NCBI GenBank assembly: GCA_964594155.1
Contig: CAZQLH010000002.1
Location: 44,324 to 108,323, forward strand
DNA: 64,000 bases
Reading direction: 5' to 3'
Source of the DNA: an uncultured Candidatus Saccharibacteria bacterium
GTDB taxonomy: Bacteria > Patescibacteriota > Minisyncoccia > Portnoybacterales > UBA2143
Shown: positions 1 to 64,000 of the stretch, one piece after another
Numbering within the stretch: the first letter of the stretch is position 1
How the letters are laid out: each line of letters begins with the position of its first letter
Position numbers and translations under genes: made by a program
Notes under the pieces: generated by a model
What the model was told of the DNA's origin: nothing
The model's input: the letters and a program-made list of their open reading frames with translations, nothing else
Database searches by the model: none

Positions 1-900
1 CCAAACACCGCCGCCGACAAAAATACATTTTTCAATTTTCTGGTTATACTTGCCTTGATAAGAATCAATTATTTTCCTTATTTCAATAACAATAGCTCCT
101 AAACTAGGCTGAATGCTTCCTTTTAGTTGAGGTGTAATTTCATTAGACAGTTGTTTGTCTGACAACTCTTTTTTTAACATTTCTGCCTTTTCTAAACTCA
201 AATCTACTTGTTGAGCAATAGCTTGAGTTATTTTTGCTCCTCCTATTTCCAAATTATGAGTTATTCGAATATACCCATCATCAATAATACTAACGCTAAT
301 AGAACGCGCGCCAGCGTCAATTAAAATAATAGCGCTTTTGTCATTGCCAACTAAAACACGGGCCAAGCTAAAAACTTCTTCTTCCATAGCTTTAAGATTT
401 AACCCTGCTAAAATGGCTATCTGTTTATAGTTATTAACGATTTTTTTAGGTACAGCAATAAGCAATGCTTGATACTCGGATTTTTTAACCGGTGAATCAA
501 CAATACTCCAATCCAAAACTACTTCAGATATAGGAATCGGAATATATTTCTTTGCCTCAAAAGGAATAGCCGCGGCAATTTCTTTTTCAGACATATTCGG
601 AAAATCAATCAGAGTTGAAAAACTAAAGCAAATAGGAATAGAAAAATAAGCATCCTTAGATTCAATCTTTGCTTCTTTAATGCTCTTCTTTATAATCCCG
701 GCTACTTCTTCATTAGAAATCTTAAGAGACCTTGAGCTAACCTTGTAATCATTTTTCTTAAGATACTCTTCTAAAGAAAAAATAGCGTAATTTTTCAATT
801 CGTATCTTTGGTCTTGTTTTTTCAATTCAACCAGCTTAACTGCTGAAGCGCCAATATCAACACCTAAAAAACTCTTTGGCTTTTTTTTAAATAAAAACAT
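1..900 (-). CDS. pilM: Type IV pilus assembly protein PilM (actin-like ATPase), partial; the C-terminus runs off the window start
   Basis: ATG at 900 on the minus strand. N-terminus MFLFKKKPKSFLGVDIGASAVKLVEL and a later VGGG motif are typical of PilM/FtsA-fold proteins. Confidence 0.7.
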   Translation of the reverse strand, partial: MFLFKKKPKSFLGVDIGASAVKLVELKKQDQRYELKNYAIFSLEEYLKKNDYKVSSRSLKISNEEVAGIIKKSIKEAKIESKDAYFSIPICFSFSTLIDFPNMSEKEIAAAIPFEAKKYIPIPISEVVLDWSIVDSPVKKSEYQALLIAVPKKIVNNYKQIAILAGLNLKAMEEEVFSLARVLVGNDKSAIILIDAGARSISVSIIDDGYIRITHNLEIGGAKITQAIAQQVDLSLEKAEMLKKELSDKQLSNEITPQLKGSIQPSLGAIVIEIRKIIDSYQGKYNQKIEKCIFVGGGVW

Positions 901-993
901 TGTCTTGTTTCAGTTAATATGATTATACCATATCTGAAAAAGCAAACCAATTAAAGATATCCACAATCTCTTATAATATGATAAAATATATTT

Positions 994-1641
994 ATGAAAA
1001 AATTTATCCTTGATTTGCTATTTCCTATTAGCTGTCTTGAATGCAACCAAGAAGGAAAATTTATCTGTTCTGCTTGTTTTGAAAAAATACCGCTTATTAA
1101 AAATCAACCAGTTAAAAATTTAATTATTACTAGCCATTATAATCATCCTTTAATTAAAAAAGCTGTTCATAGATATAAATATGACTTTGTTAAAAAATTA
1201 GCCAAGCCCCTTGGGCATTTAATGGTTAAAAAACTAAATCAACAAAATATTAAAAATCCTATTCTTATTCCTATTCCTCTTCATTTAAAACGTCTTAGAT
1301 GGCGCGGATTTAACCAGGCTGATCTTCTTGCCCGGCAAATCAGCAAAGAATTAAATATTCCTATAATCAATAATCTGCTCATCCGAACAAAACATACTTT
1401 GCCGCAGATGAAAATTAAAAATGCCAAAAAGAGAAAACAAAACATTAAACATGCCTTTGCTTTAAATTCAAGGAACGTCTTGAAAAATGATGTTCTTGGA
1501 ACAAGGACGTCATTTTCAGGACGTTCCTTTATTCTCATAGACGATATCTCCACAACCGGCGCCACCTTAAAAGAATGCGCTAAAGTATTAAAGCCATTAA
1601 AACCAAAAAAGATTTATGGATTAGTAATAGCTAAGGGGTGA
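994..1641 (+). CDS. comFC: ComF family protein (ComFC-like; double zinc ribbon plus phosphoribosyltransferase domain)
   Basis: N-terminal CxxC...CxxC, a central RWRGFNQA and C-terminal ILIDDISTTGATL PRTase motif. Confidence 0.75.
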   Translation: MKKFILDLLFPISCLECNQEGKFICSACFEKIPLIKNQPVKNLIITSHYNHPLIKKAVHRYKYDFVKKLAKPLGHLMVKKLNQQNIKNPILIPIPLHLKRLRWRGFNQADLLARQISKELNIPIINNLLIRTKHTLPQMKIKNAKKRKQNIKHAFALNSRNVLKNDVLGTRTSFSGRSFILIDDISTTGATLKECAKVLKPLKPKKIYGLVIAKG

Positions 1642-1645
1642 TAAT

Positions 1646-1675
1646 AAAAAACTGTCTATTAGTTAGACAGTTTTC
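1646..1675. terminator. Bidirectional hairpin between convergent genes
   Basis: aaaaactgtcta-ttagt-tagacagtttt: perfect stem flanked by an A-tract and a T-tract. Confidence 0.5.
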
Positions 1676-1702
1676 TAATTCTTTAAGAAATGATATTTAA
1701 AA

Positions 1703-2377
1703 TTAGTCAATGAATTTGAAACTTTGAACCATGTTATTAAAAACATCAAAATTACAACGATCTTTAATATGATCGCGACACCTGATTACATATAAATTAT
1801 CAGACTTATTTGCAGTAATAATATTATCAACATGCCAATATTCTTTATTATCTATTTTCCATTTATGCTCTATTTTATAATAAGTTGCTTTTTCATTTCC
1901 TAATAACATCCATGATTCTGTTTTTGTATTTGGAGCGTTTATTTGCATAATTCCATTAATATATTCGTCATCATTCATATCTTCAATAAAAAATATATCA
2001 ATTGAATATGTATCTTCTGATGTTTTGTCTTGCGGAAGAAAAGCAAAAGAATGATATTTAGGATTTATATCATCTTTTTTTGTAAATTTCCATGTTTCTG
2101 GATACCTCACCTCAAATTCATACTCTTCATTTCTATAGGTCTGCCAAAGAATTGTTTTGTCAGTTATCTGTTGTTGATTAACTTGTTGTTGGTTGTTTGG
2201 TTGTTCTTCTGGTTCAGAATAATAATATTGATAAGTAATATAACCTCCTGCGCCAACAACAACTATAATTAAAACTGCGATTAAAATAATATCCCAGGCA
2301 GGCAAATGAAATTTTTTTGGAATGTTTGGCTGTTGTGATTGATTTTCTAATTGATCCATATATTTATATTTTATCAT
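1703..2377 (-). CDS. Hypothetical single-pass membrane protein with a Q/N-rich linker
   Basis: ORF of 224 aa with an N-terminal TM helix (ILIAVLIIVVVGAGGYI) and no recognisable domain. Confidence 0.45.
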   Translation of the reverse strand: MIKYKYMDQLENQSQQPNIPKKFHLPAWDIILIAVLIIVVVGAGGYITYQYYYSEPEEQPNNQQQVNQQQITDKTILWQTYRNEEYEFEVRYPETWKFTKKDDINPKYHSFAFLPQDKTSEDTYSIDIFFIEDMNDDEYINGIMQINAPNTKTESWMLLGNEKATYYKIEHKWKIDNKEYWHVDNIITANKSDNLYVIRCRDHIKDRCNFDVFNNMVQSFKFID

Positions 2378-2472
2378 GATTAATTAAAATAGTATATGTG
2401 GATAAATTAAAAATCTAATCTAAAACAACACTTGAAGAAACGATTAAAATAAGGTATTGTAAAAATAGCTTT

Positions 2473-2557
2473 GGAAGAGTCGGATAACGGTATTCCAGCA
2501 GCTTGCTAAGCTGTCGCCCTTTTGGGCTTGCGGGTTCGAATCCCGCCTCTTCCGCCA
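2473..2557 (+). tRNA. tRNA-Ser (anticodon GCT)
   Basis: Cloverleaf read by eye: acceptor GGAAGAG/CTCTTCC, 3-bp D stem, anticodon loop TTGCTAA, long variable arm, GTTCGAAT T-loop and encoded CCA. Confidence 0.85.
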
Positions 2558-2558
2558 G

Positions 2559-2999
2559 ATGACTATTCAAAATACAATAAATAAAGTATTGCCTATTTTT
2601 AACTCTTATCCAGAAATAAAACTGGTTTATTTTTTTGGTTCAAAAATAACAAATAAAACAGGGTCATTGAGCGATTATGACTTTGCTGTCTATTTAGATA
2701 AAAAAAATAAAAAAAAGCTATTTGAAATTAAAATAAAATTATTAAATCAAATAAGCGATGTTTTAAAAACTGATAAAGTTGATATTGTTATTCTAAACAC
2801 AGTTGAACAACCAGAATTAAAATACAATATAATCAAACAAGGAAAATTAATTCTTGAAAAAGAACCTTTTAAAATTTTAATTGAACCAAAAATCCTAAAT
2901 GAATATTTTGATTTTCGAACTCTACTTTTAAAATATAATTTAACAAAACCTATATATGGAGAGGTTAGATTACGCAGCGAATCTCTCTTTCTTTATTAA
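2559..2999 (+). CDS. Nucleotidyltransferase-domain protein (MNT-like minimal nucleotidyltransferase)
   Basis: FFGS...GSLSDYDFAVYLD matches the GS-x(9-13)-DxD nucleotidyltransferase signature. The start abuts the tRNA. Confidence 0.6.
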   Translation: MTIQNTINKVLPIFNSYPEIKLVYFFGSKITNKTGSLSDYDFAVYLDKKNKKKLFEIKIKLLNQISDVLKTDKVDIVILNTVEQPELKYNIIKQGKLILEKEPFKILIEPKILNEYFDFRTLLLKYNLTKPIYGEVRLRSESLFLY

Positions 3000-3036
3000 T
3001 TTTCATATTAAAACTTTTTTAATTTATAATAAAAAA

Positions 3037-3921
3037 ATGTCTAGCCTAATAATTAAGAATAATAAAATTATTTGTGCCATCCCGCTTACAGGCGCTACAA
3101 GCAAAATCAGAGTAAAAAAACGTATTAATAATTTTGGAAACCCAGTTTCAGTAAAAAAGAATCCTTTTACTGATGATTTTTATATTGAATGGCAGATATC
3201 TTATTTTCTTCCTTTTGATAAAATTTGGGATAATTATAGAAAGGCAAAAAATAAAAAAGTAAGACTAAAAATTATTAATGATCTTTCTTTAAATTATAAA
3301 AACAAGAATGTTGTTTCTGCTTTAAAAAATTTTATACAAAATAATAAGATAAATAGCAAAAAAGAGTTTAAAAATAAATTAGAAAATATCTTTAAAAAAC
3401 ATAATGAAACAATAATAAAAAAAGAACATAAAAACGATAATATTTATGTTCGTTATGAGTTAGCTGATATGTTCAAATTTGCTCTAGAAAATAATTTAAT
3501 AAACAAAAAAGAAATTAAGAGTTTAATAGGTTTTAATCAAGATAAAACTCTTGATATTGAAAAGCAATATAAAATTATCAGAACATCTGTTAATAAAAAG
3601 ATTTATAATAAATTTGAGTATTATGAAGAAAAGACACCATTATTTATAAATAAAATAAATGAAAATAATTTTGTAGAGATTATCTTAGAACATAAACAAC
3701 GTGCTGTTGGATATCAAAGTATGATTTATTTTTGCTCTTATATTAAAAATTTATTTGATGATAAAGAACAGTCGATTATTGGCAGAACAGCTAAATCTAA
3801 TGAGATTATATACCTACCCATAGGAAAAGAAGATCTAGTTAATATTGCTGAAAGTTTTATGGTTGCCTCTCAAGATCATCTTTGGGATATGAAAAAAATA
3901 TTAAATGATATTATTAAATAA
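3037..3921 (+). CDS. Hypothetical protein (294 aa) and a candidate unrecognised nuclease/defense component
   Basis: ORF with an ATG at 3037 in frame with the track ORF. No motif recognised. It is convergent and tail-overlapping with the gamma-class MTase. Confidence 0.45.
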   Translation: MSSLIIKNNKIICAIPLTGATSKIRVKKRINNFGNPVSVKKNPFTDDFYIEWQISYFLPFDKIWDNYRKAKNKKVRLKIINDLSLNYKNKNVVSALKNFIQNNKINSKKEFKNKLENIFKKHNETIIKKEHKNDNIYVRYELADMFKFALENNLINKKEIKSLIGFNQDKTLDIEKQYKIIRTSVNKKIYNKFEYYEEKTPLFINKINENNFVEIILEHKQRAVGYQSMIYFCSYIKNLFDDKEQSIIGRTAKSNEIIYLPIGKEDLVNIAESFMVASQDHLWDMKKILNDIIK

Positions 3922-5044
3922 TAACTTTAAAGTTATAAATATCCTCTTTTTTAATTGATTTACTGCCTACTCGGCAAGTGATATTTCTAAAATAATCAAT
4001 TCTTTCGTTAATTTGTTTACAGATAATTTCTTTTATCTGTTTATTTTTTTTATATTGATCTTGGACATCAAAAACGTAAAACATATCATTTAGAATATCT
4101 TCCCTTGCATTAACTAAACCACATTTTCCTACGCTTGCATTTCCCACTCGAACTACTGCAATTTTATAATCCTCAATTGTTTTGCCTAATGGAATTTTGT
4201 TTTTTGCAAGAATATTTTTAGCTGAAATATTGTTTTCTTTGTATGATTTTTGGACTTTTATGTTTTTACTTTCAAAATATTTATTTAACGGAACGCCTTT
4301 ATCATTTTCAACATATCCATTATTTTTATGAAAAATTACTTGTGGAATTAATTCTTCATTAAATTTATCTATATTAAATACTTCCTCATTCTTAATGCTG
4401 TTTTCGTATATTATAATTATTTTATCTTTTAATTTTTCGATATTAGCAAATATAGCAAAGCAACAAGGTATATTTCTATCAAACCAAATTTTATCATTTT
4501 GATAAACAATAATTGATGAAAAATATTTTAAAATTTCAATTTTAATATTTTTATTTTTATTTTTTATGAAGAAAGAAATAGGCAAAACAAAACCAATGGA
4601 AGAATTTTCATTTTTTAAATGCTTTAATGATTTTAATATAAAAGCATTTTCAATTTTTTCTTTTTCTTTTTTCATTTCTATCTTTGTTAAATAATCAATT
4701 AGCGAGACTTCTGATTTTAAATAATTTTTTGGAAAAAAATAACTTTCTTTTAGATTATACTTGCTAAACGGAGGGTTGCCCACAATAAAATCATATTTAT
4801 TTTGGACTGATAGATTAAAAAAATCAGATGGTTTTTTTGTTAATTCTGGGTCTATTTCACAATCATTAGTATTTTTAAATCCTTTTTCTTTTAAAACTCT
4901 AACAAAATTACCTGTTCCAGATGAAGGTTCTAATATTTTTATATTTTCATTGTATTTTTTATAACTAAATAATAAATCTAATAGTTTTTTAACTATTTCG
5001 ATTTTCGTAAAATATTGACCTAAAATTTCTTGTTTATTTATCAT
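3914..5044 (-). CDS. N6-adenine DNA methyltransferase, gamma-class (M.TaqI-like)
   Basis: GQYFT, ILEPSSGTGNF (motif I) preceding VGNPPFSKY (motif IV NPPF), with a C-terminal TRD-like region. Confidence 0.8.
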   Translation of the reverse strand: MINKQEILGQYFTKIEIVKKLLDLLFSYKKYNENIKILEPSSGTGNFVRVLKEKGFKNTNDCEIDPELTKKPSDFFNLSVQNKYDFIVGNPPFSKYNLKESYFFPKNYLKSEVSLIDYLTKIEMKKEKEKIENAFILKSLKHLKNENSSIGFVLPISFFIKNKNKNIKIEILKYFSSIIVYQNDKIWFDRNIPCCFAIFANIEKLKDKIIIIYENSIKNEEVFNIDKFNEELIPQVIFHKNNGYVENDKGVPLNKYFESKNIKVQKSYKENNISAKNILAKNKIPLGKTIEDYKIAVVRVGNASVGKCGLVNAREDILNDMFYVFDVQDQYKKNKQIKEIICKQINERIDYFRNITCRVGSKSIKKEDIYNFKVII

Positions 5045-5046
5045 AA

Positions 5047-5685
5047 TTAAAACTTTTTTAGTCTGTTAATAGCTAACTCACAATATTTTGGATCAATTTC
5101 AAATCCTATATAATTTCTTTTTAATTGTTTGCAAGCAACTGCCGTGCTCCCGCTTCCGATAAAGGGATCTAAAATAACATCATTTTCTTTTGAAAACATC
5201 ATCAAAATTTCTTTGATAAAAGTTTTAGGCTTAGGTGTGGGGTGATTGATAAAGCCTTCATCTGGCTCTACCATTTTTCCTGGAGTATCTATAAAAATAT
5301 CTTTACCTCTCTTAGTCATTTTTGGATTGCCCTTTTTAAACACCATACAAGACATATATTTTGTAAATCCTATTGGCGATATTACTCTTCCATTGGGACA
5401 GAATAAAACGAAGTTCCAAAAATATTGAAATGGATTATTTTTAAAAATATCTGGCAAAAATTTTGTACTGAAAAAAGTTATTAAAAATGCATCATTTTTC
5501 AAAACTTTATAACTTTCAGGCAATATTGAATAAAATAAATTTAAATTATGATCATTTTTGATGCCCGTTTTATTTAAACCATAAGGAGGATCTGTAAAAA
5601 TTAAATCAATAGAATTATCTGGCAAGGATTTTAATCCCTCAAGGCAGTCTATATTCTGAATTGTATTAACCCAATTTTTTGCCAT
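5047..5685 (-). CDS. DNA methyltransferase, beta-class (N4-cytosine or N6-adenine; PF01555-like)
   Basis: DLIFTDPPYGL (motif IV) precedes ILDPFIGSGSTAVAC (motif I), which is the beta-class motif order. Confidence 0.8.
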   Translation of the reverse strand: MAKNWVNTIQNIDCLEGLKSLPDNSIDLIFTDPPYGLNKTGIKNDHNLNLFYSILPESYKVLKNDAFLITFFSTKFLPDIFKNNPFQYFWNFVLFCPNGRVISPIGFTKYMSCMVFKKGNPKMTKRGKDIFIDTPGKMVEPDEGFINHPTPKPKTFIKEILMMFSKENDVILDPFIGSGSTAVACKQLKRNYIGFEIDPKYCELAINRLKKF

Positions 5686-5890
5686 GTTTTTTAGTTTTTA
5701 AGATTTTTATTAAATCTTCACCCTTAAATCTCCTCAGACCATTAAATTTAATTGAAGGTATTTTATTCTCGGCAATATATCTTTTAATAGTGACTGGCGA
5801 AACCTTTAAAATTTCAGCCACTTCTTCAGTAGTATAAATTTGATTTTTATCCACAGTCATAGTAATATTGAAAGTATCAATTAGTATCAT
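5666..5890 (-). CDS. Excisionase/MerR-type HTH DNA-binding protein (possible controller)
   Basis: 74 aa. EEVAEILKVSPVTIKRYIAENKIPSIKFNGLRRF resembles an HTH_17 excisionase-family domain. It overlaps the MTase by 20 nt, suggesting an operon. Confidence 0.6.
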   Translation of the reverse strand: MILIDTFNITMTVDKNQIYTTEEVAEILKVSPVTIKRYIAENKIPSIKFNGLRRFKGEDLIKILKTKKHGKKLG

Positions 5891-5943
5891 ATTTAGTATA
5901 ACATATCTTATGTCAAAAGGGAAAAGAAAAACTGATTTTAAAT

Positions 5944-6447
5944 ATGGATAAAGAAATACAACAACTAATCCAGATTACAAACAAAACCTTTGGTTCTGAA
6001 AAACAAGCGTATGCTTATTTAAAAAACTTGGTTTCAAGATATAACAAGAAACTATTTAATAACATCTTGCCGCCAGTTCAAATAAGTATAGTTCCAAAAA
6101 TAGAACCTATCTATAATTTTGGAGGTGCGCAATATAAATCGTGGCATCGTATACCTCAGATTTTTTTACATGTAGAAGCAATAAACTCAAAAGAAAAAGT
6201 CAATATTATAGTAGTACATGAATTGATACATCACTGGGAATATAATGTTAAAACAGATAAGGATTCTGCTATATATCCACAAAAGATAGATGACCTAATA
6301 AAATCTTCTTATTCTAACAAACAGGAAAGAATATGGCGCGCAGGCCACTCAAAACATTTTATTGCAAAAAGTTACGAAATCTCTTCTAATCTTAATGTAG
6401 ATATTGGCCAGCTACTTTCTGGTCAAATGAAAAGAAAAAATAATTAA
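5944..6447 (+). CDS. SprT-like HExxH zinc-metallopeptidase domain protein
   Basis: VVHELIHHWEY resembles the SprT-like HExxH(W) motif. It is divergent from the HTH gene. Confidence 0.45.
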   Translation: MDKEIQQLIQITNKTFGSEKQAYAYLKNLVSRYNKKLFNNILPPVQISIVPKIEPIYNFGGAQYKSWHRIPQIFLHVEAINSKEKVNIIVVHELIHHWEYNVKTDKDSAIYPQKIDDLIKSSYSNKQERIWRAGHSKHFIAKSYEISSNLNVDIGQLLSGQMKRKNN

Positions 6448-6595
6448 TAGACCTTAATTTAAAACTTAGGAATTTCAAACCAGCTCGGATTTTTTCTGTA
6501 TAATTTGCATAATTCGCAGATTTTTGGTTTAATATAAGGTAACAGAAAGTTCTAACTTTTGGAAATCCACACCGCCAGTAAAAATATAAAATAAT

Positions 6596-6685
6596 GGAGA
6601 GGTGCCGGAGTCTGGTTGAACGGGATAGTCTTGAAAACTATTGTTGTCTTTGACAACCGTGGGTTCGAATCCCACCCTCTCCGCC
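6596..6685 (+). tRNA. tRNA-Ser (anticodon TGA)
   Basis: Acceptor GGAGAGG/CCTCTCC, anticodon stem ATAGT/ACTAT with loop CTTGAAA, long variable arm and GTTCGAAT. Confidence 0.85.
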
Positions 6686-6760
6686 TTTGCCTCGCCGAAG
6701 CTCTGCTTTGCAGAGCGAAGGCGGGCTTTGCCCGCTTTTCGGCTCAGCTTCGGCGTGATA
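6686..6760 (+). other. GC-rich nested-hairpin element immediately 3' of tRNA-Ser
   Basis: An outer 9-bp stem gccgaagct/agcttcggc encloses hairpins ctctgc-ttt-gcagag and ggcgggc-ttt-gcccgc. It is strongly GC-rich in an AT-rich genome. Confidence 0.4.
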
Positions 6761-6773
6761 AATCCGCTATATT

Positions 6774-7238
6774 ATGTCAAAAAATCAAATTAAATGGTCA
6801 GCTCCTGAATTTGAATATTATAATAAAGAAAAATCCTGGTTTGTAATCACTGGCATATTTGCCATCATATTATTTCTATGGGCTTTGTTCACTAAAAACA
6901 TCCTTTTTGTCTTATTAATCGGATTAGGATACTTTTCAATAGTTGCTTTTGGCCTTAAAAAACCAAGGGATATAAAATTGGCTATTACTCCTAAAGGAGT
7001 TCAGATTGAAAAAACTGTTTATCCTTTTGATAATTTAAAATCCTTTTGGATTTTTTATGATCCAGACGGGCCAAAAGAAATCAGCTTGCGGAGCAAAAAA
7101 ACAGTTATACCATATATTAAAATACCCTTAGGCAGCCAAAACCCGGCTGAAATCAGAAAAATCTTAATCAAATACTTGCCTGAAAGAAAACATGCTGAAT
7201 CTTTAATTGATAATTTATCCAGAAGCTTAAAATTTTAA
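6774..7238 (+). CDS. Hypothetical membrane protein (two TM helices)
   Basis: 154-aa ORF with hydrophobic segments and no recognised domain. Confidence 0.5.
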   Translation: MSKNQIKWSAPEFEYYNKEKSWFVITGIFAIILFLWALFTKNILFVLLIGLGYFSIVAFGLKKPRDIKLAITPKGVQIEKTVYPFDNLKSFWIFYDPDGPKEISLRSKKTVIPYIKIPLGSQNPAEIRKILIKYLPERKHAESLIDNLSRSLKF

Positions 7239-7240
7239 AT

Positions 7241-7314
7241 GTCCTCGTAGCTCAGTTGGATAGAGCGCTTCCTTGCGGAGGAAGAGGCCGCAGGTTCGAA
7301 TCCTGCCGAGGATG
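7241..7314 (+). tRNA. tRNA-Arg (anticodon GCG)
   Basis: Acceptor GTCCTCG/CGAGGAT (G1-U72), D stem GCTC/GAGC, anticodon stem CTTCC/GGAAG with loop TTGCGGA, and GTTCGAAT. Confidence 0.7.
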
Positions 7315-7315
7315 C

Positions 7316-9346
7316 ATGTTGTCTTTAAATACTAAAATTAAAAATATTAAAAAAGTAGGTCCTGCTTATTTGAAAAAGCTTCATAAGCTTAACATCAAAA
7401 ACATCCAGGACCTATTTTTTCATTTCCCCCATAGATATGATGATTTTAGCAAGACAGTTTTAATTAGCAATCTTAAACAAGGACAAATAGCAACTATTCA
7501 AGCAAAAGTTAATGAAATAAAGAACACTCGGATTCCTTATAAAAAAATGGTTTTAACTGAAGCTTTGGTTAAAGATAAAAGCGGCACCATTAAAATTGTC
7601 TGGTTTAACCAGCCATATTTAATTGATACTCTTAAAAAAGGCAAAACAGCTAATTTTTCCGGCAAATTGACTTTTTCTAAAAAAACTCTTTGTCTTTCTA
7701 ATCCGGTTTACGAGATTGCTAATAGAAAAAAAGATGCAACTCATACCGGCAGATTAGTTCCAGTATATCACGAAACAGCCGGCTTATCTTCCCGCTATCT
7801 CCGTTATTTAATCAAACCCTTATTATTCCTAACTGATAAAATAACTGACTTTCTGCCTGAACAAATTAAGAAAGAATTCAACCTGTTTAACCTTAATCAA
7901 GCTATCAAGCAAATTCATTTTCCAGACAACGCTGTTTCAGCTCAAAAGGCTCGCCAGCGATTGGCTTTTGATGAGTTTTTTTTAATCCAATTAAGCGCGC
8001 TTAAACAAAAACAAAAACTAGCTCAAGAAAAAGCGCCTGATATTCCTTTTGATCAAAAACTAATTAAAGCTTTTGTCAAAAGCCTGCCTTTTAAATTAAC
8101 TAATGATCAAAGAATAACTGCCTGGGAAATTCTTCAAGACATTAATCAGGATAAACCCATGAATCGATTGCTTAATGGCGATGTTGGATCAGGCAAAACC
8201 ATTGTTGCCATTATATCTGCCCTGGAAACTGCTAAAACCGGGTATCAAGCTGCTTTAATGGCGCCAACTGAAATACTGGCTAAGCAGCATTTTGAAACTT
8301 TTAAGAAATTCCTTAAAAAATCTAATTTAAAAATCGCCTTATTAACCAGCTCTGAAGTTAGATTAACTAAAAAAACAACCCGGGCCAAATTAAAAAAGCA
8401 AATCTCTGACGGAAAAATAGACATTATTATAGGCACTCATTCATTAATTCAGGAAGATTTATCTTTTAATAATTTAGCCTTGGCTATTATTGATGAACAA
8501 CATCGTTTTGGCGTTGCTCAACGAGCTGCTTTGCAAAGAAAGATTTATCAAATAAAAGACGGATTGTCAACAATACCGCATCTGCTTTCAATGACAGCCA
8601 CTCCTATTCCCAGAACTTTGGCTTTAACTCTTTATGGCGACTTGGATATTTCTTTAATTAAAAAAATGCCCCGAGGCAGAAAAAAAATAATCACTAAAAT
8701 CATTACTCCGGATGACCGGCAAAAAACCTATGATTTTATCAAAAACCAGATTAAACAAAAAAAACAGGTCTTTGTTATTTGCCCGCTAATTGATGAATCG
8801 GATAAATTAGCGGTCAAATCTGTAACTCAAGAATACAAAAAGCTTTCTCAAGAAATATTTCCTCAATTAAGAATCAACATGCTTCATGGCAAGCTTAAAC
8901 CAAAAGAAAAAGAAAACATTATGAAAGATTTCCAAAAAAGAAAAACAGATATTTTGATTTCTACTTCAGTGGTTGAAGTCGGCGTTGATATTCCCAATGC
9001 CACAGTAATGATGATTGAAGGAGCTGACCGATTTGGCTTGGCTCAGCTTCATCAATTCCGAGGCAGAATTGGCCGAAGCAGCGATCAATCCTATTGTTTT
9101 CTTTTTGCTGATTCTCCAGCGAAAAAAACAAATCAGCGGCTCAAAGCCATTGTTATTAACCAAGACGGCTTTGAATTAGCTGAAAAAGATTTAAAAATCA
9201 GAGGAGCTGGCGATTTCTTGGGAACCCGCCAATGGGGATTTCCTGATTTAATTATGGCTTCTTTAAATGATATTGATTTAATCAAACAAGCTCGTCAGGC
9301 AGCCAGCATTGTTTTAGAAAAAAACTTAATTAATCAAAATCTTTAG
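7316..9346 (+). CDS. recG: ATP-dependent DNA helicase RecG
   Basis: N-terminal LFFHFPHRYDD wedge motif, helicase motifs GDVGSGKT and DEQHRFG, and a C-terminal QLHQFRGRIGR. Confidence 0.85.
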   Translation: MLSLNTKIKNIKKVGPAYLKKLHKLNIKNIQDLFFHFPHRYDDFSKTVLISNLKQGQIATIQAKVNEIKNTRIPYKKMVLTEALVKDKSGTIKIVWFNQPYLIDTLKKGKTANFSGKLTFSKKTLCLSNPVYEIANRKKDATHTGRLVPVYHETAGLSSRYLRYLIKPLLFLTDKITDFLPEQIKKEFNLFNLNQAIKQIHFPDNAVSAQKARQRLAFDEFFLIQLSALKQKQKLAQEKAPDIPFDQKLIKAFVKSLPFKLTNDQRITAWEILQDINQDKPMNRLLNGDVGSGKTIVAIISALETAKTGYQAALMAPTEILAKQHFETFKKFLKKSNLKIALLTSSEVRLTKKTTRAKLKKQISDGKIDIIIGTHSLIQEDLSFNNLALAIIDEQHRFGVAQRAALQRKIYQIKDGLSTIPHLLSMTATPIPRTLALTLYGDLDISLIKKMPRGRKKIITKIITPDDRQKTYDFIKNQIKQKKQVFVICPLIDESDKLAVKSVTQEYKKLSQEIFPQLRINMLHGKLKPKEKENIMKDFQKRKTDILISTSVVEVGVDIPNATVMMIEGADRFGLAQLHQFRGRIGRSSDQSYCFLFADSPAKKTNQRLKAIVINQDGFELAEKDLKIRGAGDFLGTRQWGFPDLIMASLNDIDLIKQARQAASIVLEKNLINQNL

Positions 9347-9349
9347 AAT

Positions 9350-9454
9350 AAGGTCCGACCTTAAAATGCCTAACCTTACCCAACGATAATTATAGATATT
9401 TGCTAATTAAAAGAGATTTAGATGGAAAGGTTAGGCATTTTAAGGTCGGACCTT
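9350..9454. repeat. Perfect 28-bp inverted repeat (arms 9350-9377 and 9427-9454, 49-nt spacer), each arm containing AAGGTCCGACCTT
   Basis: aaggtccgaccttaaaatgcctaacctt pairs with aaggttaggcattttaaggtcggacctt, seen directly in the sequence. Confidence 0.7.
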
Positions 9455-9532
9455 GGCTTAGGGTTGACAAAAGTAAACTATTAAGTTAATCTGTAATTAG
9501 ATTTTATCACTTTAAAAATTAAATAGAAGGAG

Positions 9533-9814
9533 GTGTTGTATTTGCAAGAAATCAAAGAATCGCTTGAAAGAAAAATAAAAGGTTTTCAGAAGAGCTTAAA
9601 AGAAACTAATATTGATTCTTACTCTTCATACTATGAATTTTTTGCCAAGGAGGTGCCAAAGATAAAAAAAGAAGTTATCCAAAAGTGTAAAAAAGCGCTG
9701 GAAAAAATAGAAAACGGCACTTTTGGAATCTGCGAAAATTGCGGAAAAAAAATCCCGCCTGACCGTTTAAAAGCCGTTCCATCATTTGAACTTTGCTCGC
9801 CTAAATGCTCTTAA
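9533..9814 (+). CDS. DksA/TraR-family C4 zinc-finger protein
   Basis: C-terminal CENCGKKIPPDRLKAVPSFELCSPC is a TraR/DksA-type zinc finger. SD gaaggagg lies upstream. The true start is probably the TTG a few codons downstream of 9533. Confidence 0.55.
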   Translation: MLYLQEIKESLERKIKGFQKSLKETNIDSYSSYYEFFAKEVPKIKKEVIQKCKKALEKIENGTFGICENCGKKIPPDRLKAVPSFELCSPKCS

Positions 9815-9827
9815 AAGGAGGAAAACA

Positions 9828-10073
9828 ATGGAATTACAGGCCAGAACAACTACAACGAACTCGGCAAAAGAAATTCTAAAAACCTTAAAAAGCGTCCAAG
9901 AGTACTTTGAAAGTAACGGCGGAACTCCAAAAAACATAAAAACAGCAGAAAAAGCTGTTAAAAAAGCATCTTTAGGACAATATGGCATTTGCGCTTGTGG
10001 ACATATTGCCACAAGCCAAGAAATCCACAACAGCCCTTTTTATTGTTCTAAATGTAAAAAAGCCTTTATTTAA
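9828..10073 (+). CDS. DksA/TraR-like zinc-finger protein (second tandem copy)
   Basis: ATG at 9828 preceded by aaaggagg, with a C-terminal GICACGHI...CSKC zinc ribbon. Confidence 0.5.
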   Translation: MELQARTTTTNSAKEILKTLKSVQEYFESNGGTPKNIKTAEKAVKKASLGQYGICACGHIATSQEIHNSPFYCSKCKKAFI

Positions 10074-10154
10074 TGACCGGGTGGGCATGTGCTTCTCGAG
10101 AGCCCGCTCATTAAACAAGGGAAAAAGATACAGAAAGCCGTATCTAACCCTGAA

Positions 10155-10184
10155 GCCAGAGAGTAATCACTCTCTGGCTTTTTC
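10155..10184 (+). terminator. Rho-independent terminator
   Basis: agccagagagtaatcactctctggct followed by ttttt. Confidence 0.65.
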
Positions 10185-10194
10185 ATTTCCCTAT

Positions 10195-11754
10195 TTATTT
10201 AACGTCATCCGATGACGTTATTTTTGGCGTTACCCAAAATCCCATATACTTGCCTAACATTAAACGGGTCTGAGCTTCTAATCCTGGAATAGCTCCGAAA
10301 AACAAAATAGTAAAAGGCACTAAAATCCATTGAACAACCATTCCCAAGTGGCTGATTATTCCATGTTTTTTAGGTCTTTTTGGCAATAATAAGGTGCTGT
10401 AAATAGCCGAACCAACTAAGCCAATCATAGCTAAAGTCATTAAAGTTCGGGTAACCCGAGGCAGATTATATGATAAAAGGGTAACATTAAATTTTTCTCC
10501 GCCTAAAAACAAAGGCAGCCAGCCAAGAAGAAATATTAGAATAGCATTGGTTGCCCAAGACCAGAATCCTTCAAATTGAACCCAAGTCCAATGAAATTTC
10601 TTTTGCCATGCAATTTTCTTATTCTTTAAAAATCCAAAAGACAAAAAAGGAATATTCTCTGCTCCCCAACCCCAACGTCTTTGTTGTTTGTAAACATTGG
10701 CTGATGTTTGCCAGAAAGTCGGGGCTAAATTAGCATCCATTGAAACTGGATAATACAAAGGCATTACCTTGTAATCTCCATTATAAAAAAGCAAACATTG
10801 CCAGAAAATCCGCGAATCTTCAGAAACAATATTAGTTATCCAAAAGTCAACTTCATTCAAGGCTTTAAAGCTTAATGCTTGGGAAGAAAAAGTAGAAAGC
10901 CGTTCTGGTCGCTGTTGCTGAATCATCTGCCAAAAAGTGCCTGAAGTAGCCACTACCCGAGAAACACAAGGCGCTTGCCAAATATTGTTGTTATAAACTG
11001 GAACTGGCTGATAACTGGTCTGAGTCGGTTTTTCAGCTGTTAAATAATGATAAGTCAAGCAAGAAAAATATTTTGGAAAAACCTGAGTATCAATATCAAA
11101 ACAAGAAACAATAATATTTTCATAAGGAATTTTCTTAAAATCAATAATTTCTTTTTTAGCTTGTTTAGCCATCCAAGTAATATTAGACGCTTTGCCAGCT
11201 AACTCTCCTGCAATATCTTGAGGATGAGTAGTAATCATGAATTTATAAAATTGATCGCCAAACTCTTCTTTAATTTTTAGGGCTGTTTCCTGGGCTGTTT
11301 GCCCAGCTCTTTCTTCAGCTCCTAAAACAATAATCATTTTATCTTTAGGATAATCTGAATTAATAATCGCCTGAAATGTTTCTTTAGCTACTTCTAATGA
11401 TTCATTGTAAAAAGGAAGAATGACTAAATGATAAATATCCTGCCAGTCCTTGTTTTTAACTGATTTAACTTTCTCCATCCAGTCAATTTTCATCTGTCTT
11501 TTCATTTTAAGATAACTAAATCTTAAATGCACAGAAAGATAAACTGTTTTTAACAGCCAATAAACATCAAAAGCAATAATAAAAAAAGCAACCCAGATTG
11601 GCTGAAGCCAAGATAAAAAAATAACGCTTAATAGCGTTAGCCAAGATAAAGCTCCTGGCATAATTTCAAAAGCCCGATAAATCAATCTTTCTTTCGGGCT
11701 TTTTAAATCACTGGCTTTGCCTATTTTCAAATAATACTTTTCTGATGATAGCAT
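10195..11754 (-). CDS. Family-2 processive glycosyltransferase, membrane-embedded (cellulose/PNAG/hyaluronan-synthase-like)
   Basis: DID (DxD) and QQRRWGWG (QxxRW) motifs, N-terminal 2 TM and C-terminal multi-TM. Confidence 0.7.
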   Translation of the reverse strand: MLSSEKYYLKIGKASDLKSPKERLIYRAFEIMPGALSWLTLLSVIFLSWLQPIWVAFFIIAFDVYWLLKTVYLSVHLRFSYLKMKRQMKIDWMEKVKSVKNKDWQDIYHLVILPFYNESLEVAKETFQAIINSDYPKDKMIIVLGAEERAGQTAQETALKIKEEFGDQFYKFMITTHPQDIAGELAGKASNITWMAKQAKKEIIDFKKIPYENIIVSCFDIDTQVFPKYFSCLTYHYLTAEKPTQTSYQPVPVYNNNIWQAPCVSRVVATSGTFWQMIQQQRPERLSTFSSQALSFKALNEVDFWITNIVSEDSRIFWQCLLFYNGDYKVMPLYYPVSMDANLAPTFWQTSANVYKQQRRWGWGAENIPFLSFGFLKNKKIAWQKKFHWTWVQFEGFWSWATNAILIFLLGWLPLFLGGEKFNVTLLSYNLPRVTRTLMTLAMIGLVGSAIYSTLLLPKRPKKHGIISHLGMVVQWILVPFTILFFGAIPGLEAQTRLMLGKYMGFWVTPKITSSDDVK

Positions 11755-11756
11755 AT

Positions 11757-12470
11757 TTAATCAAAAGGAATAACTTTTGCTTTTCCTTTAGCTAAATTAT
11801 CAAAAATTAAATCAGTAGTAATGTTATTTAAACTATTTTTAATTTCTTGGCTAAACTTATCTTTTGCCTGATATTCAATATTTGTTAATAAATTTAATAT
11901 TTTACCAATATCATTTTGGACTGGAATCAATCCTATTTCAAAACCTATCTTATAGCTCCCTTGTTTTTCAATCTTATCAATTTCCCAAACTATTCGCTTG
12001 CTCATTTGTCCAAAATTAAGCTTTCCAGCTAAAACAGTTTTATTGCCAGTCCAAATTACATTATCTGGCAATTGAGCAGTCATAACAAAATTCTCTAAAT
12101 CTTTATTAAAATTCCCTATTTCCCAAAAAACCCAATAATTTGTCCGAATATCTACTATTGGCGGCAAAGGACCAATACCTAATTGATCGCCTTGAGGACT
12201 ATAATAATATCCAGCTGATTTTACATCCAAAATGATTTTTTTATTAACTGCCACTGGCTGGGAATCTGAATCATCTTTTGAATCTTTATCAGTCTTACCT
12301 TTATTAAATAAAATAATTTCATTAATATTACCAGAAAGAAGAGTAATTTCTTCGCTTAATTCCCAATAACGAACTGAAACCAAAATATTAATAAAAAACA
12401 AAATCACTATTGTTAAAATAATAGCCCAAACAGTATAATCTATTTTTTTATAAAATGGTTGTTTATTCAT
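11757..12470 (-). CDS. Hypothetical single-TM protein (possible synthase accessory subunit)
   Basis: 237-aa ORF with an N-terminal TM helix and a 4-nt overlap with the upstream gene. Confidence 0.45.
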   Translation of the reverse strand: MNKQPFYKKIDYTVWAIILTIVILFFINILVSVRYWELSEEITLLSGNINEIILFNKGKTDKDSKDDSDSQPVAVNKKIILDVKSAGYYYSPQGDQLGIGPLPPIVDIRTNYWVFWEIGNFNKDLENFVMTAQLPDNVIWTGNKTVLAGKLNFGQMSKRIVWEIDKIEKQGSYKIGFEIGLIPVQNDIGKILNLLTNIEYQAKDKFSQEIKNSLNNITTDLIFDNLAKGKAKVIPFD

Positions 12471-14473
12471 AAATTATTTGTCCCAACTAAAATTTCATCC
12501 AAACCATCTCCAGTAATATCGCCAGATGATACTATAATACCATTTCTGTCATTTTCATTATAGGCCATAAATTCACTTAGAATCTGATTATCTTGGGAAA
12601 ACACTTTAATATGAGGCCCGCCGCTTGGCCCAGCCCCAGTAATTATTTCCATAATTCCATCGTTATTAACATCGCCTACTGCTACATCAACTCCGCCTCT
12701 GAATCTTTCATCATAAGCCATAAACTCGTTTAATAATTGGCCATTATATGAAAAAATCTTGACATGAGGCCCGCCAGTAAATCCTGCGCCAGTAACTATT
12801 TCTTCAAATCCATCTTTATTAACATCGCCTACTGCTACATCAACTCCGCCTCTGAATCTCTGATCATAAGCCATAAACTCGTTTAATAATTGGCCGTCTT
12901 GAGAAAATATTTTAATATGCGGTCCGCCTCCAAAACCAGCTCCAGTTACTATTTCATTAATACCATTGTTATTCACATCGCCTACTGCAAAAGATATGCT
13001 GCCAGAGAAATTATACGGGACAAAGGAATTTACATCTCCGTTATTCTGATGAATAGAAATTACACCATTACCATTAACTAATGTTTCATCATTATTATCA
13101 TTGTCAAGATCAGTTATTAAAATCTGGGTATTCCCTGAAAAATTATCTTGATAAGTAAAAAATCCATTTCTAGTTTGATTGCCTTGTTGATTAAAAATCC
13201 GAATAAAACTTCCGTTATTAAAACTAGTATTTCTTATCTCTTTATTTATTTTCAATAAAACAACTCCGTCTTTTGGCTTTAAATTAACCAAGTTAACTTT
13301 AGCTCCGTGATTAATTCTACGATCTTGCGTTCCATTAATCGCTTCAAATTCTTCTTGGTCAAAAACATAAACTTGATTTTGATCAGTTGAATTAACTAAA
13401 GTAATGCCGTTCTCAAAATCACGTCGCCATAAACCTGATTTAATTTCCTTGTTTCCCTGATCAAGCAGATTATATGAAAATGATTCAGCTCGGCCTAAAT
13501 TTTCATCATATTCATCATACCACCAAGTTTGACTATGGGTTTGGTCGCCAGAATCAAACGAGAAATAACCGTCTCCTAAAAGAGTATTTGTCAAACCAAA
13601 GCGCATTTCACGATAATTATCCATCTCCCAAGTATTATCAACATTAGAATTGATAATATAAATTTGGGGCAATTGATTTTTATCAGGTAAATTTTTTAAG
13701 TACGAATTCATTAAAAGAAACCATCCTTTTTCGCCCAGCCATTCAGCTGGAAAATTTTCCATCATTATTCCATTAAGATTTTCTTCATAATTATCCGGAT
13801 AATTAAGATTAGCTACTAATGGCTTATTAATCCTCGCTTTGGTTTTTTGCAATAAATCATTAGTTTGTGAATGCCAATAATTATCAATGGCTTCTGAACT
13901 GTCTATCTGTCCATCTTGATCTATATCAATATCTCCATTATTCAGCCAATATAAATTAGCAAAGACCATATCATAAAAAATGCCATCCCAGATATCTCGA
14001 CTAGCCACATCATTAACTACTAAATCTGAAATATATTCATTCCAGTCCTTAACTGGATTAACAAATTTAAGAAAAGGCCAGGTTTCTGAAAAACCAATCA
14101 TTTGGCCATTGCTATCTCTAAGCCACCAATTATTGAAATTAATCTTATTATAGATCATCTTGCGGAAACGAGCCCAATCATCAAGGTCTCTTATATTAAT
14201 GCTCTGACTGGGAAGATAAGCTAAAAACTGAATATCTTTATTTTTATCCTCAATATCAGAAAACATATCTGGATTAATTGTTTGAGTATCAACATCTAAG
14301 ATTAACAAATCATACTTAGCTAAATCATCATAATGATCTTTAGGAACTAAAGGTTGAAGATAGTAATTAGCTATCCGCGGATAAGTTTCCTTAATTTCAA
14401 AAGCGCTTGCTGAAAAACTAAAAGCCCATCCCAAGGACAATAATAAAAAGATTACTAACCATTTATATTTCAT
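12467..14473 (-). CDS. Secreted protein with four C-terminal FG-GAP/VCBS-like repeats and an N-terminal putative glycan-hydrolase-like domain
   Basis: Signal peptide, then the block VGDVNxDGxxEIxTGAGxxGGPHxKxFS repeated four times. Confidence 0.6.
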   Translation of the reverse strand: MKYKWLVIFLLLSLGWAFSFSASAFEIKETYPRIANYYLQPLVPKDHYDDLAKYDLLILDVDTQTINPDMFSDIEDKNKDIQFLAYLPSQSINIRDLDDWARFRKMIYNKINFNNWWLRDSNGQMIGFSETWPFLKFVNPVKDWNEYISDLVVNDVASRDIWDGIFYDMVFANLYWLNNGDIDIDQDGQIDSSEAIDNYWHSQTNDLLQKTKARINKPLVANLNYPDNYEENLNGIMMENFPAEWLGEKGWFLLMNSYLKNLPDKNQLPQIYIINSNVDNTWEMDNYREMRFGLTNTLLGDGYFSFDSGDQTHSQTWWYDEYDENLGRAESFSYNLLDQGNKEIKSGLWRRDFENGITLVNSTDQNQVYVFDQEEFEAINGTQDRRINHGAKVNLVNLKPKDGVVLLKINKEIRNTSFNNGSFIRIFNQQGNQTRNGFFTYQDNFSGNTQILITDLDNDNNDETLVNGNGVISIHQNNGDVNSFVPYNFSGSISFAVGDVNNNGINEIVTGAGFGGGPHIKIFSQDGQLLNEFMAYDQRFRGGVDVAVGDVNKDGFEEIVTGAGFTGGPHVKIFSYNGQLLNEFMAYDERFRGGVDVAVGDVNNDGIMEIITGAGPSGGPHIKVFSQDNQILSEFMAYNENDRNGIIVSSGDITGDGLDEILVGTNNL

Positions 14474-14518
14474 TTAATAAAGAAAAAGTAGCACAAATGT
14501 GCTACTTTGTCAATTTAG

Positions 14519-14590
14519 CAGCCCCAAGGGGAATCGAACCCCTGTTACCAGGATGAAAACCTGGCGTCCTAACCACTAGACGATGGGGCC
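14519..14590 (-). tRNA. tRNA-Glu (anticodon TTC)
   Basis: Reverse complement folds with acceptor GGCCCCA/TGGGGCT, anticodon stem CCAGG/CCTGG, loop TTTTCAT and GTTCGATTC. Confidence 0.75.
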
Positions 14591-14634
14591 GTCTATTGTC
14601 ACATCATACAACTTAAGCTATTATTTGTAAAGAT

Positions 14635-15654
14635 ATGACTATTTTAGGAATTGAAACATCTTGTGATGATACTGGAATTGCTTTGGTAGAATGCGACAAA
14701 AAAAATTGTCGTATTTTATCTAATGTAGTTTCTTCTCAAATAAAGATGCATGCTCCATATGGCGGAGTTGTGCCTAATTTGGCTGCCCGAGCGCACTTAG
14801 AAAACATTAAACCCTGCCTTGAACAAGCTTTAAAAAAAGCTAAATATCCTAAAATTGATTTAATTGCTGTAACCAACGGACCTGGCTTAATTCCCTGTCT
14901 TTTAGTAGGAGTTAATTTTGCCAAAGCCCTAGCATATAATTGGCAAAAACCGATTATAGGGATTAATCATATTGAAGGACATATATACGCTAATAATCTT
15001 AAAAAGTTTCCTGTTCTTTGCTTAATTGTTTCTGGCGGGCATACCCAATTAATTCTTATGAAAGATCATGGAAAATATGAATTACTTGGACAAACAAGAG
15101 ATGATGCAGCTGGCGAGGCATTTGACAAAGTGGCTAAATTATTAGGCCTTGGTTATCCAGGCGGCCCAATTATTTCTGAAAAAGCTGATAATGGAAATCC
15201 GCAAACATTTGATTTGCCTCGGCCAATGATAAATACAAAAGATTTTGATTTTTCTTTTTCTGGATTAAAAACTGCTGTGCTCTACGAAGTTTACCCCGCC
15301 AGGCGGGGTAAAAAAGAAAAGAAATTTTCTAAAGAATATATTAATAATATAACTGCTTCATTCCAACAAGCAGTAATTGATGTTTTAATTAATAAGACAA
15401 TTAAAGCTGCAAAAAAACATAACCCAAAAACAGCTATTCTGTCTGGCGGCGTAGCAGCTAATCAAGAATTAAGAAAACAACTGAAAGAAAAAATTAAAAA
15501 AGAATTGCCTCAAATTAATTTCCAAACTCCAGATATTAATTTATGCGCTGACAATGGAGCAATGATCGCCATAGCTGCTTGTTATAAGAAAAAGCCAGCT
15601 TCTAAACAAAGCTGGCTTAAGGTTGACGCAAATGCAAATTTGAAAATTAATTGA
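14635..15654 (+). CDS. tsaD: tRNA N6-adenosine threonylcarbamoyltransferase TsaD (Kae1/Gcp)
   Basis: MTILGIETSCDDTGIALV and GVAANQ motifs. Confidence 0.9.
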   Translation: MTILGIETSCDDTGIALVECDKKNCRILSNVVSSQIKMHAPYGGVVPNLAARAHLENIKPCLEQALKKAKYPKIDLIAVTNGPGLIPCLLVGVNFAKALAYNWQKPIIGINHIEGHIYANNLKKFPVLCLIVSGGHTQLILMKDHGKYELLGQTRDDAAGEAFDKVAKLLGLGYPGGPIISEKADNGNPQTFDLPRPMINTKDFDFSFSGLKTAVLYEVYPARRGKKEKKFSKEYINNITASFQQAVIDVLINKTIKAAKKHNPKTAILSGGVAANQELRKQLKEKIKKELPQINFQTPDINLCADNGAMIAIAACYKKKPASKQSWLKVDANANLKIN

Positions 15655-15686
15655 TTAAAACAATAATTTAAGATATATTAAATACA

Positions 15687-17840
15687 ATGAAAGAATTATC
15701 CAAAGCATACAATCCAAAAGAAAATGAAAAAAAGATTTACCAAAAATGGGAAAAATCTGGTTTTTTTAATCCTGATAAATTAAAAATAAAAAAGAATAGC
15801 AAGCCATATACCATTACTATTCCTCCTCCTAATGTAACTGGCGAACTACATATGGGCCATGCTATGAACGCTTTTATTCAAGACGCTTTAATTCGCTGGA
15901 AAAGAATGCAAGGGTATAGAACTCTATGGCTGCCTGGAACTGACCACGCTGGCATTGCTACTCAAAATGTAGTGGAAAAAGAATTAAAGAAAAAAGGATT
16001 AACTCGCCATAAGCTTGGCAAAGAAAAACTTCTTAAAGAAATCTGGACCTGGAAAGACAAATACGGCAATTTGATTTTAGAACAATTAAAAAGATTAGGA
16101 TGTTCATGCGATTGGTCTCGAACAGCTTTTACTATGGATCCTGATTACCAAGAAGCAGTTAAATCCGCTTTTCTCCATTTCTATAACAAAGGATGGATTT
16201 ACCAAGGTAAAAGAGTAATTAATTGGTGTCCGCGTTGTCAAACAAGCTTATCTGATTTGGAATTAGAATACAAAGAAGAAAAAAGTCATTTATGGTATAT
16301 TAAATACCCTTTAGTTAAGCCAGTTGGAACAAAAAAACATATTACTGTTGCTACAACCCGACCAGAAACAATGCTTGGCGATACAGCAGTAGCAGTTCAT
16401 CCTAATGACAAAAGATACAAAAAGCTAATTGGGCAAAAAGCAATCTTGCCATTAATTAATAGAGAAATCCCTATTATTGCTGATCCAATTCTTGATCCTG
16501 AATTCGGCACTGGCGCATTAAAAGTAACTCCAGCCCATTCCATAATTGACGCGGAAATTGCTCAAAGGCATAACTTGCCAGCAATTCAAGTTATTAATGA
16601 CAAAGGACGAATGACTAAAAGAGCTGGTCATAAATTTGCCAGCTTAACTGTCTTAGACGCTCGTAAAAAAGTTATTAAAGAATTAGAAAAAGAAAAATTA
16701 TTAGAAAAAACAAAAGATTATACTCATCAAATTCCTCGCTGTTATCGCTGTAATTCAGCTATTGAACCGTTAATCAGCCCGCAATGGTTTTTAAAAATGG
16801 ACAATCTTGCCAATCAAGCAATTAAAGCGGTTAAAAGCAATAAAGTTAAATTTCATCCTAAGCGATGGGAAAAAGTATATTTTGACTGGCTGAAAAATAT
16901 TAAAGATTGGTGTATTTCCCGCCAGATTTGGTGGGGACATCAATTGCCTATTTGGCAATGCCAGAATAAAAAAACAGAATACTTTGCTGCGGATAAAAAA
17001 CCAAAAAAATGCTCTGCTTGCAATAAATGCAAGCCAGAACAAATTAAAGATGTTTTAGATACTTGGTTTTCTTCAGCTTTATGGCCTTTTGCCACTTTAG
17101 GCTGGCCCAAGCAAACTAAAGATATAAAAGAATTTTATCCAACTGACACCTTAAGCACGGCCCGCGATATTATTAACCTCTGGGTTGCAAGAATGGTTTT
17201 TTCCAGCGCAGAACTAATTAAAAAAATACCTTTTCAAGATGTTGTTATTCACGCCACTATTTTTGCCAAAGACGGCCAAAGAATGAGCAAGTCATTAGGC
17301 ACTGGCATTGATCCTTTAGATTTAGTTAATGAATACGGTGCTGACGCTACTCGCTTTGGCATGCTTTATCAAGCCCTAACCAATCAAGATATTCTTTTTT
17401 CTGAAGAAAATATTTTAATGGGGAAAAAATTTGCTAATAAAATATGGAATGCAAGCAGGTTTGCTCTAATGCAAGTTGATAAAGAAAAAATTGAAATTCC
17501 TGATAAACCTAATTGGAAAAAAACCACTAAAGCTGATAAAGAAATTCTTAAACAATTAAACGCTGCTATAAAAAAAACAAATTCTTGTTTAAAAACATTC
17601 CAATTCGGCAAAGCTGCTCATTTGCTCTATGATTTTTTCTGGCATGATTTCTGTGATAAATACATTGAATCAGCTAAAAAACAAAACAACGCGCAAACCA
17701 AGCAAATTTTAGCTTATGTTCTCTTGAATTCCTTAAAACTGCTTCATCCTTTTATGCCATTTGTCACAGAATCAATTTACCAACAACTTCCTTTTAAAGA
17801 AAAAGAGTTTTTAATGATTGAAAATTGGCCTAAAACCTAA
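15687..17840 (+). CDS. valS: Valine--tRNA ligase (short form lacking the C-terminal coiled coil)
   Basis: PPPNVTGELHMGHA, TDHAGIATQ and KMSKS (QRMSKSLG). Confidence 0.85.
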   Translation: MKELSKAYNPKENEKKIYQKWEKSGFFNPDKLKIKKNSKPYTITIPPPNVTGELHMGHAMNAFIQDALIRWKRMQGYRTLWLPGTDHAGIATQNVVEKELKKKGLTRHKLGKEKLLKEIWTWKDKYGNLILEQLKRLGCSCDWSRTAFTMDPDYQEAVKSAFLHFYNKGWIYQGKRVINWCPRCQTSLSDLELEYKEEKSHLWYIKYPLVKPVGTKKHITVATTRPETMLGDTAVAVHPNDKRYKKLIGQKAILPLINREIPIIADPILDPEFGTGALKVTPAHSIIDAEIAQRHNLPAIQVINDKGRMTKRAGHKFASLTVLDARKKVIKELEKEKLLEKTKDYTHQIPRCYRCNSAIEPLISPQWFLKMDNLANQAIKAVKSNKVKFHPKRWEKVYFDWLKNIKDWCISRQIWWGHQLPIWQCQNKKTEYFAADKKPKKCSACNKCKPEQIKDVLDTWFSSALWPFATLGWPKQTKDIKEFYPTDTLSTARDIINLWVARMVFSSAELIKKIPFQDVVIHATIFAKDGQRMSKSLGTGIDPLDLVNEYGADATRFGMLYQALTNQDILFSEENILMGKKFANKIWNASRFALMQVDKEKIEIPDKPNWKKTTKADKEILKQLNAAIKKTNSCLKTFQFGKAAHLLYDFFWHDFCDKYIESAKKQNNAQTKQILAYVLLNSLKLLHPFMPFVTESIYQQLPFKEKEFLMIENWPKT

Positions 17841-17861
17841 GGTCCGACCTTGAACAACCAT

Positions 17862-18623
17862 ATGCAATACCTTTTTTATATCCTACTCGGGCTTTTGCCC
17901 AGTTTAATCTGGCTGTCTTTTTATCTAAAAAAAGACAAGCTTCCTGAATCAAATTCAATAGTTTTAAGAATTTTTATATGGGGAATGTTTTTAGCTCCTC
18001 TGGCTATTATTCTTGAACTGATTTTAATCTGGCTGCTTAATCCCGGTTCTAATCCCTTAGACCTTTTATCTCAAACATACCAAGCCAGTTTTATTAAAAT
18101 TATTTTGGCTGCAACTCTAATTCCAGCCTTGGTTGAAGAATATTTAAAATATTCTATTATTAGACACAGATTTCTCAGAAAGCCGGAATTTGACGAGCCA
18201 GTTGACGCTATGCTATATTGTATTATAGCTGGCCTGGGCTTTGCTGCTGTGGAAAACCTGCTTATTCTTTTTAAAATTTCTTTTCCAGACCTTGAAAGAG
18301 CTTTTACCACAATTGGTTTCCGTTTTTTAGGAGCAACCCTGATTCATGCCTTAGCTTCAGGAATAGTTGGATACTATCTGGCTCAAGGACTGCTTCATGT
18401 TAAAAAAAGAAAAAAGCTTATTCTGACTGGTCTAACTATTGCTATTATTTTCCATAGCTGCTATAATTACCTTATCATTGCTGCGCTTAATCAAGAAACC
18501 TATAATCAAAAATTACTCCTTATCTCTATTATTGCCGTTCTCCTGATTTCAGCAATGTCCCTTGTTTCATATTATTTTAAAAAACTAAAAAAGCAGCAAT
18601 CTATTTGTCAAACTTATGACTAA
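17862..18623 (+). CDS. PrsW-family intramembrane protease-like protein
   Basis: Multi-TM protein with the EExxK (VEEYLKY), FxxxH (FLGATLIHA) and HxxxN (HSCYN) motifs. The ATG at 17862 is preferred over the TTG at 17850. Confidence 0.55.
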   Translation: MQYLFYILLGLLPSLIWLSFYLKKDKLPESNSIVLRIFIWGMFLAPLAIILELILIWLLNPGSNPLDLLSQTYQASFIKIILAATLIPALVEEYLKYSIIRHRFLRKPEFDEPVDAMLYCIIAGLGFAAVENLLILFKISFPDLERAFTTIGFRFLGATLIHALASGIVGYYLAQGLLHVKKRKKLILTGLTIAIIFHSCYNYLIIAALNQETYNQKLLLISIIAVLLISAMSLVSYYFKKLKKQQSICQTYD

Positions 18624-19164
18624 AAAATCATCATTTTTTGAAAAACTAACTGGCGCTAATTGGTCAGATGAAGATACAAAAAAAAGAAATCTTGTTTCTT
18701 CTGAAAAAAAAGTAAAACCTAAAAAAACTAAAACCAAAGGAAAGTTAAAGGCTATGAAAAAAAGCTACATCAAAGGAAAAAAATCTCCTCGGGCTAAAAA
18801 AGAGAAAGAAACTGAAGAATGGCTAGGCGAATCAGAAGGCCAATTAACCATTGACGTCTATCAAACTCCTAATGAAATAGTCATCAAATCCACTATTGCT
18901 GGAGTAAAACCAGAAGATATTGATATTACCATGACTAATGATATGATCACTATTAAAGGAACCAGGGAAAAAGACGAAGATGTTAAAGAAGAGGACTATT
19001 ATTACCAGGAATGTTACTGGGGACCTTTTTCTCGCTCAATTATCCTGCCAGTTGATGTTGAGGTTGACAATTCTGACGCAGCTATGAAAAACGGTATTCT
19101 AACAATTAAACTGCCTAAGATTGAAAAGATAAAGACTAAAAAAATAAGAATTAAAAGTGAATAA
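18616..19164 (+). CDS. Hsp20/alpha-crystallin family small heat-shock protein with a Lys-rich N-terminal extension
   Basis: ACD-like block TIDVYQTPNEIVIK...GILTIKLPK. Confidence 0.7.
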   Translation: MTKKSSFFEKLTGANWSDEDTKKRNLVSSEKKVKPKKTKTKGKLKAMKKSYIKGKKSPRAKKEKETEEWLGESEGQLTIDVYQTPNEIVIKSTIAGVKPEDIDITMTNDMITIKGTREKDEDVKEEDYYYQECYWGPFSRSIILPVDVEVDNSDAAMKNGILTIKLPKIEKIKTKKIRIKSE

Positions 19165-19181
19165 ATAAAATTAATAGAAAT

Positions 19182-19213
19182 AAAAAGAGGCGCATAGACT
19201 GCGCCTCTTTTTC
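19182..19213 (+). terminator. Rho-independent terminator
   Basis: gaggcgcatagactgcgcctc followed by tttttcgtttt. Confidence 0.7.
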
Positions 19214-19236
19214 GTTTTGTGGTATAATTATAAATA

Positions 19237-20949
19237 ATGAAAAAGATTATAATAACTATTCTTTTAATAATTCTTGTTTGTCTTATTTATCTAACCATAA
19301 CCCTTCAAATAGTTAATAGCCAAAAGATTGTCTGGGGCGTTAAAATAGCTGATTTTAGATTAAATGAACGCGGTTTTCCTTCTGCTCAAAGCGCGATTGA
19401 AGACAAATGGAATGATTTTGCCAGTCAAGAAATAACTTTTGTTTATCAAAATAAAACTTGGTCTGTTAAATTAGCTGATTTAGGATTTCAAATTGATTCC
19501 CAGTCAACTTTAAGACAAGCATACCAGATTGGCCGCCAATCAAATATCTTAATTAATTTAAGCAGCCAGATAGCTGCTTTAGCTGGGAAATATAATCTTG
19601 AGCCAGTTTATGAAATAAATAAGTCAGAATTTCAGGATAAAACCACTGAACTTTTTAAAAACATTGAAAAACCAGCCCAAAACGCTTCTTTGGTTTTTAA
19701 CAAAGAAATTAATGATTTTTCTCTCAAGCATTCATCAAAAGGAAACATTATTAACAGAAGCCAACTATTAGCTGACTTATCAAAAAACATTAAATCTTTT
19801 TCTAATGAATCAGTTAACTTGCAATTAATTCTTGATCGGCCTTTAGTAGAAAACAATGAAGTGGATTCTGCTCAAGAAAAAGCTCAACAGATTTTAGCTA
19901 ATCAGCCCTATCAACTAACTTTTGAATCTGCCCGGGCTGACTATCTTAATAAAAAAAGATACTGGACTATTAATAAAGAAACAATAATTGACTGGCTTAA
20001 ATTTGAACCAGTCAAAGAAAAAAATTCAGATAATAAAATTCTTGGTGTTTCTTTAGACAATGATAAGGTTGAAGAATATCTGAATAAAATTGCTTTATTT
20101 ATTGACCAGCCGCCAATTAACGCTCAATTAAAAACAGAAGGCAATAAAGCGATTGTTTTTATTCCGTCTGAAAATGGCTTTGAGGTTAAAAAAAAACAAA
20201 CCATTGAAAAAATATCTGAAAATATTTTAGCTGATTTGCCAATTAAAAAAACAGTTATTATTGCTGATAAGGCCCTTGCTAAAATATCTTTAAGCCAGAC
20301 CAATAAATTAGGCATTAACACTGTTATTGGCCAAGGAATTTCTAATTTTGCCGGTTCGCCTAAAAACAGAATTCATAACATTAAAACAGGAGCTGCTAAA
20401 TTAAATGGCTTGATTTTAAATCCAGGAGAAGAATTCTCTTTTAATGCTCTTTTAGGAGAAAGCGGGCCAGAACAAGGGTTCTTGCCAGAATTGGTTATTA
20501 AAAAGAATAAAACTATTCCTGAATACGGCGGCGGGCTTTGTCAGGTCTCAACCACTATTTTTAGATCAGCAGTTAATTCTGGATTGGAAATAACTCAACG
20601 AACATCTCATTCTTTTCCAGTAGAGTATTATAACCCTCAGGGATTTGACGCTACGGTTTATGATCCTTATCCTGACCTTCGCTTTATTAACAATACTCCT
20701 AATCACCTTTTGATTGAATCATTTACCCAGGGAACATATCTGACTTTTAATTTTTATGGCGCTAATGATGGTCGGGAAATTAAAATCAAAGGCCCTTATG
20801 TTTTAGAAAAAAATGAAGACGGTTCTATGAAAACCGTTCTAACCCAAGAAATCTATCAAGACGGCGAATTAATAAATAAGCAAGTATTTTCTTCTAATTA
20901 TAAGTCCCCTGACCTCTATCCAATAGAAAATGGAGAAAATGAAGAATAA
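19237..20949 (+). CDS. VanW-domain protein (YoaR-like)
   Basis: N-terminal TM, then a C-terminal GGGLCQVSTTIFRSAVNSGL...PVEYY VanW-type domain. Confidence 0.65.
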   Translation: MKKIIITILLIILVCLIYLTITLQIVNSQKIVWGVKIADFRLNERGFPSAQSAIEDKWNDFASQEITFVYQNKTWSVKLADLGFQIDSQSTLRQAYQIGRQSNILINLSSQIAALAGKYNLEPVYEINKSEFQDKTTELFKNIEKPAQNASLVFNKEINDFSLKHSSKGNIINRSQLLADLSKNIKSFSNESVNLQLILDRPLVENNEVDSAQEKAQQILANQPYQLTFESARADYLNKKRYWTINKETIIDWLKFEPVKEKNSDNKILGVSLDNDKVEEYLNKIALFIDQPPINAQLKTEGNKAIVFIPSENGFEVKKKQTIEKISENILADLPIKKTVIIADKALAKISLSQTNKLGINTVIGQGISNFAGSPKNRIHNIKTGAAKLNGLILNPGEEFSFNALLGESGPEQGFLPELVIKKNKTIPEYGGGLCQVSTTIFRSAVNSGLEITQRTSHSFPVEYYNPQGFDATVYDPYPDLRFINNTPNHLLIESFTQGTYLTFNFYGANDGREIKIKGPYVLEKNEDGSMKTVLTQEIYQDGELINKQVFSSNYKSPDLYPIENGENEE

Positions 20950-20962
20950 TCTCTCCCTATTT

Positions 20963-21736
20963 TTAATAGAGAACTTTTACTGGAATAAATTTTGTTTTAA
21001 CTTTAAATTGTTTTTCTAATTTCTTAGCTAAAGCTTGAACCCCAAAAACTTCTGTAGCATAATGCCCTCCTGCCACATAATTAAATTTCATCTCTTTAAC
21101 TGTTTGAGGAACATGTTCAGAGATTTCACCGGTTAGATACAAATCAACTTTTTCTTGAGATAATTGCATTAAAAAAGATGACTTGGAAGCGCCCCCGCTA
21201 ATTACAGCAATTGTCTTAATATTTTTTTTGCCATATAAAGACACTTCTGGTTTTTGTTTTAAAATCTTTGTTATTTTTCTAATTAATTCTTCTCTTGAAA
21301 TACTTTTTGGAAATACGCCAATAAAAAACACGCCTTTTAAGCCAGCGTATTCTCCAGCTTGGCGTTTAAAATCAGCGCCGAGTTTTTTTAATATTAAAAT
21401 GTTATTGCCAACTTCTTCATGAAAATCTAATGGCAAATGATAACAAAGCAAAGAAATATTTTTTTCCATAAGAAATTTTATCCGATCTTTGTTAATGCCA
21501 ATAATTCCATTATTTAACGCATCTTTGCGTAAAATCGCATGATGAGTAATAATCATATCTGCTTTCCATTGAGCAGCTTTTTTAAAAAGCTCCATATTAG
21601 GCGAAACACCAAATGCAATTTTCTCAACCCTATCCTTTCCTTCAATATTTAAACCGTTAATTGTTGTATCATTAGAAAAATCACTAACTTTTAAATAGTG
21701 ATTAAGAAATTTTTCAATATCTTTTAATTTTGTCAT
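20963..21736 (-). CDS. Nif3-family dinuclear metal centre protein (YqfO/GTP cyclohydrolase 1 type 2-like)
   Basis: ITHHA and GGHYATE motifs, 257 aa. Confidence 0.75.
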   Translation of the reverse strand: MTKLKDIEKFLNHYLKVSDFSNDTTINGLNIEGKDRVEKIAFGVSPNMELFKKAAQWKADMIITHHAILRKDALNNGIIGINKDRIKFLMEKNISLLCYHLPLDFHEEVGNNILILKKLGADFKRQAGEYAGLKGVFFIGVFPKSISREELIRKITKILKQKPEVSLYGKKNIKTIAVISGGASKSSFLMQLSQEKVDLYLTGEISEHVPQTVKEMKFNYVAGGHYATEVFGVQALAKKLEKQFKVKTKFIPVKVLY

Positions 21737-21826
21737 ATTTTAATAATAAGTTATTAAATCTAAAAAATCAATAAAAATAGGGGGCTTGTTTATTAAGCCC
21801 CCTATAATAGCTAACGTCTTATGACG

Positions 21827-23233
21827 CTAAAGCTTTTTGACCAACCAGTGTTTTGGATCCCAGATATTAGGATCAAAATTATACTGGTTGATTCTCGGCA
21901 ATCTGAGATTGATTGACGGATAAATCACAAAATCCAGTTTATCAGCGCCAAATACATGCTTAATCAGAGAAAAAAGACGATCATTCCGAATCTGATGCAT
22001 GTATGAATCCGGACCTTCAAGAAGATATTTATGCATATACCTGCCGCTAAGATGGTATGATTTCCCGTTTTTGGATGTTAATAATCCAATTAATACAATG
22101 AAAAAATGGGAATCCAAAACCAATCTGACTTTTCGGCTAATTTTATGTCCAGGATTATCCTGAATCTGAGCCAACTCGGAAAAAGTCTGAAAAGCGTTTT
22201 CAGGAGCGTCAATCAGCTTAAACTCGACTTCTTTAAAAGAAGAACTGGTGTATGTTGCAATGCCTTTGTAGATTTCTCTCAGCCGATATGTTAATCCTTT
22301 TTCGTCTATTAAACGGTAATATCTTTCCGGATCTTTCTCAGCAATAATCCCAAGGATTTCCAGTATTTTATCTTTTCCTATTCTATCCAGCAGAAACTTA
22401 CTGGAAAGAATGCAATTTGAAAAAATACTCCTTGTTGCTGTCACATGAAAATTAAAGGGAGATGACGATTCCTGGGCCAAATCGCGAAAGTCGCCAAAAT
22501 CAATCTGATTCAACGCTTTGGAATCCCATTCCGCATAAGGACCCCAAATTTCATCAGATGATTTAGGAGATATTCTTTTGTCATTAAACATCCCTACATT
22601 GTCTGATTTCTCCTTAAACTCATGCAAGATAACCGGAACGCCTGTTGCTGACGGAACCAACATAACTGGAGAATCCCAAGTGCCAATATGGCCAGACCTG
22701 ACAATTCCTTTTTCAATAGCTGCGCTGAAAGACCCCATGTTTTTGCCGTCCTTTACTGAAAAATCATAAGATGATTTTCTATTTGGATCTATCCCGTAAG
22801 GCCAGAAAAAATAATTGCCTGATCTATCGCGCCAATTTTGCCCATGAATGATCCATGACCCGATGATGTTATTAGCAACTGACAAAGATTTACGCTCCTT
22901 AAACCTATGTCTTTTGTTGTTTCTGGAAACAGGGATAACACACATCTCGCCATCGCAAACATGCTTAAGGCTAAAACTTTCCGCGTCTTCTAAAAACAAT
23001 CCTTCCTTAACGCCAATCTTTAGAACAAATTCCCGCTCTTCTCCAGTGTTATTAAGTATAACCTTGCCTATACAAACTCCTTCTTTCCATTGCCCGAAAT
23101 CTCTAACATTGAAACATGGAGAAATCCTAGGATGAGCAATTTGCCTTAAAACTTCTTCAGCAAATCCTCCTGGCATTGCGGAAATAACATTGATAATTTG
23201 TTCTCCTGGAATCAATCCTCCTTTTGCTTTCAT
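21827..23233 (-). CDS. Hypothetical protein (468 aa) with visibly higher GC and different codon usage than its neighbours
   Basis: Long clean ORF and no motif recognised. The nucleotide composition is roughly 40% GC against about 33% for flanking genes, judged by eye. Confidence 0.5.
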   Translation of the reverse strand: MKAKGGLIPGEQIINVISAMPGGFAEEVLRQIAHPRISPCFNVRDFGQWKEGVCIGKVILNNTGEEREFVLKIGVKEGLFLEDAESFSLKHVCDGEMCVIPVSRNNKRHRFKERKSLSVANNIIGSWIIHGQNWRDRSGNYFFWPYGIDPNRKSSYDFSVKDGKNMGSFSAAIEKGIVRSGHIGTWDSPVMLVPSATGVPVILHEFKEKSDNVGMFNDKRISPKSSDEIWGPYAEWDSKALNQIDFGDFRDLAQESSSPFNFHVTATRSIFSNCILSSKFLLDRIGKDKILEILGIIAEKDPERYYRLIDEKGLTYRLREIYKGIATYTSSSFKEVEFKLIDAPENAFQTFSELAQIQDNPGHKISRKVRLVLDSHFFIVLIGLLTSKNGKSYHLSGRYMHKYLLEGPDSYMHQIRNDRLFSLIKHVFGADKLDFVIYPSINLRLPRINQYNFDPNIWDPKHWLVKKL

Positions 23234-23493
23234 AATACCTCCTTTTTGTAATAAGATTTTAAAGAGCTATATTTCTAAAACAAAAAACCGGCCTAATCAG
23301 ACCGACTTTGATTTAATGAAAATGTTTTCTGTGCTAAGTTATTCTAATTTCCCCTAAATCAAAACCGGTCTGGCTAAACCAGATAAAAGCAATTACTAAC
23401 AAATAATAGGCTTTGATTAAAGTATCCATAATATAGGTTAATCTTAATAAATTACTCATTAACTGTCAAATTATTTTATCCACAGTATATTGG

Positions 23494-23577
23494 TGCGGAC
23501 GGTGGGAGTTGAACCCACACGAGATTACTCTCACTAGGTCCTAAACCTAGCGCGTCTGCCAATTCCGCCACGTCCGC
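23494..23577 (-). tRNA. tRNA-Leu (anticodon TAG)
   Basis: Reverse complement has acceptor GCGGACG/CGTCCGC, anticodon stem CTAGG/CCTAG, loop TTTAGGA, a long variable arm and GTTCAACT. Confidence 0.8.
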
Positions 23578-23735
23578 ATACTATATTCTAAACATTTTTT
23601 TAATCATTAGTCAACTATTGACTTTTCTGTTTTATTGATATATAATATAGATAATAAATTAGGAAAAAGGAGGGACTTAATTTAAAGTTCCTTGAAAATT
23701 TAATAAATTACTGAAATGCAGAAAAGGAGGAAAAA

Positions 23736-24710
23736 ATGTCGCAAAAACTGAAAAATTTTTGGCAAAGAGAAAAAAGGTTTACCTTAATTACACTTAACAC
23801 AGTCGGCTTGATTTATATTTTCATTCGTCTTATTCAATTCTCTACAACGACAAAATTACTTCTTGGATTTGTCGCGCTTCTTCTTTTAATTGCCTTAATA
23901 GGCGGAACAACAGTTATTGGCACAAAAAAGAAAGCAAAAGAAGATGATGAAGAAGAAAAGAAAATTAAAGGAGATCAACTTTTAGCCGGTATTTTAAGAA
24001 ACACACCAGCTAATATGATTTGGGTTACGCGAAGATCTGTATTTGGTTCAGATATTGAATCTCAAGATCTTGAAGGTTATCGCGCTCAAAAAGAAGGATG
24101 GGGTTATTATGTCCCTTATTACCATGAAGATCTTGGTTTTGTTGACTTATCACCAATACCAAGAGATCCAGAATCAATTACTGTTAACACCAGTGATAAT
24201 CAGACAGCAATTGTTGACTGGCGAATTGAAACATTTGTTCCTGACGATAACAGCGCTATTATATTAGCTACCAAAGTTGATGGTAATAGAGAAGAATTTG
24301 AAGACAAAAAAGCAATTGTCATCCTTAATCAAATTTGCTCAGAAAAAACACAAGACGACCTTACTAGACTTGATCCAGGCGAACTTAAGCAAATAGGAGA
24401 TGATACGAAAGATAGATTTAATAATGAAATGAAAGATCTAGGAATTCGAGCTCGGGCTTTGGAAATTAAAAAAATCCTAATGCCTGAAGAAATTAGAGCT
24501 GCTGCTGAATACAAAACAGTAACTGAAATAAGAAAAAAAGTGGCAGCAATTAAGGCAGAAGAATTAGAAACAATTATTAATGCCACAAAAGCCAATGCAA
24601 CTAAAGTTGTTGTGACAGAAATGGTTCGTGACATGCTAACCAACATAGCAGATGTATTTGTTAACGCACTCAGAACACATCAAGAGACAAAGGAGGACAA
24701 AGATGAATAG
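23736..24710 (+). CDS. SPFH/band-7 (stomatin/HflC-like) domain membrane protein
   Basis: N-terminal TM. GIRARALEIKKILMPEEIRAAAEYKTVTEIRKKVAAIKAE resembles the SPFH C-terminal region. Confidence 0.6.
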   Translation: MSQKLKNFWQREKRFTLITLNTVGLIYIFIRLIQFSTTTKLLLGFVALLLLIALIGGTTVIGTKKKAKEDDEEEKKIKGDQLLAGILRNTPANMIWVTRRSVFGSDIESQDLEGYRAQKEGWGYYVPYYHEDLGFVDLSPIPRDPESITVNTSDNQTAIVDWRIETFVPDDNSAIILATKVDGNREEFEDKKAIVILNQICSEKTQDDLTRLDPGELKQIGDDTKDRFNNEMKDLGIRARALEIKKILMPEEIRAAAEYKTVTEIRKKVAAIKAEELETIINATKANATKVVVTEMVRDMLTNIADVFVNALRTHQETKEDKDE

Positions 24711-25686
24711 ATTAAAGATGAATAGATATAGAATTATATTTATCACGTCAATAATCCTGTTCGTTATATTAAGTATTGTTTCCTCTATAATAGGAACAGG
24801 GCTATTTCAAAGCTTTCTCATTTTAACAGCTTTAATACTCCTCTTATTTGTTTCCATAGGAGGAATAGCTATTCTAGGCCATCAAAAATTCTGGTGGGAC
24901 TATTTCAAACCTTTGGCTGCCCTTCCGATTGCCTGGGGATTACTTCATTTAGGTTTTGCTCTTCTATTCCCGGACACCTCTAAAGAAATTTGGGCTGTTC
25001 ATTGGAAAATCTTATTAGTAATTGAACTTTCTGTTTTTGTTTTAAATTCAATTGTTAATAAAAACACTGCTTTTGAAAAAAGAGCATCGCAGAAACTCTT
25101 AGTAGCTTCTTACGTCTTATTCTTCATTGTTTCTGGAACTATGATTACCTATCGGTTATTCTGGGGAGAATCTGCAGTCAATCTTGATAAAACCATCTCA
25201 TCCAGACTTATAACTTCAAAAGTAGAGTTGATCGCAGGAAACATTGAAAAACTTACCAATGACCAAAAAACAAAACCTCTGTTAGATGAATTAAAGCAGT
25301 TAAACAAAGAAGTGGAAAAAAGACTTCTTACTGAAGCTGAATTAGAAAAGAAGGAAGAATTAATAACAAAAATTAAGGAACAATATGAAACAAACGCTAA
25401 TTCTACTGATCCTCCAGCTACAGAAGAAACTCCTATTTCATCCCGCCCTGGCACTATTACAGTACCCTCTGGATGGGGTCTGTATAAAACAGATGTCTTT
25501 ATTAACAAGGGCGAACGAATATGGCTAGATGCTAATCCATCAGCAATTCTATTGGATTGCAAAACAGGAAGGAAAATAGAAATTACTTGGGAAGGTATCC
25601 TTTTATCTCCTACAAGAAAAGAAGGAAAACTTTTCTTTGTAAAACAATCAAAATCCAGTTCGGTAAATTATCGAATAGGAATTTGA
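24703..25686 (+). CDS. NfeD-like membrane protein (multi-TM N-terminus, soluble beta-rich C-terminus), partner of the SPFH gene
   Basis: ATG at 24703 preceded by aaggagg, four TM segments and a C-terminal soluble domain. The NfeD assignment is inferred from context. Confidence 0.4.
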   Translation: MNRLKMNRYRIIFITSIILFVILSIVSSIIGTGLFQSFLILTALILLLFVSIGGIAILGHQKFWWDYFKPLAALPIAWGLLHLGFALLFPDTSKEIWAVHWKILLVIELSVFVLNSIVNKNTAFEKRASQKLLVASYVLFFIVSGTMITYRLFWGESAVNLDKTISSRLITSKVELIAGNIEKLTNDQKTKPLLDELKQLNKEVEKRLLTEAELEKKEELITKIKEQYETNANSTDPPATEETPISSRPGTITVPSGWGLYKTDVFINKGERIWLDANPSAILLDCKTGRKIEITWEGILLSPTRKEGKLFFVKQSKSSSVNYRIGI

Positions 25687-25816
25687 AAAGTAGGAGGGAA
25701 AACAACAAAAAAAGCCAGACAGGGCAAAGCATAAAACGCTTTCTCTCCTGGCTTTTTATATTTCCAAAAAATAACGTTAATTAATAACAATTAATATTAT
25801 TTGACTATAGTTCACA

Positions 25817-26158
25817 CTATCCCGTTACTAAAGTTTTCACTATAGCTACTAATCCTTTAGCTAAAACAGCTACACCAACACCAACTAAAGCATATATTAA
25901 AGTTTTTCTAGCATTATCTAGTTTATCTGAATCTCCAGCAGCTGTCATCCAACCAAAACCAGCATAAATAATCATAAACGCGGCTACTGCTATAAGAATA
26001 GCAAATGCCCAATCTACTATTTTATCTATAATATCAATCAAACCTTCTATATTCGTAGGCCCTGTAGGTGCTGTGTCTACTCTAGCAACAACAGGCAAAA
26101 CAAAAACTCCAAAAACCAATACTAAAGACAAAATCCAAACAATTCTATTTTTCATCAA
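25817..26158 (-). CDS. Small secreted/membrane protein, VirB2/TrbC-pilin-like (paralog 1 of 3)
   Basis: Signal peptide plus two hydrophobic helices, with a shared IIYAGF...A.KTLxYALVG core. Confidence 0.5.
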   Translation of the reverse strand: MMKNRIVWILSLVLVFGVFVLPVVARVDTAPTGPTNIEGLIDIIDKIVDWAFAILIAVAAFMIIYAGFGWMTAAGDSDKLDNARKTLIYALVGVGVAVLAKGLVAIVKTLVTG

Positions 26159-26184
26159 TTTTCACCCCCTTTCATTTTAATAAC

Positions 26185-26553
26185 TTATTTAACTCCAAGA
26201 AGTTCTTTTAGCATATAAACAAAACCCTCGCCTATCACTAATATTAATAATCCAACTAAAGCATATGTTAAAGTCTTTTTAGCTTTAGTAATTTCTTCAT
26301 CTCTGCCAGCAGAAAACATATATAAAAAACCAGCATAAATAATCATAAGCACAGCTACTGCTTCGCCAACTCTAATAAGCCATCCAATAATATTTTTAAC
26401 TAATGTTGTAAAATCTTTTGCATTGAGCGGATTTTGTAATGTTCCAGACCATCCTCCTGCTCCTGTTCCATTAGTAGCCAAAACAAAAACTGGCAAGCAT
26501 AATGATATCAACATGATAACCAAAGAAATTTTTTTAAAATTATTTTTATTCAT
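26185..26553 (-). CDS. Small secreted/membrane protein, VirB2/TrbC-pilin-like (paralog 2 of 3)
   Basis: MIIYAGFLYMFSAGRDEEITKAKKTLTYALVGL parallels paralog 1. Confidence 0.5.
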   Translation of the reverse strand: MNKNNFKKISLVIMLISLCLPVFVLATNGTGAGGWSGTLQNPLNAKDFTTLVKNIIGWLIRVGEAVAVLMIIYAGFLYMFSAGRDEEITKAKKTLTYALVGLLILVIGEGFVYMLKELLGVK

Positions 26554-26555
26554 AT

Positions 26556-26963
26556 TTATTTACAAATAGGAAATTTATTCCAAGCCCCGCTAAATGTTCC
26601 TACAGCAATAGTTTTAAGCAATGTATCAATTAAAAGCCAACTACAGAAAATAATGACTAACCCAGTAACTGTATTAGTAAAAATACTTCTAGCCAAATCA
26701 ACTCTGTCCTGACTGCCGCCAGAAGTCAATAAAATAACACCAGATGCAGCAAATAAAAGCGCGCCTATTGGAATAGCTAAATTAAAACTAATAAAATTAA
26801 TGACATTACTAGCTAAATGCCATAAATCACAAAGATCACAAGGATTTTTTTCACTACCACAAGGAACAAGCGGATCTGTAACAATGCCAGCCAAAGCCAA
26901 ATTAGCGCTAAATAATCCAATTAATAATAAGGAACTAATTATAATTTTTTGATAAAATTTCAT
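26556..26963 (-). CDS. Small secreted/membrane protein with a Cys-rich N-terminal segment (divergent paralog 3)
   Basis: Signal peptide, CGSEKNPCDLCDLW, and two hydrophobic helices. Confidence 0.45.
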   Translation of the reverse strand: MKFYQKIIISSLLLIGLFSANLALAGIVTDPLVPCGSEKNPCDLCDLWHLASNVINFISFNLAIPIGALLFAASGVILLTSGGSQDRVDLARSIFTNTVTGLVIIFCSWLLIDTLLKTIAVGTFSGAWNKFPICK

Positions 26964-28246
26964 AAACCATTAATATCATTGACTGCCTTGTTAATAGCAT
27001 CTTTAATAGTTGACTGTCCTAATACTACTGATTCTATCATATCTGCTAAAACAGTTTCAATAGATAAGTTATCCACTTGAGGCCAGGAATAAGCAGTAAG
27101 AGATTGCTGGGCGAAAACGCCTAAATCTGGATCATCTTTTTGTGAAAAGATTAAATCACGGCGAGCAGTTGGTTTCTTAGTTAATTCTAAGTATTTTTGA
27201 GCATTTTCCTTTTGCGTCAGCCAAACAATGAATTGCCAGGCTTCATTAATATCTTCAGTATTATGAGATACAGTTATTCCCCAATAATTAGCGTAATTAA
27301 CATCTTTTTCTGAAGATTTAATTTGAGGCATTGGCGCAACGCCAAAATTCAAATATGGCGATTTAGCTCTGATAGTTGGCAAATGATAAGAATAATTAAA
27401 CATCATGGCTACTTTTCCTTTGTAAAACGCATCAATTGAATAATCCATTCTTGTGTTCCAAGTATAAACTGACTTTAAAGGATTTGTAAAATCAGTGTAA
27501 AATTCTAAAGCTCTTTCACCAGGATTAAAGCTTTGGCCATTTAAACTAACTATTTGATTAAAAGCCGCCTTATTTGTCTGTTCATTAACCATTTGAGCGC
27601 CTGATTGAATCATTAAAAGAGATACAATATCAGTTGAACGGTTAATATTTCTTGGAGCGCCTAAAGCAGCTCCAGCTCGCTCAATATTCCCCCGATCATC
27701 TTGAATAGTAATTTTTTCTACAACAGCTAAAAATTCTTCCCAAGTTTGAGGCGGTTGAGGAATGCCATTTGTATTAAAAATGTCTTTGTTGTAATAAAGA
27801 GCTAAAGTATCAACACTTAAAGGAAGAGCGGCAATATAGTTATCAATGACAAAATCATTAACAACTACATCAACAAAATTATCTTGAAATTCTTTTAAAG
27901 TAAGCAAATTTGAGGGAACTCCCCAAATCTTATCTTCATAACGACTTGGCCAAGTATGATGAATCATAAAAATATCTGGGCCCCGTCCAGTAGCCATAGC
28001 TTCTAATAGATCTTTTTCATAGGTCTGGCTGTTTTTTTTGCGGTAATTAATTGTAATATTAGAATAGGTTTCATTAAAATCTGCTATTAATGTTTGAAAA
28101 ACATCTGAATCGTCAAAAACACCCCAGAATTCCAGTTCTACTTTTTTAAGAGAAACTGGCTTGCGGCCGAACAGGAATATTAAAATGCCCCCTATTATCA
28201 GGATTGCAACAGCAGCAATAATAATGATTTTTTTTCTATCAAGCAT
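26960..28246 (-). CDS. ABC transporter substrate-binding protein (family 1, sugar-type), membrane-anchored
   Basis: N-terminal TM anchor and an SBP_bac_1-like sequence. No permease or ATPase is adjacent. Confidence 0.65.
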   Translation of the reverse strand: MLDRKKIIIIAAVAILIIGGILIFLFGRKPVSLKKVELEFWGVFDDSDVFQTLIADFNETYSNITINYRKKNSQTYEKDLLEAMATGRGPDIFMIHHTWPSRYEDKIWGVPSNLLTLKEFQDNFVDVVVNDFVIDNYIAALPLSVDTLALYYNKDIFNTNGIPQPPQTWEEFLAVVEKITIQDDRGNIERAGAALGAPRNINRSTDIVSLLMIQSGAQMVNEQTNKAAFNQIVSLNGQSFNPGERALEFYTDFTNPLKSVYTWNTRMDYSIDAFYKGKVAMMFNYSYHLPTIRAKSPYLNFGVAPMPQIKSSEKDVNYANYWGITVSHNTEDINEAWQFIVWLTQKENAQKYLELTKKPTARRDLIFSQKDDPDLGVFAQQSLTAYSWPQVDNLSIETVLADMIESVVLGQSTIKDAINKAVNDINGL

Positions 28247-28248
28247 AA

Positions 28249-28785
28249 CTATTTCATGAAAACTATCCCGTAATGCTGTTTATCTATCTTAAGTTCTTTG
28301 TCAAAAACCATTTTTTCATCTTCAACAATCTTCCTGGCTTCTTCTTTTGAAATTGTCCATCCTTTTTTAGGAGCTAAAGATGAATCAGGAATCCAATCGA
28401 TTAAAATCATTTGTCCTTGTTTTTTCAAAACTCGTTTAGCTTCTTTAATAATCTCTCTTTTCTTTTCTGTTTGGAATAAAATATTAGCTAAAACAACTAA
28501 ATCCATTGAATTATCAGGCAGTTTGGAACCATTGAGAGTCTCAAGATTACAATGGATAGCTTTAATATTATCAACCTTGTCTAATTCAGCCTGGCTTTTG
28601 ACTGCTTCTAAGGCTGATTTTTGCACATCTAAGATATATATTTTTCCCTGGTTAGCCATTTTTGCCAAAGGAATGCTGAAATAACCATGACCACAGCCAA
28701 AATCAGCCGCTTGCATGTTATCGCGGATATCTAACTGCTTTAAAATTGCTTCTGGGTCAAGAAACCCGCCAGTATGCTCAATCAT
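28249..28785 (-). CDS. Class I SAM-dependent methyltransferase
   Basis: DFGCGHGYFSIPLA motif I. Confidence 0.7.
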   Translation of the reverse strand: MIEHTGGFLDPEAILKQLDIRDNMQAADFGCGHGYFSIPLAKMANQGKIYILDVQKSALEAVKSQAELDKVDNIKAIHCNLETLNGSKLPDNSMDLVVLANILFQTEKKREIIKEAKRVLKKQGQMILIDWIPDSSLAPKKGWTISKEEARKIVEDEKMVFDKELKIDKQHYGIVFMK

Positions 28786-28797
28786 AAAATTTTAAAT

Positions 28798-31230
28798 CTA
28801 AATACACGCTACAGAAGCCACCTTGTCTCCTTTTTTCATCTGCATAATCTTAACGCCCTGAGTAGCTCTGCCTAAGCTTGAAATATCCTTGAGTTTGGTT
28901 TTAATTATTTGTCCTTTTTTAGAAATAGCAATTAGATTCTCTATTTCATTATTCAATATCTGGCTGGCAATGATATTCCCGGTCTTATCAGTAATTTTAG
29001 CTGTCTTGATTCCTATGCCGCCTCTTTTTTGCATCTTGTAATGTTTTAAATCAGTTCTTTTGCCATAACCATTTTCAGTTAAGACTAATATTTTTAAATT
29101 CTTCTTTTCTACTTCTTTCATAATTACTCCCATTCTAACTAGTTTATCGCCTTTTCTTAAATTAATTCCTTTAACTCCGGCAGCTGACCGTCCCATAGGC
29201 CTAACATCGCTTTCTTTGAATCTAATGCTCTGGCCATGGGAAGTTATTAAAATAATTTCATCCTGGCCAGAAGTAAGCTTAGCCCATTTTAATTTATCGT
29301 CTTTTTTGAGATTAATGGCTATTAGTCCGCTTCGGCGAACATTTGCAAAATCCTCTATTTTAGTTCTTTTAATTATACCATTTTTAGTTGTCATAACCAA
29401 ATACTTGGTCTGATTGTTTTTAGCAACATTAAGAATAGCAGTAATTTTTTCTTGAGGGCTTAATTGCAGAATATTGACAATTGCCTGTCCGCGCGCCACT
29501 CGACTAGCTTCAGGAAGCTCATAGGCCTTGGCTTGAAAAATACGCCCTTGATCAGTAAAAAACAAAACATCATCATGGGTTGAAGCCGGTAAAAAGTGGC
29601 CAACTGCGTCTTCTTCCCGCGGAGTAATGCCGATAATTCCTTTACCGCCTCTTTTTTGAGCCCGATAAGCTTGAGGATTAACTCTTTTAATATAGCCGCC
29701 CTGGGTTAAGATAATAACGCATCCTTGTTCAGGAATTAATTCTTCTTCGTTTAACTGACCTACTAAACGGCTAAAAACCTTGGTTCGCCGCTGGTCACCG
29801 TATTTTTTCTTTAATTCTTTAAGATCATTCTTAATCACTGTTAGAATCTTCTTTGGATCCCTGAGCAAAGCTTGTAATTCTTTAATCAGTTTTTTCTTTT
29901 CTTTTAATTCATCTTTGATTTTCTTTTGTTCTAATCCAGCTAAAGCCTGTAATCTCATCTCTAATATGGCTGTTGTCTGGCGATCGCTAAGCTTAAACTT
30001 TTTGATCAAGTTTTTATGAGCTTGTTCGCGGGTAGAAGATTTTTTAATTGTATTAATAACCGCGTCAATATGATCAAGCGCTTTGTTTAGCCCTTCTAAA
30101 ATATGGGCTCTTTCTTTAGCTTGCTTTAATTCAAACTTGGTTTTCCGAGTAACCACTTCCTGGCGATGTTTAATATATTCTTCTAAGAAACTGACTAAAG
30201 ATAAAACCTGCGGTTGAATGCCATTAACTAAAGCCAGCATATTCATATGAAAGCTTTTTTGCAGATCAGTTAGCTTAAAAAGCTGGTTAAGGACTTTCTT
30301 GGGATAAGCATCGTTCTTTAATTCAATAACAATCCTAACTCCGTCCCTGTCTGATTCATCGCGAAGATCTCTTATTCCTTGAATTTTTTTATCTTTAACA
30401 AAATCAGCTATTTTAGAAATCAAAGCTGCTTTGTTAACCCCATAAACCATTTCATTAACGATAATCTGGAATTTATTTGCTTTGGTTTCAACAATCTCTG
30501 TTTTAGCTCTTATTACAATCGGACCCTTGCCAGAACTATATGCTTGAATCATTCCCTTGCGGTCATAAATCTCTCCGCCAGTAGGAAAATCTGGCCCTTT
30601 GATAAATTGAAAAAGATCTTTTACTGTTGCTTTAGGATGGCTAATTAAATAAATAATCGCGTCAATTAATTCGCCTAAATTATGAGGCGGGATATTAGTG
30701 GCCATTCCCACAGCAATTCCAAAAGCGCCGTTCATAAGCAATTGAGGCAGCTTGCTTGGCAGAACAACTGGTTCTTGGCGAGTGCCGTCATAATTATCAA
30801 CCCAATTTACTGTTTCTTTTTCAATGTCAAAAAGCATTTCTTCAGCTATTTGCATTAAACGGGCTTCAGTATATCTATAAGCAGCTGCATTGTCTCCGTC
30901 CATTGAGCCAAAATTACCTTGTCCATCAATTAAAGGATATCTTAAAGAAAAATCTTGAGCCATTCTAACTAAAGAATCATAAACAGCTGTATCTCCATGC
31001 GGATGAAATTTCTTTAAAACATCGCCAACTACGCCAGCGCATTTTGAATACTTGTTGCTGTGCCGAAGACCAGCTTCCCACATAGCATATAAAATACGGC
31101 GATGGACTGGTTTTAGCCCATCACGAACATCTGGCAGAGCCCGAGCAATAATTACGCTCATAGCGTAATCTATGTAAGACTCTTTCATTTCTTTGGTAAT
31201 TGAACGTTTTTTAACCTGACCTATTTCCAT
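28798..31230 (-). CDS. gyrA: DNA gyrase subunit A
   Basis: [29 protein letters not shown], the active-site Tyr region and C-terminal beta-pinwheel repeats. Confidence 0.9.
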
Positions 31231-31240
31231 ACAATTAGCT

Positions 31241-31603
31241 TTAATTGCTTAAAGGCAACTTAGCTGGTTTGATTGTTTCTGTCTCTTTTAAAATAATGTT
31301 TTCTGGTTGATTTGATTTAGCTGGGATTTTCAATTGTTCTAATTCCTGGTCTAATCCCTCTTCAAAAAAAACGCCAAAAATATCTTTAAGCGCCTCTTTT
31401 AAAGATGGGATTTCGATTTCTTTTTTAGCTCTGGCTAATGATTGATCAATCTCTCCGCTAATACTTGCTTTCTGGTTTTCAAAAGAGGTCACCCACAGAG
31501 AAACAATAATTAGCATGGAAATAAAAACAGAGAGCCATAAAATCTGGACGCGGACATGACGGGGTTTTTGTTGGATTTTTTCTATAAAATCAATTAAAGA
31601 CAT
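31241..31603 (-). CDS. Hypothetical single-TM protein
   Basis: 120-aa ORF with a TM helix near the N-terminus. Confidence 0.4.
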
Positions 31604-31607
31604 TTTA

Positions 31608-32252
31608 TTATAGTTTAAATATTACTACTTCCATTTCTTTATTAACCAAATCATTCTTTTTAATGGTTAATTTATCAACTGGCGCTTTGCCATTCAATCC
31701 CATTTCTTTTAAAAAATCCTTAACATCAGCTAAGTTAATTTTCAATCCAGGCAGATTATAATGCATTGGAATTATTATATTTGGCTCAAGCTGTTTAACT
31801 ATTTTAAATGCTTTCCGAGCTCCAATAGTATAAGTTCCGCCAACTGGAATCATTAAAATATCCACTTGGCCAATTGTTTCTAATTGCTTGTCAGTTAATT
31901 TTTCCTGCCCAAAGTCGCCTAAGTGGCAAACTCTAATTTTATCCATTTTTATTAAATAAATAATATTGATTCCCCTGTCTTCCCCTTTTTTTTCATCATG
32001 AAAACTAGAACAGCCATTAATGCTAATTCCCTTGACTTCATATTCGCCAGGGCCATTAATCACAAAAGGTTCGCCAGTAACTGTTTTAATATTATTATGA
32101 TCATCGTGATCATGAGAAACAACTACAATATCAGCGCTAACTCTTGGTGGATTTAAGCCAATTTTTTTATCAAAAGGGTCTGTAATAATAGTTAAGTGGC
32201 CACCCTGATTAGAAATTCTAAAACAAGAATGACCATACCAAGATATTGTCAT
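31608..32252 (-). CDS. MBL-fold metal-dependent hydrolase (UPF0173-like)
   Basis: ISWYGHSCF and VVVSHDHDDH motifs. Confidence 0.7.
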   Translation of the reverse strand: MTISWYGHSCFRISNQGGHLTIITDPFDKKIGLNPPRVSADIVVVSHDHDDHNNIKTVTGEPFVINGPGEYEVKGISINGCSSFHDEKKGEDRGINIIYLIKMDKIRVCHLGDFGQEKLTDKQLETIGQVDILMIPVGGTYTIGARKAFKIVKQLEPNIIIPMHYNLPGLKINLADVKDFLKEMGLNGKAPVDKLTIKKNDLVNKEMEVVIFKL

Positions 32253-32318
32253 ATAATTCTATTTTATCACATCTTTCCCCTCTTGCCAAGTTTAAAATCT
32301 TCAGTTATACTGTGTTCT

Positions 32319-33374
32319 ATGACTGCTAAAAAAGAAACAAAATCAAACGCTCCTCTTTTACCTCAGGTTGGAGATATTATTAAAGGACGGATTATTAAAA
32401 TAAGCAAAAACGAACTTATTTTAGAATTAGGCCCTATAGGAACAGGCATTATTTACGGCGCTGAATTAAGAGAAAACAAAGATATGATCAAGGATTTAAA
32501 AATCAAAGATACAATTTCTGCTTTGGTTTTAGATCAAGAAAATGAAGACGGATATACCGAACTTTCTCTTAAAGAAGCTAATTTAGAAAAATCCTGGACT
32601 GATCTTAGAGATAAAAAAGAAAAAAATCAACCAGTGATTGTTAAAGTGATTGAAGCTAATCGAGGAGGTTTAGTTATCAGATTATCAAGTATTATTGGTT
32701 TCCTTCCTGTGTCTCAATTGTCTTCACAGAATTATCCTCGGGTAGAAGGCGGAGATAAAAACAAAATCCTCAAACATCTCAGTAATTTCATTGGTAAAGA
32801 AATGGAAGTTAAGATTATCAGCTTAGATAAAAAAACAGAAAAATTAGTTGTTTCTGAAAAAGCCCTTCAAGAAAAAGAAATGGAAGAAAGTTTAAAAAAC
32901 TACAAAAAAGGAGATATTGTCAAGGGAACAGTCACTGCATTAACTAACTTTGGCGCTTTTATCAAGTTTAATGACAATTTAGAAGGATTAGTCCATATTT
33001 CTGAACTGGACTGGAAAATTATTGATCATCCCAGTCAAATTCTTAAAGAAAACGAAAAAGTCAAAACTCAAATTATTGATATTCAAAATGGACAGGTATC
33101 TCTTTCTTTGCGAGCCCTTAAAAAAGATCCTTGGGAAAATATTGAAAAAAAGTATAAAAATGAACAAATAGTTAAAGGAAAAGTGATTAAATTTAGTTCT
33201 TCAGGCGCTTTTGTTGAAATAGATAAAGGAATCAATGGTTTAGTTCATTCTTCAGAATTTTCTAAACAAAACAAACAAATGGAAGATATTCTAAAGATAA
33301 ACAAATCATATGATTTTAAAATTCTATCATTAATTCCTTCATTGCACAAAATGTCTTTAGGGTTAAATAACTGA
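32319..33374 (+). CDS. rpsA: 30S ribosomal protein S1 (short, four S1 domains)
   Basis: Repeated S1-domain signatures (GDIIKGRI..., GDIVKGTVTALTNFGAFIKF...GLVHISEL). The ATG at 32319 is in frame with the track ORF. Confidence 0.7.
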   Translation: MTAKKETKSNAPLLPQVGDIIKGRIIKISKNELILELGPIGTGIIYGAELRENKDMIKDLKIKDTISALVLDQENEDGYTELSLKEANLEKSWTDLRDKKEKNQPVIVKVIEANRGGLVIRLSSIIGFLPVSQLSSQNYPRVEGGDKNKILKHLSNFIGKEMEVKIISLDKKTEKLVVSEKALQEKEMEESLKNYKKGDIVKGTVTALTNFGAFIKFNDNLEGLVHISELDWKIIDHPSQILKENEKVKTQIIDIQNGQVSLSLRALKKDPWENIEKKYKNEQIVKGKVIKFSSSGAFVEIDKGINGLVHSSEFSKQNKQMEDILKINKSYDFKILSLIPSLHKMSLGLNN

Positions 33375-33385
33375 TTAAATAACTA

Positions 33386-35209
33386 ATGAAATATCTACTT
33401 AAAAACTTGCTTATTGTTTTTCTGGTTTTTTTAAGTATTGCCGGTTTTTTTGCTTTGCTTAATGACCCAACTGAAAAATCAAAAGAAATATCTTTAAATC
33501 AATTGGTTGAACAAATCAATCAGGAAAAAGTATCAAACATAGTTATTCAAGACAATAAACTGCAAATTGAATTAAAAGACGGCGCTAAAGAAATAGCTAT
33601 CAAAGAAAAGGAAACTTCTTTGACTGAATCACTGAAAAATTACAATCTTGATCCAGAAAAGCTTAAAATGGTTAACTTGGAAATAAAAAAGGAAAGCGAA
33701 TTGGTTTTCTGGCTAGGAACTGTTCTGCCTTTTCTTTTTCCTTTAATCATTATTGGTTTTTTCTTCTGGTTTATGTTTCGCGGAGCTCAACAAGGACAAA
33801 TGAAAGCCTTTACTTTTGGCCGTTCTAGAGCTCGCTTGGTTGATCCTAAGGATAAGAAAAACAAAGTTACTTTTAAGGATGTGGCTGGCTTAAAAGAAGC
33901 CAAGGAAGAGCTTTTTGAAATAGTTGATTTCTTAAAAAACCCAAAGAAATTTATTAACCTGGGAGCTAAAATCCCTAAGGGCGTTTTATTAGTTGGCGCG
34001 CCTGGAACAGGCAAAACTCTTTTAGCCAGAGCTATTGCTTCTGAAGCTAATGTTCCTTTTTTTAGCGTTTCTGGTTCAGAATTCGTAGAAATGTTTGTAG
34101 GAGTTGGAAGCTCTAGAACAAGAGATCTTTTTCAAACCGCTAAAAAGCATGCTCCAGCTTTAATCTTTATTGATGAATTGGACGCTATTGGCCGCCAGCG
34201 AGGAGCTGGTTTAGGCGGCGGGCATGATGAAAGAGAACAAACTCTTAATCAGATCTTAGTGGAAATGGACGGCTTTGATCCAAATACTGGAATTATTCTT
34301 TTAGCAGCTACTAACCGGCCTGATGTTCTTGATCCAGCTTTATTAAGACCAGGGCGTTTTGACAGAAAAGTTACTTTAGATTTGCCTGATTTAAAAGATC
34401 GTAAAGAAATTTTAAAAATTCATGCTAAAGGCAAGCCATTAGGAAGTAATGTTAATTTCCAGGAAATCGCTGAAAGAACACCTGGTTTTTCTGGCGCTGA
34501 TCTAGCTAATCTAGTTAATGAAGCAGCTATTTTAACTGCTCGCAGAAATAAGCAAAAAGTAAGCCAAGATGAATTAAGAGAATGCATTGAAAAAGTTCTT
34601 TTAGGCCCAGAAAGAAAAAGCCATATCTTATCTAAAAAAGAAAAAGAAATTGCTGCTTTTCATGAAGCAGGACATGCTTTAACAGCTGCTTCATTGCCTA
34701 ATGTTGATCCAGTTCAAAAAATCTCCATTATTTCCCGCGGGATGGCTGCTGGTTATACTCTTAAGCTTCCTACTGAAGATAAGCACTTTCACAGCCGCTC
34801 TGAATTCATAGATGAATTAGTTGTTCTTTTAGGCGGCTATACAGCTGAAAAAATAGTTTTTAATGAATTAACTACTGGCGCTTCCAGTGATCTGCAAAAA
34901 GCTACTCATCTAGCTCACACATTAATTACTAAATACGGAATGAGTGAAAAATTAGGCCCAAGAACTTTTGGCAGAAAAGAAGAAATGGTTTTCTTAGGCA
35001 AAGAAATTACTACTGAAAAAAATTATTCTGAAGAAATAGCTGCTAAAATTGACAAGGAAGTGACTAAATTAACTAATACTGCCTTTAAAACTGCTAAAAC
35101 TATTCTTAATAAAAAAAGAAAGAAATTAGATCAAATTGCCCAAGTATTAATTAAAAAAGAAACTATTGAAAGAAAACAATTTGAAAGGTTGATGAAAAAG
35201 AAAATTTAG
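33386..35209 (+). CDS. ftsH: ATP-dependent zinc metalloprotease FtsH
   Basis: Two TM segments, AAA+ Walker [12 protein letters not shown] and HEAGHAL. Confidence 0.9.
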
Positions 35210-35250
35210 GGTATAATAAACAATCCGCCTACGCCCTATGGGCTTCGGCG

Positions 35251-35298
35251 GGACGCTAAATTTATTATCAAAATTAAAATTTTGAATAAATTTGCGGG
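35251..35298 (+). promoter_or_regulatory. Conserved 48-nt tRNA-upstream element, copy 1 (identical to 36890-36937), preceded by a GC hairpin
   Basis: ggacgctaaatttattatcaaaattaaaattttgaataaatttgcggg is identical at both sites. It contains TTGAAT and TAAATT promoter-like hexamers. Confidence 0.5.
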
Positions 35299-35370
35299 CG
35301 CGTAGCTCAGTGGCAGTAGCACCTAGCTTATATCTAGGCGGTCGGGGGTTCGAATCCCTTCGCGCCCACC
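35296..35370 (+). tRNA. tRNA-Ile (anticodon TAT), AUA-decoding type
   Basis: Acceptor GGGCGCG/CGCGCCC, anticodon stem CCTAG/CTAGG with loop CTTATAT and GTTCGAAT. The D stem has one mismatch. Confidence 0.55.
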
Positions 35371-35528
35371 TTTCGACTCCGTTCGTCGCTTATACGACTC
35401 ACTTCGCTCAGGGTGTTCCACCTGCTTTTAGTCTCAAAATCTTTTAAAAGAAAAGGAGACGAAGGCCCTGAGTGGAGCGAACCCCGAGTTAATCGAGGGG
35501 GAGCGAAATCGAAGGGAATAAAAACACA

Positions 35529-35789
35529 ATGCAATATTTCATTTATTTAGCACGATGTAGTGACAAATCACTATACATAGGATCATGCACAGACATTAAA
35601 TCAAGAGAGATAAAACACAATAAAGGAGACGGAGCTCAATATACTAGACAAAGACGTCCAATAAAAATTATCTATTTTGAAGAATACAATACACTAATTA
35701 AAGCTAGAAGAAGAGAAGCGCAGATTAAAAGATGGACAAGAATTAAAAAAGAAAATTTGATAAAATATGGTCACCCGACCAAATTTTAA
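35529..35789 (+). CDS. GIY-YIG nuclease domain protein (86 aa, nuclease domain only)
   Basis: YFIYLARCSDKSLYIGSCTD...R...HN matches the GIY-x10-YIG core with the downstream Arg and His/Asn. Confidence 0.65.
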   Translation: MQYFIYLARCSDKSLYIGSCTDIKSREIKHNKGDGAQYTRQRRPIKIIYFEEYNTLIKARRREAQIKRWTRIKKENLIKYGHPTKF

Positions 35790-35799
35790 TAAAATTCAA

Positions 35800-35875
35800 G
35801 GGCGATTGGCGCAGTCGGTTAGCGCGCGTCGTTGACATCGACGAGGTCACTGGTTCGAATCCAGTATCGCCCACT
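35800..35875 (+). tRNA. tRNA-Val (anticodon GAC)
   Basis: Acceptor GGGCGAT/ATCGCCC, anticodon stem CGTCG/CGACG with loop TTGACAT and GTTCGAAT. Confidence 0.8.
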
Positions 35876-35920
35876 AAGATTATATCGTAAGATATATTTT
35901 TTATATATCTCAATACACAT

Positions 35921-36772
35921 ATGAAAAAACAAAAAATTGGTTTTATAGGCCAAGGATGGATCGGCAAAAACTACGCTGATAATTTCAAGAATAGAGGTTA
36001 TCAGGTTGTAAGGTATGCCAAAGAGCCAAAGTATGTAAAGAATAAGAATAAAATTAAGGATTGCGATATTGTTTTCGTAGCTGTGCCTACTCCAACTTGC
36101 GAAAACAAATTTGACGTCTCTATCCTAGAACAAGCATTATCTGTGGTCGGAGAAAGTAAAATAGCAATTATTAAATCTACTGTAATCCCAGGTACTACAA
36201 AAAAACTACAAAAGAAATATCCTAAAAAGATAATTCTGCATTCTCCTGAATTCTTAACTGAAGCTACTGCCCGCTATGACGCTGATCATCCTAAAAGAAA
36301 CATTATTGGATATGTTAATGAAAAAGGCAGAATAGCAGCTAACAAAGTAATGAAGGTTTTGCCAGAAGCTCCTTACAAATCAATTTTGCCAGTCAAAACA
36401 GCTGAATTAGTAAAATATGCTGGAAATTGCTGGTTTTATCTCAAAGTTATTTATATCAATCTTATCTATGACTTAGCTGAAAAAATGGATGTTGACTACG
36501 AAACAGTAAAGGAAGCTATAAGCTATGATCCAAGAATAGGTTTTACTCATTTGGATCCTATTCATAAATCAGGCAGAGGCGCAGGCGGTAATTGCTTTAT
36601 TAAAGATTTCGCTGCTTTTGCCCAAATGTACAAAAAACTAAATCCAAAAGATAAAAAAGGAAATAACTTTCTTAAAAAAGCTCAAGAAAAAAACATAGAA
36701 TTATTGCTTCAGTCTAAAAAAGATTTAGAATTACTGAAAGGAGTTTACGGAAAAGACGTTATGAAGAAATAA
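35921..36772 (+). CDS. Nucleotide-sugar dehydrogenase-like protein (UDP-glucose/GDP-mannose dehydrogenase N-terminal and central domains; C-terminal domain absent)
   Basis: IGFIGQGWIG Rossmann motif, VFVAVPTP, IIKSTVIPGTT and the catalytic-Cys motif GAGGNCFIKD. It is only 283 aa. Confidence 0.55.
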   Translation: MKKQKIGFIGQGWIGKNYADNFKNRGYQVVRYAKEPKYVKNKNKIKDCDIVFVAVPTPTCENKFDVSILEQALSVVGESKIAIIKSTVIPGTTKKLQKKYPKKIILHSPEFLTEATARYDADHPKRNIIGYVNEKGRIAANKVMKVLPEAPYKSILPVKTAELVKYAGNCWFYLKVIYINLIYDLAEKMDVDYETVKEAISYDPRIGFTHLDPIHKSGRGAGGNCFIKDFAAFAQMYKKLNPKDKKGNNFLKKAQEKNIELLLQSKKDLELLKGVYGKDVMKK

Positions 36773-36889
36773 AAATAGCATGGAAAACTAAAAACCGCTT
36801 GTTTAGGCGTTTTTTAGTACTTGCTTTTTACCTAAAATCCTGTTACTTTGTAACTAGCCTGTCATAGGTGGACGTTGTCCGCCAGAGGC

Positions 36890-36937
36890 GGACGCTAAAT
36901 TTATTATCAAAATTAAAATTTTGAATAAATTTGCGGG
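36890..36937 (+). promoter_or_regulatory. Conserved 48-nt tRNA-upstream element, copy 2
   Basis: Identical to 35251-35298 and preceded by the hairpin gtccgcc-aga-ggcggac. Confidence 0.5.
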
Positions 36938-37009
36938 CCAGTAGCTCAGTGGTAGAGCATCTGTTTTGCAATCAGAAGGTCAAGGGTTCAATTCCCTTCT
37001 GGTCCACCA
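36935..37009 (+). tRNA. tRNA-Ala (anticodon TGC)
   Basis: Acceptor GGGCCAG/CTGGTCC with the G3-U70 identity pair, anticodon loop TTTGCAA and an encoded CCA. Confidence 0.75.
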
Positions 37010-37014
37010 TAAAT

Positions 37015-37740
37015 ATGCTTAAAATTGTTTTTGAAAATCAAGATATCCTTATTATCAACAAGCCAGCCGGATTAACAGTTCATCCAATTAAACCAGAACA
37101 AGATAATACATTAGTTAATCAATTGCTCGCCTATTATCCAGAAATTAAAAATGTTGGAGACCCTTCAACAAGTTCAGGGCAAGTAAATTTACGGCCAGGC
37201 ATTGTTCATCGCTTAGACAAAGATACTTCTGGATTAATGATGATAGCGAAGAATAATAAGGCGTTTGAATACTTAAAAAATTTATTTAAAAATAAAAAAA
37301 TTGTTAAAAAATATTTAGCTTTAGTTCATGGAAAAGTAAAAGATAAAAAAGGAACTATTGCCAAATCAATCAGCTTATCTAAAAAAGACCATCTTAAAAG
37401 AAGCGCCTTATTAGATGAAAAATCAAAACCAGCTTGGACAGAATATCAGGTTAAAAAATATTTTGATAATTACACTCTTTTAAAAGTTTATCCTAAAACA
37501 GGCCGAACCCATCAAATTAGAATTCACTTAGCTTCAATTGGGCATCCAATTACTGGAGACAAACAATACAAATTTAAAAGGCAAATTAATCCAAAAAATC
37601 TAAACAGGCAATTTCTTCATGCTTCTTACTTGAAATTCAAACTTCCTAATGGTAAGATGGCAGAATTCAAATCAAAGCTTCCTCAAGATTTAGAGGAAGT
37701 TTTACAAGGTATTAACCATTATGAGCAACAAACTAGATAA
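37015..37740 (+). CDS. RluA-family pseudouridine synthase
   Basis: [14 protein letters not shown] and the catalytic [10 protein letters not shown] motif. Confidence 0.8.
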
Positions 37741-38089
37741 ATTTAATAAAAAGCAATTAAAAAAAGACCTTCCTGATATTAGAACTGGTTATACAGTCAA
37801 AGTTCATCAAAAGATTAAAGAAGGCGACAAGCAAAGAATCCAGGTCTTTGAAGGCTTAGTTATTGCTAAAAAACACGGTAATGGAATTAACGCTACTATT
37901 ACTGTTCGGAGAGTAAGCCAAGGATTTGGCGTAGAAAGAATATTTCCTATTCATGCTCCATTTATTGAAAAAATAGAAGTGGTTAAAAAACACAAAGTTA
38001 GAAGAGCTAAACTTTATTATATTAGAGATAAATCAGCTAAAGAATCTAGACTTAAAGAAATCAAGGAACCAAATAAAAAGAAGAAGTAG
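37721..38089 (+). CDS. rplS: 50S ribosomal protein L19
   Basis: [46 protein letters not shown] matches the L19 family. Confidence 0.85.
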
Positions 38090-38097
38090 CCAAAATA

Positions 38098-38181
38098 GCC
38101 CAGGTGGTGGAACGGTTTACACAACAGGTTGAGGGCCTGTGCTCCTCGTGAGCGTGCGGGTTCGAATCCCGCCCTGGGCAC
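38098..38181 (+). tRNA. tRNA-Leu (anticodon GAG)
   Basis: Acceptor GCCCAGG/CCTGGGC, anticodon stem ACAGG/CCTGT with loop TTGAGGG, a long variable arm and GTTCGAAT. Confidence 0.8.
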
Positions 38182-38231
38182 AAAATAAAATCGCCAATCT
38201 TTTGGCGTTTTTATTATCCCCCAAACACTCA

Positions 38232-39428
38232 TCATCTGCTAAACCTTATTTCCCCCTTTTCAAGCAGATTAAAAACAATACTGACTAAAGCAGCTAAGGC
38301 AAAAACCCATTGAATAGCAAAAGACAATGAAACAATAATAATTAAAACAGCCATTATTAACCTGCCAGACTGAAGCGCCATTTCCCTTAAAACAGTAAAT
38401 TCATCAACATAATGCCCTTGATCTGCAGCTATTTCATAAGTCAAAGCGTCAAAAGGCGTTCGCAGTAAAATATCAGTTACGCTATGATAAGCTCCAGCAA
38501 TAAAAATCTGAAAAGCGGTTGAAACAAAGATTTTAATTACCCATCCTGAAGAATAAAGCAAGGTTCCCCATTTCAAAGCTTTTTTCTTAGAAATTTTCAC
38601 ATCAATTAACTTCCCTATAACCAACTGCAAACTAACTGTAAAGCCAATGATTAAAGTAGAAATAGCTCCTACTTGAAAATAGTTTCCCTTTAAAACTTGA
38701 AAGATGAAAATTGGCCAAACAACCAAACCAACCATATTTTCTGCTCCGTCAGCCATATACACTAAAACCATTTTTCTTCTTTCTTTTGAAAAAAATTCCT
38801 GCCAGGTTTTTTTTAAGCTCCAGCTAAACTTTTCCTTGGTTCGCGGAAGAGTTAAATAAGGAATGCCAGATACTAGCCAAAGAATAATTGCAATTACAAA
38901 AAGAACATCAAAGCCAAAGCGAACGATAATAAAGCCGGAGATTATTGGAATAAATACTCCTAATATCATGCGAGTGGCGCTTAACATGCTAACCTGCCTG
39001 GCCCGAGTTTTCTTATTAGTAAATTTAGCAAAATCAACGTGAAAAGGAAGCCAATGGAATAAGCGGAAAAAAACAAGAGTAAAAATAGAAAGAGGAATTA
39101 AATAAACTAAATTATCTTTATTTATAAAATAAAAGATTGTATAAAAAAGAGCTGCTAAAATAACACTGACTTGTAATGCCCTTCTAAAACCAAATTTATT
39201 TAAAAATCTTGATCCAAAAGAAATAGTTATTCCAAAAAGAGAAAATCCTGCTGCATAATATATAACTACTGCCTGAAAATTCTGATTAAAAAGATTATAT
39301 AAAAAAATTGGGAGGAATAATCCCAAAAGAGCTGCCGAAATTAATGAAATTGTCCTACCAGTGTATAAAGAGACAAAACCGCGAGACAATGGAATATCAA
39401 AATATTTTCTTTCAAGTTTTTCTAACAT
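38232..39428 (-). CDS. MFS-type transporter
   Basis: 398 aa with roughly 12 hydrophobic segments. Confidence 0.55.
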   Translation of the reverse strand: MLEKLERKYFDIPLSRGFVSLYTGRTISLISAALLGLFLPIFLYNLFNQNFQAVVIYYAAGFSLFGITISFGSRFLNKFGFRRALQVSVILAALFYTIFYFINKDNLVYLIPLSIFTLVFFRLFHWLPFHVDFAKFTNKKTRARQVSMLSATRMILGVFIPIISGFIIVRFGFDVLFVIAIILWLVSGIPYLTLPRTKEKFSWSLKKTWQEFFSKERRKMVLVYMADGAENMVGLVVWPIFIFQVLKGNYFQVGAISTLIIGFTVSLQLVIGKLIDVKISKKKALKWGTLLYSSGWVIKIFVSTAFQIFIAGAYHSVTDILLRTPFDALTYEIAADQGHYVDEFTVLREMALQSGRLIMAVLIIIVSLSFAIQWVFALAALVSIVFNLLEKGEIRFSR

Positions 39429-39492
39429 AGATACATTGTATCATAGATCTGGATTTTTTTGAAAGTTTCTGTTAAAATACTTCAGTAATAAG

Positions 39493-39568
39493 GGCGGTTA
39501 ACTCAGCTGGCTAGAGTGTCTCGTTTACACCGAGGAAGTCGCAGGTTCGAGTCCTGCACCGCCCACCA
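39493..39568 (+). tRNA. tRNA-Val (anticodon TAC)
   Basis: Acceptor GGGCGGT/ACCGCCC, D stem ACTC/GAGT, loop TTTACAC, GTTCGAGT and an encoded CCA. Confidence 0.8.
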
Positions 39569-39570
39569 AT

Positions 39571-39608
39571 AAACAAACCCATCTATAATAGATGGATTTG
39601 TTTATTTT
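39571..39608. terminator. Long hairpin terminator (bidirectional position)
   Basis: aaacaaacccatctat-aat-agatggatttgttt followed by atttt. Confidence 0.55.
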
Positions 39609-39629
39609 AGAACAAGTTTTTAAAAAAAG

Positions 39630-40796
39630 TTAACGGATACTTTTATAACCCATTTGTGAATCTATTTTAGAAAACACTATCTGCCATAAATAATTCTTAT
39701 GCGCTCTAAAAGCTCCTGCACAAGCTAAAAGATAATAATTCCACATCCTCTTAAATCGTTCATCATAATGAAATTTGATTTTATTCCAGTTTTTATTAAA
39801 ATTCTCATGCCAAGCCATTAAAGTTTTATCATAATCTGTTCCAAAATTATGCCAATCTTTAAGCTTGAATATATTTTTATATGCCTTAGTGATTTGACTT
39901 ATTGAAGGATTCATTCCATTTGGAAATATATATTTATCAATCCAAGGGTCTACGCGATTAACTGACTTATTTTTTCCAATGGTATGTAATAGGAATAGAC
40001 CATCATCTTTTAAGCATTTGTTAACAACTTTGAAGAATTTCCTGTAATTTTTATAACCAACATGCTCAAACATGCCTACTGAAACAACACGATCAAACTT
40101 TCCCTTAAGATCCCTGTAATCCAGTAACTTTATTTCAACATCAAGGCCCTGACAAAATTCCTTGGCTAATCTTACTTGTTCTTTAGAAATGGTAATGCCT
40201 ACTACTTTAGCTTGATATTCCTCTGCGGCAAATTTTGCCAGACTTCCCCAACCACAGCCAATATCTAAAAGAGTCATGCCTGGTTTTAACTTTAATTTTT
40301 TGCAAATCAGATCTAATTTAGCCTCTTGGGCTTGATCTAAAGTTTTTGCATTCTTCCAATAACCACAACTATAATTCATTCTTTTATCAAGTATATTCTT
40401 ATAAAAATCATTACCTATATCATAATGCCATTCTCCAATTTTGTACGCTTCTGACTTTTTTTGCTGATTTATTACTTTGGTTTTAATAATATTCCAAATA
40501 AAACGCTTTAAGTTTTTAATTTTCTCATCCAATCTTGCTCTAATAGATCTGTCAATTAACTGATCAAGCGCTTTGCATTCCCACCATCCATCCATATATG
40601 ATTCTCCTAAAGCAAGCGATCCTCCAGCTAAAACCCTTGAATAAAAACCTTGGTTATTTACTTGAATATCCCAGGGTCTTTTCCCATTGATCTTAATATC
40701 TGCTTGATTAAGAAAATCTTGCATTGTTTGTTTTGTGTTTTTCATTTTCATATTAATAATTACTGATATCGTATATAAAAAATTGACCAGAGTCAA
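39630..40796 (-). CDS. cfa: Cyclopropane-fatty-acyl-phospholipid synthase
   Basis: MTLLDIGCGWGSLAKFAAE SAM motif within a CFA-synthase-like sequence. Confidence 0.8.
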   Translation of the reverse strand: MTLVNFLYTISVIINMKMKNTKQTMQDFLNQADIKINGKRPWDIQVNNQGFYSRVLAGGSLALGESYMDGWWECKALDQLIDRSIRARLDEKIKNLKRFIWNIIKTKVINQQKKSEAYKIGEWHYDIGNDFYKNILDKRMNYSCGYWKNAKTLDQAQEAKLDLICKKLKLKPGMTLLDIGCGWGSLAKFAAEEYQAKVVGITISKEQVRLAKEFCQGLDVEIKLLDYRDLKGKFDRVVSVGMFEHVGYKNYRKFFKVVNKCLKDDGLFLLHTIGKNKSVNRVDPWIDKYIFPNGMNPSISQITKAYKNIFKLKDWHNFGTDYDKTLMAWHENFNKNWNKIKFHYDERFKRMWNYYLLACAGAFRAHKNYLWQIVFSKIDSQMGYKSIR

Positions 40797-40822
40797 TAAA
40801 AATGGTAATTTAAGCAGTATAG

Positions 40823-40908
40823 GGAGAGGTTCGAGAGTGGTTTAATCGGACGGTTTCGAAAACCGTTGTTGTTTTTGACAACCGTGGGTTCGAATCCCAC
40901 CCTCTCCG
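40823..40908 (+). tRNA. tRNA-Ser (anticodon CGA)
   Basis: Acceptor GGAGAGG/CCTCTCC, anticodon stem ACGGT/ACCGT with loop TTCGAAA and a long variable arm. Its 3' half is nearly identical to tRNA-Ser(TGA) at 6596. Confidence 0.8.
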
Positions 40909-40909
40909 C

Positions 40910-41461
40910 ATGAGTAAAAAAACAAACAAAAATATTGAAGTTGAAACTAGAGACTTTATTTCTAAATCTCAATATTATTCCTTAATAAAATTTTTAAAAA
41001 ACAAAGGAAAGTTTTTAGGACAAGATAAACAAATCACCTACTATTTCTCTGGCAAAAATGATTTAAGAATACAAAAGAATAATAAATTTGCTAAGCTTTG
41101 GTTAAAAATAGGTTGTAATATTTATGACGATCACCGAGAAGAAATAGAAATCAAATTTGATAGAAATGATTTTGACAGATTAGAAGAACTGCTTATTAAG
41201 CTTGGATATAAAGTAGAAATAAAGTGGTTTCGGACCAGAAATCGCTTTCAATGGAAAGGAACTAAAGTAACTGTAGATTCTACTAAAGGTTATGACTATA
41301 TTATTGAATTAGAAAGAATTTCAGATAAAAAGAATAAAGAAAAAGTTTATCAAAAATTACTCCAACAACTTAACCAACTTAAAGTAGAATTAACGCCTAA
41401 AAAAGAATTTGAAAGGAAGTATAAGTATTATAAAAAGAATTGGCCAAGGCTAATTAAATAA
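40910..41461 (+). CDS. CYTH-like domain protein (class IV adenylate cyclase/triphosphatase fold), tentative
   Basis: N-terminal IEVETRDFI resembles an ExExK-like start; 183 aa. Confidence 0.35.
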   Translation: MSKKTNKNIEVETRDFISKSQYYSLIKFLKNKGKFLGQDKQITYYFSGKNDLRIQKNNKFAKLWLKIGCNIYDDHREEIEIKFDRNDFDRLEELLIKLGYKVEIKWFRTRNRFQWKGTKVTVDSTKGYDYIIELERISDKKNKEKVYQKLLQQLNQLKVELTPKKEFERKYKYYKKNWPRLIK

Positions 41462-41466
41462 TCATT

Positions 41467-41958
41467 ATGACTAATTTTTTAATCAACAATCAAATTACAT
41501 TCCTCTTTATAGCAACCATAGTTGTTTTAATCATTTGGAATATTACTCTTTCGTATAATCTCTGGCAAATCAGAAAAAAACTTAAAACATTTTTTAATGG
41601 AAAAAAAGCTTCTGATTTAGAAGGAGTTCTTTTTGAAGAAATCAGAAGATTAAAAAAAGCAGAAGATAGTATTAAAAAATTATTAGAATTTTCAAAAGAA
41701 TTAGAAAAAACAACTAAAAAAAGCGTTCAAAAAGTCAGTGTTATTAGATTTAATCCTTTTAAAGAAACTGGCGGCGATCAAAGCTTTGTTATTGCCCTGC
41801 TTGATAGTCAAGATAATGGACTCGTTATTTCCAGCTTATACACCCGCGAAGGAACCAGAATCTACAGCAAACCAATTGAAAATGGCCAATCAAAATACCC
41901 TTTGTCTAAAGAAGAATTAGAGGCCTTAAAAAAAGCAGGGATCAAAGCTGAAAAATAA
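41467..41958 (+). CDS. Hypothetical membrane-anchored protein
   Basis: 163-aa ORF with an N-terminal TM helix. Confidence 0.45.
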   Translation: MTNFLINNQITFLFIATIVVLIIWNITLSYNLWQIRKKLKTFFNGKKASDLEGVLFEEIRRLKKAEDSIKKLLEFSKELEKTTKKSVQKVSVIRFNPFKETGGDQSFVIALLDSQDNGLVISSLYTREGTRIYSKPIENGQSKYPLSKEELEALKKAGIKAEK

Positions 41959-41983
41959 TCTTATATAATTACATATCGCATAT

Positions 41984-42010
41984 AAAAAAACCGGCTATCA
42001 TAAGCCGGTT
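41984..42010. terminator. Hairpin terminator (T-tract on the minus strand)
   Basis: aaaaaaaccggctatcataagccggtt. Confidence 0.5.
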
Positions 42011-42196
42011 AAATTATTTCACTTAACGTTTACGTGTATCTGATGTTTCTTGCCGGATTCATCAGTATTTGCGTACATTTTAGCACATTCGTCGACTGTT
42101 TGAATAAGCTTTGGTTGTACGCTATTCGGAGGCAAGAAATATGGGCGGAGCAAAAGGACATTCCATTAATTTACATTTGAGTCCTTTTTGTGTAGC

Positions 42197-42239
42197 CAGA
42201 TATGCGTTGTTATACTTGCTGTTTTTTGGAGGCAAATTC
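42197..42239. repeat. Intergenic element IG1: cagatatgcg...ttttttggaggcaaattc. The 18-mer at 42222-42239 is the exact reverse complement of 43163-43180.
   Basis: Direct sequence comparison. Confidence 0.7.
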
Positions 42240-42291
42240 CCACCCAAACGTCATAAAAATTTTCTGATTTTACACATAGACCTCTTAGCAA

Positions 42292-43116
42292 TTATTTTTT
42301 AGCTGATATCAAGTAATGTTTTCTAGGGTAATAATCATCGTTTCCGATTGCTCTGCTATTATACTCCTTTTCTAGTTTTTCGATCTCTTGTATTAGTCCA
42401 TTCTGTAAATCCGAATTGTTTAAATTTTTGATTCTTCCTTTCGCCCATTCTAAACGTTGCCTAAATTCAATATCTATTTCCTCTTTACTTTCAAAAAATT
42501 GAGTATCATTAATTTGTAGCCCTGAATTTTTTATCAATGGAATGATCCAATCTGACGGATACTCAAAAGTTCTGATAGTTGGAAGAAAGAGAGTCAACGA
42601 TTTCGCGATCATCATATACAAATTTACTATCTCCGTCAGATCTCTAGGATTTCTTTTAGAAAGTTCAGGATCACCCTCAATTTTATCCATAGAAATATAA
42701 TCGAATTTAGGCTCATATCCCCAATAAGCTTCTCTGTCTATAAATATGACTTCACCACCTTTTTTCAAAAATTTAAACAATGCCTTGAAAGTATCGGAAA
42801 GCCTTGAAGGAGTAATCTCTCCAATAAGATAATCAGCTAAAATTAAGTCAAAAGTTGAATCACTAAAGGTAGAACTTTTTGAAATATCACCATATTTTAA
42901 AGTGTAGTTTTCATAACTCTTGTTGATTAGCTCTTGATTTGCTTGTTCACCCTTCCTTAGATCTCCTTCATATGCGAGCAATGTCAAATGCTCTGGATTC
43001 CTTTGAGCGAGAAACCATGCACTAGTTCTACCTGTTCCAGCGTCTAAAACAGATTTACCATCAAGAGATTTTCCTTTAAAATAGTTTTCTATATATTGAA
43101 ACTTTTGACTGATCAT
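42292..43116 (-). CDS. Class I SAM-dependent methyltransferase
   Basis: VLDAGTGRTSAW motif I; 274 aa. Confidence 0.65.
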   Translation of the reverse strand: MISQKFQYIENYFKGKSLDGKSVLDAGTGRTSAWFLAQRNPEHLTLLAYEGDLRKGEQANQELINKSYENYTLKYGDISKSSTFSDSTFDLILADYLIGEITPSRLSDTFKALFKFLKKGGEVIFIDREAYWGYEPKFDYISMDKIEGDPELSKRNPRDLTEIVNLYMMIAKSLTLFLPTIRTFEYPSDWIIPLIKNSGLQINDTQFFESKEEIDIEFRQRLEWAKGRIKNLNNSDLQNGLIQEIEKLEKEYNSRAIGNDDYYPRKHYLISAKK

Positions 43117-43162
43117 AATTTTAAAAATAGTTGCTAAGAAAACTTTTCCACCATACCTTCAT

Positions 43163-43269
43163 GAATTTGCCTCCAAAAAATGGCGTATAACGTTTCTGGA
43201 TATGCGATGTTGCGATAGCAATATGGGTGAAGCGAAGCGGAACCGCATATCCAGTGTTATGTGATGTAG
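43163..43269. repeat. Intergenic element IG2: 18-mer gaatttgcctccaaaaaa, a hairpin with arms ggatatgcg/cgcatatcc (loop containing gcgatagc and gcggaac), then gtgttatgtgatgtag
   Basis: Seen in the sequence. It is homologous to the elements at 45729-45830 and 44813-44866. Confidence 0.7.
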
Positions 43270-43320
43270 TGAAAAACATTCCTTAGTTATTTATAATTTT
43301 TAGTAATTTACATCCTTGTT

Positions 43321-44748
43321 TTAATAGCTTTTAGCAAAATACCAGTCATGTTTTGCCTCTTTTCCTGTTATAAAACATTTACTATTTTTAGGATTACTGT
43401 CTTCAAAATGTTTTGGTAAAACTCTTGATACCATAGAAAATTTTTCTTTCAATAATTTTTCTGATTCTACACTTTCACACCAGCTTGCTTCAAAAAAGCC
43501 AACTTGATCTTTAATATCATGTATACTTTCAATCCTGTGTATATGATACGTTGCAAATTCCTGAGCTTGCTGAAATAAGTTATTTTGAATGCTTTCAAAT
43601 AGTTGGGGTATAATAGAATCTAATTTTGCTAAATGTATTTTTTCTTTTGAATTTGTATCTCTTCTAAAAATTGTTAATTCGGATGAGTCTAGTTCTTTTT
43701 CACCAATTTCAATCCTAATAGGGACACCTTTTACTTCCCAATAATTAAACTTAAAACCAGGAGTCAATTTTTCTCTAATATCAATTTTTGTTCTATAGTC
43801 AGAAAGTTTTGATTCTATTTCTTTTGCAAATCCGATTATTTTATTTTTATTATTCTCTTTGAAAATTGGAGTAATTACAATTTGGATAGGGGCAATGTTC
43901 GGTGGCAAACGAAGTCCTGAATTATCACCATGAGTCATAATAACCGCACCTATTGACCTCCAGCTGAATCCCCAGGAGTTTTGATGGCAAAAATGTTGCT
44001 TTCCATCTTCACCAAGATATTTAACATCAAAAACTTTAGAAAAATTTGTTCCCAAGTAATGACTTGTGGCACCTTGAATTGCCTTACCATCTTTAACCAT
44101 AATTTCTGTTGTTTTTGTTGTGACCGCACCTGCAAATTTTTCCGCTTCAGACTTTTTTCCTGCAATTACAGGTATTGCCATGAATTCATAAATATCTTTG
44201 TAGATATTTAACATTTGATCCACTTCGTTCCTGGCATCTTCTTCGTTTGCAAAAACAGTATGTCCCTCTTGCCATAAAAACTCACTCCACCTTAAAAATG
44301 GTCTTGGACGTTTTTCCCATCTGACAACATTGTTCCATTGATTTAAACGAAGTGGTAAATCTTGATAGCTTTGTATCCATTTAGAATATGTTTTATACAT
44401 TGCTGTTTCGCTGGTTGGTCTAATAACTAGCTTATTCACTAATTCTTCACCACCTCCATGAGTTACAACTGCTAATTCAGGAGAAAATCCCTCAATATGC
44501 TCTTTCTCTGCTTCCAAATTTTCAATAGGTACAAAAATTGGAAAATAAACATTTTCTACTCCAGTAGCTTCAATTCTTTTGGATAACTCACTTTTAATTA
44601 GTTCCCAAATTTTGTATCCGTATGGTTTAACTATTCCGCAACCTCTAACTTCGGAAGTTTCTGCAAGGTCAGCTTCACGAACTACATCATGATACCATTG
44701 AGAAAAATTTTCTTCTTGCTTGGTGATTTGTTTTTTATCGAATTTCAT
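43321..44748 (-). CDS. proS: Proline--tRNA ligase, archaeal/eukaryotic type
   Basis: FSQWYHDVV...GCGIVKPYGYKIWE N-terminus and class II motifs, with a C-terminal zinc-binding domain; 475 aa. Confidence 0.85.
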   Translation of the reverse strand: MKFDKKQITKQEENFSQWYHDVVREADLAETSEVRGCGIVKPYGYKIWELIKSELSKRIEATGVENVYFPIFVPIENLEAEKEHIEGFSPELAVVTHGGGEELVNKLVIRPTSETAMYKTYSKWIQSYQDLPLRLNQWNNVVRWEKRPRPFLRWSEFLWQEGHTVFANEEDARNEVDQMLNIYKDIYEFMAIPVIAGKKSEAEKFAGAVTTKTTEIMVKDGKAIQGATSHYLGTNFSKVFDVKYLGEDGKQHFCHQNSWGFSWRSIGAVIMTHGDNSGLRLPPNIAPIQIVITPIFKENNKNKIIGFAKEIESKLSDYRTKIDIREKLTPGFKFNYWEVKGVPIRIEIGEKELDSSELTIFRRDTNSKEKIHLAKLDSIIPQLFESIQNNLFQQAQEFATYHIHRIESIHDIKDQVGFFEASWCESVESEKLLKEKFSMVSRVLPKHFEDSNPKNSKCFITGKEAKHDWYFAKSY

Positions 44749-44812
44749 AATTAAAGAGTAAATTACTGAAAATTATTTTAAAAAGAGTTTTTCACTATTT
44801 CACATAATGTTT

Positions 44813-44866
44813 GCGGCTATGCGTCTGTACTTGTATGACGTATAGCCGCTGTTAGCTGATGTAATT
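44813..44866. repeat. Intergenic element IG3: 13-bp hairpin gcggctatgcgtc/gacgtatagccgc followed by tgttagctgatgtaatt
   Basis: Seen in the sequence; related to IG2 and IG4. Confidence 0.6.
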
Positions 44867-44870
44867 AAAT

Positions 44871-45695
44871 TCAATTCAAACTTGTAACGTAATTTCTAAA
44901 AATTCCCATTATTTTTTTAGTATTTGGTCCGACACTACCATTTCCTACACGTTTACCATCAATGTTGACTACGGGGATTATTTCTTTGTTGGTTGCAGTA
45001 ATAAAAGCCTCAGAAATTCCTTTTAGCTCCTCAACGCTCAAATCTCTTTCCTCGATGTCAAAATGTTTTTTTGAAAGTTTAATAACTAAGTTTCTTGTCG
45101 TACCGAATAAGATATTCTGTTGGGGCGTGATTAGCTTATTGTTTTTGATAACGAAAAAATTGCTTGTTGTTGCTTCTAGAACACATCCCTCATAAGTATA
45201 CAATATTTCGAAAGCGTTTTTTTGTTTTTGTAAACCTTTTAGAGTTAACGCGGTTAAATAATTTGTTGTTTTAGCTCGCGGAAAATCCCTTTTATAATTA
45301 TGTGTAATAATTTTTATCCCCCTAGAGTAAACATGACCGGGTAGTTTCTCAAGCTTGCTGACTAATATATAAAAAGTAGGAGAGAATTTACCGGTATGTT
45401 TTTCTTCAGACCCACCAGTTAATACAATTCTTATATTTGATTCTTTATACTTATTTTTAGAAAGCAATTTTTTTATTATTTTTTTAATTTCAATATCTGT
45501 TGCCGGAATTTTTAGATTAATTGCCTTGGCGGAATTCTTAAGTCTTACCAAGTGTTCATCAAATAAAAAAACTTTTCCATTGTAGGTTCTCAAAGAATCA
45601 AAAACCCCATAGCTTCTTAATAATCCGAGGTCTGCCAAATTAATCGCAGCTTTATTTTCTGGCAGAAATTTTCCATTTAAATAACAAATTTTCAT
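44871..45695 (-). CDS. Class IV (fold-type IV PLP) aminotransferase, branched-chain/D-amino-acid aminotransferase family
   Basis: MKICYLNGKF start and EATTSNFFVIKNNKLITP...LFGTTR motifs. Confidence 0.7.
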   Translation of the reverse strand: MKICYLNGKFLPENKAAINLADLGLLRSYGVFDSLRTYNGKVFLFDEHLVRLKNSAKAINLKIPATDIEIKKIIKKLLSKNKYKESNIRIVLTGGSEEKHTGKFSPTFYILVSKLEKLPGHVYSRGIKIITHNYKRDFPRAKTTNYLTALTLKGLQKQKNAFEILYTYEGCVLEATTSNFFVIKNNKLITPQQNILFGTTRNLVIKLSKKHFDIEERDLSVEELKGISEAFITATNKEIIPVVNIDGKRVGNGSVGPNTKKIMGIFRNYVTSLN

Positions 45696-45728
45696 TGAAT
45701 TGAATTTAATTATTTCAGCTAACGTTCC

Positions 45729-45830
45729 GGCATATCTGAAGTTTTTTGTGGAGCGATAGCGGAACAAAAAATTTGGGAGAGCATTTTTCGGAGAAAAGTG
45801 CGAACCAGATATGCCGTGTTATGTGATGTA
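45729..45830. repeat. Intergenic element IG4: hairpin arms ggcatatctg/cagatatgcc (loop containing gcgatagc and ggaac), then gtgttatgtgatgta
   Basis: Seen in the sequence; homologous to IG2. Confidence 0.7.
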
Positions 45831-45899
45831 CCTGTTTTCCTTCAATCCGTCTTAGCGGATTGCTCTTAAAAAGAAAGAAATGGATTTGATTTTTTCCCG

Positions 45900-45948
45900 T
45901 TTGGGCGAGGGGCAAGAGGGGCTGGGGGTGAATTGCCCCTCGCCCAAA
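45900..45948. repeat. Perfect 16-bp GC-rich hairpin tttgggcgaggggcaa / ttgcccctcgcccaaa immediately 3' of the 635-aa ORF
   Basis: Seen in the sequence. Confidence 0.65.
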
Positions 45949-45955
45949 CACCTTA

Positions 45956-47863
45956 TTATTCTTTTGTTCGGTAATGCTCCTCAATAATTTTGTGTCCGGT
46001 TGCAACGAGTTCATGATATCCATGATTTGCTCTTGGGTCTTCGCTCATATTGTGAACATGGCGATCATCAAAGCCAAGTAAATCACCTTCTTTTTCTGAT
46101 GTGTCGGCTTGCCCGATGTTATGTCTAGTTTGAAATTCGTGAATAGCGGTTGTTGGAGTGCCGTCATAGAAAACAAGATGTTTTGGTTTTTCGTCTGGGT
46201 GTTGTTCAAAATATGTTTCCCAATATTCTTTGGCTGTTATAGTGTTTTCTGCCCTTTTCCAGTTTGCACTGGCAGATAGTAATATGGATCGCGCAGCATC
46301 TTCTTCTGTTTGATCTCCATAACTCCATTTGTTGCCCTTGTACAAATACATGCCTATTTTGTCGTTTGATAAAGTCTCATTTACTACATCTTCTGCCGTT
46401 TCTTCATCGAAGCCGAGTGCAATCATTTCTTCTCTCATAACACTAATAAAATCTCTTAGCATATTCTGTCGTTTTGAATAATCTCTTTCGTCTGAATATG
46501 CTTTGTACGCTTTTATAGACGGTGATTCTTCCGTTAAGCTCGTTGCCCACACAACAAAGGCAGAAACAAGTTTTTCGTCTTCCACCATGACTCTTTTTGC
46601 CTCACCATCGATTGTTTTAATTTCGGAAGCATATTTTGAGCCGGTTTGCGGGTCAACGGGTGTGTTCTCGGGAAGAAAAACTACACCTGCGTCAACTGGA
46701 ATCCCTGGATTGTCTAGTGTTGCAGGCCATACAAAAACATCGTTCCATTTTGTTTCACTTTGCGGTTTTGTGAAGTCCTTTTCCCAGCCATTGAAAGCAT
46801 AGTCATGTTGTGATGCCAGAACGTCAGAGGGGTACAAAAAGAAAACCTCGTTACTTTTTTCACCACCATAATATCCGTCAGCCACTATTTGAGCGGCAAA
46901 ATGGACAGCGGTTTTGTCGGGATAATTTGGAGCAGTTGCAAGTGAATGATTGAGTTGAGCGTTGAGCCGTTTCTTAGCTTCCTCCTCGTCTTCTGCTTGT
47001 AGCGCCCAATCTTCAACAAATTTTTGTATGGATGCTTCATCTCTTGCGAGCAAACCATCTCGGACTGCCATTGGTGGACGAAGCAGTTTTTGATCTCGCA
47101 ATACGCTCGTTAATCCATCGTGAAATTCCTGCAAACCAGCAGAGTGATAGACCATAGCGTTATGATCTCGAAATCCTTGTCGGGTAACATGCGAAAGAAA
47201 ATGCGGATTCAGCCTGCGCCATAGAGCAATGTATTCTTCCGTGCTAAGTTCGGCAAGCACTTCTGGACGAAGTAGTTCTCGTTTTTCTGAGTTCGACAAT
47301 GGCATTGTTTCCATTTTGGCGTAGTACGCTTCAAGCATTTTTTCTGGGTTGGGCAACTCTGCTTGTTTTTGAGCAAGTTTTTCTAATTCATCACGAAGTG
47401 CAAAAGCTTGTGAAGTAAGTTCTTCCATTTCAGCGTCCATTGTTGCGATTTCTGTTTGCATCTCTGCCGCTGATTTGTCCTTGATGCGGAAAAGTTTTTT
47501 GAGTCGTGTGGCAATTGTTTCAAGTCGTTGTTCCAATGCCAAAACTTTTTCAGCTTTGAGTGCGTCCAGTTCTCTAGCTTTTTGTTCTTTTTGTCCGAAC
47601 GATTCTGATTTTCCAGCAATACCTTCACCAACTGTGGCTGCACGTGTTCTCACCTCTGAAATTTCAGCTTCAACAGTTTGACGACCTTCGATGTCGTATT
47701 TTTGAGATATAGCGTGAGGGTCAAGCAAAGTACGTTTAATTTGCTCAATAGTTTGAGCAACAACTTCGGTTGTTTCTTGTGCAGTCTCAGCTTCTGGCGT
47801 GGGTTCGCCAGTAGGTTTTTCGGCGTGAGCTTGTTGTGTGTGTCTTTGTTCTTGGTTATCCAT
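45956..47863 (-). CDS. Hypothetical protein (635 aa) with a coiled-coil N-terminal half, strongly GC-rich and compositionally foreign
   Basis: About 45-50% GC by eye against about 33% for neighbours. The protein is rich in E/A/Q/T/R and poor in K/N/I, unlike the rest of the window. No motif recognised. Confidence 0.55.
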   Translation of the reverse strand: MDNQEQRHTQQAHAEKPTGEPTPEAETAQETTEVVAQTIEQIKRTLLDPHAISQKYDIEGRQTVEAEISEVRTRAATVGEGIAGKSESFGQKEQKARELDALKAEKVLALEQRLETIATRLKKLFRIKDKSAAEMQTEIATMDAEMEELTSQAFALRDELEKLAQKQAELPNPEKMLEAYYAKMETMPLSNSEKRELLRPEVLAELSTEEYIALWRRLNPHFLSHVTRQGFRDHNAMVYHSAGLQEFHDGLTSVLRDQKLLRPPMAVRDGLLARDEASIQKFVEDWALQAEDEEEAKKRLNAQLNHSLATAPNYPDKTAVHFAAQIVADGYYGGEKSNEVFFLYPSDVLASQHDYAFNGWEKDFTKPQSETKWNDVFVWPATLDNPGIPVDAGVVFLPENTPVDPQTGSKYASEIKTIDGEAKRVMVEDEKLVSAFVVWATSLTEESPSIKAYKAYSDERDYSKRQNMLRDFISVMREEMIALGFDEETAEDVVNETLSNDKIGMYLYKGNKWSYGDQTEEDAARSILLSASANWKRAENTITAKEYWETYFEQHPDEKPKHLVFYDGTPTTAIHEFQTRHNIGQADTSEKEGDLLGFDDRHVHNMSEDPRANHGYHELVATGHKIIEEHYRTKE

Positions 47864-48169
47864 AATTTTGAAGTTTAATCTGTTAATTATAGCTTAGATT
47901 AAGGCTAATATCAATCAAAAAACGTTTTCGTAGCGACCAGCGGGAGCGGAGAAAACACCTTATTCCCCCCTCTATAAAAAATAAAAAATCAAATCCATTT
48001 TCTTTTAAAAGCTTGGGCAATAGCCCAAAAAGGAAAACATGTATTTCACATAACTCGTTTATATACAATCTTTTTATATATAATTATTATTATTTGTATA
48101 TTATATACAATTTATGATATAATCTACAAATAATAACTTCATTAATATTTTAACAAAATACATTTATTT

Positions 48170-48985
48170 ATGCAAGAATATTTAATCCAAACAAAAAACG
48201 AACTAAAATTAAGAAACTACAGCATAAGAACAATAAAAAGTTATCTTTTGTGCTTAAAAGAATATTTTTCTTTTATTGAAAAAGATTTTGAAAAATTAAA
48301 TGTTGATCAAATAAGAAAATTTCTCTTAAAAAAACAAGAAAAAGGATATGCTCCTCAAACAATTAATCTTTATCTTAACTCAATAAAATTCTTTTATCGT
48401 GAAATTATTAAATCTTCTAATAATATAGATCTTAAATTCGCTAAAACAAATAAAAGATTGCCTGTTATTTTATCTCGGAAAGAAATTAAAAAAATTACAG
48501 AAAAAATAAAAAATAAAAAACATAAATTGATTATCTCTTTAACTTATGGGGCTGGTTTAAGAATCAGCGAAATAATTAATCTTAAAGTAAAAGATATTAA
48601 TTTAGAAGAATTAACTATTCATATTAAACAAGCTAAAGGCAAACAAGATAGAATCACTATATTCCCTGAAATACTAAAAAAAGATATTGGCATCTTAATT
48701 GCTTTAAAAGATATGAATAACTATATTTTTGAGAGTAATCGGGGCGGCAAACTATCTATGGGTTCTCTTCAGCAAATATTTAAAAAGGCGTTAAAATTAT
48801 CAAAAATTAAAAAACAGGCTACTTTTCATTCTCTACGACATAGTTTTGCCACTCACCTATTAGAAAATGGAACTGATGTTCGCTATGTCCAAGAATTATT
48901 AGGCCATCAAAATATTAGAACAACTCAAATATATACTAAAGTTACCAATCCTAGTCTTAAAAACATTAAAAGCCCTTTTAATTAA
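48170..48985 (+). CDS. Tyrosine site-specific recombinase (XerC/XerD/phage-integrase family)
   Basis: C-terminal HSLRHSFATHLLENGTDVRYVQELLGHQNIRTTQIYTKV carries the R...HxxR...Y catalytic residues; 271 aa. Confidence 0.8.
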   Translation: MQEYLIQTKNELKLRNYSIRTIKSYLLCLKEYFSFIEKDFEKLNVDQIRKFLLKKQEKGYAPQTINLYLNSIKFFYREIIKSSNNIDLKFAKTNKRLPVILSRKEIKKITEKIKNKKHKLIISLTYGAGLRISEIINLKVKDINLEELTIHIKQAKGKQDRITIFPEILKKDIGILIALKDMNNYIFESNRGGKLSMGSLQQIFKKALKLSKIKKQATFHSLRHSFATHLLENGTDVRYVQELLGHQNIRTTQIYTKVTNPSLKNIKSPFN

Positions 48986-48987
48986 GT

Positions 48988-50544
48988 TTGACGAAAAGGG
49001 TTAAAAATGTTAATTTAAGCCATATAATGACCAAGAAAAAAGAAAAACAGAATAAGTTAAAAACAAGACCGCCTGTTGTGGTCATTTTAGGCCATGTTGA
49101 TCATGGAAAATCTTCAATTTTAGAAGCAGTTAAAGATCTTAAAATTACTGAAAAAGAATCTGGCGGAATTACACAGCATATTGGAGCCTACCAAGTGGAA
49201 CATCAAGGCAAAAAAATCACTTTTATTGACACGCCTGGCCATGAGGTTTTTTCAGCAATGCGTTCTCGGGGCGCTAAAGTGGCTGATATTGCTATTTTAG
49301 TTGTGGCAGCTGAAGAAGGTGTTAAGCCGCAAACTAAAGAAGCTATTGCCCATATTAAAAAAACCGGTCTTCCTTTAATTGTTGCTTTGAATAAAATTGA
49401 TAAAAAAGAAGCTCAGCCAGAAAAAGTTAAACGTGAATTGTCAGAAAACGATATTTTAGTTGAATCATTAGGCGGTAAAATTCCTTGTATTAATCTTTCA
49501 GCTAAAAAAGGCCAAGGCATAGATGAATTTTTAGAAATGATTCTTTTAGTAGCTGAAATGGAAGAATTAAAAGACGAGTCAAGTGAATTAGCTTCTGGAC
49601 TAGTTATTGAATCATATCAAGATGACCGTCGCGGAGCTACAGCTACTCTTTTGGTTAAAAAAGGAATTTTAGAAAAAAAAGATATTATTGGCACTGATTC
49701 AACTATGGGGAAAATTAAATCAATGGAAAATTTCCAATTTCGACCTATAGAAAAAGCGCCTACTTCTATGCCTGTTATTATCACCGGCTTTAACCAAGTT
49801 CCCCAAGTAGGAGAAAAATTCTCTGTATTTAAAAGCCTTGATGAAGCTCAAATTAGAATTGACAAAAAAACAGCCAAAAGAAATATGATGCCTGGTGGAG
49901 AAAAAGAAGTTTTTTCTTTTGACCCAGATAAAAAAGTCCTTAATATTATTCTTAAAGCTGATGTTCATGGTTCTTTAGAAGCTATTAAAGAATCATTTAA
50001 AAGTATTCCTTCTGATGAAGTAATTATTAGAATCTTAAAATCTGAAGTTGGAGAAATTAATGAATCAGATATTAAATTAGCTGAATCAGCCAAGGCAAAA
50101 GTAATTGGATTTAGAAATAAAGCCAATCAATCTGTTAAGCAATTAGCTCAACAAAAGAAAATAAGGGTTTCTACTTTTGAAATAATCTATGAGCTTATCC
50201 AAGAAATAAGGCAATTAGCTTCTAATCTTTTAGATCCGGAAATAACTAGAAATGATTTAGGCAAAGTTAAAATCTTAGCTGTATTCCGAACTGAAAAAGA
50301 CAGACAGATTATTGGAGGCAAAGTAACTAGCGGACAAATTAAAAAAGGAACCTTGATTGATGTTATCCAAGATGGAAAAAAAGCAGGCCAAGGAAAAATA
50401 ATACAGCTTCAACGCGATAAAAAAGAAGCTGATGAAGTAAACAAAGGACAAGAATGCGGCCTTCTTTTTCAAGGAACATCTGTTATTGAAAAAGGAGATA
50501 TCCTAGAATTTTACGAAGAAGAAAGAAAAAAGAGAGAAATATAA
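48988..50544 (+). CDS. infB: Translation initiation factor IF-2 (short form)
   Basis: G-domain motifs [15 protein letters not shown] and NKID. The true start is possibly at the downstream ATG. Confidence 0.8.
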
Positions 50545-50551
50545 AAAATAA

Positions 50552-50890
50552 ATGTCTTCTGATAGAATAAAACGAATTAATCAGCTTCTTAAACAAGAAG
50601 TTAGCCAATTGCTTTTAAAAGAAGTTGATTTTAAAGATGTTTTAGTTACAATTACCAGAGTAAAAACATCACCTGATTTAAAATACGCTAAAATCAATAT
50701 TAGCGTCTTGCCAACAGAAAAAAATGAATTAGCTTTAAAAATAATTGAAAAAAATATTTTTAATATTCAACAAGAACTTAATAAAAGATTGCATCTAAAA
50801 TTCGTTCCTAAAATCAGATTTGAAATTGATCAAGTAGAAGTAGAAGCCAAAAGAATTGAAGAAATTTTAAGTAAAATAGATAAATCTTGA
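50552..50890 (+). CDS. rbfA: Ribosome-binding factor A
   Basis: RIKRINQLLKQEVSQLL and the KH-like fold region. Confidence 0.75.
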   Translation: MSSDRIKRINQLLKQEVSQLLLKEVDFKDVLVTITRVKTSPDLKYAKINISVLPTEKNELALKIIEKNIFNIQQELNKRLHLKFVPKIRFEIDQVEVEAKRIEEILSKIDKS

Positions 50891-50924
50891 AATTATTAAG
50901 AAATGTGGTAGAATAGGGAAATAA

Positions 50925-50996
50925 GGCCTTGTGGCGGAGTGGCTTACGCGGCGGTTTGCAAAACCGCTTACACCGGTTCAATTCCGGTCAAGGCCT
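50925..50996 (+). tRNA. tRNA-Cys (anticodon GCA)
   Basis: Acceptor GGCCTTG/CAAGGCC, anticodon stem GCGGT/ACCGC with loop TTGCAAA and discriminator U. Confidence 0.75.
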
Positions 50997-51017
50997 CTCG
51001 ATAAACAATAAATTTAT

Positions 51018-51103
51018 GCCGGAGTGATGGAATTGCCAGACATGCACGACTTAAAATCGTGTGGGCTTAGCCCGTGCGGGTTGGAATCCCGCCTCCGGCA
51101 CCA
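51018..51103 (+). tRNA. tRNA-Leu (anticodon TAA)
   Basis: Acceptor GCCGGAG/CTCCGGC, anticodon stem CACGA/TCGTG with loop CTTAAAA, a long variable arm and an encoded CCA. The T-loop TTGGAAT is unusual. Confidence 0.7.
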
Positions 51104-51109
51104 AAAAAT

Positions 51110-51865
51110 ATGGAAGGTTTATTTACTAAAGCTATCAATTCCCACTTCTTTAAAGAATGGAATTCAGAAATGAGTTATGTTTTAGGATACATAACAGCCG
51201 ATGGATGTATATCTATGGATAAAAAAAGAAAAAATCCATTTTCTCTTAATATAACTTCTGCTGAAAAAAAACATTTATATAAAATAAGAAAAGCACTTGG
51301 ATCAACTCATAAAATAGGTAAAAAAATAGGAGGATACTCTGGTGGGATTTCTTACCAAATTCAACTTCGTAATCCAGTTATTTGTAATAATCTTATAAAT
51401 TTAGGTATCTTACCTAGAAAGACATACAATTTAAATCCAATAAAAGTCCCTAATAAATATTTTTCTGATTTTGTTCGGGGATTTTTTGATGGCGATGGGA
51501 CAGTTTATATTTACACAGTTAATAGTACACCACAAATAAAAACTGAATTTGTAAGCACAAGTTTGCCTTTTATAACTGAATTTAATAAAGATCTCTGTAA
51601 AGGACTTAACATTCCTCAAAAAGCTATTCACAAACAAATTCCTAAAATAAAAAATAAAGTTGTTATGTATTCTATTTGTCTATATGTTGATGATTGTGAA
51701 AGATTAAATAAATTTATGTATCAAAATAATCCATCCTTATATCTCCCACGAAAGTATAAAGTTTTTGAAAAATGGAAAACTATTAAAAGAAGAAAATACA
51801 CGAAACAAAATTACCCATCAAAAGTTGGCTGGCAATTAAATCAAAATTACTTAAGAACAAACTAA
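51110..51865 (+). CDS. LAGLIDADG-family homing endonuclease, free-standing
   Basis: Two dodecapeptide motifs, LGYITADGCI and VRGFFDGDGTVYIY. The ATG lies 7 nt after the tRNA CCA. Confidence 0.75.
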   Translation: MEGLFTKAINSHFFKEWNSEMSYVLGYITADGCISMDKKRKNPFSLNITSAEKKHLYKIRKALGSTHKIGKKIGGYSGGISYQIQLRNPVICNNLINLGILPRKTYNLNPIKVPNKYFSDFVRGFFDGDGTVYIYTVNSTPQIKTEFVSTSLPFITEFNKDLCKGLNIPQKAIHKQIPKIKNKVVMYSICLYVDDCERLNKFMYQNNPSLYLPRKYKVFEKWKTIKRRKYTKQNYPSKVGWQLNQNYLRTN

Positions 51866-51894
51866 AAAAGACCCGATTGACGGGTCTTTTTTAT
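51864..51894. terminator. Bidirectional terminator
   Basis: aaaaaagacccg-attga-cgggtctttttt. Confidence 0.6.
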
Positions 51895-52379
51895 GCTCCA
51901 AGTACTTCTATTTTAACTTGTTTGATTCCAAATTGTTTGGCTTGATTACGAGAAGCAAACCAAATATCTATTTTATGGCTGTTTTTGCGAGCCATTCGGT
52001 CCTCAACTATGAAAATCTTATCTCCATATAATTGAGGAAAACGAACTCGCGTTCCAAACCTCAAAAAGTTACAAGCAACAATACCATCTCGAACTCTGGT
52101 TCCTGAAGCAGTAATAAAAGGTGTTGAGTCAGTTTGATCAAATGTGCTTGAATAAGCAGTTGTCAAAACCCAAGAACTATATCTTACTACTGGAATATCA
52201 GGAACAGACGGCTGAATTAAAGCCTGGCCATAAAGAGTGGCCAAATTATTATCCAAAGATGCCTGAATTTCTTCAGCTGAATTCAAATCAATTGAATTAT
52301 AGCCAGAATAAGGTAATAGCAAGTTGGAAACCAAGCTAGCTAGAGCCAATGAAGCTGAAACTTTCGGATTAATATACAT
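51891..52379 (-). CDS. 3D-domain protein (MltA/YuiC-like cell-wall-binding fold)
   Basis: C-terminal VACN...GTRVRF...IFIVEDRMARKNSHKIDIWF resembles the 3D-domain signature. Confidence 0.55.
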   Translation of the reverse strand: MYINPKVSASLALASLVSNLLLPYSGYNSIDLNSAEEIQASLDNNLATLYGQALIQPSVPDIPVVRYSSWVLTTAYSSTFDQTDSTPFITASGTRVRDGIVACNFLRFGTRVRFPQLYGDKIFIVEDRMARKNSHKIDIWFASRNQAKQFGIKQVKIEVLGA

Positions 52380-52488
52380 AATATTGTTAAAGCAAATTAA
52401 AAAAGCCCTTCAGGACTTTCCCATATACTATCATATCTAATCCAATTTGTCAAGGATTTTTAGGGTATTTTATTGAATAAAAATCGTG

Positions 52489-52560
52489 AGCGGGTGAGCG
52501 GAATCGAACCGCCGTCGCGTGATTGGCAACCACGTGTAATAACCACTATACGACACCCGC
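52489..52560 (-). tRNA. tRNA-Gly (anticodon GCC)
   Basis: Reverse complement has acceptor GCGGGTG/CACCCGC and anticodon stem CGTGG/TCACG with loop TTGCCAA. Confidence 0.7.
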
Positions 52561-52611
52561 ATATTCAATTGTTCTTATTATACTACACTATCTCAATTTT
52601 TCAAGAAATTG

Positions 52612-52683
52612 TGCCGAGGGGCGGATTTGAACCGCCGACACCACGAGTTTCAGTCGTGTGCTCTACCCCTGAGCTACCTCGGC
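52612..52683 (-). tRNA. tRNA-Phe (anticodon GAA)
   Basis: Reverse complement has acceptor GCCGAGG/CCTCGGC, D stem GCTC/GAGC, loop CTGAAAC and GTTCAAAT. Confidence 0.8.
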
Positions 52684-52700
52684 ATATATTTAATTTTCTG

Positions 52701-52775
52701 TGGACCGTGTGGGACTCGAACCCACGACCCCTTCGATGCCATCGAAGTACTCTAAACCAACTGAGCTAACGGCCC
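52701..52775 (-). tRNA. tRNA-Ala (anticodon GGC)
   Basis: Reverse complement has acceptor GGGCCGT/ACGGTCC with G3-U70, loop ATGGCAT and GTTCGAGT. Confidence 0.7.
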
Positions 52776-52783
52776 CTTGCCAG

Positions 52784-52855
52784 TACCCCTACTAGGAGTC
52801 GAACCTAGATCAATGGCTTAGGAAGCCACGGCTCTATCCATTGAGCTATAGGGGC
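52784..52855 (-). tRNA. tRNA-Arg (anticodon CCT)
   Basis: Reverse complement has acceptor GCCCCTA/TAGGGGT, anticodon stem GTGGC/GCCAT with loop TTCCTAA and GTTCGACT. Confidence 0.7.
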
Positions 52856-52944
52856 AGTTTTCCCCATTGCTCACATAATATAATATTGACTTAATTGAGT
52901 CAATGGAATATACTGTAAGTAATCTAAGATAAATCTATAAAAAT

Positions 52945-54018
52945 ATGGCTAAAATAAAATCACCTACTGTTAAAGTTGTTAAAAAAATAAGTCCAGCTGT
53001 AGTTAGTATTATTATCAGCAAGGACCTGCCTAAAATCAAAAGATATATCTATCAGCCTTTTGATGAATTTTTAGGACCTTATGGTCCGCCTATCACTCAA
53101 TACCGCCAAGAAGGAAAACAAAAAGTTAAGCTTGGCGGAGGAAGTGGTTTTTTTGTTTCTCCAGACGGCATTATTATCACTAATCGCCATGTAGTTGTTT
53201 CTCCTGATGTTGACTATACAATAGTAACTGCTGTTGGAAAAGAATATCAAACAGAAATCTTAGCCCGTGATTCAGTTAATGACGTAGCTATTATTAAAAT
53301 TAAAGATACTAAAAAAAAGAAATTCCCAATTTTAGAATTAGGCGATTCTAATAAGGTTGAATTAGGACAAGATGTTGTAGCAATTGGCAATGCCTTAGGC
53401 GCTTTTAGAAACACTGTTTCTACTGGAGTTGTTTCTGGATTAAGCCGTTTCATTACTGCCCGCGATGGTATATCTGGTCAGTCAGCTTCTTTAAGAGGTT
53501 TAATCCAAACTGACGCGGCTATTAACCCAGGTAATTCAGGCGGACCTTTGGTTGATCTTGATGGCAAAGTCATTGCTATTAACGTAGCTACGGTCATGGG
53601 CGCTCAAAATATTGGCTTTGCTATTCCAGTTAATAATGCCAAAAAAGATCTATCTGACCTTAAAAAACATGGCCGGATTATCCAGCCATTTTTAGGCGTC
53701 CGCTATATTATGATAAATAAAATGGTTCAAGAAAGCTTTGCTGAAAGATTTGGTCTTCGCTTGCCAATTGATCATGGCGCTTTAGTTATTCCTGAACCAG
53801 GTATTGGCGATTCATCTATAGTTCCTAACAGTCCAGCAGCTAAAGCTGGCATAATGGAACGAGATATTATTTTAGAATTTGGCAAAACAAAAGTTACTGA
53901 AAAGAATCCTCTCCAGGAACTTATCTATAAGCATAAGCCAGGAGATGTAATTAAGATAAAAATCTTAAGAGGAGATAAAATCGGTATTACCACAATAAAA
54001 CTTGAAGAAAGAAAATAA
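52945..54018 (+). CDS. htrA: HtrA/DegP-family serine protease (trypsin-like plus PDZ)
   Basis: Catalytic triad context (H in TNRHVV, D, and GNSGGPL) with a C-terminal PDZ. Confidence 0.8.
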   Translation: MAKIKSPTVKVVKKISPAVVSIIISKDLPKIKRYIYQPFDEFLGPYGPPITQYRQEGKQKVKLGGGSGFFVSPDGIIITNRHVVVSPDVDYTIVTAVGKEYQTEILARDSVNDVAIIKIKDTKKKKFPILELGDSNKVELGQDVVAIGNALGAFRNTVSTGVVSGLSRFITARDGISGQSASLRGLIQTDAAINPGNSGGPLVDLDGKVIAINVATVMGAQNIGFAIPVNNAKKDLSDLKKHGRIIQPFLGVRYIMINKMVQESFAERFGLRLPIDHGALVIPEPGIGDSSIVPNSPAAKAGIMERDIILEFGKTKVTEKNPLQELIYKHKPGDVIKIKILRGDKIGITTIKLEERK

Positions 54019-54043
54019 CAACGGACTCTCTGCCTGAGAACAG

Positions 54044-54071
54044 AAACCCCCTGAATTTTCAGAGGGTTTTT
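54044..54071 (+). terminator. Rho-independent terminator
   Basis: aaaccccctgaa-ttt-tcagagggttttt. Confidence 0.5.
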
Positions 54072-54073
54072 GT

Positions 54074-54694
54074 TTATCCAACTATTAATTGAAAAAGCAG
54101 GAAAACTAAAGGTAAAATCCATTGAAAGGCAAAAACAATAAAGAAAAGCAAAAGAAAAGTTCCATATTGCTCTAAAAACACTCTAATATTATCCAAAGAA
54201 CGAGGTAAAAAAGCAAAAAGAATTTTAGAACCATCAAGCGGAGGTATAGGAATTAAATTAAAAACAGCTAAAAGGATGTTCAAAAAAACAATTAACCCAA
54301 AAATTTGGGTTAAATTGCCTGAAATTAAAAACTGTTCAGGCGCAAAACGCATAGCCAAACCAAATACCAAAGCTACTAAAAGATTAGCTGACGGACCAGC
54401 CGCTGCTACTTTAGCTTCTCCATATCTTTGATCACGAAGATTATATGGATTAAAGGGAACTGGTTTGGCCCAGCCAAAAATTGCCTGACCCCCAGAAGCA
54501 ACAAATACCATAAATGGGATAATTAAAGATCCCCAAAAATCCAAATGTTTAATAGGATTTAAAGTTAAACGACCATAATTTTTAGCTGTTGGATCGCCTA
54601 AGTTAAAAGCCATCCAACCATGAGCAAACTCATGAATAACTACTGACATTAATAGAATAGCTAATTGAAAAATTAAGATTACAAAAGACTCCAT
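54074..54694 (-). CDS. Site-2 protease family (M50) zinc metalloprotease
   Basis: HEFAHGW HExxH within a TM helix and a downstream LDG motif; 206 aa. Confidence 0.7.
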   Translation of the reverse strand: MESFVILIFQLAILLMSVVIHEFAHGWMAFNLGDPTAKNYGRLTLNPIKHLDFWGSLIIPFMVFVASGGQAIFGWAKPVPFNPYNLRDQRYGEAKVAAAGPSANLLVALVFGLAMRFAPEQFLISGNLTQIFGLIVFLNILLAVFNLIPIPPLDGSKILFAFLPRSLDNIRVFLEQYGTFLLLFFIVFAFQWILPLVFLLFQLIVG

Positions 54695-54735
54695 ATGCTT
54701 GAAAAATTATAATTTAAATGATAGAATGGTTTATT

Positions 54736-54924
54736 ATGTCCAGACGATGTACAATTTGCAATAAAAAATCAATGGTTGCAACCATACGAAAAAAGCTTCG
54801 TGGTCAGTATAACCCAACTGGCAAAAAAAGAAAATACCCTAATCTGCAATGGGTATATCTTCCTAATGGCAAAAGGGTCAAGGCCTGCGCTAAATGCATC
54901 AAAGCCATGGGAAAAACTAAATAA
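54736..54924 (+). CDS. rpmB: 50S ribosomal protein L28
   Basis: MSRRCTICNKK...GQYNPTGKKR...NLQWV...CAKCIK matches L28; the ATG at 54736 is used. Confidence 0.8.
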   Translation: MSRRCTICNKKSMVATIRKKLRGQYNPTGKKRKYPNLQWVYLPNGKRVKACAKCIKAMGKTK

Positions 54925-54936
54925 ATTCACAAAAGT

Positions 54937-54979
54937 AAAACGCCTTACTGAATTATCCAATAAGGCGTTTTTTTTTTTA
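54937..54979 (+). terminator. Rho-independent terminator
   Basis: aacgccttactgaattatccaataaggcgtt followed by T10. Confidence 0.7.
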
Positions 54980-54993
54980 TTTATTTATTTAAC

Positions 54994-55140
54994 TTAGATA
55001 TGCCGCGAGACGCCGCAATTCCTGCAGGGACTTTTTTTTCTTTTTCTTTTATTTTTGGTTCCGCAATTCTTGCAGATCCAACCTACATTTTCTCTTTCCT
55101 GGGGTTTTTTTACTCTAGCAAACATTCTTTTCCCTTTCAT
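54994..55140 (-). CDS. Small basic zinc-ribbon protein (48 aa), not on the ORF track
   Basis: MKGKRMFARVKKPQERENVGWICKNCGTKNKRKRKKSPCRNCGVSRHI carries CxxC-x11-CxxC and the SD taggagg 8 nt upstream. The plus-strand ORFs here are low complexity. Confidence 0.35.
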   Translation of the reverse strand: MKGKRMFARVKKPQERENVGWICKNCGTKNKRKRKKSPCRNCGVSRHI

Positions 55141-55148
55141 AAAGCCTC

Positions 55149-55286
55149 CTATTGTTGGTCATCAGATGATCTATCAGAACTTTCTTTGGGCTCCTTATCT
55201 CCTCCTTCTTTGTTTTTACTCAGCATTTCATCAATTTCGCTATTATCAATAATGACATTAACCGGAATACCAAAAATTTCTTTCAT
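55149..55286 (-). CDS. Small acidic peptide (45 aa), upstream partner of the zinc-ribbon ORF
   Basis: MKEIFGIPVNVIIDNSEIDEMLSKNKEGGDKEPKESSDRSSDDQQ with the SD aaggag 8 nt upstream. Confidence 0.3.
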   Translation of the reverse strand: MKEIFGIPVNVIIDNSEIDEMLSKNKEGGDKEPKESSDRSSDDQQ

Positions 55287-55363
55287 TGTTTTTTCTCCTT
55301 TTTTTAAAAAACAAAAATAACCTTAAGGCTGTTATTATAGCAAGAATAAAATCCTTGTCAACC

Positions 55364-55972
55364 CTATTCTTCTTTCATATCTAAATTGACATCATAAAGG
55401 ATTTCTTCTACAACTAAGCGGTAATTGAGAATTTCTTCTTTTTTAAACCAAATTTCTATTTCTTTTTTTGCTTCTTCAGGGCTGCCTGATGCATGAACAA
55501 GATTTCTAATTGCCCGATTATCAGTATCAGCTAAAGGATAAGAATCAATGGTAAAATCGCCCCGAATTGTTCCTACGTCAGAAATCAATGGCTCTGTTCC
55601 GCCGGTAATCTTCCTTATAATGCCATTTGCTTCATTTCCCTGCCAAACCATTGCTATTATCGGGCCAGAGGACATAAATTTTTTTAACTTGCCCAAAACC
55701 CATTGTCCGCATTCCTTGGGATTTTTAAATATCGGCTTTTCTCCTTTTTTCTTATAAGAATCTATTGTTTTTTTACCAACTGACTCTAACCAATTATCAT
55801 CAATTAAATAATGCTGTTCAATTAACTCTGGGGTTGGAATAAAAAACTTTAAGCCAATTAATTTTAATCCTGTTTGTTCATAACGTTTAATTATTTCGCC
55901 AATTAACGAACGTTGAATGCCATCAGGTTTTATAAGAACTAAACTTCTTTCTTTTTGTCTTTTATTCTTCAT
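55364..55972 (-). CDS. ndk: Nucleoside-diphosphate kinase (with an internal insertion)
   Basis: ERSLVLIKPDG and NLVHASGSPEEA motifs. Confidence 0.75.
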   Translation of the reverse strand: MKNKRQKERSLVLIKPDGIQRSLIGEIIKRYEQTGLKLIGLKFFIPTPELIEQHYLIDDNWLESVGKKTIDSYKKKGEKPIFKNPKECGQWVLGKLKKFMSSGPIIAMVWQGNEANGIIRKITGGTEPLISDVGTIRGDFTIDSYPLADTDNRAIRNLVHASGSPEEAKKEIEIWFKKEEILNYRLVVEEILYDVNLDMKEE

Positions 55973-55985
55973 TTTTTACCTCCTT

Positions 55986-56852
55986 TTATTTTTCAGTCAC
56001 TATATCAAATAAAACCCCATCTGTCAAAATTTGAATATCGTGATTTTTATCTGTTCTATAGATTGAAGAATTCTTTAATCTTTCTAAAACTGTTTCATTT
56101 GGATGATTATAGCGATTATTTTCTCCAACAGAAATCACAGCGATTTCTGGATTAACTTTATTAATAAAGCTCTGAATACTTGATGTTTTACTGCCATGAT
56201 GAGCTATTTTTAAAACATCTGATTCCAGCCATATATCCTGATTAACTAAATATTTTTCAATTTCTTTTTCAATATCGCCAGTTAAAAGAAATTCTGATTG
56301 ATTATAAACTAATCGCGCAACTATTGAACCGTTATTAGTATTCTTGTTAGATAATTCTATTAAATACTGATCTGGCCAAAGAATTTCTAAAATAATTCCA
56401 TCTTGTAAAATAATGTTCTGGCCAGCTTGAACTATGGTTAAAGGAATCTCTTTTTGTTTAATCAATTCCTGCCACTTTTTGTAAGTTGCTGTGTCTTTTT
56501 CAAAACCGCTAGTTAAAATACGGCCAATTTGATAATACTCAAGAACTTCAATTAGGCCAGTAATATGATCTGCGTCAGGATGTGTTAAAACAACTAAATC
56601 AATAGTTTGATCGTAAAAAGGCATTGCTTGATTTAATTTTTCCAAAACAGTTTTATCTGGCCCGCCATCAATTAAAACTTGTCTTTTATTTGGCGTTTCA
56701 ATAAAAATACTATCTCCTTGTCCAACATCAAAAAAATGAACTTCTAAAATATTATTAGGCGTTTGAATGAAAATAACTGACCAGACAAAAATAGTCCCGC
56801 TAAAAAGGATTATTAAAATGAAATATTTAGTTTTTCGCGCTATAAAAAACAT
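55986..56852 (-). CDS. comEC: ComEC C-terminal metallo-beta-lactamase domain (separate ORF)
   Basis: N-terminal TM then HFFDVGQGDSIFIETPNKRQVLIDGGPD...LTHPDADH MBL motifs. Confidence 0.7.
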   Translation of the reverse strand: MFFIARKTKYFILIILFSGTIFVWSVIFIQTPNNILEVHFFDVGQGDSIFIETPNKRQVLIDGGPDKTVLEKLNQAMPFYDQTIDLVVLTHPDADHITGLIEVLEYYQIGRILTSGFEKDTATYKKWQELIKQKEIPLTIVQAGQNIILQDGIILEILWPDQYLIELSNKNTNNGSIVARLVYNQSEFLLTGDIEKEIEKYLVNQDIWLESDVLKIAHHGSKTSSIQSFINKVNPEIAVISVGENNRYNHPNETVLERLKNSSIYRTDKNHDIQILTDGVLFDIVTEK

Positions 56853-58128
56853 AGACCCACGCTAAAATTACATAATATCCTATTAAAAAGACCCAAGAAA
56901 CACTTTTAAACTCATAAGCTGCTAAAGGAACTGCTGATAAATAATCAATTACTTTAATAAGATAGGTTAATAAAAACCAAACTGGCCAAGCAATGATTTG
57001 CCCTAAAGACAACCAAATTAAACCAGTAAAACTTAAAACTATTCCAGAAATCATTATTACGGGCAATAAAGGAACAATTAATAAATTAGCTAAAGGTGAA
57101 ATTAAAGAAAGCCGGCCAAAGTGGAAAATTAGAATTGGCAAAGTTCCTAATTGAGCAGCTAAAGTCATAGTTAAAATATCTTTAAGTTGGCAAGGATTAG
57201 GCAATTTGCTTGTTTTCTCATCTAAAATCGGCTTTAGATAAATAATGCTTAAACAAGCTATAAAAGAAAGTTGAAAGCCAACATCAGATTTCAAAAGAAG
57301 AGGATTAATTAAAAGCATAATAGCAGCGGCAAAAACCACTGCTCGATCAGCGCTTCTTAATCGCCCTGCTTTTTGAGCAAGTAAGAGCAAGCCAGCCATT
57401 ATTCCAGCCCTTATAGCTGATGCTGGAGCCCCTATCATTAAAATATATATGAATAACAAGATAAGAACAAAATAAAAGGCCTGTTGTCGCCATAAACCAA
57501 TAGCTAATCCTAAAAAAAGAAGAATCTGGCTCATAATAATCATATGCATGCCTGAAATAGCCACAATATGCCTAGTTCCGCTAATATTCAACTTTTCTTT
57601 TAATTCATTAGATAATCCATACTTGTCGCCTAAAAAAATAGCTTTTAATACTGAACTTTGGGGCGGCAATAATGTCTGTTCTATTACATTCCTTAATTTA
57701 TCTTTAAAATTAAAAATTATTTGAAAAAACCAATGCCCTTGATTTTCATCTAATTTAGTAATTTGTGAATAATATATTACTAAATGAATTTTATCTTTGG
57801 CTAAATAAGCGCGATAATCAAAATCATCAAAAACAGCAGGCTCTCTTAAAGTCCCGCTGATTTTTAATTCATCGCCATAATAATATTGAGGATATAGTTC
57901 TGTAGTTACTAAAATTTTTCCAGGAATCTCTTCTATTTTAAATTCAAATTTCTGTTGATTAATTCTTTGCTCTGGTTCATTAATAATAATTCCTTGTAAA
58001 ACTACTTCTTGATCATAATATTGATTAACTTTTTCTGGTTCTATTTTAAAACCTCCTAATAAAGAAAAAATCAAAACACCGCTAATAAAAACCAAACAAA
58101 TACAAACAAGAATTTTTGACTTAGTCAT
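56827..58128 (-). CDS. comEC: ComEC/Rec2 membrane channel portion (DUF4131 plus Competence domain)
   Basis: Multi-TM competence-domain sequence. Its end overlaps the MBL ORF by 26 nt in another frame, at an A6/T6 run. Confidence 0.7.
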   Translation of the reverse strand: MTKSKILVCICLVFISGVLIFSLLGGFKIEPEKVNQYYDQEVVLQGIIINEPEQRINQQKFEFKIEEIPGKILVTTELYPQYYYGDELKISGTLREPAVFDDFDYRAYLAKDKIHLVIYYSQITKLDENQGHWFFQIIFNFKDKLRNVIEQTLLPPQSSVLKAIFLGDKYGLSNELKEKLNISGTRHIVAISGMHMIIMSQILLFLGLAIGLWRQQAFYFVLILLFIYILMIGAPASAIRAGIMAGLLLLAQKAGRLRSADRAVVFAAAIMLLINPLLLKSDVGFQLSFIACLSIIYLKPILDEKTSKLPNPCQLKDILTMTLAAQLGTLPILIFHFGRLSLISPLANLLIVPLLPVIMISGIVLSFTGLIWLSLGQIIAWPVWFLLTYLIKVIDYLSAVPLAAYEFKSVSWVFLIGYYVILAWVYVFYSAKN

Positions 58129-58131
58129 AAT

Positions 58132-58638
58132 TCAATACTCAATCCCTTTTCTTGCTTTAACTCCTTTTTTGTAATAATGCTTTATTTCTTTCATTTCTGT
58201 AACTAAATCAGCTAATTGAATAAATTTTTTAGAAGCATTGCGGCCAGTTAAAATAAGCTCTGCTTTTAGTGGAGCTTTTTTTATTAAATTTATTACTTCT
58301 TCTATTTTTAATAAACCTAAATCAATAACTAGATTGATTTCATCTAAAATAATTAGATCATATTTTTTACTTTTAATAGCTTTTTTGGCAAAATTAAAAC
58401 CCTGCTCAGCAAGGTTAAAATCTTTTTTAGTTAATTTATTCTTATTCAAAAATCCTTTTTTGCCAAAAACTTTTGCATTAAAACCTGATAATTTCCTAAT
58501 CGCTTTTATTTCTGAACTCTGTCCATCTTTTAAAAACTGAATTAGTAAAACTTTTTTACCAGCGCCAATTGCTCGCAATCCTATTCCTAAAGCCGCAGTT
58601 GTTTTCCCTTTGCCATGGCCTGTATAAATATGGATCAT
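58132..58638 (-). CDS. cobO: Cob(I)alamin adenosyltransferase (CobO/CobA/BtuR type)
   Basis: YTGHGKGKTTAALG P-loop and LILDEIN motifs. Confidence 0.8.
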   Translation of the reverse strand: MIHIYTGHGKGKTTAALGIGLRAIGAGKKVLLIQFLKDGQSSEIKAIRKLSGFNAKVFGKKGFLNKNKLTKKDFNLAEQGFNFAKKAIKSKKYDLIILDEINLVIDLGLLKIEEVINLIKKAPLKAELILTGRNASKKFIQLADLVTEMKEIKHYYKKGVKARKGIEY

Positions 58639-58647
58639 AATAAAAAA

Positions 58648-61600
58648 CTAAATATTACAAGTTGGACAACTGCCTTTTGGTAAATCAGGTAATTCAGGCG
58701 AAGGATCTCTTAATTCTGGAGAAATTTCTATTTCTTTGATTGGATTTTTTTTATTATTCTTTTTTTTCTTTTTATTACTAGATGGATTTATTTTTTTCTT
58801 ATCATTTCCAATATTCAAAACTTGCTGTTTGCGACTTTCATTGCGATAAAGAGTCATTCCTTTACAGCCAAGTTTATAAGCTAAAAGATAAGCTTTTCTA
58901 ACATCTTGTTCAGAAGCTGAAAATGGAAAGTTAATTGTTTTACTAGTTGCATTATCAACATATTTTTGAAAAACCGCCTGCATCTTAATATGGTCTAATG
59001 GAGCAATATCCAAGGCAGTAACAAAAACTTTTTTTACATCTGTTGGAATTTCTTTAATATCTTGAACATTTCCTTTAGCTGATATTTTCTCAGCAAGTTC
59101 TTTAGACCAAAATCCTCGTTCTTTGGCTATCTCTTTAAAAAGAGGGTTTGTTTCAACCATTTCTTGTCCTCCTAAAATATGCTTTCTAACAAAAGAAATG
59201 GCAAAAAGCGGTTCAATAGCTGAAGAACAGCCAGCAATAATGCTAATTGTTCCAGTTGGCGCAATAGTTGTAGTTGTAGCGTTTCTTATTTTAGGCATCC
59301 CGCTTTTATTATAAACACTATCTTTAAAATTAGAAAAAACCTCTCTTTCTTCTGTTAAAACAACTGAAGCTTTTTTTGATTCTTCTTGAATGAATTTCAT
59401 CACTTTTTCAGCTAAATTTAATGCTTTTCTTGAATTATATGGAATGCTTAATCTAATAAACATATCAGCCAAGCCCATTACTCCCAAGCCAATCTTTCTA
59501 TTGCTTTTGGTCATTTGCTCAATTTCTGGTAAAGGATATTTATTAACATCAATAACATTATCTAAAAATCTAACAGCATTATGAGTGGTTTTTTTTAACT
59601 TATCCCAATCAACTTCCCATTTCTCGCCTTTTTTTTCAACCATTTTACTTAAATTAATACTTCCTAAATTACAGCTTTCATATCCAAGCAACGGCTGCTC
59701 ACCGCAATTATGCAACAGAAATCCATTTCCGTCAAATGCATTAATGCCGGGTATTTGAATATCATAAACATCTTTTTTGCCTATAAAAACAATATCTTTA
59801 ACCGTAACGATAAATCTCTCTCTAACCATTTTTCTATTAAATCCATTAATCAATGATCTTAATTTATCTTGCTTGTCTTTATTGCTAAAACCAACCATTT
59901 TATAAAAAGTTGCAATATTTTCTCTTGAAATAATAAGTTCATGTTGAGCTTTTGTGTTATATAATCTATAACCGCCCTTGCCGTCAGGCATTTCTTTTTT
60001 CATGCTTTTTCTGCGGTTTAAATGCAATTGTGAAAATATCCCCAACCTTAACAACATCCTTTGAACAGCTTTTAATCTCTGGATATTGCTTTGAGATAAT
60101 CTAATGCTAATCCCATTTGTATAAGTTCCTTGAACAGAACCATCAGCGTCAAAAAAACCTCTTAAAAATCCTCTGTAAAAGCTTGATGAAGTTTTTTCAA
60201 TTTCAGGGGTAATTTTTTTCTTATTATCCATACCTAATTCTTTTGTTAAATTTTTAAAATAACCCATAGCTAATCTATATTCATTACGATTAGATATTTT
60301 TTGCCATCCCTTAAAATCAGACCTATGAGGAAATGATTTAGTGTATTTCTCTACCACTTTTCTAATGCTTTTATCGCCGTTACTTTCTCCCCAGCTACTT
60401 AAAACAACTTTATCTTTTTTAATTGTGCCATCTCCTACTAATAGGCCCATTAAATATCCTTCTTTGTTATTATGTTTACCAGGCCATTGATAGTTTTTAT
60501 TAACATTAATTACAATTTTATCGCCTGATTTTAATTTACCAGCTTCTTCCCAATCAGAATTAATTTTATATCTGCTTATTTCTTTAACTTTTTTAATCAG
60601 ATGATTTGCAGTTAAAGAAATTTCATATCCTTCTTTAGTTATTAATTTAAATAATTTTTTAACACCAGTATTAAAGAATCCGTTTCCAGAATTAGACCAT
60701 TCTTTTCCTTCTACAATAACTTTAGTTTTTTTGCCGATCAATTCTTTAACCTGTCTAGGTCCATCATTAGTCATTATCCAAGAATCATCTGAAATACATG
60801 GATTGGTTGATTCTATCTCGCCTAATTTTGGCGTAGGATTGTCTTTATTGATCCTGTCAATGAAAATAATTCCTGGTTCGCCATTGCGCCAAGCATGATG
60901 AACAATTAAATCAAAAACCTCATTAGCGTCTAACTGACCGCTTACTTGGCCATCCCTAGGATTAATTAAATCATATTTCTGCTTCTTTCTAACTGCCTGC
61001 ATAAATTTATCAGTTATAGCAACTGATATATTAAAATTATTTAAAACCCCTTCTTCTAATTTAGAAGTGATGAATTCTAAAATATCAGGATGATCTACTC
61101 GCATAATGCCCATATTCGCGCCTCGTCTTTTTCCGCCTTGCTTAATTACCTCTGTAGCCGCGTTAAAAACAGTCATAAAGGAAAGCGGACCAGAAGATTC
61201 GCCTTGAGTTGATTTAACTAAATCTTTTTTTGGCCTTAAACGAGAAAAACTAAAACCAGTGCCGCCGCCGCTTTTATGGATTAAGGCCGCGTCTTTTACC
61301 GCTTGAAAAATATCCTCCATTGAATCTCCAATTGGAACTACAAAACAAGCGGATAATTGCTGTAAAGCGCCGCCAGCATTCATTAAAGTAGGTGAGTTTG
61401 GAAGGAATTCCAAAGAGGCCATCATTTGATAAAATTCTCTTCCAATACTAAAAAGATCGTCATCAGAAATTGACGGCTTAAAAAATGATTCAGCTGAAGC
61501 AATATTAGCAGCTACTCGTTGAAATAATTGTTGAGGTGTTTCAATAATCTTCCCTTGCTCGTCCTTTCTTAAATACCTTGACTCAAGAACCCTTAAGGCA

Positions 61601-61956
61601 TTTGGTGTAAGCTTGGTTTTAACATCTTGACTTAAAAGCCACCATTTGGCTTCGCGAATCTCTCTTCTTTTTTGACGATAAAGATTGTAAGCTTCAGCAA
61701 TTTCTTTATGTCCTTCTTTAGCTAAGGTCTCAACAACTATATTTTGAATTTGTTCCACTCTAGGAATTTTATCCTTAAACCTTTTATTTAAAACATCAAT
61801 TACTTTATTTGAAATTTTCTGAGCTAAACCTCTGTCTTCTTGTTCTTTAGCTTGAAAAGACTTAAAAATTGCTTCAGTTATCTTGGACTGATAAAAATCA
61901 ACAACCCGGCCGTCTCTTTTTTTAATTTGATTAAAGTTCATTTCTGCTTGAGGCAT
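58648..61956 (-). CDS. nrdJ: Class II (adenosylcobalamin-dependent) ribonucleotide reductase NrdJ with an N-terminal ATP-cone, interrupted by an intein
   Basis: ATP-cone [20 protein letters not shown]; an active-site TNPC...GEQPLL split by the intein; a C-terminal CPTCNI redox pair. Confidence 0.8.
59707..60798 (-). mobile_element. Intein (about 364 aa) with a LAGLIDADG homing-endonuclease domain inside nrdJ
   Basis: Starts with Cys after STNP, has block B TANH, LAGLIDADG motifs [11 protein letters not shown] and [11 protein letters not shown], ends ...LLHN followed by Cys, and the extein resumes CGEQPLL. Confidence 0.75.
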
Positions 61957-62060
61957 AAAAAAAATTCCTTTCTTTTTTAGAATTAAAAATATACTTCTAT
62001 TTTACTCCAAATATAAAAGGCAGTCAAATAACTGCCTTTTAAAATAAGATATAAATAAAT

Positions 62061-63200
62061 TTATTTCATTTTTCTTCTGATAAATGCGGGGATATCCCAT
62101 TCGCTTTCTGGTTCTTCAGCTGTAATAGTTGTTTTAGGTTTAGAAATAACAGGTGTATGTTTTTTCTTATCTTTTTCTCTAACTCCAATCTGACCAATTG
62201 GTGAAATATCCTGAATTCTTGTTTCACTAGCTTTTCTTAATAATCCTTCATCAAAGCCAGTTGCAATAACAGTCACTTTAATTTCTCCTTTCTTTAGCTT
62301 ATCATCCATAACAGCGCCAAAAATAACTTTGGCTTCTGGGTCAATAGACTCAGTAATAACCTTAGCTGCCTCGTTAATTTCAGCCATAGCCAGATCAGCG
62401 CCGCCGCTTACATTAAAAAGAACGCCTTTGGCTCCGTCAATAGAAACTTCTAAAAGAGGAGAATTAATAGCTGCTTTAGCTGCTTCAACTGCCCGATCTT
62501 CGCCAATAGCCCTGCCAATACCCATTAAAGCAGAACCAGTATCCTGCATAATTGCCTTAACATCAGCAAAATCAACATTAACTATTCCAGGTGTAATTAT
62601 TAGATCGGAAATACCTTGAACTGCTTGCCGTAAAACATCATCAACTACTGAAAAAGAGTTTAACAAAGAAGTCTTGCGATCAATAATTGACAGCAATCTA
62701 TCATTAGGAATAGTAATTAAAGTATCAACTTTATCTCTCAATTGAATTAAGCCTTCTTCAGCAATTTGAGTTCTTTGCTGTCCTTCAAAGCTAAAAGGCT
62801 TAGTAACAACTGCTACAGTTAAAGCGCCTGAATCTTTAGCTGCTTCAGCAATAACTGGACCAGCCCCTGATCCGGTTCCGCCGCCTAAACCATAAGCAAT
62901 AAAAACCATATCTGATCCTTTAACTACTTCATGAATCTCATCGCGGTTTTCTTCAGCTGCTTGCCGGCCTATCTCTGGATTCATACCAGCGCCTAATCCT
63001 TTAGTTAAGTTTTTACCAATATGAAGTTTTTCAGACGCGCTAACATGGTGTAAATCTTGAGCATCGGTATTAATAGCTACAAAATCAACTCCATGAATCT
63101 TACAGGCTATCATTCTTGAAATACCATTACCGCCGCTGCCGCCTACGCCAATTACTTTAATTTTAGCAAATGTTTCCACATCTGGTTTAATTTGAGCCAT
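62061..63200 (-). CDS. ftsZ: Cell division protein FtsZ
   Basis: GGGTGSGAGPV tubulin signature. Confidence 0.9.
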   Translation of the reverse strand: MAQIKPDVETFAKIKVIGVGGSGGNGISRMIACKIHGVDFVAINTDAQDLHHVSASEKLHIGKNLTKGLGAGMNPEIGRQAAEENRDEIHEVVKGSDMVFIAYGLGGGTGSGAGPVIAEAAKDSGALTVAVVTKPFSFEGQQRTQIAEEGLIQLRDKVDTLITIPNDRLLSIIDRKTSLLNSFSVVDDVLRQAVQGISDLIITPGIVNVDFADVKAIMQDTGSALMGIGRAIGEDRAVEAAKAAINSPLLEVSIDGAKGVLFNVSGGADLAMAEINEAAKVITESIDPEAKVIFGAVMDDKLKKGEIKVTVIATGFDEGLLRKASETRIQDISPIGQIGVREKDKKKHTPVISKPKTTITAEEPESEWDIPAFIRRKMK

Positions 63201-63299
63201 ACTATTAGAAGTAATAACGAGGATCCTATAGACCCTCCTTTTACTTAAAAATTAACTATCACTATAAATTAGCACAAACAAAAAAATATTGCAAGCTTT

Positions 63300-64000
63300 T
63301 TATGGCAAAAAGCCGCGCAGCCATCCTTTAATCTTTGCTACTGTTAAATCAACAGGAAATCTAGGCAAAGGAATACCTTGTCTGATGTTATTAATATTTT
63401 TATCCACACTCCAAAGAATCAATCCAATAACTGTGGAATAAGCAGGATCATTAATCTCATCTACAACTCCTTCTAATTCCAAGGGAAAACCTACTTGAAC
63501 TGGCAATTTTAATGTTTCTTTGGCTAAATCAACTAAACCAGGTATTTTAGCGCCGCCTCCCAAAAGAACTACTCCAGCTGGCAATAATCCTTGACGGTCA
63601 ATCTTTTTTAATTCTTTATTAGCTAATTCTAGTATTTCTCTTAAACGAGCTTCAATAATTTCAACTACTATTGCCCGAGGAATAATTCCTTTTTCCTCTA
63701 ATCCTAATTTGGATAAATCAATCGCATCCTTTTTACTAATTTCAGAAGTTAAAGCTGATCCGTATTCCAATTTAACTTTTTCAGCCAAATCAATGCCGCC
63801 TCTTAAACCAATAGCTATGTCATTAGTAATATGCGCAGAACCAACAGGCAAAATACAACTATGAATAATTTCGCCTTCTTCAAAAACTGTCAAGCCAGCT
63901 GTTCCACCGCCTAAATCTAAAGCTAAAACACCTAGTTCTTTTTGTCTTTTACTTAAAGCAGATCGGCTGGCAGCTAATGAAGATAAAACTATATCTTCTA
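63300..64000 (-). CDS. ftsA: Cell division protein FtsA, C-terminal part (the gene continues beyond the window end)
   Basis: Actin-like C-terminal domain sequence (VVLLGGGAKIPGL) with a stop at 63300. Confidence 0.75.
   Translation of the reverse strand, partial: EDIVLSSLAASRSALSKRQKELGVLALDLGGGTAGLTVFEEGEIIHSCILPVGSAHITNDIAIGLRGGIDLAEKVKLEYGSALTSEISKKDAIDLSKLGLEEKGIIPRAIVVEIIEARLREILELANKELKKIDRQGLLPAGVVLLGGGAKIPGLVDLAKETLKLPVQVGFPLELEGVVDEINDPAYSTVIGLILWSVDKNINNIRQGIPLPRFPVDLTVAKIKGWLRGFLP

Follow-up and report, generated by a model that had tools for sequence, protein, structure and literature searches.

Within the 64,000-nt stretch of DNA that we analysed (the window), both ARAGORN and Rfam place two tRNA-Ser genes on one strand where the initial annotation had them, and all six open reading frames (ORFs) claimed between them are at the positions given. 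The islet enclosed by this pair is richer in AT than its surroundings, with a GC content of 0.18-0.28 versus 0.30-0.38 in the flanks. The 294-aa ORF and the gamma-class methyltransferase (MTase) gene are indeed convergent with an 8-nt overlap (3914-3921), and the three minus-strand genes do form an operon in which neighbours overlap or abut. The features are as follows.

2473-2557, + strand: tRNA-Ser(GCT), left border of the insertion (ARAGORN; Rfam RF00005, 54.7 bits)
2559-2999, + strand: MntA-like minimal nucleotidyltransferase, 146 aa (Pfam Polbeta)
~3022-5916, both strands: restriction-modification (R-M) cassette of R, gamma M, beta M and HTH_17, with its limits set by the DNA-level homology that metagenomic cassettes show
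3037-3921, + strand: R gene, PabI family, 294 aa (PF09522)
3205-3453, + strand: insertion domain of R, residues ~57-139 (not aligned with R.PabI by phmmer)
3914-5044, - strand: gamma-class MTase, M.PabI homologue, 376 aa
5047-5685, - strand: beta-class MTase, 212 aa (PF01555)
5666-5890, - strand: HTH_17 (excisionase/MerR-type) gene, 74 aa (PF12728)
5891-5943, no strand: divergent intergenic region, where a promoter/operator is expected
5944-6447, + strand: SprT-like HExxH zincin (weak call), 167 aa
6596-6685, + strand: tRNA-Ser(TGA), right border of the insertion (ARAGORN; Rfam, 57.5 bits)

The same site is empty in related genomes. In the relative L011, whose RecG is 72% identical, the order is ComF, tRNA-Ser(gct), 87 bp of spacer, tRNA-Ser(tga), p154, tRNA-Arg and RecG; the spacer shrinks to 4 bp in L012, the two tRNA-Ser genes are likewise adjacent in L013, L016 and L024, and none of the islet genes was found in the relatives L011-L040. 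Since the tRNA-Ser genes of the closest relatives lie only 4-87 bp apart, the islet is an insertion, which supports the earlier reading of the tRNA flanking as a mark of accessory DNA.

No recognisable nuclease had been seen in the islet, and the 294-aa ORF had been listed as an unknown. Both statements are overturned, as its membership of the PabI family is readily recognisable: the protein matches the Pfam model PF09522 (RE_R_Pab1) with 52.5 bits against a cutoff of 25, the PADLOC model REase_II PDLC03538 (5e-34) and, in phmmer searches, R.PabI (PDB 2DVY, E-value 1.8e-32) and R.CcoLI (2.9e-18). Structure prediction, which had been proposed as a check, yielded a PabI-type fold. The AF2 model has a pLDDT of 92.1 and a pTM of 0.90, and its only significant Foldseek matches in the PDB are R.PabI/R.CcoLI chains (E-value 5e-17, TMt 0.81-0.87). 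The restriction role suggested for this ORF is thus retained as a predicted one, but the nuclease folds proposed for it (PD-(D/E)xK, HNH or GIY) give way to the HALFPIPE fold, whose characterised members are DNA glycosylases rather than phosphodiesterases (PMC7229829). The catalytic residues Y68, H211 and D214 of R.PabI correspond to Y56, H281 and D284 of the window protein (hereafter R), which are invariant in 67 homologues. Equivalents of all ten base-reading residues are also kept, namely, K23, R25, E51, Q53, I54, Q221, Q227, M229, Y231 and F274; conservation among the homologues is 90% or more at K23, Q53 and Y231, and the other seven are invariant in the 67. The catalytic and base-reading roles of these positions in the family have been described previously (PMC7229829, PMC7806768). 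The start codon of R is at 3037 rather than at 2956, since this is where the homologues start and the DNA homology sets in, and the resulting 294 aa are full length when compared to the 288-297 aa of the homologues. Sequence and model together indicate that R is an intact PabI-family (HALFPIPE) restriction DNA glycosylase of a long form, with a predicted specificity for GTAC and predicted excision of adenine. It did not turn out to be a homologue of a housekeeping protein, nor are the two MTases conserved orphans at this locus.

The phmmer alignment of R to R.PabI has a gap at query residues 58-138, corresponding to an insertion of ~80 aa directly after the catalytic Tyr56. In the AF2 model, it consists of four helices and a beta-hairpin (helices 60-69, 73-82, 90-102 and 108-121; strands 126-129 and 135-139) with block-mean pLDDT values of 85-96, and it is common to ~50 "long-form" clusters of 288-297 aa. 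According to the alignment, a shorter insertion lies at the identical site in R.CcoLI, where it supplies the AP-lyase residue Lys71 (PMC7806768). However, the insertion in R.CcoLI and R.HpyAXII has ~20 aa, is a beta-sheet and positions this Lys71, whereas the one in R is mostly helical and has a Tyr aligned with Lys71. The insertion of R probably modulates the AP-lyase step or DNA handling.

The order of the sequence motifs bears out the assignment of the two MTases to the gamma and beta classes. In the 376-aa protein, motif I (LEPSSGTGNF, residues 38-47) precedes NPPF (90-93). BLASTP aligns its residues 3-329 to M.PabI of P. abyssi (L010:5379-6773) with 23% identity (E-value 9e-16), it matches PADLOC MTase_II (4.5e-19) and TaqI-like structures in the PDB, and its relatives bear PF07669 (Eco57I). 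Judging from these similarities, it is expected to be an N6-adenine MTase, the cognate M of R, with GTm6AC as its product. In the 212-aa protein, DPPY (32-35) precedes FIGSGST (about 175), and it matches PF01555 (N6_N4_Mtase, 8e-32); its PDB matches are an N4C MTase, CcrM, M1.HpyAVI and MboIIA. Of the cassette components, the beta MTase is conserved best, with mean identities of 80, 68 and 69% where R is 66, 50 and 32% identical, and the site it protects is most likely that of the gamma MTase. The HTH_17 gene overlaps the start of the beta MTase gene by 20 nt, and its product matches PF12728 (1.5e-13) and also TIGR01764. It keeps the first position of the operon in most cassettes in which R is at least 60% identical, as well as in L172 and L173, whose fetched loci have no called recombinase gene. 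The HTH_17 protein is a probable regulator of the methylase operon, whose promoter and operator would be expected in 5891-5943 from the gene arrangement; two copies of the heptamer TTAGTAT lie at 5881-5887 and 5893-5899.

The cassette is conserved as a unit among metagenomic loci. By blastn, L092-L120 and other loci are 74-76% identical to the window over about 3034-5906. The homology begins 3-15 nt 5' of the R start codon and, at its other end, passes the HTH_17 start codon by 16-26 nt to stop at ~5906-5916. In the 47 informative metagenomic loci, which have a full-length R and enough flanking sequence, we found the gamma MTase in 44 and the beta MTase in 43, with both present in 40; the gamma MTase gene runs convergently to R in 44 of the 47. 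The beta MTase is the sole MTase within 6-8 kb of a long-form R in L001-L003, where the one adjoining R is a LexA fusion, and in L117 and L118, and the gamma MTase alone accompanies R in L131 and L139, which argues that either MTase can protect by itself. In most close relatives of the cassette, an HTH_3 C-protein gene lies immediately 5' of R and the M genes are convergent, as in C-protein-controlled Type II cassettes, whereas the window copy has no C-protein gene and carries the MntA-like gene in its place.

In other Patescibacteria, the cassette lies beside tRNA-Ser genes and is associated with a large serine recombinase, whose gene overlaps at its 3' end the tRNA-Ser gene beside the cassette in L004, L105 and L106; a homologue of the recombinase also adjoins the cassette in L099, L104, L113 and L169. 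In L112, the cassette is again situated between the two tRNA-Ser genes, and in L095, L096, L103 and L111 it adjoins ComF, p154 or RecG. Since neither att repeats nor a recombinase or its remnants were found in the window, we infer the route of insertion from these relatives: the cassette would be mobile cargo, related copies of which would move with a large serine recombinase integrating at tRNA-Ser genes, and the window copy, having lost both the recombinase and C-protein genes, is probably a fixed remnant.

The core of the islet (~3022-5916) is thus very probably a complete PabI-family Type II R-M cassette carried as mobile cargo, and the initial annotation was right in its first option, an R-M system with the 294-aa ORF as the restriction component. 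The operon of HTH_17, beta MTase and gamma MTase would methylate the GTAC sites of the host, and R would work as R.PabI does, cutting bases rather than the backbone from unmethylated GTAC without a metal. The two opposed abasic sites would then be converted by an AP-lyase or AP-endonuclease activity into a double-strand break that is hard to repair. GTAC is depleted in the window, with 26 occurrences observed versus 60.3 +/- 6.9 expected from shuffles and a Markov observed/expected ratio (O/E) of 0.53, the lowest of the 136 4-mers; the ratio is 0.22 outside 36-55 kb and 0.88, or no depletion, within it. However, CTAG is nearly as depleted (O/E 0.57) and several relatives without a cassette at this locus have GTAC ratios of 0.44-0.7, so the depletion is not specific proof of GTAC restriction.

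While the kind of system is already known (Type II, PabI family), its architecture and host range are new: the PabI-family enzyme has a form not described before, in which a further domain is inserted and two methylases would give protection. It resembles the PabI system of P. abyssi (R.PabI/M.PabI; PDB 2DVY, 3WAZ) in the family, fold, catalytic triad and GTAC-reading residues of R, in having an Eco57I/TaqI-like gamma-class m6A MTase homologous to M.PabI, and in being a mobile, low-GC insertion (PMC10273834). It differs in that R is ~70 aa longer owing to the four-helix and hairpin insertion after the catalytic Tyr, that a beta-class MTase and an HTH_17 gene are added, that the gamma MTase is of a 376-aa rather than a 464-aa type, and that the host is a mesophilic Patescibacterium instead of a hyperthermophilic archaeon. 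R.CcoLI and R.HpyAXII from Campylobacter and Helicobacter (PDB 7CFA) are likewise mesophilic glycosylases with an insertion at the identical position after the Tyr (PMC7806768), and they pair with an Eco57I-type MTase in mobile systems, plasmids included, but these systems have one MTase, not two (L171). Systems of the DpnII/MboI type likewise unite, within a single cassette, one R gene and MTases of two classes, including a small one of the beta class (PMC3573125), but they differ in REase family, chemistry and site (GATC), and the likeness noted for the MTases is one of class.

A rather unlikely alternative is that the beta MTase and HTH_17 form a separate module that is non-cognate to R and has either another target or a lost partner of the PDLC03460 type, in which case the islet would comprise a complete R-M system plus a solitary MTase. 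The beta-gamma pair faces both a 252-aa R.PabI and a 207-aa PDLC03460-type REase in L178, and a PDLC03460-type REase only in L176 and L177, so the beta MTase could serve another enzyme or site. Beta MTase clusters are also more numerous than those of R (519 at E <= 1e-40 versus 106 at E <= 1e-3, two thresholds that do not allow a direct comparison). Against a separate module, the beta MTase can be the only one accompanying a long-form R, as seen above, its gene is translationally coupled to or abuts that of the gamma MTase in one operon in nearly all loci, and its mean identity stays at 68-80% across cassettes, all of whose R proteins keep the GTAC-reading residues.

It is also conceivable, though unlikely, that the two MTases divide their work as in DpnII, the gamma MTase maintaining GTAC methylation of double-stranded DNA and the beta MTase acting on single-stranded or hemimethylated DNA; DNA imported through competence might then be protected, or self-nicking by the glycosylase at hemimethylated sites limited. 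DpnII sets a precedent in that MTases of two classes serve one palindrome, the beta-class one, DpnA, working on single-stranded DNA in transformation (PMC3573125). When DNA is hemimethylated, R.PabI and R.CcoLI both cut its unmethylated strand (PMC10273834). The present host belongs to the Patescibacteria and has a ComF-like gene at 994-1641, and R can be accompanied by either MTase alone. However, such a division would be purely an analogy: the sequence features examined do not separate MTases for single-stranded from those for double-stranded DNA, and the structures nearest to the beta MTase in the PDB belong to ordinary double-strand enzymes.

We consider it improbable that R is silent or dead, the locus being a pair of orphan GTAC methylases left by a decayed mobile element. 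The recombinase is absent, and the C-protein gene of cassettes with R at least 60% identical is missing too, the homology reaching only 3-15 nt 5' of R; since this gene precedes R in most close cassettes, the expression of R is uncertain. In Helicobacter, moreover, R genes of the PabI family are often inactive (PMC10273834), and mutation or replacement of R with retention of M is frequent (PMC4615327, PMC10273834). Nevertheless, the ORF is full length and keeps every invariant catalytic and recognition residue, a sigma-70-like -35/-10 pair (TTCATA-17-TATAAT, a consensus match only) lies just 5' of it at 3002-3030, and the low GTAC ratio would fit continuing or recent restriction pressure. A methylation-associated defence other than R-M, MADS-like or otherwise, built of the HTH, the two MTases and effectors, which was the second option of the initial annotation, is highly improbable: HTH_17 matches PADLOC mad1 (7e-9) and NCBIfam MAD1 weakly, the latter with 27 bits against a cutoff of 80, whereas the other MADS components are absent, the "unknown" effector has proved to be a genuine member of the PabI family and the cassette has a Type II R-M architecture.

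The MntA-like and SprT-like genes are unrelated co-resident cargo of the islet outside the R-M cassette, and neither was found next to it in L001-L170, the other loci that bear the cassette or are related. The MntA-like gene begins 2 nt past tRNA-Ser(GCT) without a HepT partner, and its product matches Pfam Polbeta (1.9e-20) and NCBIfam MntA_antitoxin (74.4 bits, cutoff 60). The SprT-like call is weak in that the window protein scores 22.5 bits against PF10263, below the cutoff of 25.6, but the HExxH motif is invariant in its small family, which has about 50 representatives among 1.84 billion proteins; H92, H96, W98, E99 and H135 are invariant there, and 8 of 22 relatives match PF10263.

The islet lies between two tRNA-Ser genes on the same strand, both of which ARAGORN and Rfam place where the initial annotation had put them. 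Its six ORFs likewise agree with that annotation in position and type, as do the 8-nt convergent overlap between the 294-aa ORF and the gamma-class methyltransferase (MTase) gene and the overlaps within the methylase operon. The GC content of the islet is below that of its flanks. The features are listed below with the names used in the text.

Features of the islet and the tRNA-Arg gene beyond it (window positions)
2473-2557, + strand: tRNA-Ser(gct) (ARAGORN and Rfam)
2559-2999, + strand: Polbeta/MntA-like nucleotidyltransferase (Pfam 1.9e-20; NCBIfam MntA 74.4 bits, cut-off 60)
3037-3921, + strand: R, 294 aa (Pfam PF09522)
3914-5044, - strand: gammaM, gamma-class MTase (motif I at residues 38-47, NPPF at 90-93)
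5047-5685, - strand: betaM, beta-class MTase (DPPY at residues 32-35, FIGSGST near 175; PF01555, 8e-32)
5666-5890, - strand: HTH_17/excisionase-type protein (1.5e-13)
5944-6447, + strand: HExxH protein with a SprT-like match below threshold (22.5 vs 25.6 bits)
6596-6685, + strand: tRNA-Ser(tga) (ARAGORN and Rfam)
7241-7315: tRNA-Arg(gcg) (ARAGORN and Rfam)

For R, a start at 2956 (321 aa, the ENA call for P0001) was dropped in favour of 3037.

The islet had been described as lacking a recognisable nuclease, but the 294-aa ORF belongs to the PabI family: R scores 52.5 bits (cut-off 25) with Pfam PF09522 (RE_R_Pab1), matches the PADLOC profile REase_II PDLC03538 at 5e-34, and a phmmer search of PDB sequences retrieves R.PabI of Pyrococcus abyssi (2dvy, 1.8e-32) and its mesophilic Campylobacter homologue R.CcoLI (2.9e-18). 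With 67 homologues as input, AlphaFold2 modelled the R monomer with a pLDDT of 92.1 and a pTM of 0.90, and a Foldseek search of the PDB with this model returned at E<=1e-3 only chains of R.PabI and R.CcoLI (E down to 5e-17, target TM 0.74-0.87), all other matches having E > 0.2. On this model, R is predicted to adopt the HALFPIPE fold. Structure prediction, proposed earlier as a way to find a PD-(D/E)xK, HNH or GIY domain, thus did return the fold of a restriction enzyme, albeit that of R.PabI and R.CcoLI and none of these three. The catalytic residues of R.PabI, Y68, H211 and D214 (PMC7229829), align with Y56, H281 and D284 of R, which are invariant across the 67 sequences. Of the ten residues by which R.CcoLI and R.PabI read bases (PMC7806768), mapped through R.PabI numbering, all have equivalents in R, each invariant or conserved to at least 90%: K23, R25, E51, Q53 and Y231 for G, Q227 and M229 for T, I54 and F274 for A, and Q221 for C. 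Because both the catalytic and the base-reading residues are conserved, we predict that R is a glycosylase which removes adenine specifically at GTAC sites lacking methylation, and we consider GTAC the likely target of the cassette. Searches for R homologues found none in phage genomes; those on plasmids all belong to the Campylobacter two-gene systems already known.

M.PabI, the MTase of P. abyssi, is a 464-aa protein of the N6_Mtase/Eco57I type. As gammaM (376 aa) aligns with it over residues 3-329 (327 residues, E 9e-16), gammaM can be assigned as the putative cognate, M.PabI-type enzyme. The PabI-family matches and this adjacent MTase bear out the suggestion of the initial annotation that the 294-aa ORF is the restriction enzyme of a restriction-modification (R-M) system. 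The cassette formed by R, gammaM, betaM and HTH_17 is a PabI-family Type II R-M system, showing every defining feature that can be tested computationally, and the presence of such a cassette in the islet is, in our estimate, highly probable at the least. The other reading on offer, a different methylation-coupled defence module, finds no support: the HTH_17 protein scores 27 bits with the NCBIfam MAD1 model, whose cut-off is 80, and no other MADS components were found. The puzzle of two MTases without a nuclease is solved by a known but unusual enzyme family, and the novelty lies in the variant architecture and in its mobility. To our knowledge, PabI-type enzymes are the only restriction enzymes that act as DNA glycosylases.

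The phmmer alignment of R with R.PabI is split in two (query residues 3-57 and 139-293) around an insertion of about 80 residues, which AlphaFold2 models as four helices and a hairpin with block-mean pLDDT of 85-96. This long form of R is common to about 50 clusters (288-297 aa), one of which NCBI assigns to a Nanoarchaeota MAG, and the family also has members of intermediate length (mid forms, about 250 aa) and shorter ones (short forms, about 220 aa). In R.CcoLI and its Helicobacter counterpart R.HpyAXII, a beta-sheet of roughly 20 aa after the catalytic Tyr positions Lys71 and confers AP-lyase activity (PMC7806768). R carries its insertion at the same point as these two enzymes, directly after the catalytic Tyr, whereas the residue aligned with Lys71 of R.CcoLI is a Tyr, and AP-lyase competence is therefore not readable from the sequence. 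The insertion domain thus sits where AP-lyase activity is tuned and may play a role in the AP-lyase step.

We surveyed the cassette in other genomes by scanning metagenome contigs with the R alignment and then searching them by tblastn with the islet proteins, counting as informative those loci, 47 in all, in which R is full-length and has no less than 2.6 kb of flanking sequence. GammaM lies beside R in 44 of these loci, betaM in 43 and both in 40, so betaM belongs to the R cassette and is no stray gene. Two gene orders recur, namely, C(HTH_3) > R(long) > < gammaM < betaM < HTH_17, where C is an HTH_3 controller gene, and, with mid-form R, betaM > R > M.PabI-type MTase of the 464-aa class. 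The most conserved part of the cassette is betaM, with mean identities of 80, 68 and 69% where R has 66, 50 and 32%. It is the sole MTase with R, fused to LexA, in five loci (L001-L003, L117 and L118), and gammaM is the sole one in two (L131 and L139). As each MTase is found alone with R, each seems able to protect by itself, and we argue that both modify GTAC; we lean slightly towards both protecting one and the same site. The LexA-betaM fusion (440 aa; L001:8872-10194, also in L093, L117 and L118) carries N-terminal LexA_DNA_bind and Peptidase_S24 domains, so that a LexA-like, possibly self-cleaving regulator is joined to an MTase beside a restriction glycosylase.

An alternative that we have kept alive is that betaM mainly serves a different enzyme than R, and a reverse survey, started from betaM relatives rather than from R, lends it some weight: the betaM-gammaM pair is constant and the facing R gene varies. 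The latter is a divergent 215-aa PabI-like protein in two loci (L172 and L173). In two others (L176 and L177) the pair faces only a 200-aa REase of another family (PDLC03460), plus a C protein (L176:6001-8610), and in an Ignavibacteria MAG (GCA_017303675.1, L178:6001-9373) it faces a 252-aa R.PabI, a 207-aa PDLC03460-type REase and a C protein. The 200-aa REase of L176 is without match in PDB, Pfam and NCBIfam, and the betaM relatives in plasmids (Burkholderia and others), being at most 36% identical, are uninformative on specificity. The betaM-gammaM pair looks like a fixed module whose restriction gene can be exchanged. L173 is another tRNA-adjacent location of this pair; there a 239-aa ORF with a LAGLIDADG_3 domain (L173:8643-9362) adjoins the divergent PabI-type cassette and tRNA-Asp/tRNA-Met genes. 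In the window, a TTAGTAT direct repeat (5881-5887 and 5893-5899) straddles the start codon of HTH_17 and could be an operator through which the methylase operon regulates itself.

DNA homology of the window to other cassettes (74-76%) extends from about 3022-3034 to about 5906-5916 and covers R, gammaM, betaM and HTH_17. A C gene is present in most relatives; none was found in the window by tblastn with the C proteins of two other loci (L004 and L008), and the MntA-like gene takes its place. The window thereby differs from C-protein-controlled Type II R-M systems, in which an HTH_3 controller lies upstream of R. Homologues of the MntA-like and SprT-like genes are absent from all 170 other loci, and these two genes are co-resident cargo. 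The MntA-like gene is solitary and does not form an MntA/HepT type VII toxin-antitoxin pair, there being no HEPN ORF beside it (the next gene is R). The SprT-like protein scores 22.5 bits against PF10263, below the cut-off of 25.6; 8 of 22 relatives match this model, the best at 8e-8. In this family H92, H96, W98, E99 and H135 are invariant and E93 of the HExxH motif is at least 90% conserved. The family is tiny: an exhaustive HMMER search of 1.84 billion proteins yields about 50 representatives after clustering at 50%, all of about 160-180 aa. A word-indexed homologue search with the protein gave no matches, and its profile found in the PDB at best the minigluzincin MJ1213, with an E of about 0.4. 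A promoter scan stayed at background, with 34 promoter-like sites against 30.8 expected, as did a terminator scan, and we draw no evidence from either.

A scan of the genome collection with the neighbouring RecG identified the window as DNA of a Patescibacterium. In its closest relative (L011, RecG 72% identical) the gene order is ComF, tRNA-Ser(gct), an 87-bp spacer, tRNA-Ser(tga), p154, tRNA-Arg and RecG. The spacer between the tRNA-Ser pair is 4 bp in L012, the pair is also adjacent in L013, L016 and L024, and islet genes are found in none of these five loci. Empty tRNA-Ser to tRNA-Ser sites, which the initial annotation had proposed to look for, thus exist in related genomes; the islet is inserted DNA, and its site is a hot spot for insertion. 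The spacer of L011 (9176-9262) contains a 24-nt stretch that repeats, with a single mismatch, the 5' part of tRNA-Ser(tga) and looks like a scar left there by an earlier insertion or excision. A second local difference beside the islet is a PsbP_2-like gene of 224 aa between ComF and tRNA-Ser(gct) in the window (1703-2377, - strand); L011 is without it, ComF directly preceding the tRNA.

Several more distant Patescibacteria carry the cassette in this neighbourhood: in L112 it lies between tRNA-Ser(tga) and tRNA-Ser(gct), and in five other loci (L095, L096, L098, L103 and L111) it adjoins ComF, p154, tRNA-Arg or RecG. Three loci have it beside a large serine recombinase of 517-573 aa (L004:5604-7127, L105:97-1650 and L106:18-1739), the 3' end of whose gene runs about 30 nt into tRNA-Ser(tga) or tRNA-Ser(gct), and recombinase homologues adjoin the cassette in L099, L104, L113 and L169, too. 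In the recombinase-bearing loci the cassette is bracketed by a repeat of about 130 nt, which translates like recombinase residues 466-509 and also like spurious 'p159/p194' ORFs, and which may mark the ends of the element. Since R is more alike (66-68%) than the flanking RecG (45-52% identity over partial alignments) in L103 and L111, repeated horizontal arrival at a preferred site is favoured over vertical inheritance. Relative to tRNA-Ser(gct), the window cassette and that of L106 are oriented alike. No recombinase gene abuts the target tRNA in the window, which holds no remnants of the serine recombinase, its flanking repeat or the C gene, and a search of the islet borders for repeats, direct or inverted, that could serve as att sites gave nothing usable, as it returned only the T-arms by which the two tRNA-Ser genes resemble each other. 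Most simply, the window copy would be a decayed, immobilised derivative.

The P. abyssi system (L010) and that of a Campylobacter plasmid (L171) are of the classical type with two genes. Compared with characterised PabI members, our cassette has a large insertion domain in R, a second MTase together with HTH_17, a gammaM of the 376-aa type and a different host lineage. A 2023 review describes the PabI family from Helicobacteraceae/Campylobacteraceae and a few hyperthermophilic archaea, always beside one MTase (PMC10273834). The window and roughly 100 related clusters represent a much wider PabI reservoir than reviewed, comprising Patescibacteria and MAGs labelled by NCBI as Nanoarchaeota, Aenigmarchaeota, Elusimicrobia, Ignavibacteria and Rickettsiales. 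The NCBI pipeline already names such MAG proteins 'R.Pab1 family restriction endonuclease', and a literature search for PabI with Patescibacteria returned irrelevant papers only and none linking the two. The conserved architecture, that is, a long-form R with an extra domain, two cognate-looking MTases and tRNA-Ser-targeting serine-recombinase elements, is absent from the papers searched. In practical terms, the long-form enzymes are candidates for mesophilic GTAC glycosylases that need no metal.

Functionally, DpnII offers a precedent for the combination of gammaM and betaM: it, too, has two MTases, of which that of the beta class methylates incoming ssDNA (PMC3573125). On hemimethylated DNA, enzymes of the R.PabI type cut the strand that lacks methylation (PMC10273834), which by analogy could provide the rationale for a second MTase; if this MTase has a separate role, it would matter for how an enzyme damaging hemimethylated self DNA is tolerated. 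As a speculation that we put forward with considerable reserve, PabI-type restriction outside cultured Campylobacterales and hyperthermophilic archaea might usually be a three- or four-component system, made of a glycosylase, in many cases bearing a large helical insertion beside the active site, and two MTases of different classes, in which the small and unusually conserved betaM would have a distinct and necessary job (e.g. guarding single-stranded or hemimethylated GTAC), the unit spreading between Patescibacteria and DPANN archaea on tRNA-Ser-targeting serine-recombinase elements.

GTAC itself is scarce in the window, with 26 sites against 60.3 +/- 6.9 expected from dinucleotide-preserving shuffles. 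Its O/E of 0.53 is the lowest of the 136 strand-collapsed 4-mers under a maximal-order Markov model, in which CTAG has 0.57, and the GTAC O/E in relatives ranges from 0.44 to 1.19. Recognition-site avoidance has been described in Helicobacter host genomes (PMC10273834), and the depletion in the window fits avoidance of this type; we take it as supportive only, CTAG and some relatives being similarly low and one 19-kb stretch showing no depletion. The sites are unevenly distributed: the 19 kb within 36001-55000 hold 20, against 22.8 expected (O/E 0.88), 9 of them in 44-48 kb, and the other 45 kb hold 6, against 27.6 expected (O/E 0.22). Recent acquisition or mosaic assembly of the 36-55 kb region is a possible cause. 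This region contains many tRNA genes, ProRS, IF-2, HtrA, CMAS, an MFS transporter, a 635-aa protein without Pfam match (45956-47863, - strand) and a tyrosine integrase/Xer-type gene (48170-48985, + strand).

Follow-up and report, generated by a model that had tools for sequence, protein, structure and literature searches.

Within the window, the 64,000-nt stretch of Patescibacteria DNA analysed here, the region around a 468-aa ORF beside a tRNA-Leu gene probably constitutes one regulated transcription unit, in which a ribosome-mediated transcription attenuator, predicted from sequence, gates a slot for variable cargo genes. The unit would consist, in order, of a promoter, a 31-codon leader ORF lacking a Shine-Dalgarno (SD) sequence, an RNA switch, the 468-aa gene and an intrinsic terminator (Table 1). 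The leader element is absent from Rfam and from the literature searched, and precedes many unrelated Patescibacteria genes. The 468-aa gene, a member of a rare, uncharacterised Patescibacteria protein family, is one of many alternative cargo genes found behind it.

Patescibacteria, also known as the Candidate Phyla Radiation (CPR), are mostly uncultured bacteria with tiny genomes; to our knowledge few of their regulators have been described and their gene regulation has been little studied. If the proposed arrangement is correct, it would be among the first cis-regulatory systems described for the group, often present in several copies per genome, and at least 12 uncharacterised gene families, that of the 468-aa protein among them, would form a regulon answering one signal. 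The practical route to the function of these genes would then be to find the inducer of read-through. It would also extend classical ribosome-mediated attenuation to leader ORFs that are leaderless and SD-less, in a lineage remote from model organisms, and the sharp replacement of cargo behind the leader suggests how reduced genomes recruit accessory genes to ready-made regulation. For the window itself, the annotation would change from an 'orphan beside a tRNA' to a defined transcription unit.

Table 1. Features of the proposed transcription unit and the adjoining tRNA gene (window positions).
Feature	Coordinates	Strand	Details
tRNA-Leu (anticodon TAG)	23491..23577	minus	ARAGORN; Rfam tRNA model, 58.8 bits
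Leader promoter	23441..23469	minus	-35 TTGACA 23469-23464; 17-nt spacer; -10 TAAGAT 23446-23441; 10/12 matches (promoter scan)
Leader ORF, 31 codons + stop	23334..23429	minus	MDTLIKAYYLLVIAFIWFSQTGFDLGEIRIT; predicted
Hairpin 1:2	23369..23383	minus	segment 1 TCTGG (23383-23379) pairs with CCAGA at start of segment 2
Segment 2, antiterminator 5' arm	23355..23373	minus	CCAGACCGGTTTTGATTTA; inverted repeat I2, MFE fold, pair counts
Segment 3	23298..23315	minus	TAAATCAAAGTCGGTCTG; pairs with segment 2 (antiterminator) or segment 4 (terminator)
Segment 4, intrinsic-terminator 3' arm	23282..23294	minus	AGGCCGGTTTTTT; hairpin 23309-23284, 11 pairs, then T-run (terminator scan)
Conserved post-terminator motif	23257..23267	minus	GCTCTTTAAAA, consensus RGTTCTTTRAAA; alignment
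468-aa ORF	21827..23233	minus	SD AAGGAGG at 23244-23238
Intrinsic terminator closing transcription unit	21770..21805	minus	GGGGGCTT...AAGCCCCC + T-run; 11 pairs, 6 G-C (terminator scan)

The first-pass annotation had described a 468-aa ORF adjoining tRNA-Leu(TAG) across a gap of about 260 nt, with flanking Nif3 and SPFH protein genes, all of which is borne out, the gap measuring 257 nt. Its length stands, but its description as non-coding does not, as it contains a conserved hydrophobic 31-codon ORF and a conserved RNA switch of four segments behind a sigma-70-type promoter. This promoter is the only promoter-like site on the same strand between the tRNA and the 468-aa ORF, and occupies the same place in around 40 related leaders; the tRNA-Leu gene has a promoter-like site of its own at 23614-23585 (promoter scan). 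The interval between the leader terminator and the cargo gene is too short to hold a further promoter, and the gene would therefore be expressed only by read-through. The 468-aa gene is the single ORF between the leader and Nif3, and a terminator hairpin lies 3' of the gene in each homolog too. No second copy of the leader was found in the window with a covariance model (R1), and in an Rfam search of the spacer only the tRNA passed, the best matches to the leader being miRNA models at around 22 bits, below their gathering scores of 76-95.

Two folds that exclude each other are open to the leader RNA: either segments 2:3 and 1:4 pair to form a long antiterminator hairpin, or hairpin 1:2 forms alongside an intrinsic terminator, 3:4. 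Both are conserved with compensatory base changes across around 40 distinct Patescibacteria leaders. In the 2:3 + 1:4 state, 95.5% of alignment cells are paired, compared with 58% after a one-column slide, and 23 cells carry double changes, figures to be read in the light of the aligned leaders being related, so that shuffle controls overstate significance, and of the 5' arm being partly fixed by the search pattern used to collect them. Helix 2:3 itself comprises 16 pairs; 95.6% of its cells are paired, and it covaries at, for instance, pair 22-95 (UA 15, CG 11, UG 7) and pair 31-86 (GC 21, AU 6, GU 6); RNAalifold independently recovers the 2:3 + 1:4 state. The alternative, 1:2 + 3:4, has 91.5% of cells paired and six compensated pairs, with 96% paired in hairpin 1:2 and compensatory changes at 6 of the 11 pairs of terminator 3:4 (alignment A4). 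All 33 aligned leaders have the terminator hairpin, with energies of -9 to -18.5 kcal/mol, and the antiterminator is the more stable state (mean -27 kcal/mol, as against approximately -20 for 1:2 plus 3:4).

The direct repeats aaccgg(c/t)ct, noticed at first pass, are indeed present (23363-23371 and 23286-23294) and lie in segments 2 and 4. By our estimate, chance would produce about 0.3 single repeats of a 9-mer within 260 nt, so that this one is insignificant alone; the repeats acquire their meaning because they are conserved across loci. Hairpin 1:2 is followed by a U-rich run and was called terminator-like by the terminator scan; on account of that run, it is possible that it acts as a pause hairpin. 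Beyond the terminator, the GCTCTTTAAAA motif may act as an anti-SD sequence, since pairing with the SD is predicted in the window and at two related loci (L006 and L013), with weak z-scores.

Translation of the leader is suggested by the conservation of its reading frame, which is open in 41/41 elements; the two alternative frames are open in just 9-10 of the 41. Homologous small ORFs, encoding 25-38 aa, are found in all related leaders and are annotated by gene callers; relative to locus L009, indels within the leader ORF are multiples of 3. The ATG lies 6-22 nt from the -10 hexamer in 36/41 elements, and the distance is just 6 nt in eight, implying a leaderless mRNA; in the window, it is 11 nt past the hexamer, with no SD. 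The ORF passes through segments 1 and 2 and ends in the apical loop of the 2:3 helix, with the stop codon 15-22 nt beyond segment 2 across the elements. Its product has a polar N-terminus, a hydrophobic stretch of around 19 residues and a basic C-terminus. Phe (25%), Ile (20%), Leu (14%) and Trp (9%) predominate in the ten residues preceding segment 2, one subtype reading YSFYFFSFWF, a composition that would also fit a transmembrane helix; no tract of one repeated regulatory codon, of the kind known from trpL, pheL or hisL, is present.

On the mechanism we propose, a fast ribosome moving through segment 2 to the stop codon would block 2:3, such that terminator 3:4 forms and the gene is off. 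With a ribosome that lags or has stalled among the Phe/Ile/Leu-rich codons preceding segment 1, or with no ribosome at all, the 2:3 helix, which is more stable, would form and transcription would read through into the gene. A ribosome at the stop codon may leave segment 2 uncovered, the geometry of occlusion being a matter of argument only. By a weaker inference, the signal is likely to be translation stress, probably a shortage of hydrophobic or aromatic aminoacyl-tRNA; the cargo, being mostly uncharacterised, provides no coherent regulon function to confirm it.

The small ORF might instead encode a functional small membrane protein, whether stand-alone, acting with the downstream enzyme as its RiPP-like partner or substrate, or working as a type I toxin, with the hairpins serving as 3' structure of its mRNA and as a leaky terminator setting the ratio of the two products. 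The peptide has the layout of a single-pass membrane protein, gene callers report it, and both ATP-grasp and peptidase genes occur among the cargo; lantibiotic operons, in which a precursor gene is followed by a leaky terminator and an enzyme gene, offer a parallel. We nevertheless consider this unlikely. The same class of peptide precedes at least 12 unrelated families and, at loci L001 and L003, a tRNA gene, and a simple terminator needs no conserved, mutually exclusive 2:3 helix. Furthermore, the residues conserved best (W, Q, T/I, G, F) are those encoded within the RNA arms and change together with the partner base, while those past segment 2 vary in sequence and length. For example, in a second leader subtype one 1:2 pair has changed from G-C to U-A, such that the peptide has Leu for Trp and Lys for Gln (codons TGG/CAG to TTG/AAG) and the stem is kept; likewise, a change of ACC to ATC is matched by one of GGT to GAT. 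A RiPP precursor with a dedicated enzyme was rejected, as the peptide class is not tied to one enzyme family but to at least 12, and its conserved residues track RNA pairing. It is possible that the leader ORF plays a dual role, both regulatory and as a small protein.

The leader recurs in around 40 distinct Patescibacteria loci. An exact-pattern search gave 14 real matches in GTDB genomes and, from metagenomes, 27 stretches; 24 of the latter were retained as leaders and the other three set aside for having either no in-frame ATG ORF or a 63-codon one. The leader lies upstream of the gene in all ten loci of the 468-aa family with enough upstream DNA, and also upstream of at least 12 unrelated gene families. 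With covariance model R1, second leader copies were found 1-2 kb apart in many loci, as was a leader upstream of a PALP gene plus family gene in locus L016, and a divergent one upstream of a gene for a stand-alone version of the family's N-terminal domain. Homology between loci stops exactly at the end of the leader, at +113 to +115, and resumes in the next housekeeping gene; the RGTTCTTTRAAA motif marks this end between loci with different cargo. No conserved cassette-end motif was found 3' of the gene, only individual terminators.

Most of the cargo genes are uncharacterised; some operons include genes for an aminotransferase, a PALP enzyme, M19/M20/M28 peptidases, arginase or an ATP-grasp protein, and others encode HAD or PIG-L enzymes or proteins with no matches. 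Comparisons with hhalign revealed no homology among the cargo families or between them and the 468-aa family. The idea of a defence island was rejected, cargo proteins having no PADLOC matches, and so was a phage origin, as neither the leader pattern nor relatives of the 468-aa protein were found in IMG/VR viral contigs. A general GC3 excess of cargo genes was likewise discarded, the picture being mixed (13 of 23 above their flanks, median z 0.5). A bolder extension would treat the conserved promoter-attenuator module as a cassette slot, behind which Patescibacteria swap single genes or short operons by recombination with the junction at RGTTCTTTRAAA, maintaining an integrase-free, integron-like pool of translation-stress-induced accessory genes that includes the 468-aa protein as a new fold; taken as a whole, this is speculative and rather improbable.

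The 468-aa protein is not the orphan that it was first taken for, having around 20 close homologs, with identities of up to 74%, in a family of 83 clusters at 50% identity, all of Patescibacteria type; second and third alignment-based searches yielded almost no new members. It was correctly described as carrying no motif that could be placed: no family in Pfam-A, NCBIfam, PHROGs or PADLOC was matched at E values up to 1, and the sequence matched only noise in the PDB. The family profile found only ribosomal protein S6 there, a likeness (E = 0.011 over 65 residues) that is marginal and was treated as chance. The remote-homology and structure checks proposed at first pass produced a confident AF2 model (mean pLDDT 88.7), for which Foldseek returned nothing at E 0.001 or better in the PDB or BFVD. 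Two domains are apparent, spanning approximately residues 1-155 and 165-468, the former also being found alone in proteins of 165-190 aa with basic tails; invariant residues in the family include H130, G131, W134, P145, G147, G184, E205 and P259. Two candidate domain fusions, P0064 and P0090, were set aside, as they have only the N-terminal domain in common with the family and no PDB match for the C-terminal half where tested. The protein would appear to be cytoplasmic and enzyme-like, and its rare two-domain family to be confined to Patescibacteria. Frequent neighbours of the family's genes encode M19 dipeptidase, arginase and a PALP enzyme; together with the ATP-grasp protein, M20/M28 peptidases and aminotransferase among the other cargo, these suggest, with low confidence, a role in amino-acid or peptide metabolism.

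The ORF had originally been proposed to be a horizontally acquired gene, on the grounds of its base composition and its proximity to a tRNA gene. The compositional shift is real: with a GC content of 0.385 and a GC3 of 0.352, it ranks first of the 57 window ORFs of at least 100 aa, which formed the reference (mean 0.225, sd 0.047), and at z = 2.7 is atypical among them. In other AT-rich hosts, too, homologs have a higher GC3 than the genes around them (z = 5.7 at L001; 0.299 against 0.169 at L006), and the family is rare and patchy. These features, with the adjoining tRNA, could be explained by recent integration of a foreign gene beside tRNA-Leu, leaving the spacer repeats as remnants of attachment sites. 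However, both repeats are functional arms of conserved hairpins. The direct repeat of the tRNA 3' end that was predicted on the far side is missing, as no stretch of the tRNA 10 nt or longer recurs on either strand at 15-32 kb of the window, and a generic repeat finder gave only AT-rich chance matches at the locus, with no tRNA-derived repeat. No integrase was found near the 468-aa gene; among the window ORFs scanned, which took in part of those in between, the sole integrase-family gene lies 25 kb away (48170-48985).

Comparison with relatives also argues against such an insertion, as the same locus, contrary to what was expected of an acquired gene, is occupied by orthologs. The order tRNA-Leu, leader, gene, VanW is kept in L006 and L008 (the 3' half of the tRNA in these), and L009 retains leader, gene and VanW. 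The VanW product is 86% identical to that of the window in L006 and 61% in L009, and the 468-aa gene product 72% and 60%. The divergence of the flank is therefore similar to or below that of the gene, implying that the gene has been at this locus since the split from the L006 and L009 lineages. Relative to L006, the leader is approximately 90% identical (by eye, alignment A3) and the leader-plus-gene stretch 77% (blastn). In the more distant L032 (VanW 55% identical), three unrelated genes are present at the window's own site instead. Across its members, the family is found at a minimum of four different chromosomal sites, and its constant neighbour is the leader element, not a tRNA: among family loci, L006-type contigs share the window's tRNA-Leu and L001/L003 have a tRNA-Arg after the leader, but a tRNA lies beside the leader in just 1 of 28 further loci scanned.

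Judged on this sequence evidence, the gene is not a recent tRNA-targeted insertion, and the foreign-gene explanation as a whole is very unlikely; of the original proposal, the compositional anomaly survives, and the gene behaves as replaceable cargo. A slot for alternative cargo explains the patchy distribution and atypical composition better than tRNA-targeted insertion. Genomic islands adjacent to tRNA genes are similar in their atypical composition, tRNA adjacency and patchy cargo, but differ from the present locus, which has no integrase or duplicated tRNA 3' end, shares synteny with diverged relatives and has the leader element as its recurring junction. Finally, an RNA-only switch, either a riboswitch or the target of an RNA-binding protein, in which the reading frame is incidental, would fit the two conserved alternative structures with a terminator as expression platform, the motif conserved after it and the absence from Rfam, as could be expected of a new class, yet is highly improbable given the open frame, an ATG close behind the -10 hexamer at a constant spacing and often at the expected transcription start, the lack of aptamer-like conserved loops, and a region 5' of segment 1 with little sequence conservation and no conserved structure, whose length changes only by multiples of 3 nt.

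The proposed ribosome-mediated attenuator most closely recalls those of enterobacteria (trpL, pheL, ilvL/ivbL, leuL, hisL and thrL), which likewise have a short upstream ORF, of approximately 15-35 codons, and four segments pairing as 1:2 and 3:4, the terminator, or as 2:3, the antiterminator, with a 1:2 hairpin followed by a U-rich run resembling a pause site. The ilvGMEDA leader peptide, at 32 aa and rich in Ile, Leu and Val, is resembled by the hydrophobic 31-38-aa peptides found here. By contrast, the leaders described here have no run of one regulatory codon, are carried on leaderless or SD-less mRNA, are found in Patescibacteria, place the stop codon not ahead of segment 2 but past it, within the 2:3 loop, and precede many unrelated, mostly uncharacterised genes instead of biosynthetic operons. 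As the 1:2 hairpin is only 5 bp long, the default in the absence of translation would probably be ON, unlike in the enterobacterial systems. Full-text literature searches on attenuation, leader peptides, riboswitches and cis-regulation in Patescibacteria or the CPR returned no such case among the top results.

Translation of a leader peptide also selects between terminator and antiterminator in the antibiotic-responsive ribosome-stalling attenuators, such as bmrB-bmrCD, mef/mel(msrD) and the erm leaders; PMC4191407 and PMC4335068 describe systems of this kind. These attenuators also resemble the present leaders in controlling diverse genes, often horizontally mobile ones. They differ from the present leaders, whose cargo includes nothing recognisable as a resistance gene in Pfam scans, whose peptides have no known arrest motif and which are duplicated in tandem within genomes. 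Such tandem repeats of element and gene are, by contrast, shared with integron cassettes and hotspot islets, as are variable, mostly uncharacterised genes behind a conserved structured element and sharp breakpoints of homology. No integrase appears in the general ORF listings and Pfam tables of the loci examined, nor is there an attC-type site; unlike an integron cassette, the Patescibacteria element carries its own promoter, small ORF and terminator.

The 257 nt that separate tRNA-Leu(TAG) from the 468-aa open reading frame (ORF) are better conserved than the ORF itself when aligned with related loci. The main finding is that they appear to hold a conserved leader-peptide attenuator gating this gene and many others. 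The first-pass annotation had described the spacer as about 260 nt of non-coding DNA; the length is accurate, while the sequence includes a promoter, a 31-codon ORF and an RNA switch comprised of four segments. A terminator scan identified the pairing of segments 3 and 4 as a canonical intrinsic terminator, and segment 1 can pair with either segment 2 or segment 4. The 18 bp helix between segments 2 and 3 (2:3) is the predicted minimum-energy fold (z = -3.3), and the loop that joins them contains the small ORF's stop codon. The aaccgg(c/t)ct direct repeats previously noted are genuine (23363-23371 and 23286-23294), and correspond to segments 2 and 4, which are alike because both pair with segment 3. 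A further conserved motif, RGTTCTTTRAAA, occurs 0-20 nt past the terminator (window 23257-23267; also L012, L019, L021, L026 and other related loci), and is predicted to pair with the Shine-Dalgarno sequence of the downstream gene in the window, L006 and L013. Rfam holds no model for the element, and no description of it was present among the top full-text literature matches.

Features of the flagged locus, and of the AT-rich block elsewhere in the window
Feature	Position	Strand	Details
468-aa ORF	21827..23233	minus	ORF call
Shine-Dalgarno		minus	AAGGAGG, ahead of 468-aa ORF
Strong intrinsic terminator	21805-21777	minus	after 468-aa ORF; terminator scan
tRNA-Leu(TAG)	23491-23577	minus	same strand as 468-aa ORF
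Near-consensus promoter	23469-23441	minus	TTGACA, 17 nt, TAAGAT; promoter scan
Leader ORF, 31 codons	23429-23334	minus	peptide MDTLIKAYYLLVIAFIWFSQTGFDLGEIRIT; ATG 11 nt past promoter
Segment 1			leader RNA, TCTGG
Segment 2			leader RNA, CCAGACCGGTTTTGATTTA
Segment 3			leader RNA, TAAATCAAAGTCGGTCTG
Segment 4			leader RNA, AGGCCGGTTTTTT
tRNA-Ser(GCT)	2473-2557
Pol-beta-type nucleotidyltransferase	2559-2999		in AT-rich block
R.Pab1-like restriction endonuclease	2956-3921		in AT-rich block
376-aa ORF without assigned family	3914-5044	minus	in AT-rich block

An alignment of 33 leaders makes it highly probable that this is a conserved element switching between terminator (1:2 with 3:4) and antiterminator (2:3 with 1:4) states. 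The latter was recovered unaided by RNAalifold: 95.5% of cells contain standard pairs, a share that falls to 58% if the partner is shifted one column, and 23 show double changes. For instance, the pair 22-95 is UA in 15 sequences, CG in 11 and UG in seven, and the pair 31-86 is GC in 21, AU in six and GU in six. In the terminator state 91.5% of cells are paired, with compensatory changes at six of the 11 terminator pairs. As the search pattern fixed the 5' arm only, the matching 3' arms constitute independent evidence. Each of the 33 leaders possesses an A-tract, a U-tract and a terminator hairpin of -9 to -18.5 kcal/mol, and in each the 2:3 helix is more stable (mean -27 kcal/mol). A second subtype, found using a covariance model built for the leader, replaces TGG/CAG with TTG/AAG, which alters the peptide from Trp to Leu and from Gln to Lys yet keeps stem 1:2, with U-A for G-C; likewise, ACC to ATC (Thr to Ile) is paired with GGT to GAT in segment 3. 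These coupled changes imply that conservation of the peptide motif 'W..Q[TI]GF' is dictated by RNA pairing. In the N-terminal half, it is the hydrophobic, aromatic character that is conserved, the ten residues ahead of segment 2 being 25% Phe, 20% Ile and 14% Leu.

A homologous small ORF, with the same arrangement after it, was found at every family locus with enough upstream DNA (L001, L003, L004, L006, L009, L012 and L013), as well as in L016, where a PALP-family gene lies between leader and family gene. A diverged leader precedes a gene encoding only the N-terminal domain (P0099), with the G/C core GGGGAGG rather than AGACCGG but the ORF and 2:3/3:4 layout kept. Scanning GTDB genomes with the exact pattern of segments 1-2 returned 16 loci, 14 of them real: by title, seven Ca. 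Moraniibacteriota, one Paceibacterota, one Patescibacteria group, one 'Saccharibacteria' and four without a lineage name. The other two are in Mucilaginibacter, equal to the number expected by chance. The same pattern matched 27 metagenomic stretches; three were set aside and the remaining 24 retained, giving approximately 40 distinct leaders in total. All 41 elements keep the leader frame open across 90 nt surrounding segments 1-2, compared with only 9-10 of 41 for each of the other two frames; the encoded peptides range from 25 to 38 aa. In eight leaders the ATG comes 6 nt past the -10 hexamer, implying a leaderless mRNA; the distance is 11-22 nt in 28 others, among which the examples inspected had no clear Shine-Dalgarno sequence.

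Many loci carry tandem leaders 1-2 kb apart, with a second copy in L019, L020, L036, L043, L047, L054, L055, L059 and L060 and two copies in L051 and L058. The 'TCTTGAT/ATCAAGG' subtype often comes first, followed by 'TCTGG/CCAGA', and further conserved inverted repeats, such as TCCTATCATT...AATGATAGGGA, lie downstream. In L001 (5866-5941) and L003 (5743-5818), a tRNA-Arg starts about 15 nt past the T-run of the leader terminator, and hence appears to be transcribed only through read-through; the anticodons of these orthologous genes differ (TCT and ACG).

In the window, only about 38 nt lie between the terminator T-run and the Shine-Dalgarno sequence of the 468-aa gene, and a promoter scan found no promoter-like site between them, such that expression must come by read-through. 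The layout matches that of ribosome-mediated transcription attenuators, and attenuation is, on balance, probably mediated by the ribosome. Stem 1:2 has only 5 bp, and 2:3 is more stable than 1:2 and 3:4 combined; a leader that is translated slowly or not at all should therefore adopt the antiterminator fold, which would turn the gene on. If a ribosome instead traverses segment 2 as far as the loop stop codon, it should block 2:3 as segments 3 and 4 are transcribed, allowing the terminator to form and turning the gene off. A pause site that could synchronise ribosome and polymerase is suggested by hairpin 1:2 and the UUUUGAUUU that comes after it. The sensed variable would be the speed of translation across codons rich in Phe, Ile, Leu and Tyr. 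What this speed reflects is the weakest step: supply of hydrophobic or aromatic amino acids is a tentative suggestion, and ribosome-targeting compounds could act alternatively. The peptide contains no single-codon run, and also resembles a small membrane helix.

Leaders of this kind are found ahead of more than the 468-aa family alone: the downstream genes belong to at least 12 families, mutually unrelated by BLAST and hhalign. Most of these cargo genes have no Pfam or PADLOC match; others encode an ATP-grasp protein (PDB 7r8p, E = 1.7e-5), M20 and M28 peptidases, a class I/II aminotransferase, and HAD and PIG-L enzymes. The 468-aa family gene is itself repeatedly followed by an M19 dipeptidase and an arginase, or preceded by PALP. 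In pairwise blastn comparisons, homology between loci ends approximately +113 to +115 from segment 1, just past the terminator, at RGTTCTTTRAAA, and does not return until the next housekeeping gene (bipA or VanW), the cargo between being entirely different. The window's own site holds three other genes in L032 (VanW 55% identical). In Moraniibacteriota-type loci the slot follows rpoD or precedes bipA, and L012 and L019 show both flanks together. Depending on the genome, the slot contains the 468-aa gene, a 104-114-aa gene, a 277-aa gene with an aminotransferase, or a 323-aa gene with an M28 peptidase. What varies between genomes is thus the cargo, of which the 468-aa gene is one example, and what stays constant is the regulatory module ahead of it. 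Some cargo genes deviate strongly in GC3 (z up to 6-9), but the deviation is not consistent.

This replaceability is the surviving part of the proposal that the gene was horizontally acquired, together with its composition, which had correctly been flagged as distinct and richer in G+C. With its AT-rich sequence (GC ~32%), the window resembles a Patescibacteria (CPR) genome. Of its 57 non-overlapping ORFs that reach 100 aa, the flagged one ranks first in GC3, at 0.352 (mean 0.225, sd 0.047; z = 2.7), with an overall GC of 0.385. The tRNA does adjoin it on the same strand, but insertion targeted to it is not supported: no tRNA-Leu stretch of 10 nt or more recurs within 15-32 kb, no copy of its 3' end lies on the far side, there is no integrase near the gene, and relatives share the locus. 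The L006 and L008 contigs (72%-identical homolog) start inside the same tRNA-Leu and continue through the same spacer, gene and convergent VanW, and L009 (60%) has spacer, gene and VanW. The corresponding VanW identities are 86% and 61%, indicating that the gene was already at this site in the lineages' common ancestor. GC3 is also above that of neighbouring genes in L001, L006 and L009, all from AT-rich hosts; its persistence over long residence is hard to reconcile with recent arrival, and could result from selection on codon use or repeated allele replacement.

Nor is the ORF an orphan. A word-indexed search found 20 relatives (the best, 74% identical, annotated 'hypothetical protein, Patescibacteria group bacterium'), and an exhaustive phmmer search of 1.84 billion representatives matched 83 clusters. 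As first reported, no motif can be placed: Pfam, NCBIfam, PHROGs and PADLOC gave no match at E up to 1, and a PDB sequence search no relative. The protein belongs to an undescribed family with two modules. The first (residues ~5-155) also occurs as stand-alone 165-190-aa proteins with Arg/Lys-rich C-terminal tails (P0045-P0086) and, in at least two proteins (P0064 and P0090), fused to unrelated C-terminal domains; these looked ATP-grasp-like by eye, without confirmation from Pfam or PDB. The second (~170-450) is found separately or as the N-terminus of long proteins. Residues H130, H182, E205, H263, R304, R307, D310, R370, D374 and R416 are invariant or nearly so, giving the impression of an enzyme.

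Elsewhere in the window, a very AT-rich block (2473-5044; GC 0.22, z ~-2.4) directly after tRNA-Ser(GCT) makes a stronger candidate than the flagged ORF for an islet acquired beside a tRNA gene. A tyrosine recombinase (Phage_integrase with SAM-like N-domain; 48170-48985, GC 0.246) adjoins an unusually GC-rich 635-aa ORF (45956-47863; GC 0.423, GC1 0.586) with no Pfam match. Three successive small genes (113, 122 and 135 aa; 25817-26963, minus) match T4SS_pilin / TrbC-VirB2; they lie at a distance of about 2.2 kb, upstream of the flagged region on the minus strand.

Among known systems, the nearest are the leader-peptide attenuators of the trp, phe, ilv, leu, his and thr operons, which likewise combine four-segment logic with a short ORF. 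The element described here differs in having no single regulatory codon run, initiation that is leaderless or without a Shine-Dalgarno sequence, a stop codon past segment 2, a default state that is probably ON, heterogeneous cargo and another host lineage. While distinguished from the antibiotic-responsive bmrB-bmrCD and mef/mel attenuators by cargo without recognisable resistance genes, it shares with them both a translation-sensing logic and mobile cargo; PMC4191407 and PMC4335068 describe systems of this type.

Follow-up and report, generated by a model that had tools for sequence, protein, structure and literature searches.

Is the row of four co-oriented genes beside a tyrosine recombinase at this Patescibacteria locus an array of mobile gene cassettes, and if so, what type of enzyme and site is involved? 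The window (the whole stretch of 64,000 nucleotides that was analysed) contains, as the original prediction had it, minus-strand genes at 47863–45956, 45695–44871, 44748–43321, and 43116–42292 and a plus-strand recombinase gene at 48170–48985. The hairpin elements of the locus had been attributed either to a non-canonical integron-like cassette capture system or to a family of promoter/5′-UTR hairpins. The first alternative is borne out by the presence or absence of a single cassette, variable arrays at a fixed locus, and cassette-specific covariation, and the locus is very probably a sedentary chromosomal integron-like cassette platform with an Xer-type integrase. The cassette array and attI-like site span 42012–48069; these and the adjoining features are as follows:

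48170–48985, plus strand: tyrosine recombinase, 271 aa, XerA/IntI-like, presumed cassette integrase (Pfam Phage_integrase and SAM-like N-terminal domain)
48092–48113, minus strand: direct copy of the attI left arm, AAATTGTATATAATATACAAAT, conserved as GTTCGTATAATAYACAAAT in loci L001, L004, L010, L015, and L016
48043–48069, minus strand: attI-like, dif-like core site, ATTGTATATAAACGAG|TTATGTGAAAT, with the same architecture in other Patescibacteria loci
45723–48053, minus strand: cassette 1, 2331 bp, 635-aa protein of unknown function (gene 47863–45956)
45708–45833, minus strand: attC-like element 1 (covariance-model match 106 bits, E 1.4e-21)
44808–45722, minus strand: cassette 2, 915 bp, class IV aminotransferase (gene 45695–44871; Pfam Aminotran_4, E 7e-49)
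44793–44866, minus strand: attC-like element 2, short 15-nt loop (49.6 bits, E 4.6e-8)
43191–44807, minus strand: cassette 3, 1617 bp, archaeal/eukaryote-type prolyl-tRNA synthetase (ProRS; gene 44748–43321; TIGR00408 proS_fam_I, 550 bits)
43176–43271, minus strand: attC-like element 3 (88.7 bits, E 1.9e-17)
42027–43190, minus strand: cassette 4, 1164 bp, SAM-dependent methyltransferase (gene 43116–42292; Pfam Methyltransf_31/25/23)
42012–42224, minus strand: attC-like element 4, ~150-nt loop (49.4 bits, E 5.1e-8)
41989–42010, no strand: bidirectional terminator-like hairpin at the distal array end, adjoining a conserved DUF4446 gene

The recombinase, described beforehand as short and Xer-like, indeed has 271 residues without the IntI insertion and is the sole tyrosine recombinase within the window. 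It scores 222.6 bits against the NCBIfam XerA model NF040815 (cutoff 220); the second-best NCBIfam match is the integron integrase model TIGR02249, with 211 bits (<265) in two stretches, and a second IntI threshold is also missed (123 < 435). The best PDB match is VchIntIA (2a3v), of which residues 4–200 and 246–317 align with query residues 3–194 and 199–270. Some 45 IntI residues (~45) are thus missing, and the IntI-specific additional domain is absent. According to Messier & Roy (2001, as cited in PMC9668308), integrons require this domain for recombination. Bit scores of 151 for VchIntIA, 149 and 139 for archaeal XerA, and 77 for XerD place the enzyme as close to VchIntIA as to archaeal XerA and far from XerD. 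The catalytic residues R131, K156, H220, R223, H246, and Y255 fall in invariant columns among 30 homologues. The recombinase probably belongs to the “Cand” subgroup of simple tyrosine recombinases, Xer-related proteins of candidate phyla that were grouped with presumed housekeeping Xer, with no cassette array or site described (Smyshlyaev et al. 2021, PMC8138268). Searches of the literature found neither a description of this cassette platform nor a report of integrons in Patescibacteria.

The attI-like half-site at 48043–48069, absent from the original prediction, adjoins the recombinase, and no second site of this kind occurs in the window. It consists of a TTCGYATAA-like left arm, a spacer of ~7 nt, and a TTAnnnGAAAT right arm, and the first cassette boundary lies between 48054 and 48053. 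Nearly all of the Patescibacteria loci examined have a site built in the same way, 75–150 nt upstream of the start codon (ATG) of the recombinase. The copy of the left arm at 48092–48113 may bind the recombinase as an accessory site, act as the −10 box of an outward promoter, or do both.

The attC-like elements have the form R″(..TAAC)–stem–variable loop–stem′–(G/A)AAC|GTTA.... In element 1, R″ TACATCACATAAC (45818–45830), L″ (45806–45816), a structured loop, L′ (45728–45738), and GAAC run into R′ of the next cassette, GTTAGCTGAAATA (45711–45723), and the single strand folds with −17.7 kcal/mol (z −3.7). Element 2 comprises R″ (44851–44863), L″ (44839–44849), L′ (44813–44823), and AAAC, followed by ATTATGTGAAATA (44796–44808); element 3 comprises R″ (43256–43268), L″ (43244–43254), L′ (43196–43206), and AAAC, followed by GTTATACGCC (43182–43191). 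Element 4, the sequence of which was left out of the seed alignment of the covariance model, has R″ GCAAGTATAAC (42209–42219), L″ (42197–42205), and L′ (42036–42042) and ends in an orphan terminal R′, GTTAAGTGAAATAATTTAA (42009–42027). The segment 42197–42239, previously taken as an element of its own, is the 5′ end of this larger element. The paired arms GGATATGCG/CGCATATCC and GGCATATCTG/CAGATATGCC, the GCGATAGC motif, and the identical GTGTTATGTGATGTA tails were correctly read. Exact matches to GTTAnnTGATGTA and GTTAnnTGAAATA are confined to 42.0–48.06 kb, and the covariance model matched only these four element positions in 64 kb, a clustering at the array far beyond chance.

Of the 11 pairs in the L″/L′ stem, 10 show compensatory double changes, and pairing holds in 91.9% of cells; its covariation score is 0.391 versus 0.138 for shuffled alignments (0/500) and at most 0.08 for slid ones. 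The bases beside the crossover behave differently from this stem. The variable triplet that follows GTTA was compared in 25 cassettes (14 loci): it perfectly complements the far end of its own cassette in 23, but the neighbouring half of its own element in only 2. When 16 nt are compared, the matches are 12.0 and 8.2, respectively (Wilcoxon p=1e-5). Pairing of these bases with their own cassette rather than with the neighbouring half is the signature of a G|TT crossover, as in integrons.

The same relationship is visible around each of the four genes as long inverted repeats (I1, I2, I8, I11, I12, I14, and I24), the most telling feature overlooked in the original prediction. A 29-nt, 93% inverted repeat (I1) encloses the cassette 2 ORF, the cassette 4 gene lies between perfect 18/18 and 17-nt inverted repeats (I11 and I24), and the flanks of cassette 1 are long and complementary, with a score of 52. 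Scores of 5′/3′ flank complementarity are 41–52 for the four genes and ≤31 for all other 53 genes of the window; in 3000 null trials the mean was 20.8 (sd 3.3) and the highest score 36. Sites reconstituted as in circular cassettes fold with z-scores of −8.6 to −10.9 (cassette 2, −22 kcal/mol, z −10.4; cassette 3, −36.2 kcal/mol, z −8.6).

Comparison of strains and relatives reveals precise natural gain and loss of cassettes at the element sites in two lineages. The 1617-bp ProRS cassette is precisely absent from otherwise near-identical strains (L006/L009 versus L007/L008/window), and element sites bound the gap, the junction falling within a TTAT that is common to both forms and immediately follows AAAC(G/A). 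The recombinases of these strains are identical and the flanks >99.9% identical, with 4 SNPs in 5 kb; assembly collapse is unlikely because only 4 nt are common at the junction. In this respect the locus acts as an integron does, despite an integrase without the IntI-defining domain. ProRS is normally essential and this exact protein was found in this array only, so loss of the cassette would require a second ProRS gene, a point against this reading. In a second lineage (recombinase 69% identical), L010 and L011 are identical over 5127 nt and diverge exactly after GGAACGTTA, and three samples of this strain carry three different arrays. Relatives with 87–88% identical recombinases keep xer-infB-rbfA and the distal DUF4446 gene, whereas the cassettes, with cargo including TspO, APH, HD, and hydrolase genes and others, are entirely different but have the same junctions; the array of relative L001 is bounded by the same terminator-like hairpin and DUF4446 gene. 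Synteny is kept downstream of the recombinase and not upstream, unlike the general conservation of gene order that would have accompanied a canonical XerC/D. Across Patescibacteria loci, covariance model R1 gave 42 matches, every one of them upstream of the recombinase and antisense to it, with at least one match in 17/17 loci having at least 1 kb of upstream sequence. A single metagenome scan for a circular cassette junction returned no match.

In the proposed mechanism, circular gene cassettes would be inserted by site-specific recombination at G|TTA into the dif-like attI site beside the divergent XerA/IntI-type recombinase and later excised. Each cassette would bring one attC-like imperfect palindrome, in which the outer R″/R′ (..AYWTCnnnTAAC / GTTAnnnGAAAT) and inner L″/L′ arms would be four copies of one recombinase-binding motif, the inner arms forming the ~11-bp covarying stem around ATAT. 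As a single strand, the site would fold to a hairpin mimicking a two-armed core site, with an asymmetric central spacer (1–2 nt versus 4–5 nt) and a variable, branched apex. A crossover between the L′-spacer and R′ means that the R′ half moves with the next cassette, and hence each integrated gene is bracketed by its own complementary R′/R″ arms. The recombinase at 48170–48985 would be the catalyst of these events, and we infer both the choice of strand and the use of the site as folded ssDNA, with one strand exchange resolved by replication, like integrons and CTXphi.

The recombinase, being above the XerA equivalog threshold, may primarily be a housekeeping Xer. In that case, which we regard as unlikely, the enzyme would resolve chromosome dimers with the upstream site as its dif, and the cassettes would be IMEX/dif-module elements that exploit it through ordinary recombination of directly repeated, double-stranded dif-like sites; the hairpins would be incidental or of other use. 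The protein is very strongly conserved, with thousands of ~270-aa homologues at 63–74% identity, and resembles the recombinases of Xer/dif systems and IMEX (CTXphi attP, XerS/difSL, XerH/difH, and archaeal XerA/dif) in being small and without an arm-binding domain. The ~28-nt target likewise has two inverted 11-nt arms resembling dif (..CGCATAA / TTATnnnAAAT). Double-stranded Xer-type recombination is possible because the L′-spacer-R′ junction, the 3′ half of every site, repeats this dif-like architecture by itself. There are also precedents: dif adjoins the xer gene in XerS/difSL, and CTXphi, which integrates through Xer, has a folded ssDNA attP mimicking the site. However, the site lies away from the replication terminus: cumulative GC skew is monotonic over the window and the L015 locus is ~6 kb from dnaA. 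Compensatory L″/L′ covariation and cassette-specific R′/R″ pairing would be unexpected if only the double-stranded 3′ half mattered, and a covarying hairpin site on every cassette sets the system apart from Xer/dif and IMEX, as does an ordered gene-cassette array rather than a phage or island. Every examined locus of the family with enough sequence carries such an array, which has the look of a dedicated platform rather than occasional parasitism. Acinetobacter pdif modules similarly place one or a few genes between Xer-type sites forming inverted repeats and are mobile between contexts, but pdif sites alternate (C/D, D/C), are plain 28-bp double-stranded sites, and reside on plasmids, whereas the sites here are same-oriented hairpin-forming composites, arrayed on the chromosome next to a dedicated recombinase. 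Both explanations invoke an Xer-type enzyme and so overlap; they differ in mechanism and primary role.

It is very improbable that the locus is an overlooked ordinary member of the IntI/attC family, even though the likeness to integrons (class 1 and the Vibrio superintegron) extends from the integrase divergent from a co-oriented array to ORF-less cassettes, strain-variable content, and accessory cargo (restriction-modification systems, kinases, and methyltransferases). The sites are closer to attC than first claimed, with R″/L″/L′/R′ boxes, AAC...GTT triplets, an unpaired central spacer, a variable branched apex, and a G|TT crossover that makes the first cassette bases pair with their own R″. 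Extrahelical bases are, however, absent from the L stem; asymmetry comes instead from a spacer that is 3 nt longer on the L′-R′ arm, opposite to canonical attC (PMC2727003). The main further differences are the ~270-aa XerA-type integrase below the IntI cutoffs, a dif-like, two-arm attI with an upstream copy of its left arm, R′/R″ complementarity of 18–80 nt rather than ~7, up to six genes in some cassettes and a housekeeping-type aaRS in one, and the Patescibacteria host clade.

That the elements act at the RNA level only, as leader/trailer hairpins, 5′/3′-UTR panhandles, or RNase III processing stems that would regulate or stabilise each mRNA and be unrelated to recombination, is scarcely tenable. 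They are intergenic, fold stably, and make the UTRs of each gene complementary, and the best sigma70-like match (47914→47886) falls within the 5′ UTR of the cassette 1 gene. However, DNA indels end exactly at the elements, relatives carry unrelated cargo, the elements are strictly linked to the recombinase gene in fixed orientation, no Rfam family matched, and no T-runs follow the stems, which tells against the promoter/5′-UTR hairpin family as a primary role. An RNA role could coexist with recombination; as the sole explanation it is already contradicted. Inverton- or shufflon-like switching, in which the adjacent recombinase would flip each gene on or off through its 18–29-nt flanking inverted repeats, has practically no chance of being correct, since no cassette in opposite orientation was seen in 24+24 contigs of the strain and all relatives, the polymorphisms are presence/absence, and spacer asymmetry makes the two ends non-equivalent.

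In the integron-like cassette platform, genes would be expressed from promoters carried by the cassettes, from an outward promoter close to attI, or from both. The GC content of cassette 1 (42% versus ~33% for the genome) is foreign, and its 635-aa protein matched no Pfam, NCBIfam, or PADLOC family. Flank complementarity of up to ~80 nt is far beyond integron need and may reflect an additional RNA-level role.

The gene layout of the original prediction, four minus-strand genes and one plus-strand recombinase, was confirmed, and the stems, loop motifs and identical tails quoted there were found in the window sequence. The window has a GC content of about 33%, is identical to metagenomic Patescibacteria contigs and contains many tRNA genes; the 17 in 64 kb (window 1-64000), including a cluster of four at 52488-52855, represent a high density that is typical of a very small genome. 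Defence-system annotation gave no match for the 635-aa protein of the first cassette.

Genes of the array, with the inverted repeats that flank them
Cassette 1, minus strand: 635-aa protein of no recognisable family; flanking inverted repeats of 28 and 18 nt
Cassette 2, minus strand: class IV aminotransferase; flanking inverted repeat of 29 nt (93%)
Cassette 3, window 43321-44748, minus strand: archaeal-type ProRS; flanking inverted repeats of 21 and 19 nt
Cassette 4, minus strand: SAM methyltransferase; flanking inverted repeats of 18/18 and 17 nt
Window 48170-48985, plus strand: 271-aa tyrosine recombinase, followed by infB and then rbfA

The inverted repeats, which bracket each of the four cassette genes and were recovered by a repeat search, had escaped the original prediction. 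When the 5' flank of each gene was locally aligned with its reverse-complemented 3' flank, the four cassette genes scored 41–52 and the other 53 genes of the window at most 31; among 3000 mismatched gene pairs, scores averaged 20.8 (sd 3.3) and peaked at 36. In the coding sense (minus strand), the intergenic element reads ..TACATCA-yyy-TAAC, 1–2 nt, a stem of ~11 bp, a loop, the returning stem, (G/A)AAC and GTTA-zzz-GAAATA.., and its four boxes are termed R'', L'', L' and R'. The variable yyy pairs with GTTA-yyy at the opposite end of its own gene, not with the zzz of the same element. Because crossover at the G|TT of R' turns the last attC bases of a circular cassette into the first bases of the integrated cassette, this same-gene pairing is a prediction of integron biology. 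The central spacer is unpaired, forming an internal loop of 1–2 nt versus 4–5 nt, and the apex is variable: its loops, 15–160 nt long, enclose the conserved motif YCCCAWATT together with one or two hairpins. A single arm motif is directly repeated in R'' and L'. Each attC-like site also repeats the attI-like layout in its L'-spacer-R' half, where the spacer is ~9 nt. All of the junction elements, composite hairpins of 70–215 nt, lie in one orientation. The complementarity between R' and R'' is very long. Folded as single-stranded DNA, the reconstituted circular-cassette site of ProRS adopts a long hairpin (−36.2 kcal/mol, z −8.6), and the two strands of the aminotransferase site reach −22.0 and −24.6 kcal/mol (z −10.4 and −10.9). 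The elements fold less strongly in their array context (z −3.7 to −4.5).

At least 28 elements were collected from at least 16 Patescibacteria loci, including Saccharibacteria, Peregrinibacteria, Gracilibacteria and Paceibacterota. An alignment of 18 elements, A2, has the consensus ..AYWTCnnnTAAC-AC-nGnATATnCG-GTTCG-(hairpin)-CTYCCCAWATT-(hairpin)-AAACWTC-GnATATnCn-GAAAC-GTTAnnnGAAATA. Compensatory double changes occur in 10 of the 11 pairs of its inner L''/L' stem, in which 91.9% of cells are paired; the covariation score is 0.391, as compared with 0.138 for shuffled alignments (0/500) and ≤0.08 for slid controls. TAAC and GTTA are paired in 16–18 of the 18 elements, and the variable triplet is mostly unpaired inside its own element: perfect complementarity is seen between the two ends of one cassette in 23 of 25 cases and within one element in 2 of 25.

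Crude regular-expression counts of the motifs gave a 3–7-fold enrichment over a noisy background, and a covariance model, R1, was used instead. On 1.12 Mb of DNA, R1 produced 62 matches at E ≤ 0.01. The element family was also sought in related loci; all 42 matches in Patescibacteria loci are antisense to the recombinase and upstream of it, and none of the 17 such loci whose upstream sequence reaches 1 kb is without a match. Within the window, R1 finds the four elements only, including the long-looped fourth, which was absent from the seed. A genome-wide REP/MITE-like repeat was ruled out both in the window, where neither the motifs nor R1 match anything in the 64 kb beyond the array, and in relatives, where R1 matches are confined to the region upstream of the recombinase. 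At many loci (L016–L018, L023, L025–L032, L034–L038, L041 and L048), the contig stops ~100–600 nt upstream of the recombinase. Such ends, at the array or just inside it, are seen in most species-representative Patescibacteria assemblies; they would be expected if variable arrays break the assembly, and they fit strain heterogeneity or repeats as the cause. The Gracilibacteria locus L033 contains an ORF-less “empty” cassette of ~150–250 nt twice (9646-9999 and 7983-8222; GTTAGCACGAAATCGC ... CGAGTTTCGTGCTAAC), which suggests cassette duplication or re-insertion.

Natural variation places the cassette boundaries at these elements. Contigs from several samples were found by look-up of the exact recombinase protein. 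Among near-identical strains, L007 and L008 carry the array of the window and L006 and L009 are without ProRS. What separates the two pairs is a clean segment of 1,617 bp (window 43191-44807) whose ends have only ATAA (sense TTAT) in common, directly after AAAC(G/A), which is the predicted junction. With a repeat of only 4 nt at the segment ends, assembly collapse is unlikely. Elsewhere in the flanks, strains with and without ProRS are separated by 4 SNPs over 5 kb and 4 over ~10 kb. The predicted junction of the circular ProRS cassette is L'3-GAAACG|TTATGTGAAATAGTG; in a scan for circular, tandem or relocated ProRS junctions, the 23-nt 5' end of the cassette had 0 matches in a collection of metagenome contigs that probably lacks the relevant samples. 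All 24 contigs in which the exact ProRS protein was found carry it as cassette 3 of the same array, so strains without this cassette need another proS; their ProRS activity may come from a second gene or through host dependence. One contig from one sample, L101, has its recombinase gene called as two ORFs (585-1377; 107 aa and 152 aa), a frameshifted or interrupted copy beside an otherwise intact four-cassette array.

In a second lineage, with a recombinase that is 69% identical, the contigs L010 and L011 share an identical stretch of 5,127 nt that takes in the recombinase, the first cassette and the site of that cassette, and their identity ends exactly after GGAACGTTA. Three samples of this strain yield three different arrays, which contain restriction-modification and other defence-type genes. 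Synteny of the four cassette genes, which the original prediction, together with a canonical XerC/D and a nearby dif site, had named as evidence against cassette capture, is not conserved across relatives. In relatives with 87–88% identical recombinases, infB-rbfA is kept on one side; L001 also retains the far side of the array, with the DUF4446 gene and its terminator hairpin. The cassettes between these flanks are wholly different, with no proS, and the junction architecture is unchanged. The cargo of L001 consists of a six-gene TspO/DUF1295 cassette, an APH kinase and small ORFs, and that of another locus, L004, of an HD protein and a hydrolase.

The attI-like site is located 75–150 nt upstream of the recombinase ATG, is conserved across lineages and reads TTCGYATAA / ~7 nt / TTAnnnGAAAT, with a second left-arm copy ~40 nt further upstream. 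The E. coli dif site is GGTGCGCATAA-TGTATA-TTATGTTAAAT; judged against it, the attI-like site is a two-arm core of the dif type. Upstream of attI is a conserved repeat containing TATAAT; it was not called by a consensus promoter scan, which performed at chance level and placed its best promoter-like site inside cassette 1. The cassette genes, all on the strand opposite the recombinase and reading away from it, would be expressed from cassette-borne promoters and/or an outward promoter near attI. The GC skew is monotonic through the window, with no inflection, and L015, a locus with a recombinase homologue, has dnaA ~6 kb away; the array is thus away from the replication terminus.

The window contains one tyrosine recombinase and one attI-like site. 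Homologues of the recombinase number in the thousands in Patescibacteria, all of ~270 aa and 63–74% identical, with invariant catalytic residues. The recombinase passes the NCBIfam XerA equivalog NF040815 (recomb_XerA_Arch) marginally, at 222.6 against a cutoff of 220, fails the integron-integrase profiles TIGR02249 (211.3 < 265) and NF011946 (123 < 435) and is far under the cutoffs of the XerC and XerD models. Among solved structures, it is equally close to VchIntIA (151 bits) and archaeal XerA (149 and 139) and distant from XerD (77). The alignment to VchIntIA (2a3v) is split, skipping IntI residues ~201–245, where the query has only four residues. These residues are the IntI-specific additional domain around patch III, for which a check had been proposed in the original prediction and which is absent from the recombinase. 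A passage of PMC9668308, citing Messier & Roy 2001, considers this domain defining and necessary, and the “Cand” Xer-related subgroup, placed among housekeeping Xer proteins, takes in proteins of the present type (Smyshlyaev et al., PMC8138268). NCBI names the NF040815 product “site-specific tyrosine recombinase/integron integrase”, a hint that curators noticed the kinship at the protein level.

The locus, with its observed architecture, stem covariation, cassette polymorphism at G|TTA, hypervariable cargo and strict linkage to the recombinase, is best read as an integron-like platform run by a Xer-type integrase. The recombinase would catalyse the cassette events, and the attC-like site would be used as a folded single strand, with resolution by replication, as the stem covariation and fold z-scores indirectly suggest. 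Similar to integrons, the locus has imperfect palindromes in which R''..AAC and GTT..R' boxes enclose an inner L''/L' stem, crossover at G|TT with natural indel junctions in TTAT or after GTTA, an unpaired central spacer with a variable terminal structure, an attI that adjoins the integrase gene and co-oriented cassettes that point away. Differences from integrons are that the recombinase lacks the additional domain and falls under the integron-integrase cutoffs, and that the site asymmetry is of another kind. In canonical attC sites, extrahelical bases within the L stem (the R''-L'' arm) set strand choice (PMC2727003), whereas the L stem here is uninterrupted, just two of the 18 elements having an additional column, and the asymmetry consists of three surplus nucleotides in the central spacer of the L'-R' arm. 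The sites, with their conserved AAC/GTT triplets, R and L boxes and crossover at G|TT, are closer to attC than the original prediction had judged. The absence of the domain and that of the extrahelical bases go together.

The main rival is that a housekeeping Xer protein is exploited by IMEX-like elements through double-stranded recombination. The enzyme class is common to both readings, and passing a Xer equivalog profile, if marginally, is a likeness to Xer/dif systems. However, the rival explains poorly the hairpin covariation, the universal presence of arrays and the non-terminus location, the window having neither dif-at-terminus placement nor a GC-skew switch. In pdif modules, the boundaries are plain 28-bp Xer sites of alternating orientation, unlike the uniformly oriented composite hairpins seen here. 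Purely RNA-level elements, including the promoter/5'-UTR hairpin family offered as the alternative in the original prediction, are contradicted as a sole explanation by the DNA indels at the elements and by their invariant orientation. Rfam matched only tRNAs in the window at the gathering threshold and nothing under E 0.2 in E-value mode across 41900-48250, and T-box, riboswitch and ribozyme readings were dropped, as no Rfam family matches. Intrinsic terminators and promoters were likewise rejected, since consensus scans were at chance level and the stems carry no T-tracts. Inversion switches are contradicted by the invariant orientation, the DNA indels and the lack of any contig with a flipped cassette.

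Similar arrays are found beyond Patescibacteria. In Flavobacteriia, Paenibacillaceae and Spirochaetes, the sites read ..nnnTAAC-a-stem..stem'-GGAAC-GTTAnnn.. with cassette-specific R'/R'' pairing, and they adjoin recombinases that are 35–44% identical, mostly downstream and on the same strand. These recombinases have no IntI insertion, score 212–228 bits with the XerA model and under the cutoff with the IntI model, and carry an N-terminal extension of ~100 aa (one of ~310 aa). Arrays of the same site type are present in L056 (Flavobacterium difficile; 11406-20499), L062 (Saccharibacillus kuerlensis; 11295-12677), L068 (Paenibacillus), L079 (Spirochaetia; 5727-10093) and L058, L042, L045, L051, L080–L083 and L095. 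In L043 (1-915), from a Candidatus Pacearchaeota (DPANN) MAG, a XerA-like gene, an attI-like TTCGATATGATAGTG|TTATATGCAAT and one cassette are followed by an attC-like site cut by the contig end. The 3' flank of this cassette is ~63/64 identical to the 3' flank of a cassette in the Patescibacteria locus L004 (1-232), which points to a cassette module shared across domains or, alternatively, to a binning error.

We put at even odds the broader proposal that compact XerA/IntI-like recombinases without the additional domain run Patescibacteria-wide platforms, that relatives do likewise elsewhere, as appears to be the case in DPANN archaea, Flavobacteriia, Paenibacillaceae and Spirochaetes, and that they form a class intermediate between Xer/dif and integrons, with attC-like sites devoid of extrahelical bases and an attI still recognisably dif-like. 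The searched full-text literature, of incomplete coverage, describes neither integron-like arrays in Patescibacteria nor integrases without the additional domain acting on attC-like sites. IntegronFinder-based surveys define an integron by the IntI domain (PMC9024848), so such platforms would be invisible to them or appear only as orphan attC clusters. If the proposal holds, this widespread, previously unrecognised integron class would be a living intermediate between Xer/dif and classical integrons and could supply the “missing integrases” of many attC clusters without IntI, and cassettes, even one for an aminoacyl-tRNA synthetase, would move within and perhaps between domains in minimal genomes. 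Were the recombinase the catalyst, integron-type gene capture would reach the Candidate Phyla Radiation, whose tiny-genomed members account for a very large and little-understood share of bacterial diversity, and would be a main way in which they gain defence and metabolic genes. The additional domain and extrahelical bases would then not be required; they would form a coupled elaboration that the system can do without, and the dif-like attI and four-box sites would offer a concrete model for an integron origin from Xer/dif. A compact (270-aa), structure-specific recombinase with defined sites may also serve as a tool.

A higher-GC non-coding “chassis”, TAAGGTGTTT followed by a G/C-rich hairpin, is shared around unrelated cargo in different lineages (window 45834-45955 and 47864-48042; L001 3552-3937 and 7179-7355; L010 4701-5092 and 9751-9900). 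It occurs in the 5' UTR and again right after the stop codon, small symmetric hairpins break up the long R'/R'' stem, and the chassis may be a nested second-level element or a gene-recruiting scaffold. Further selfish elements of this small genome are a 1102-aa ribonucleotide reductase with intein and LAGLIDADG domains in the gene tables (window 58648-61956) and a free-standing 251-aa ORF with faint LAGLIDADG matches (window ~51110-51865), just past tRNA-Cys/tRNA-Leu.
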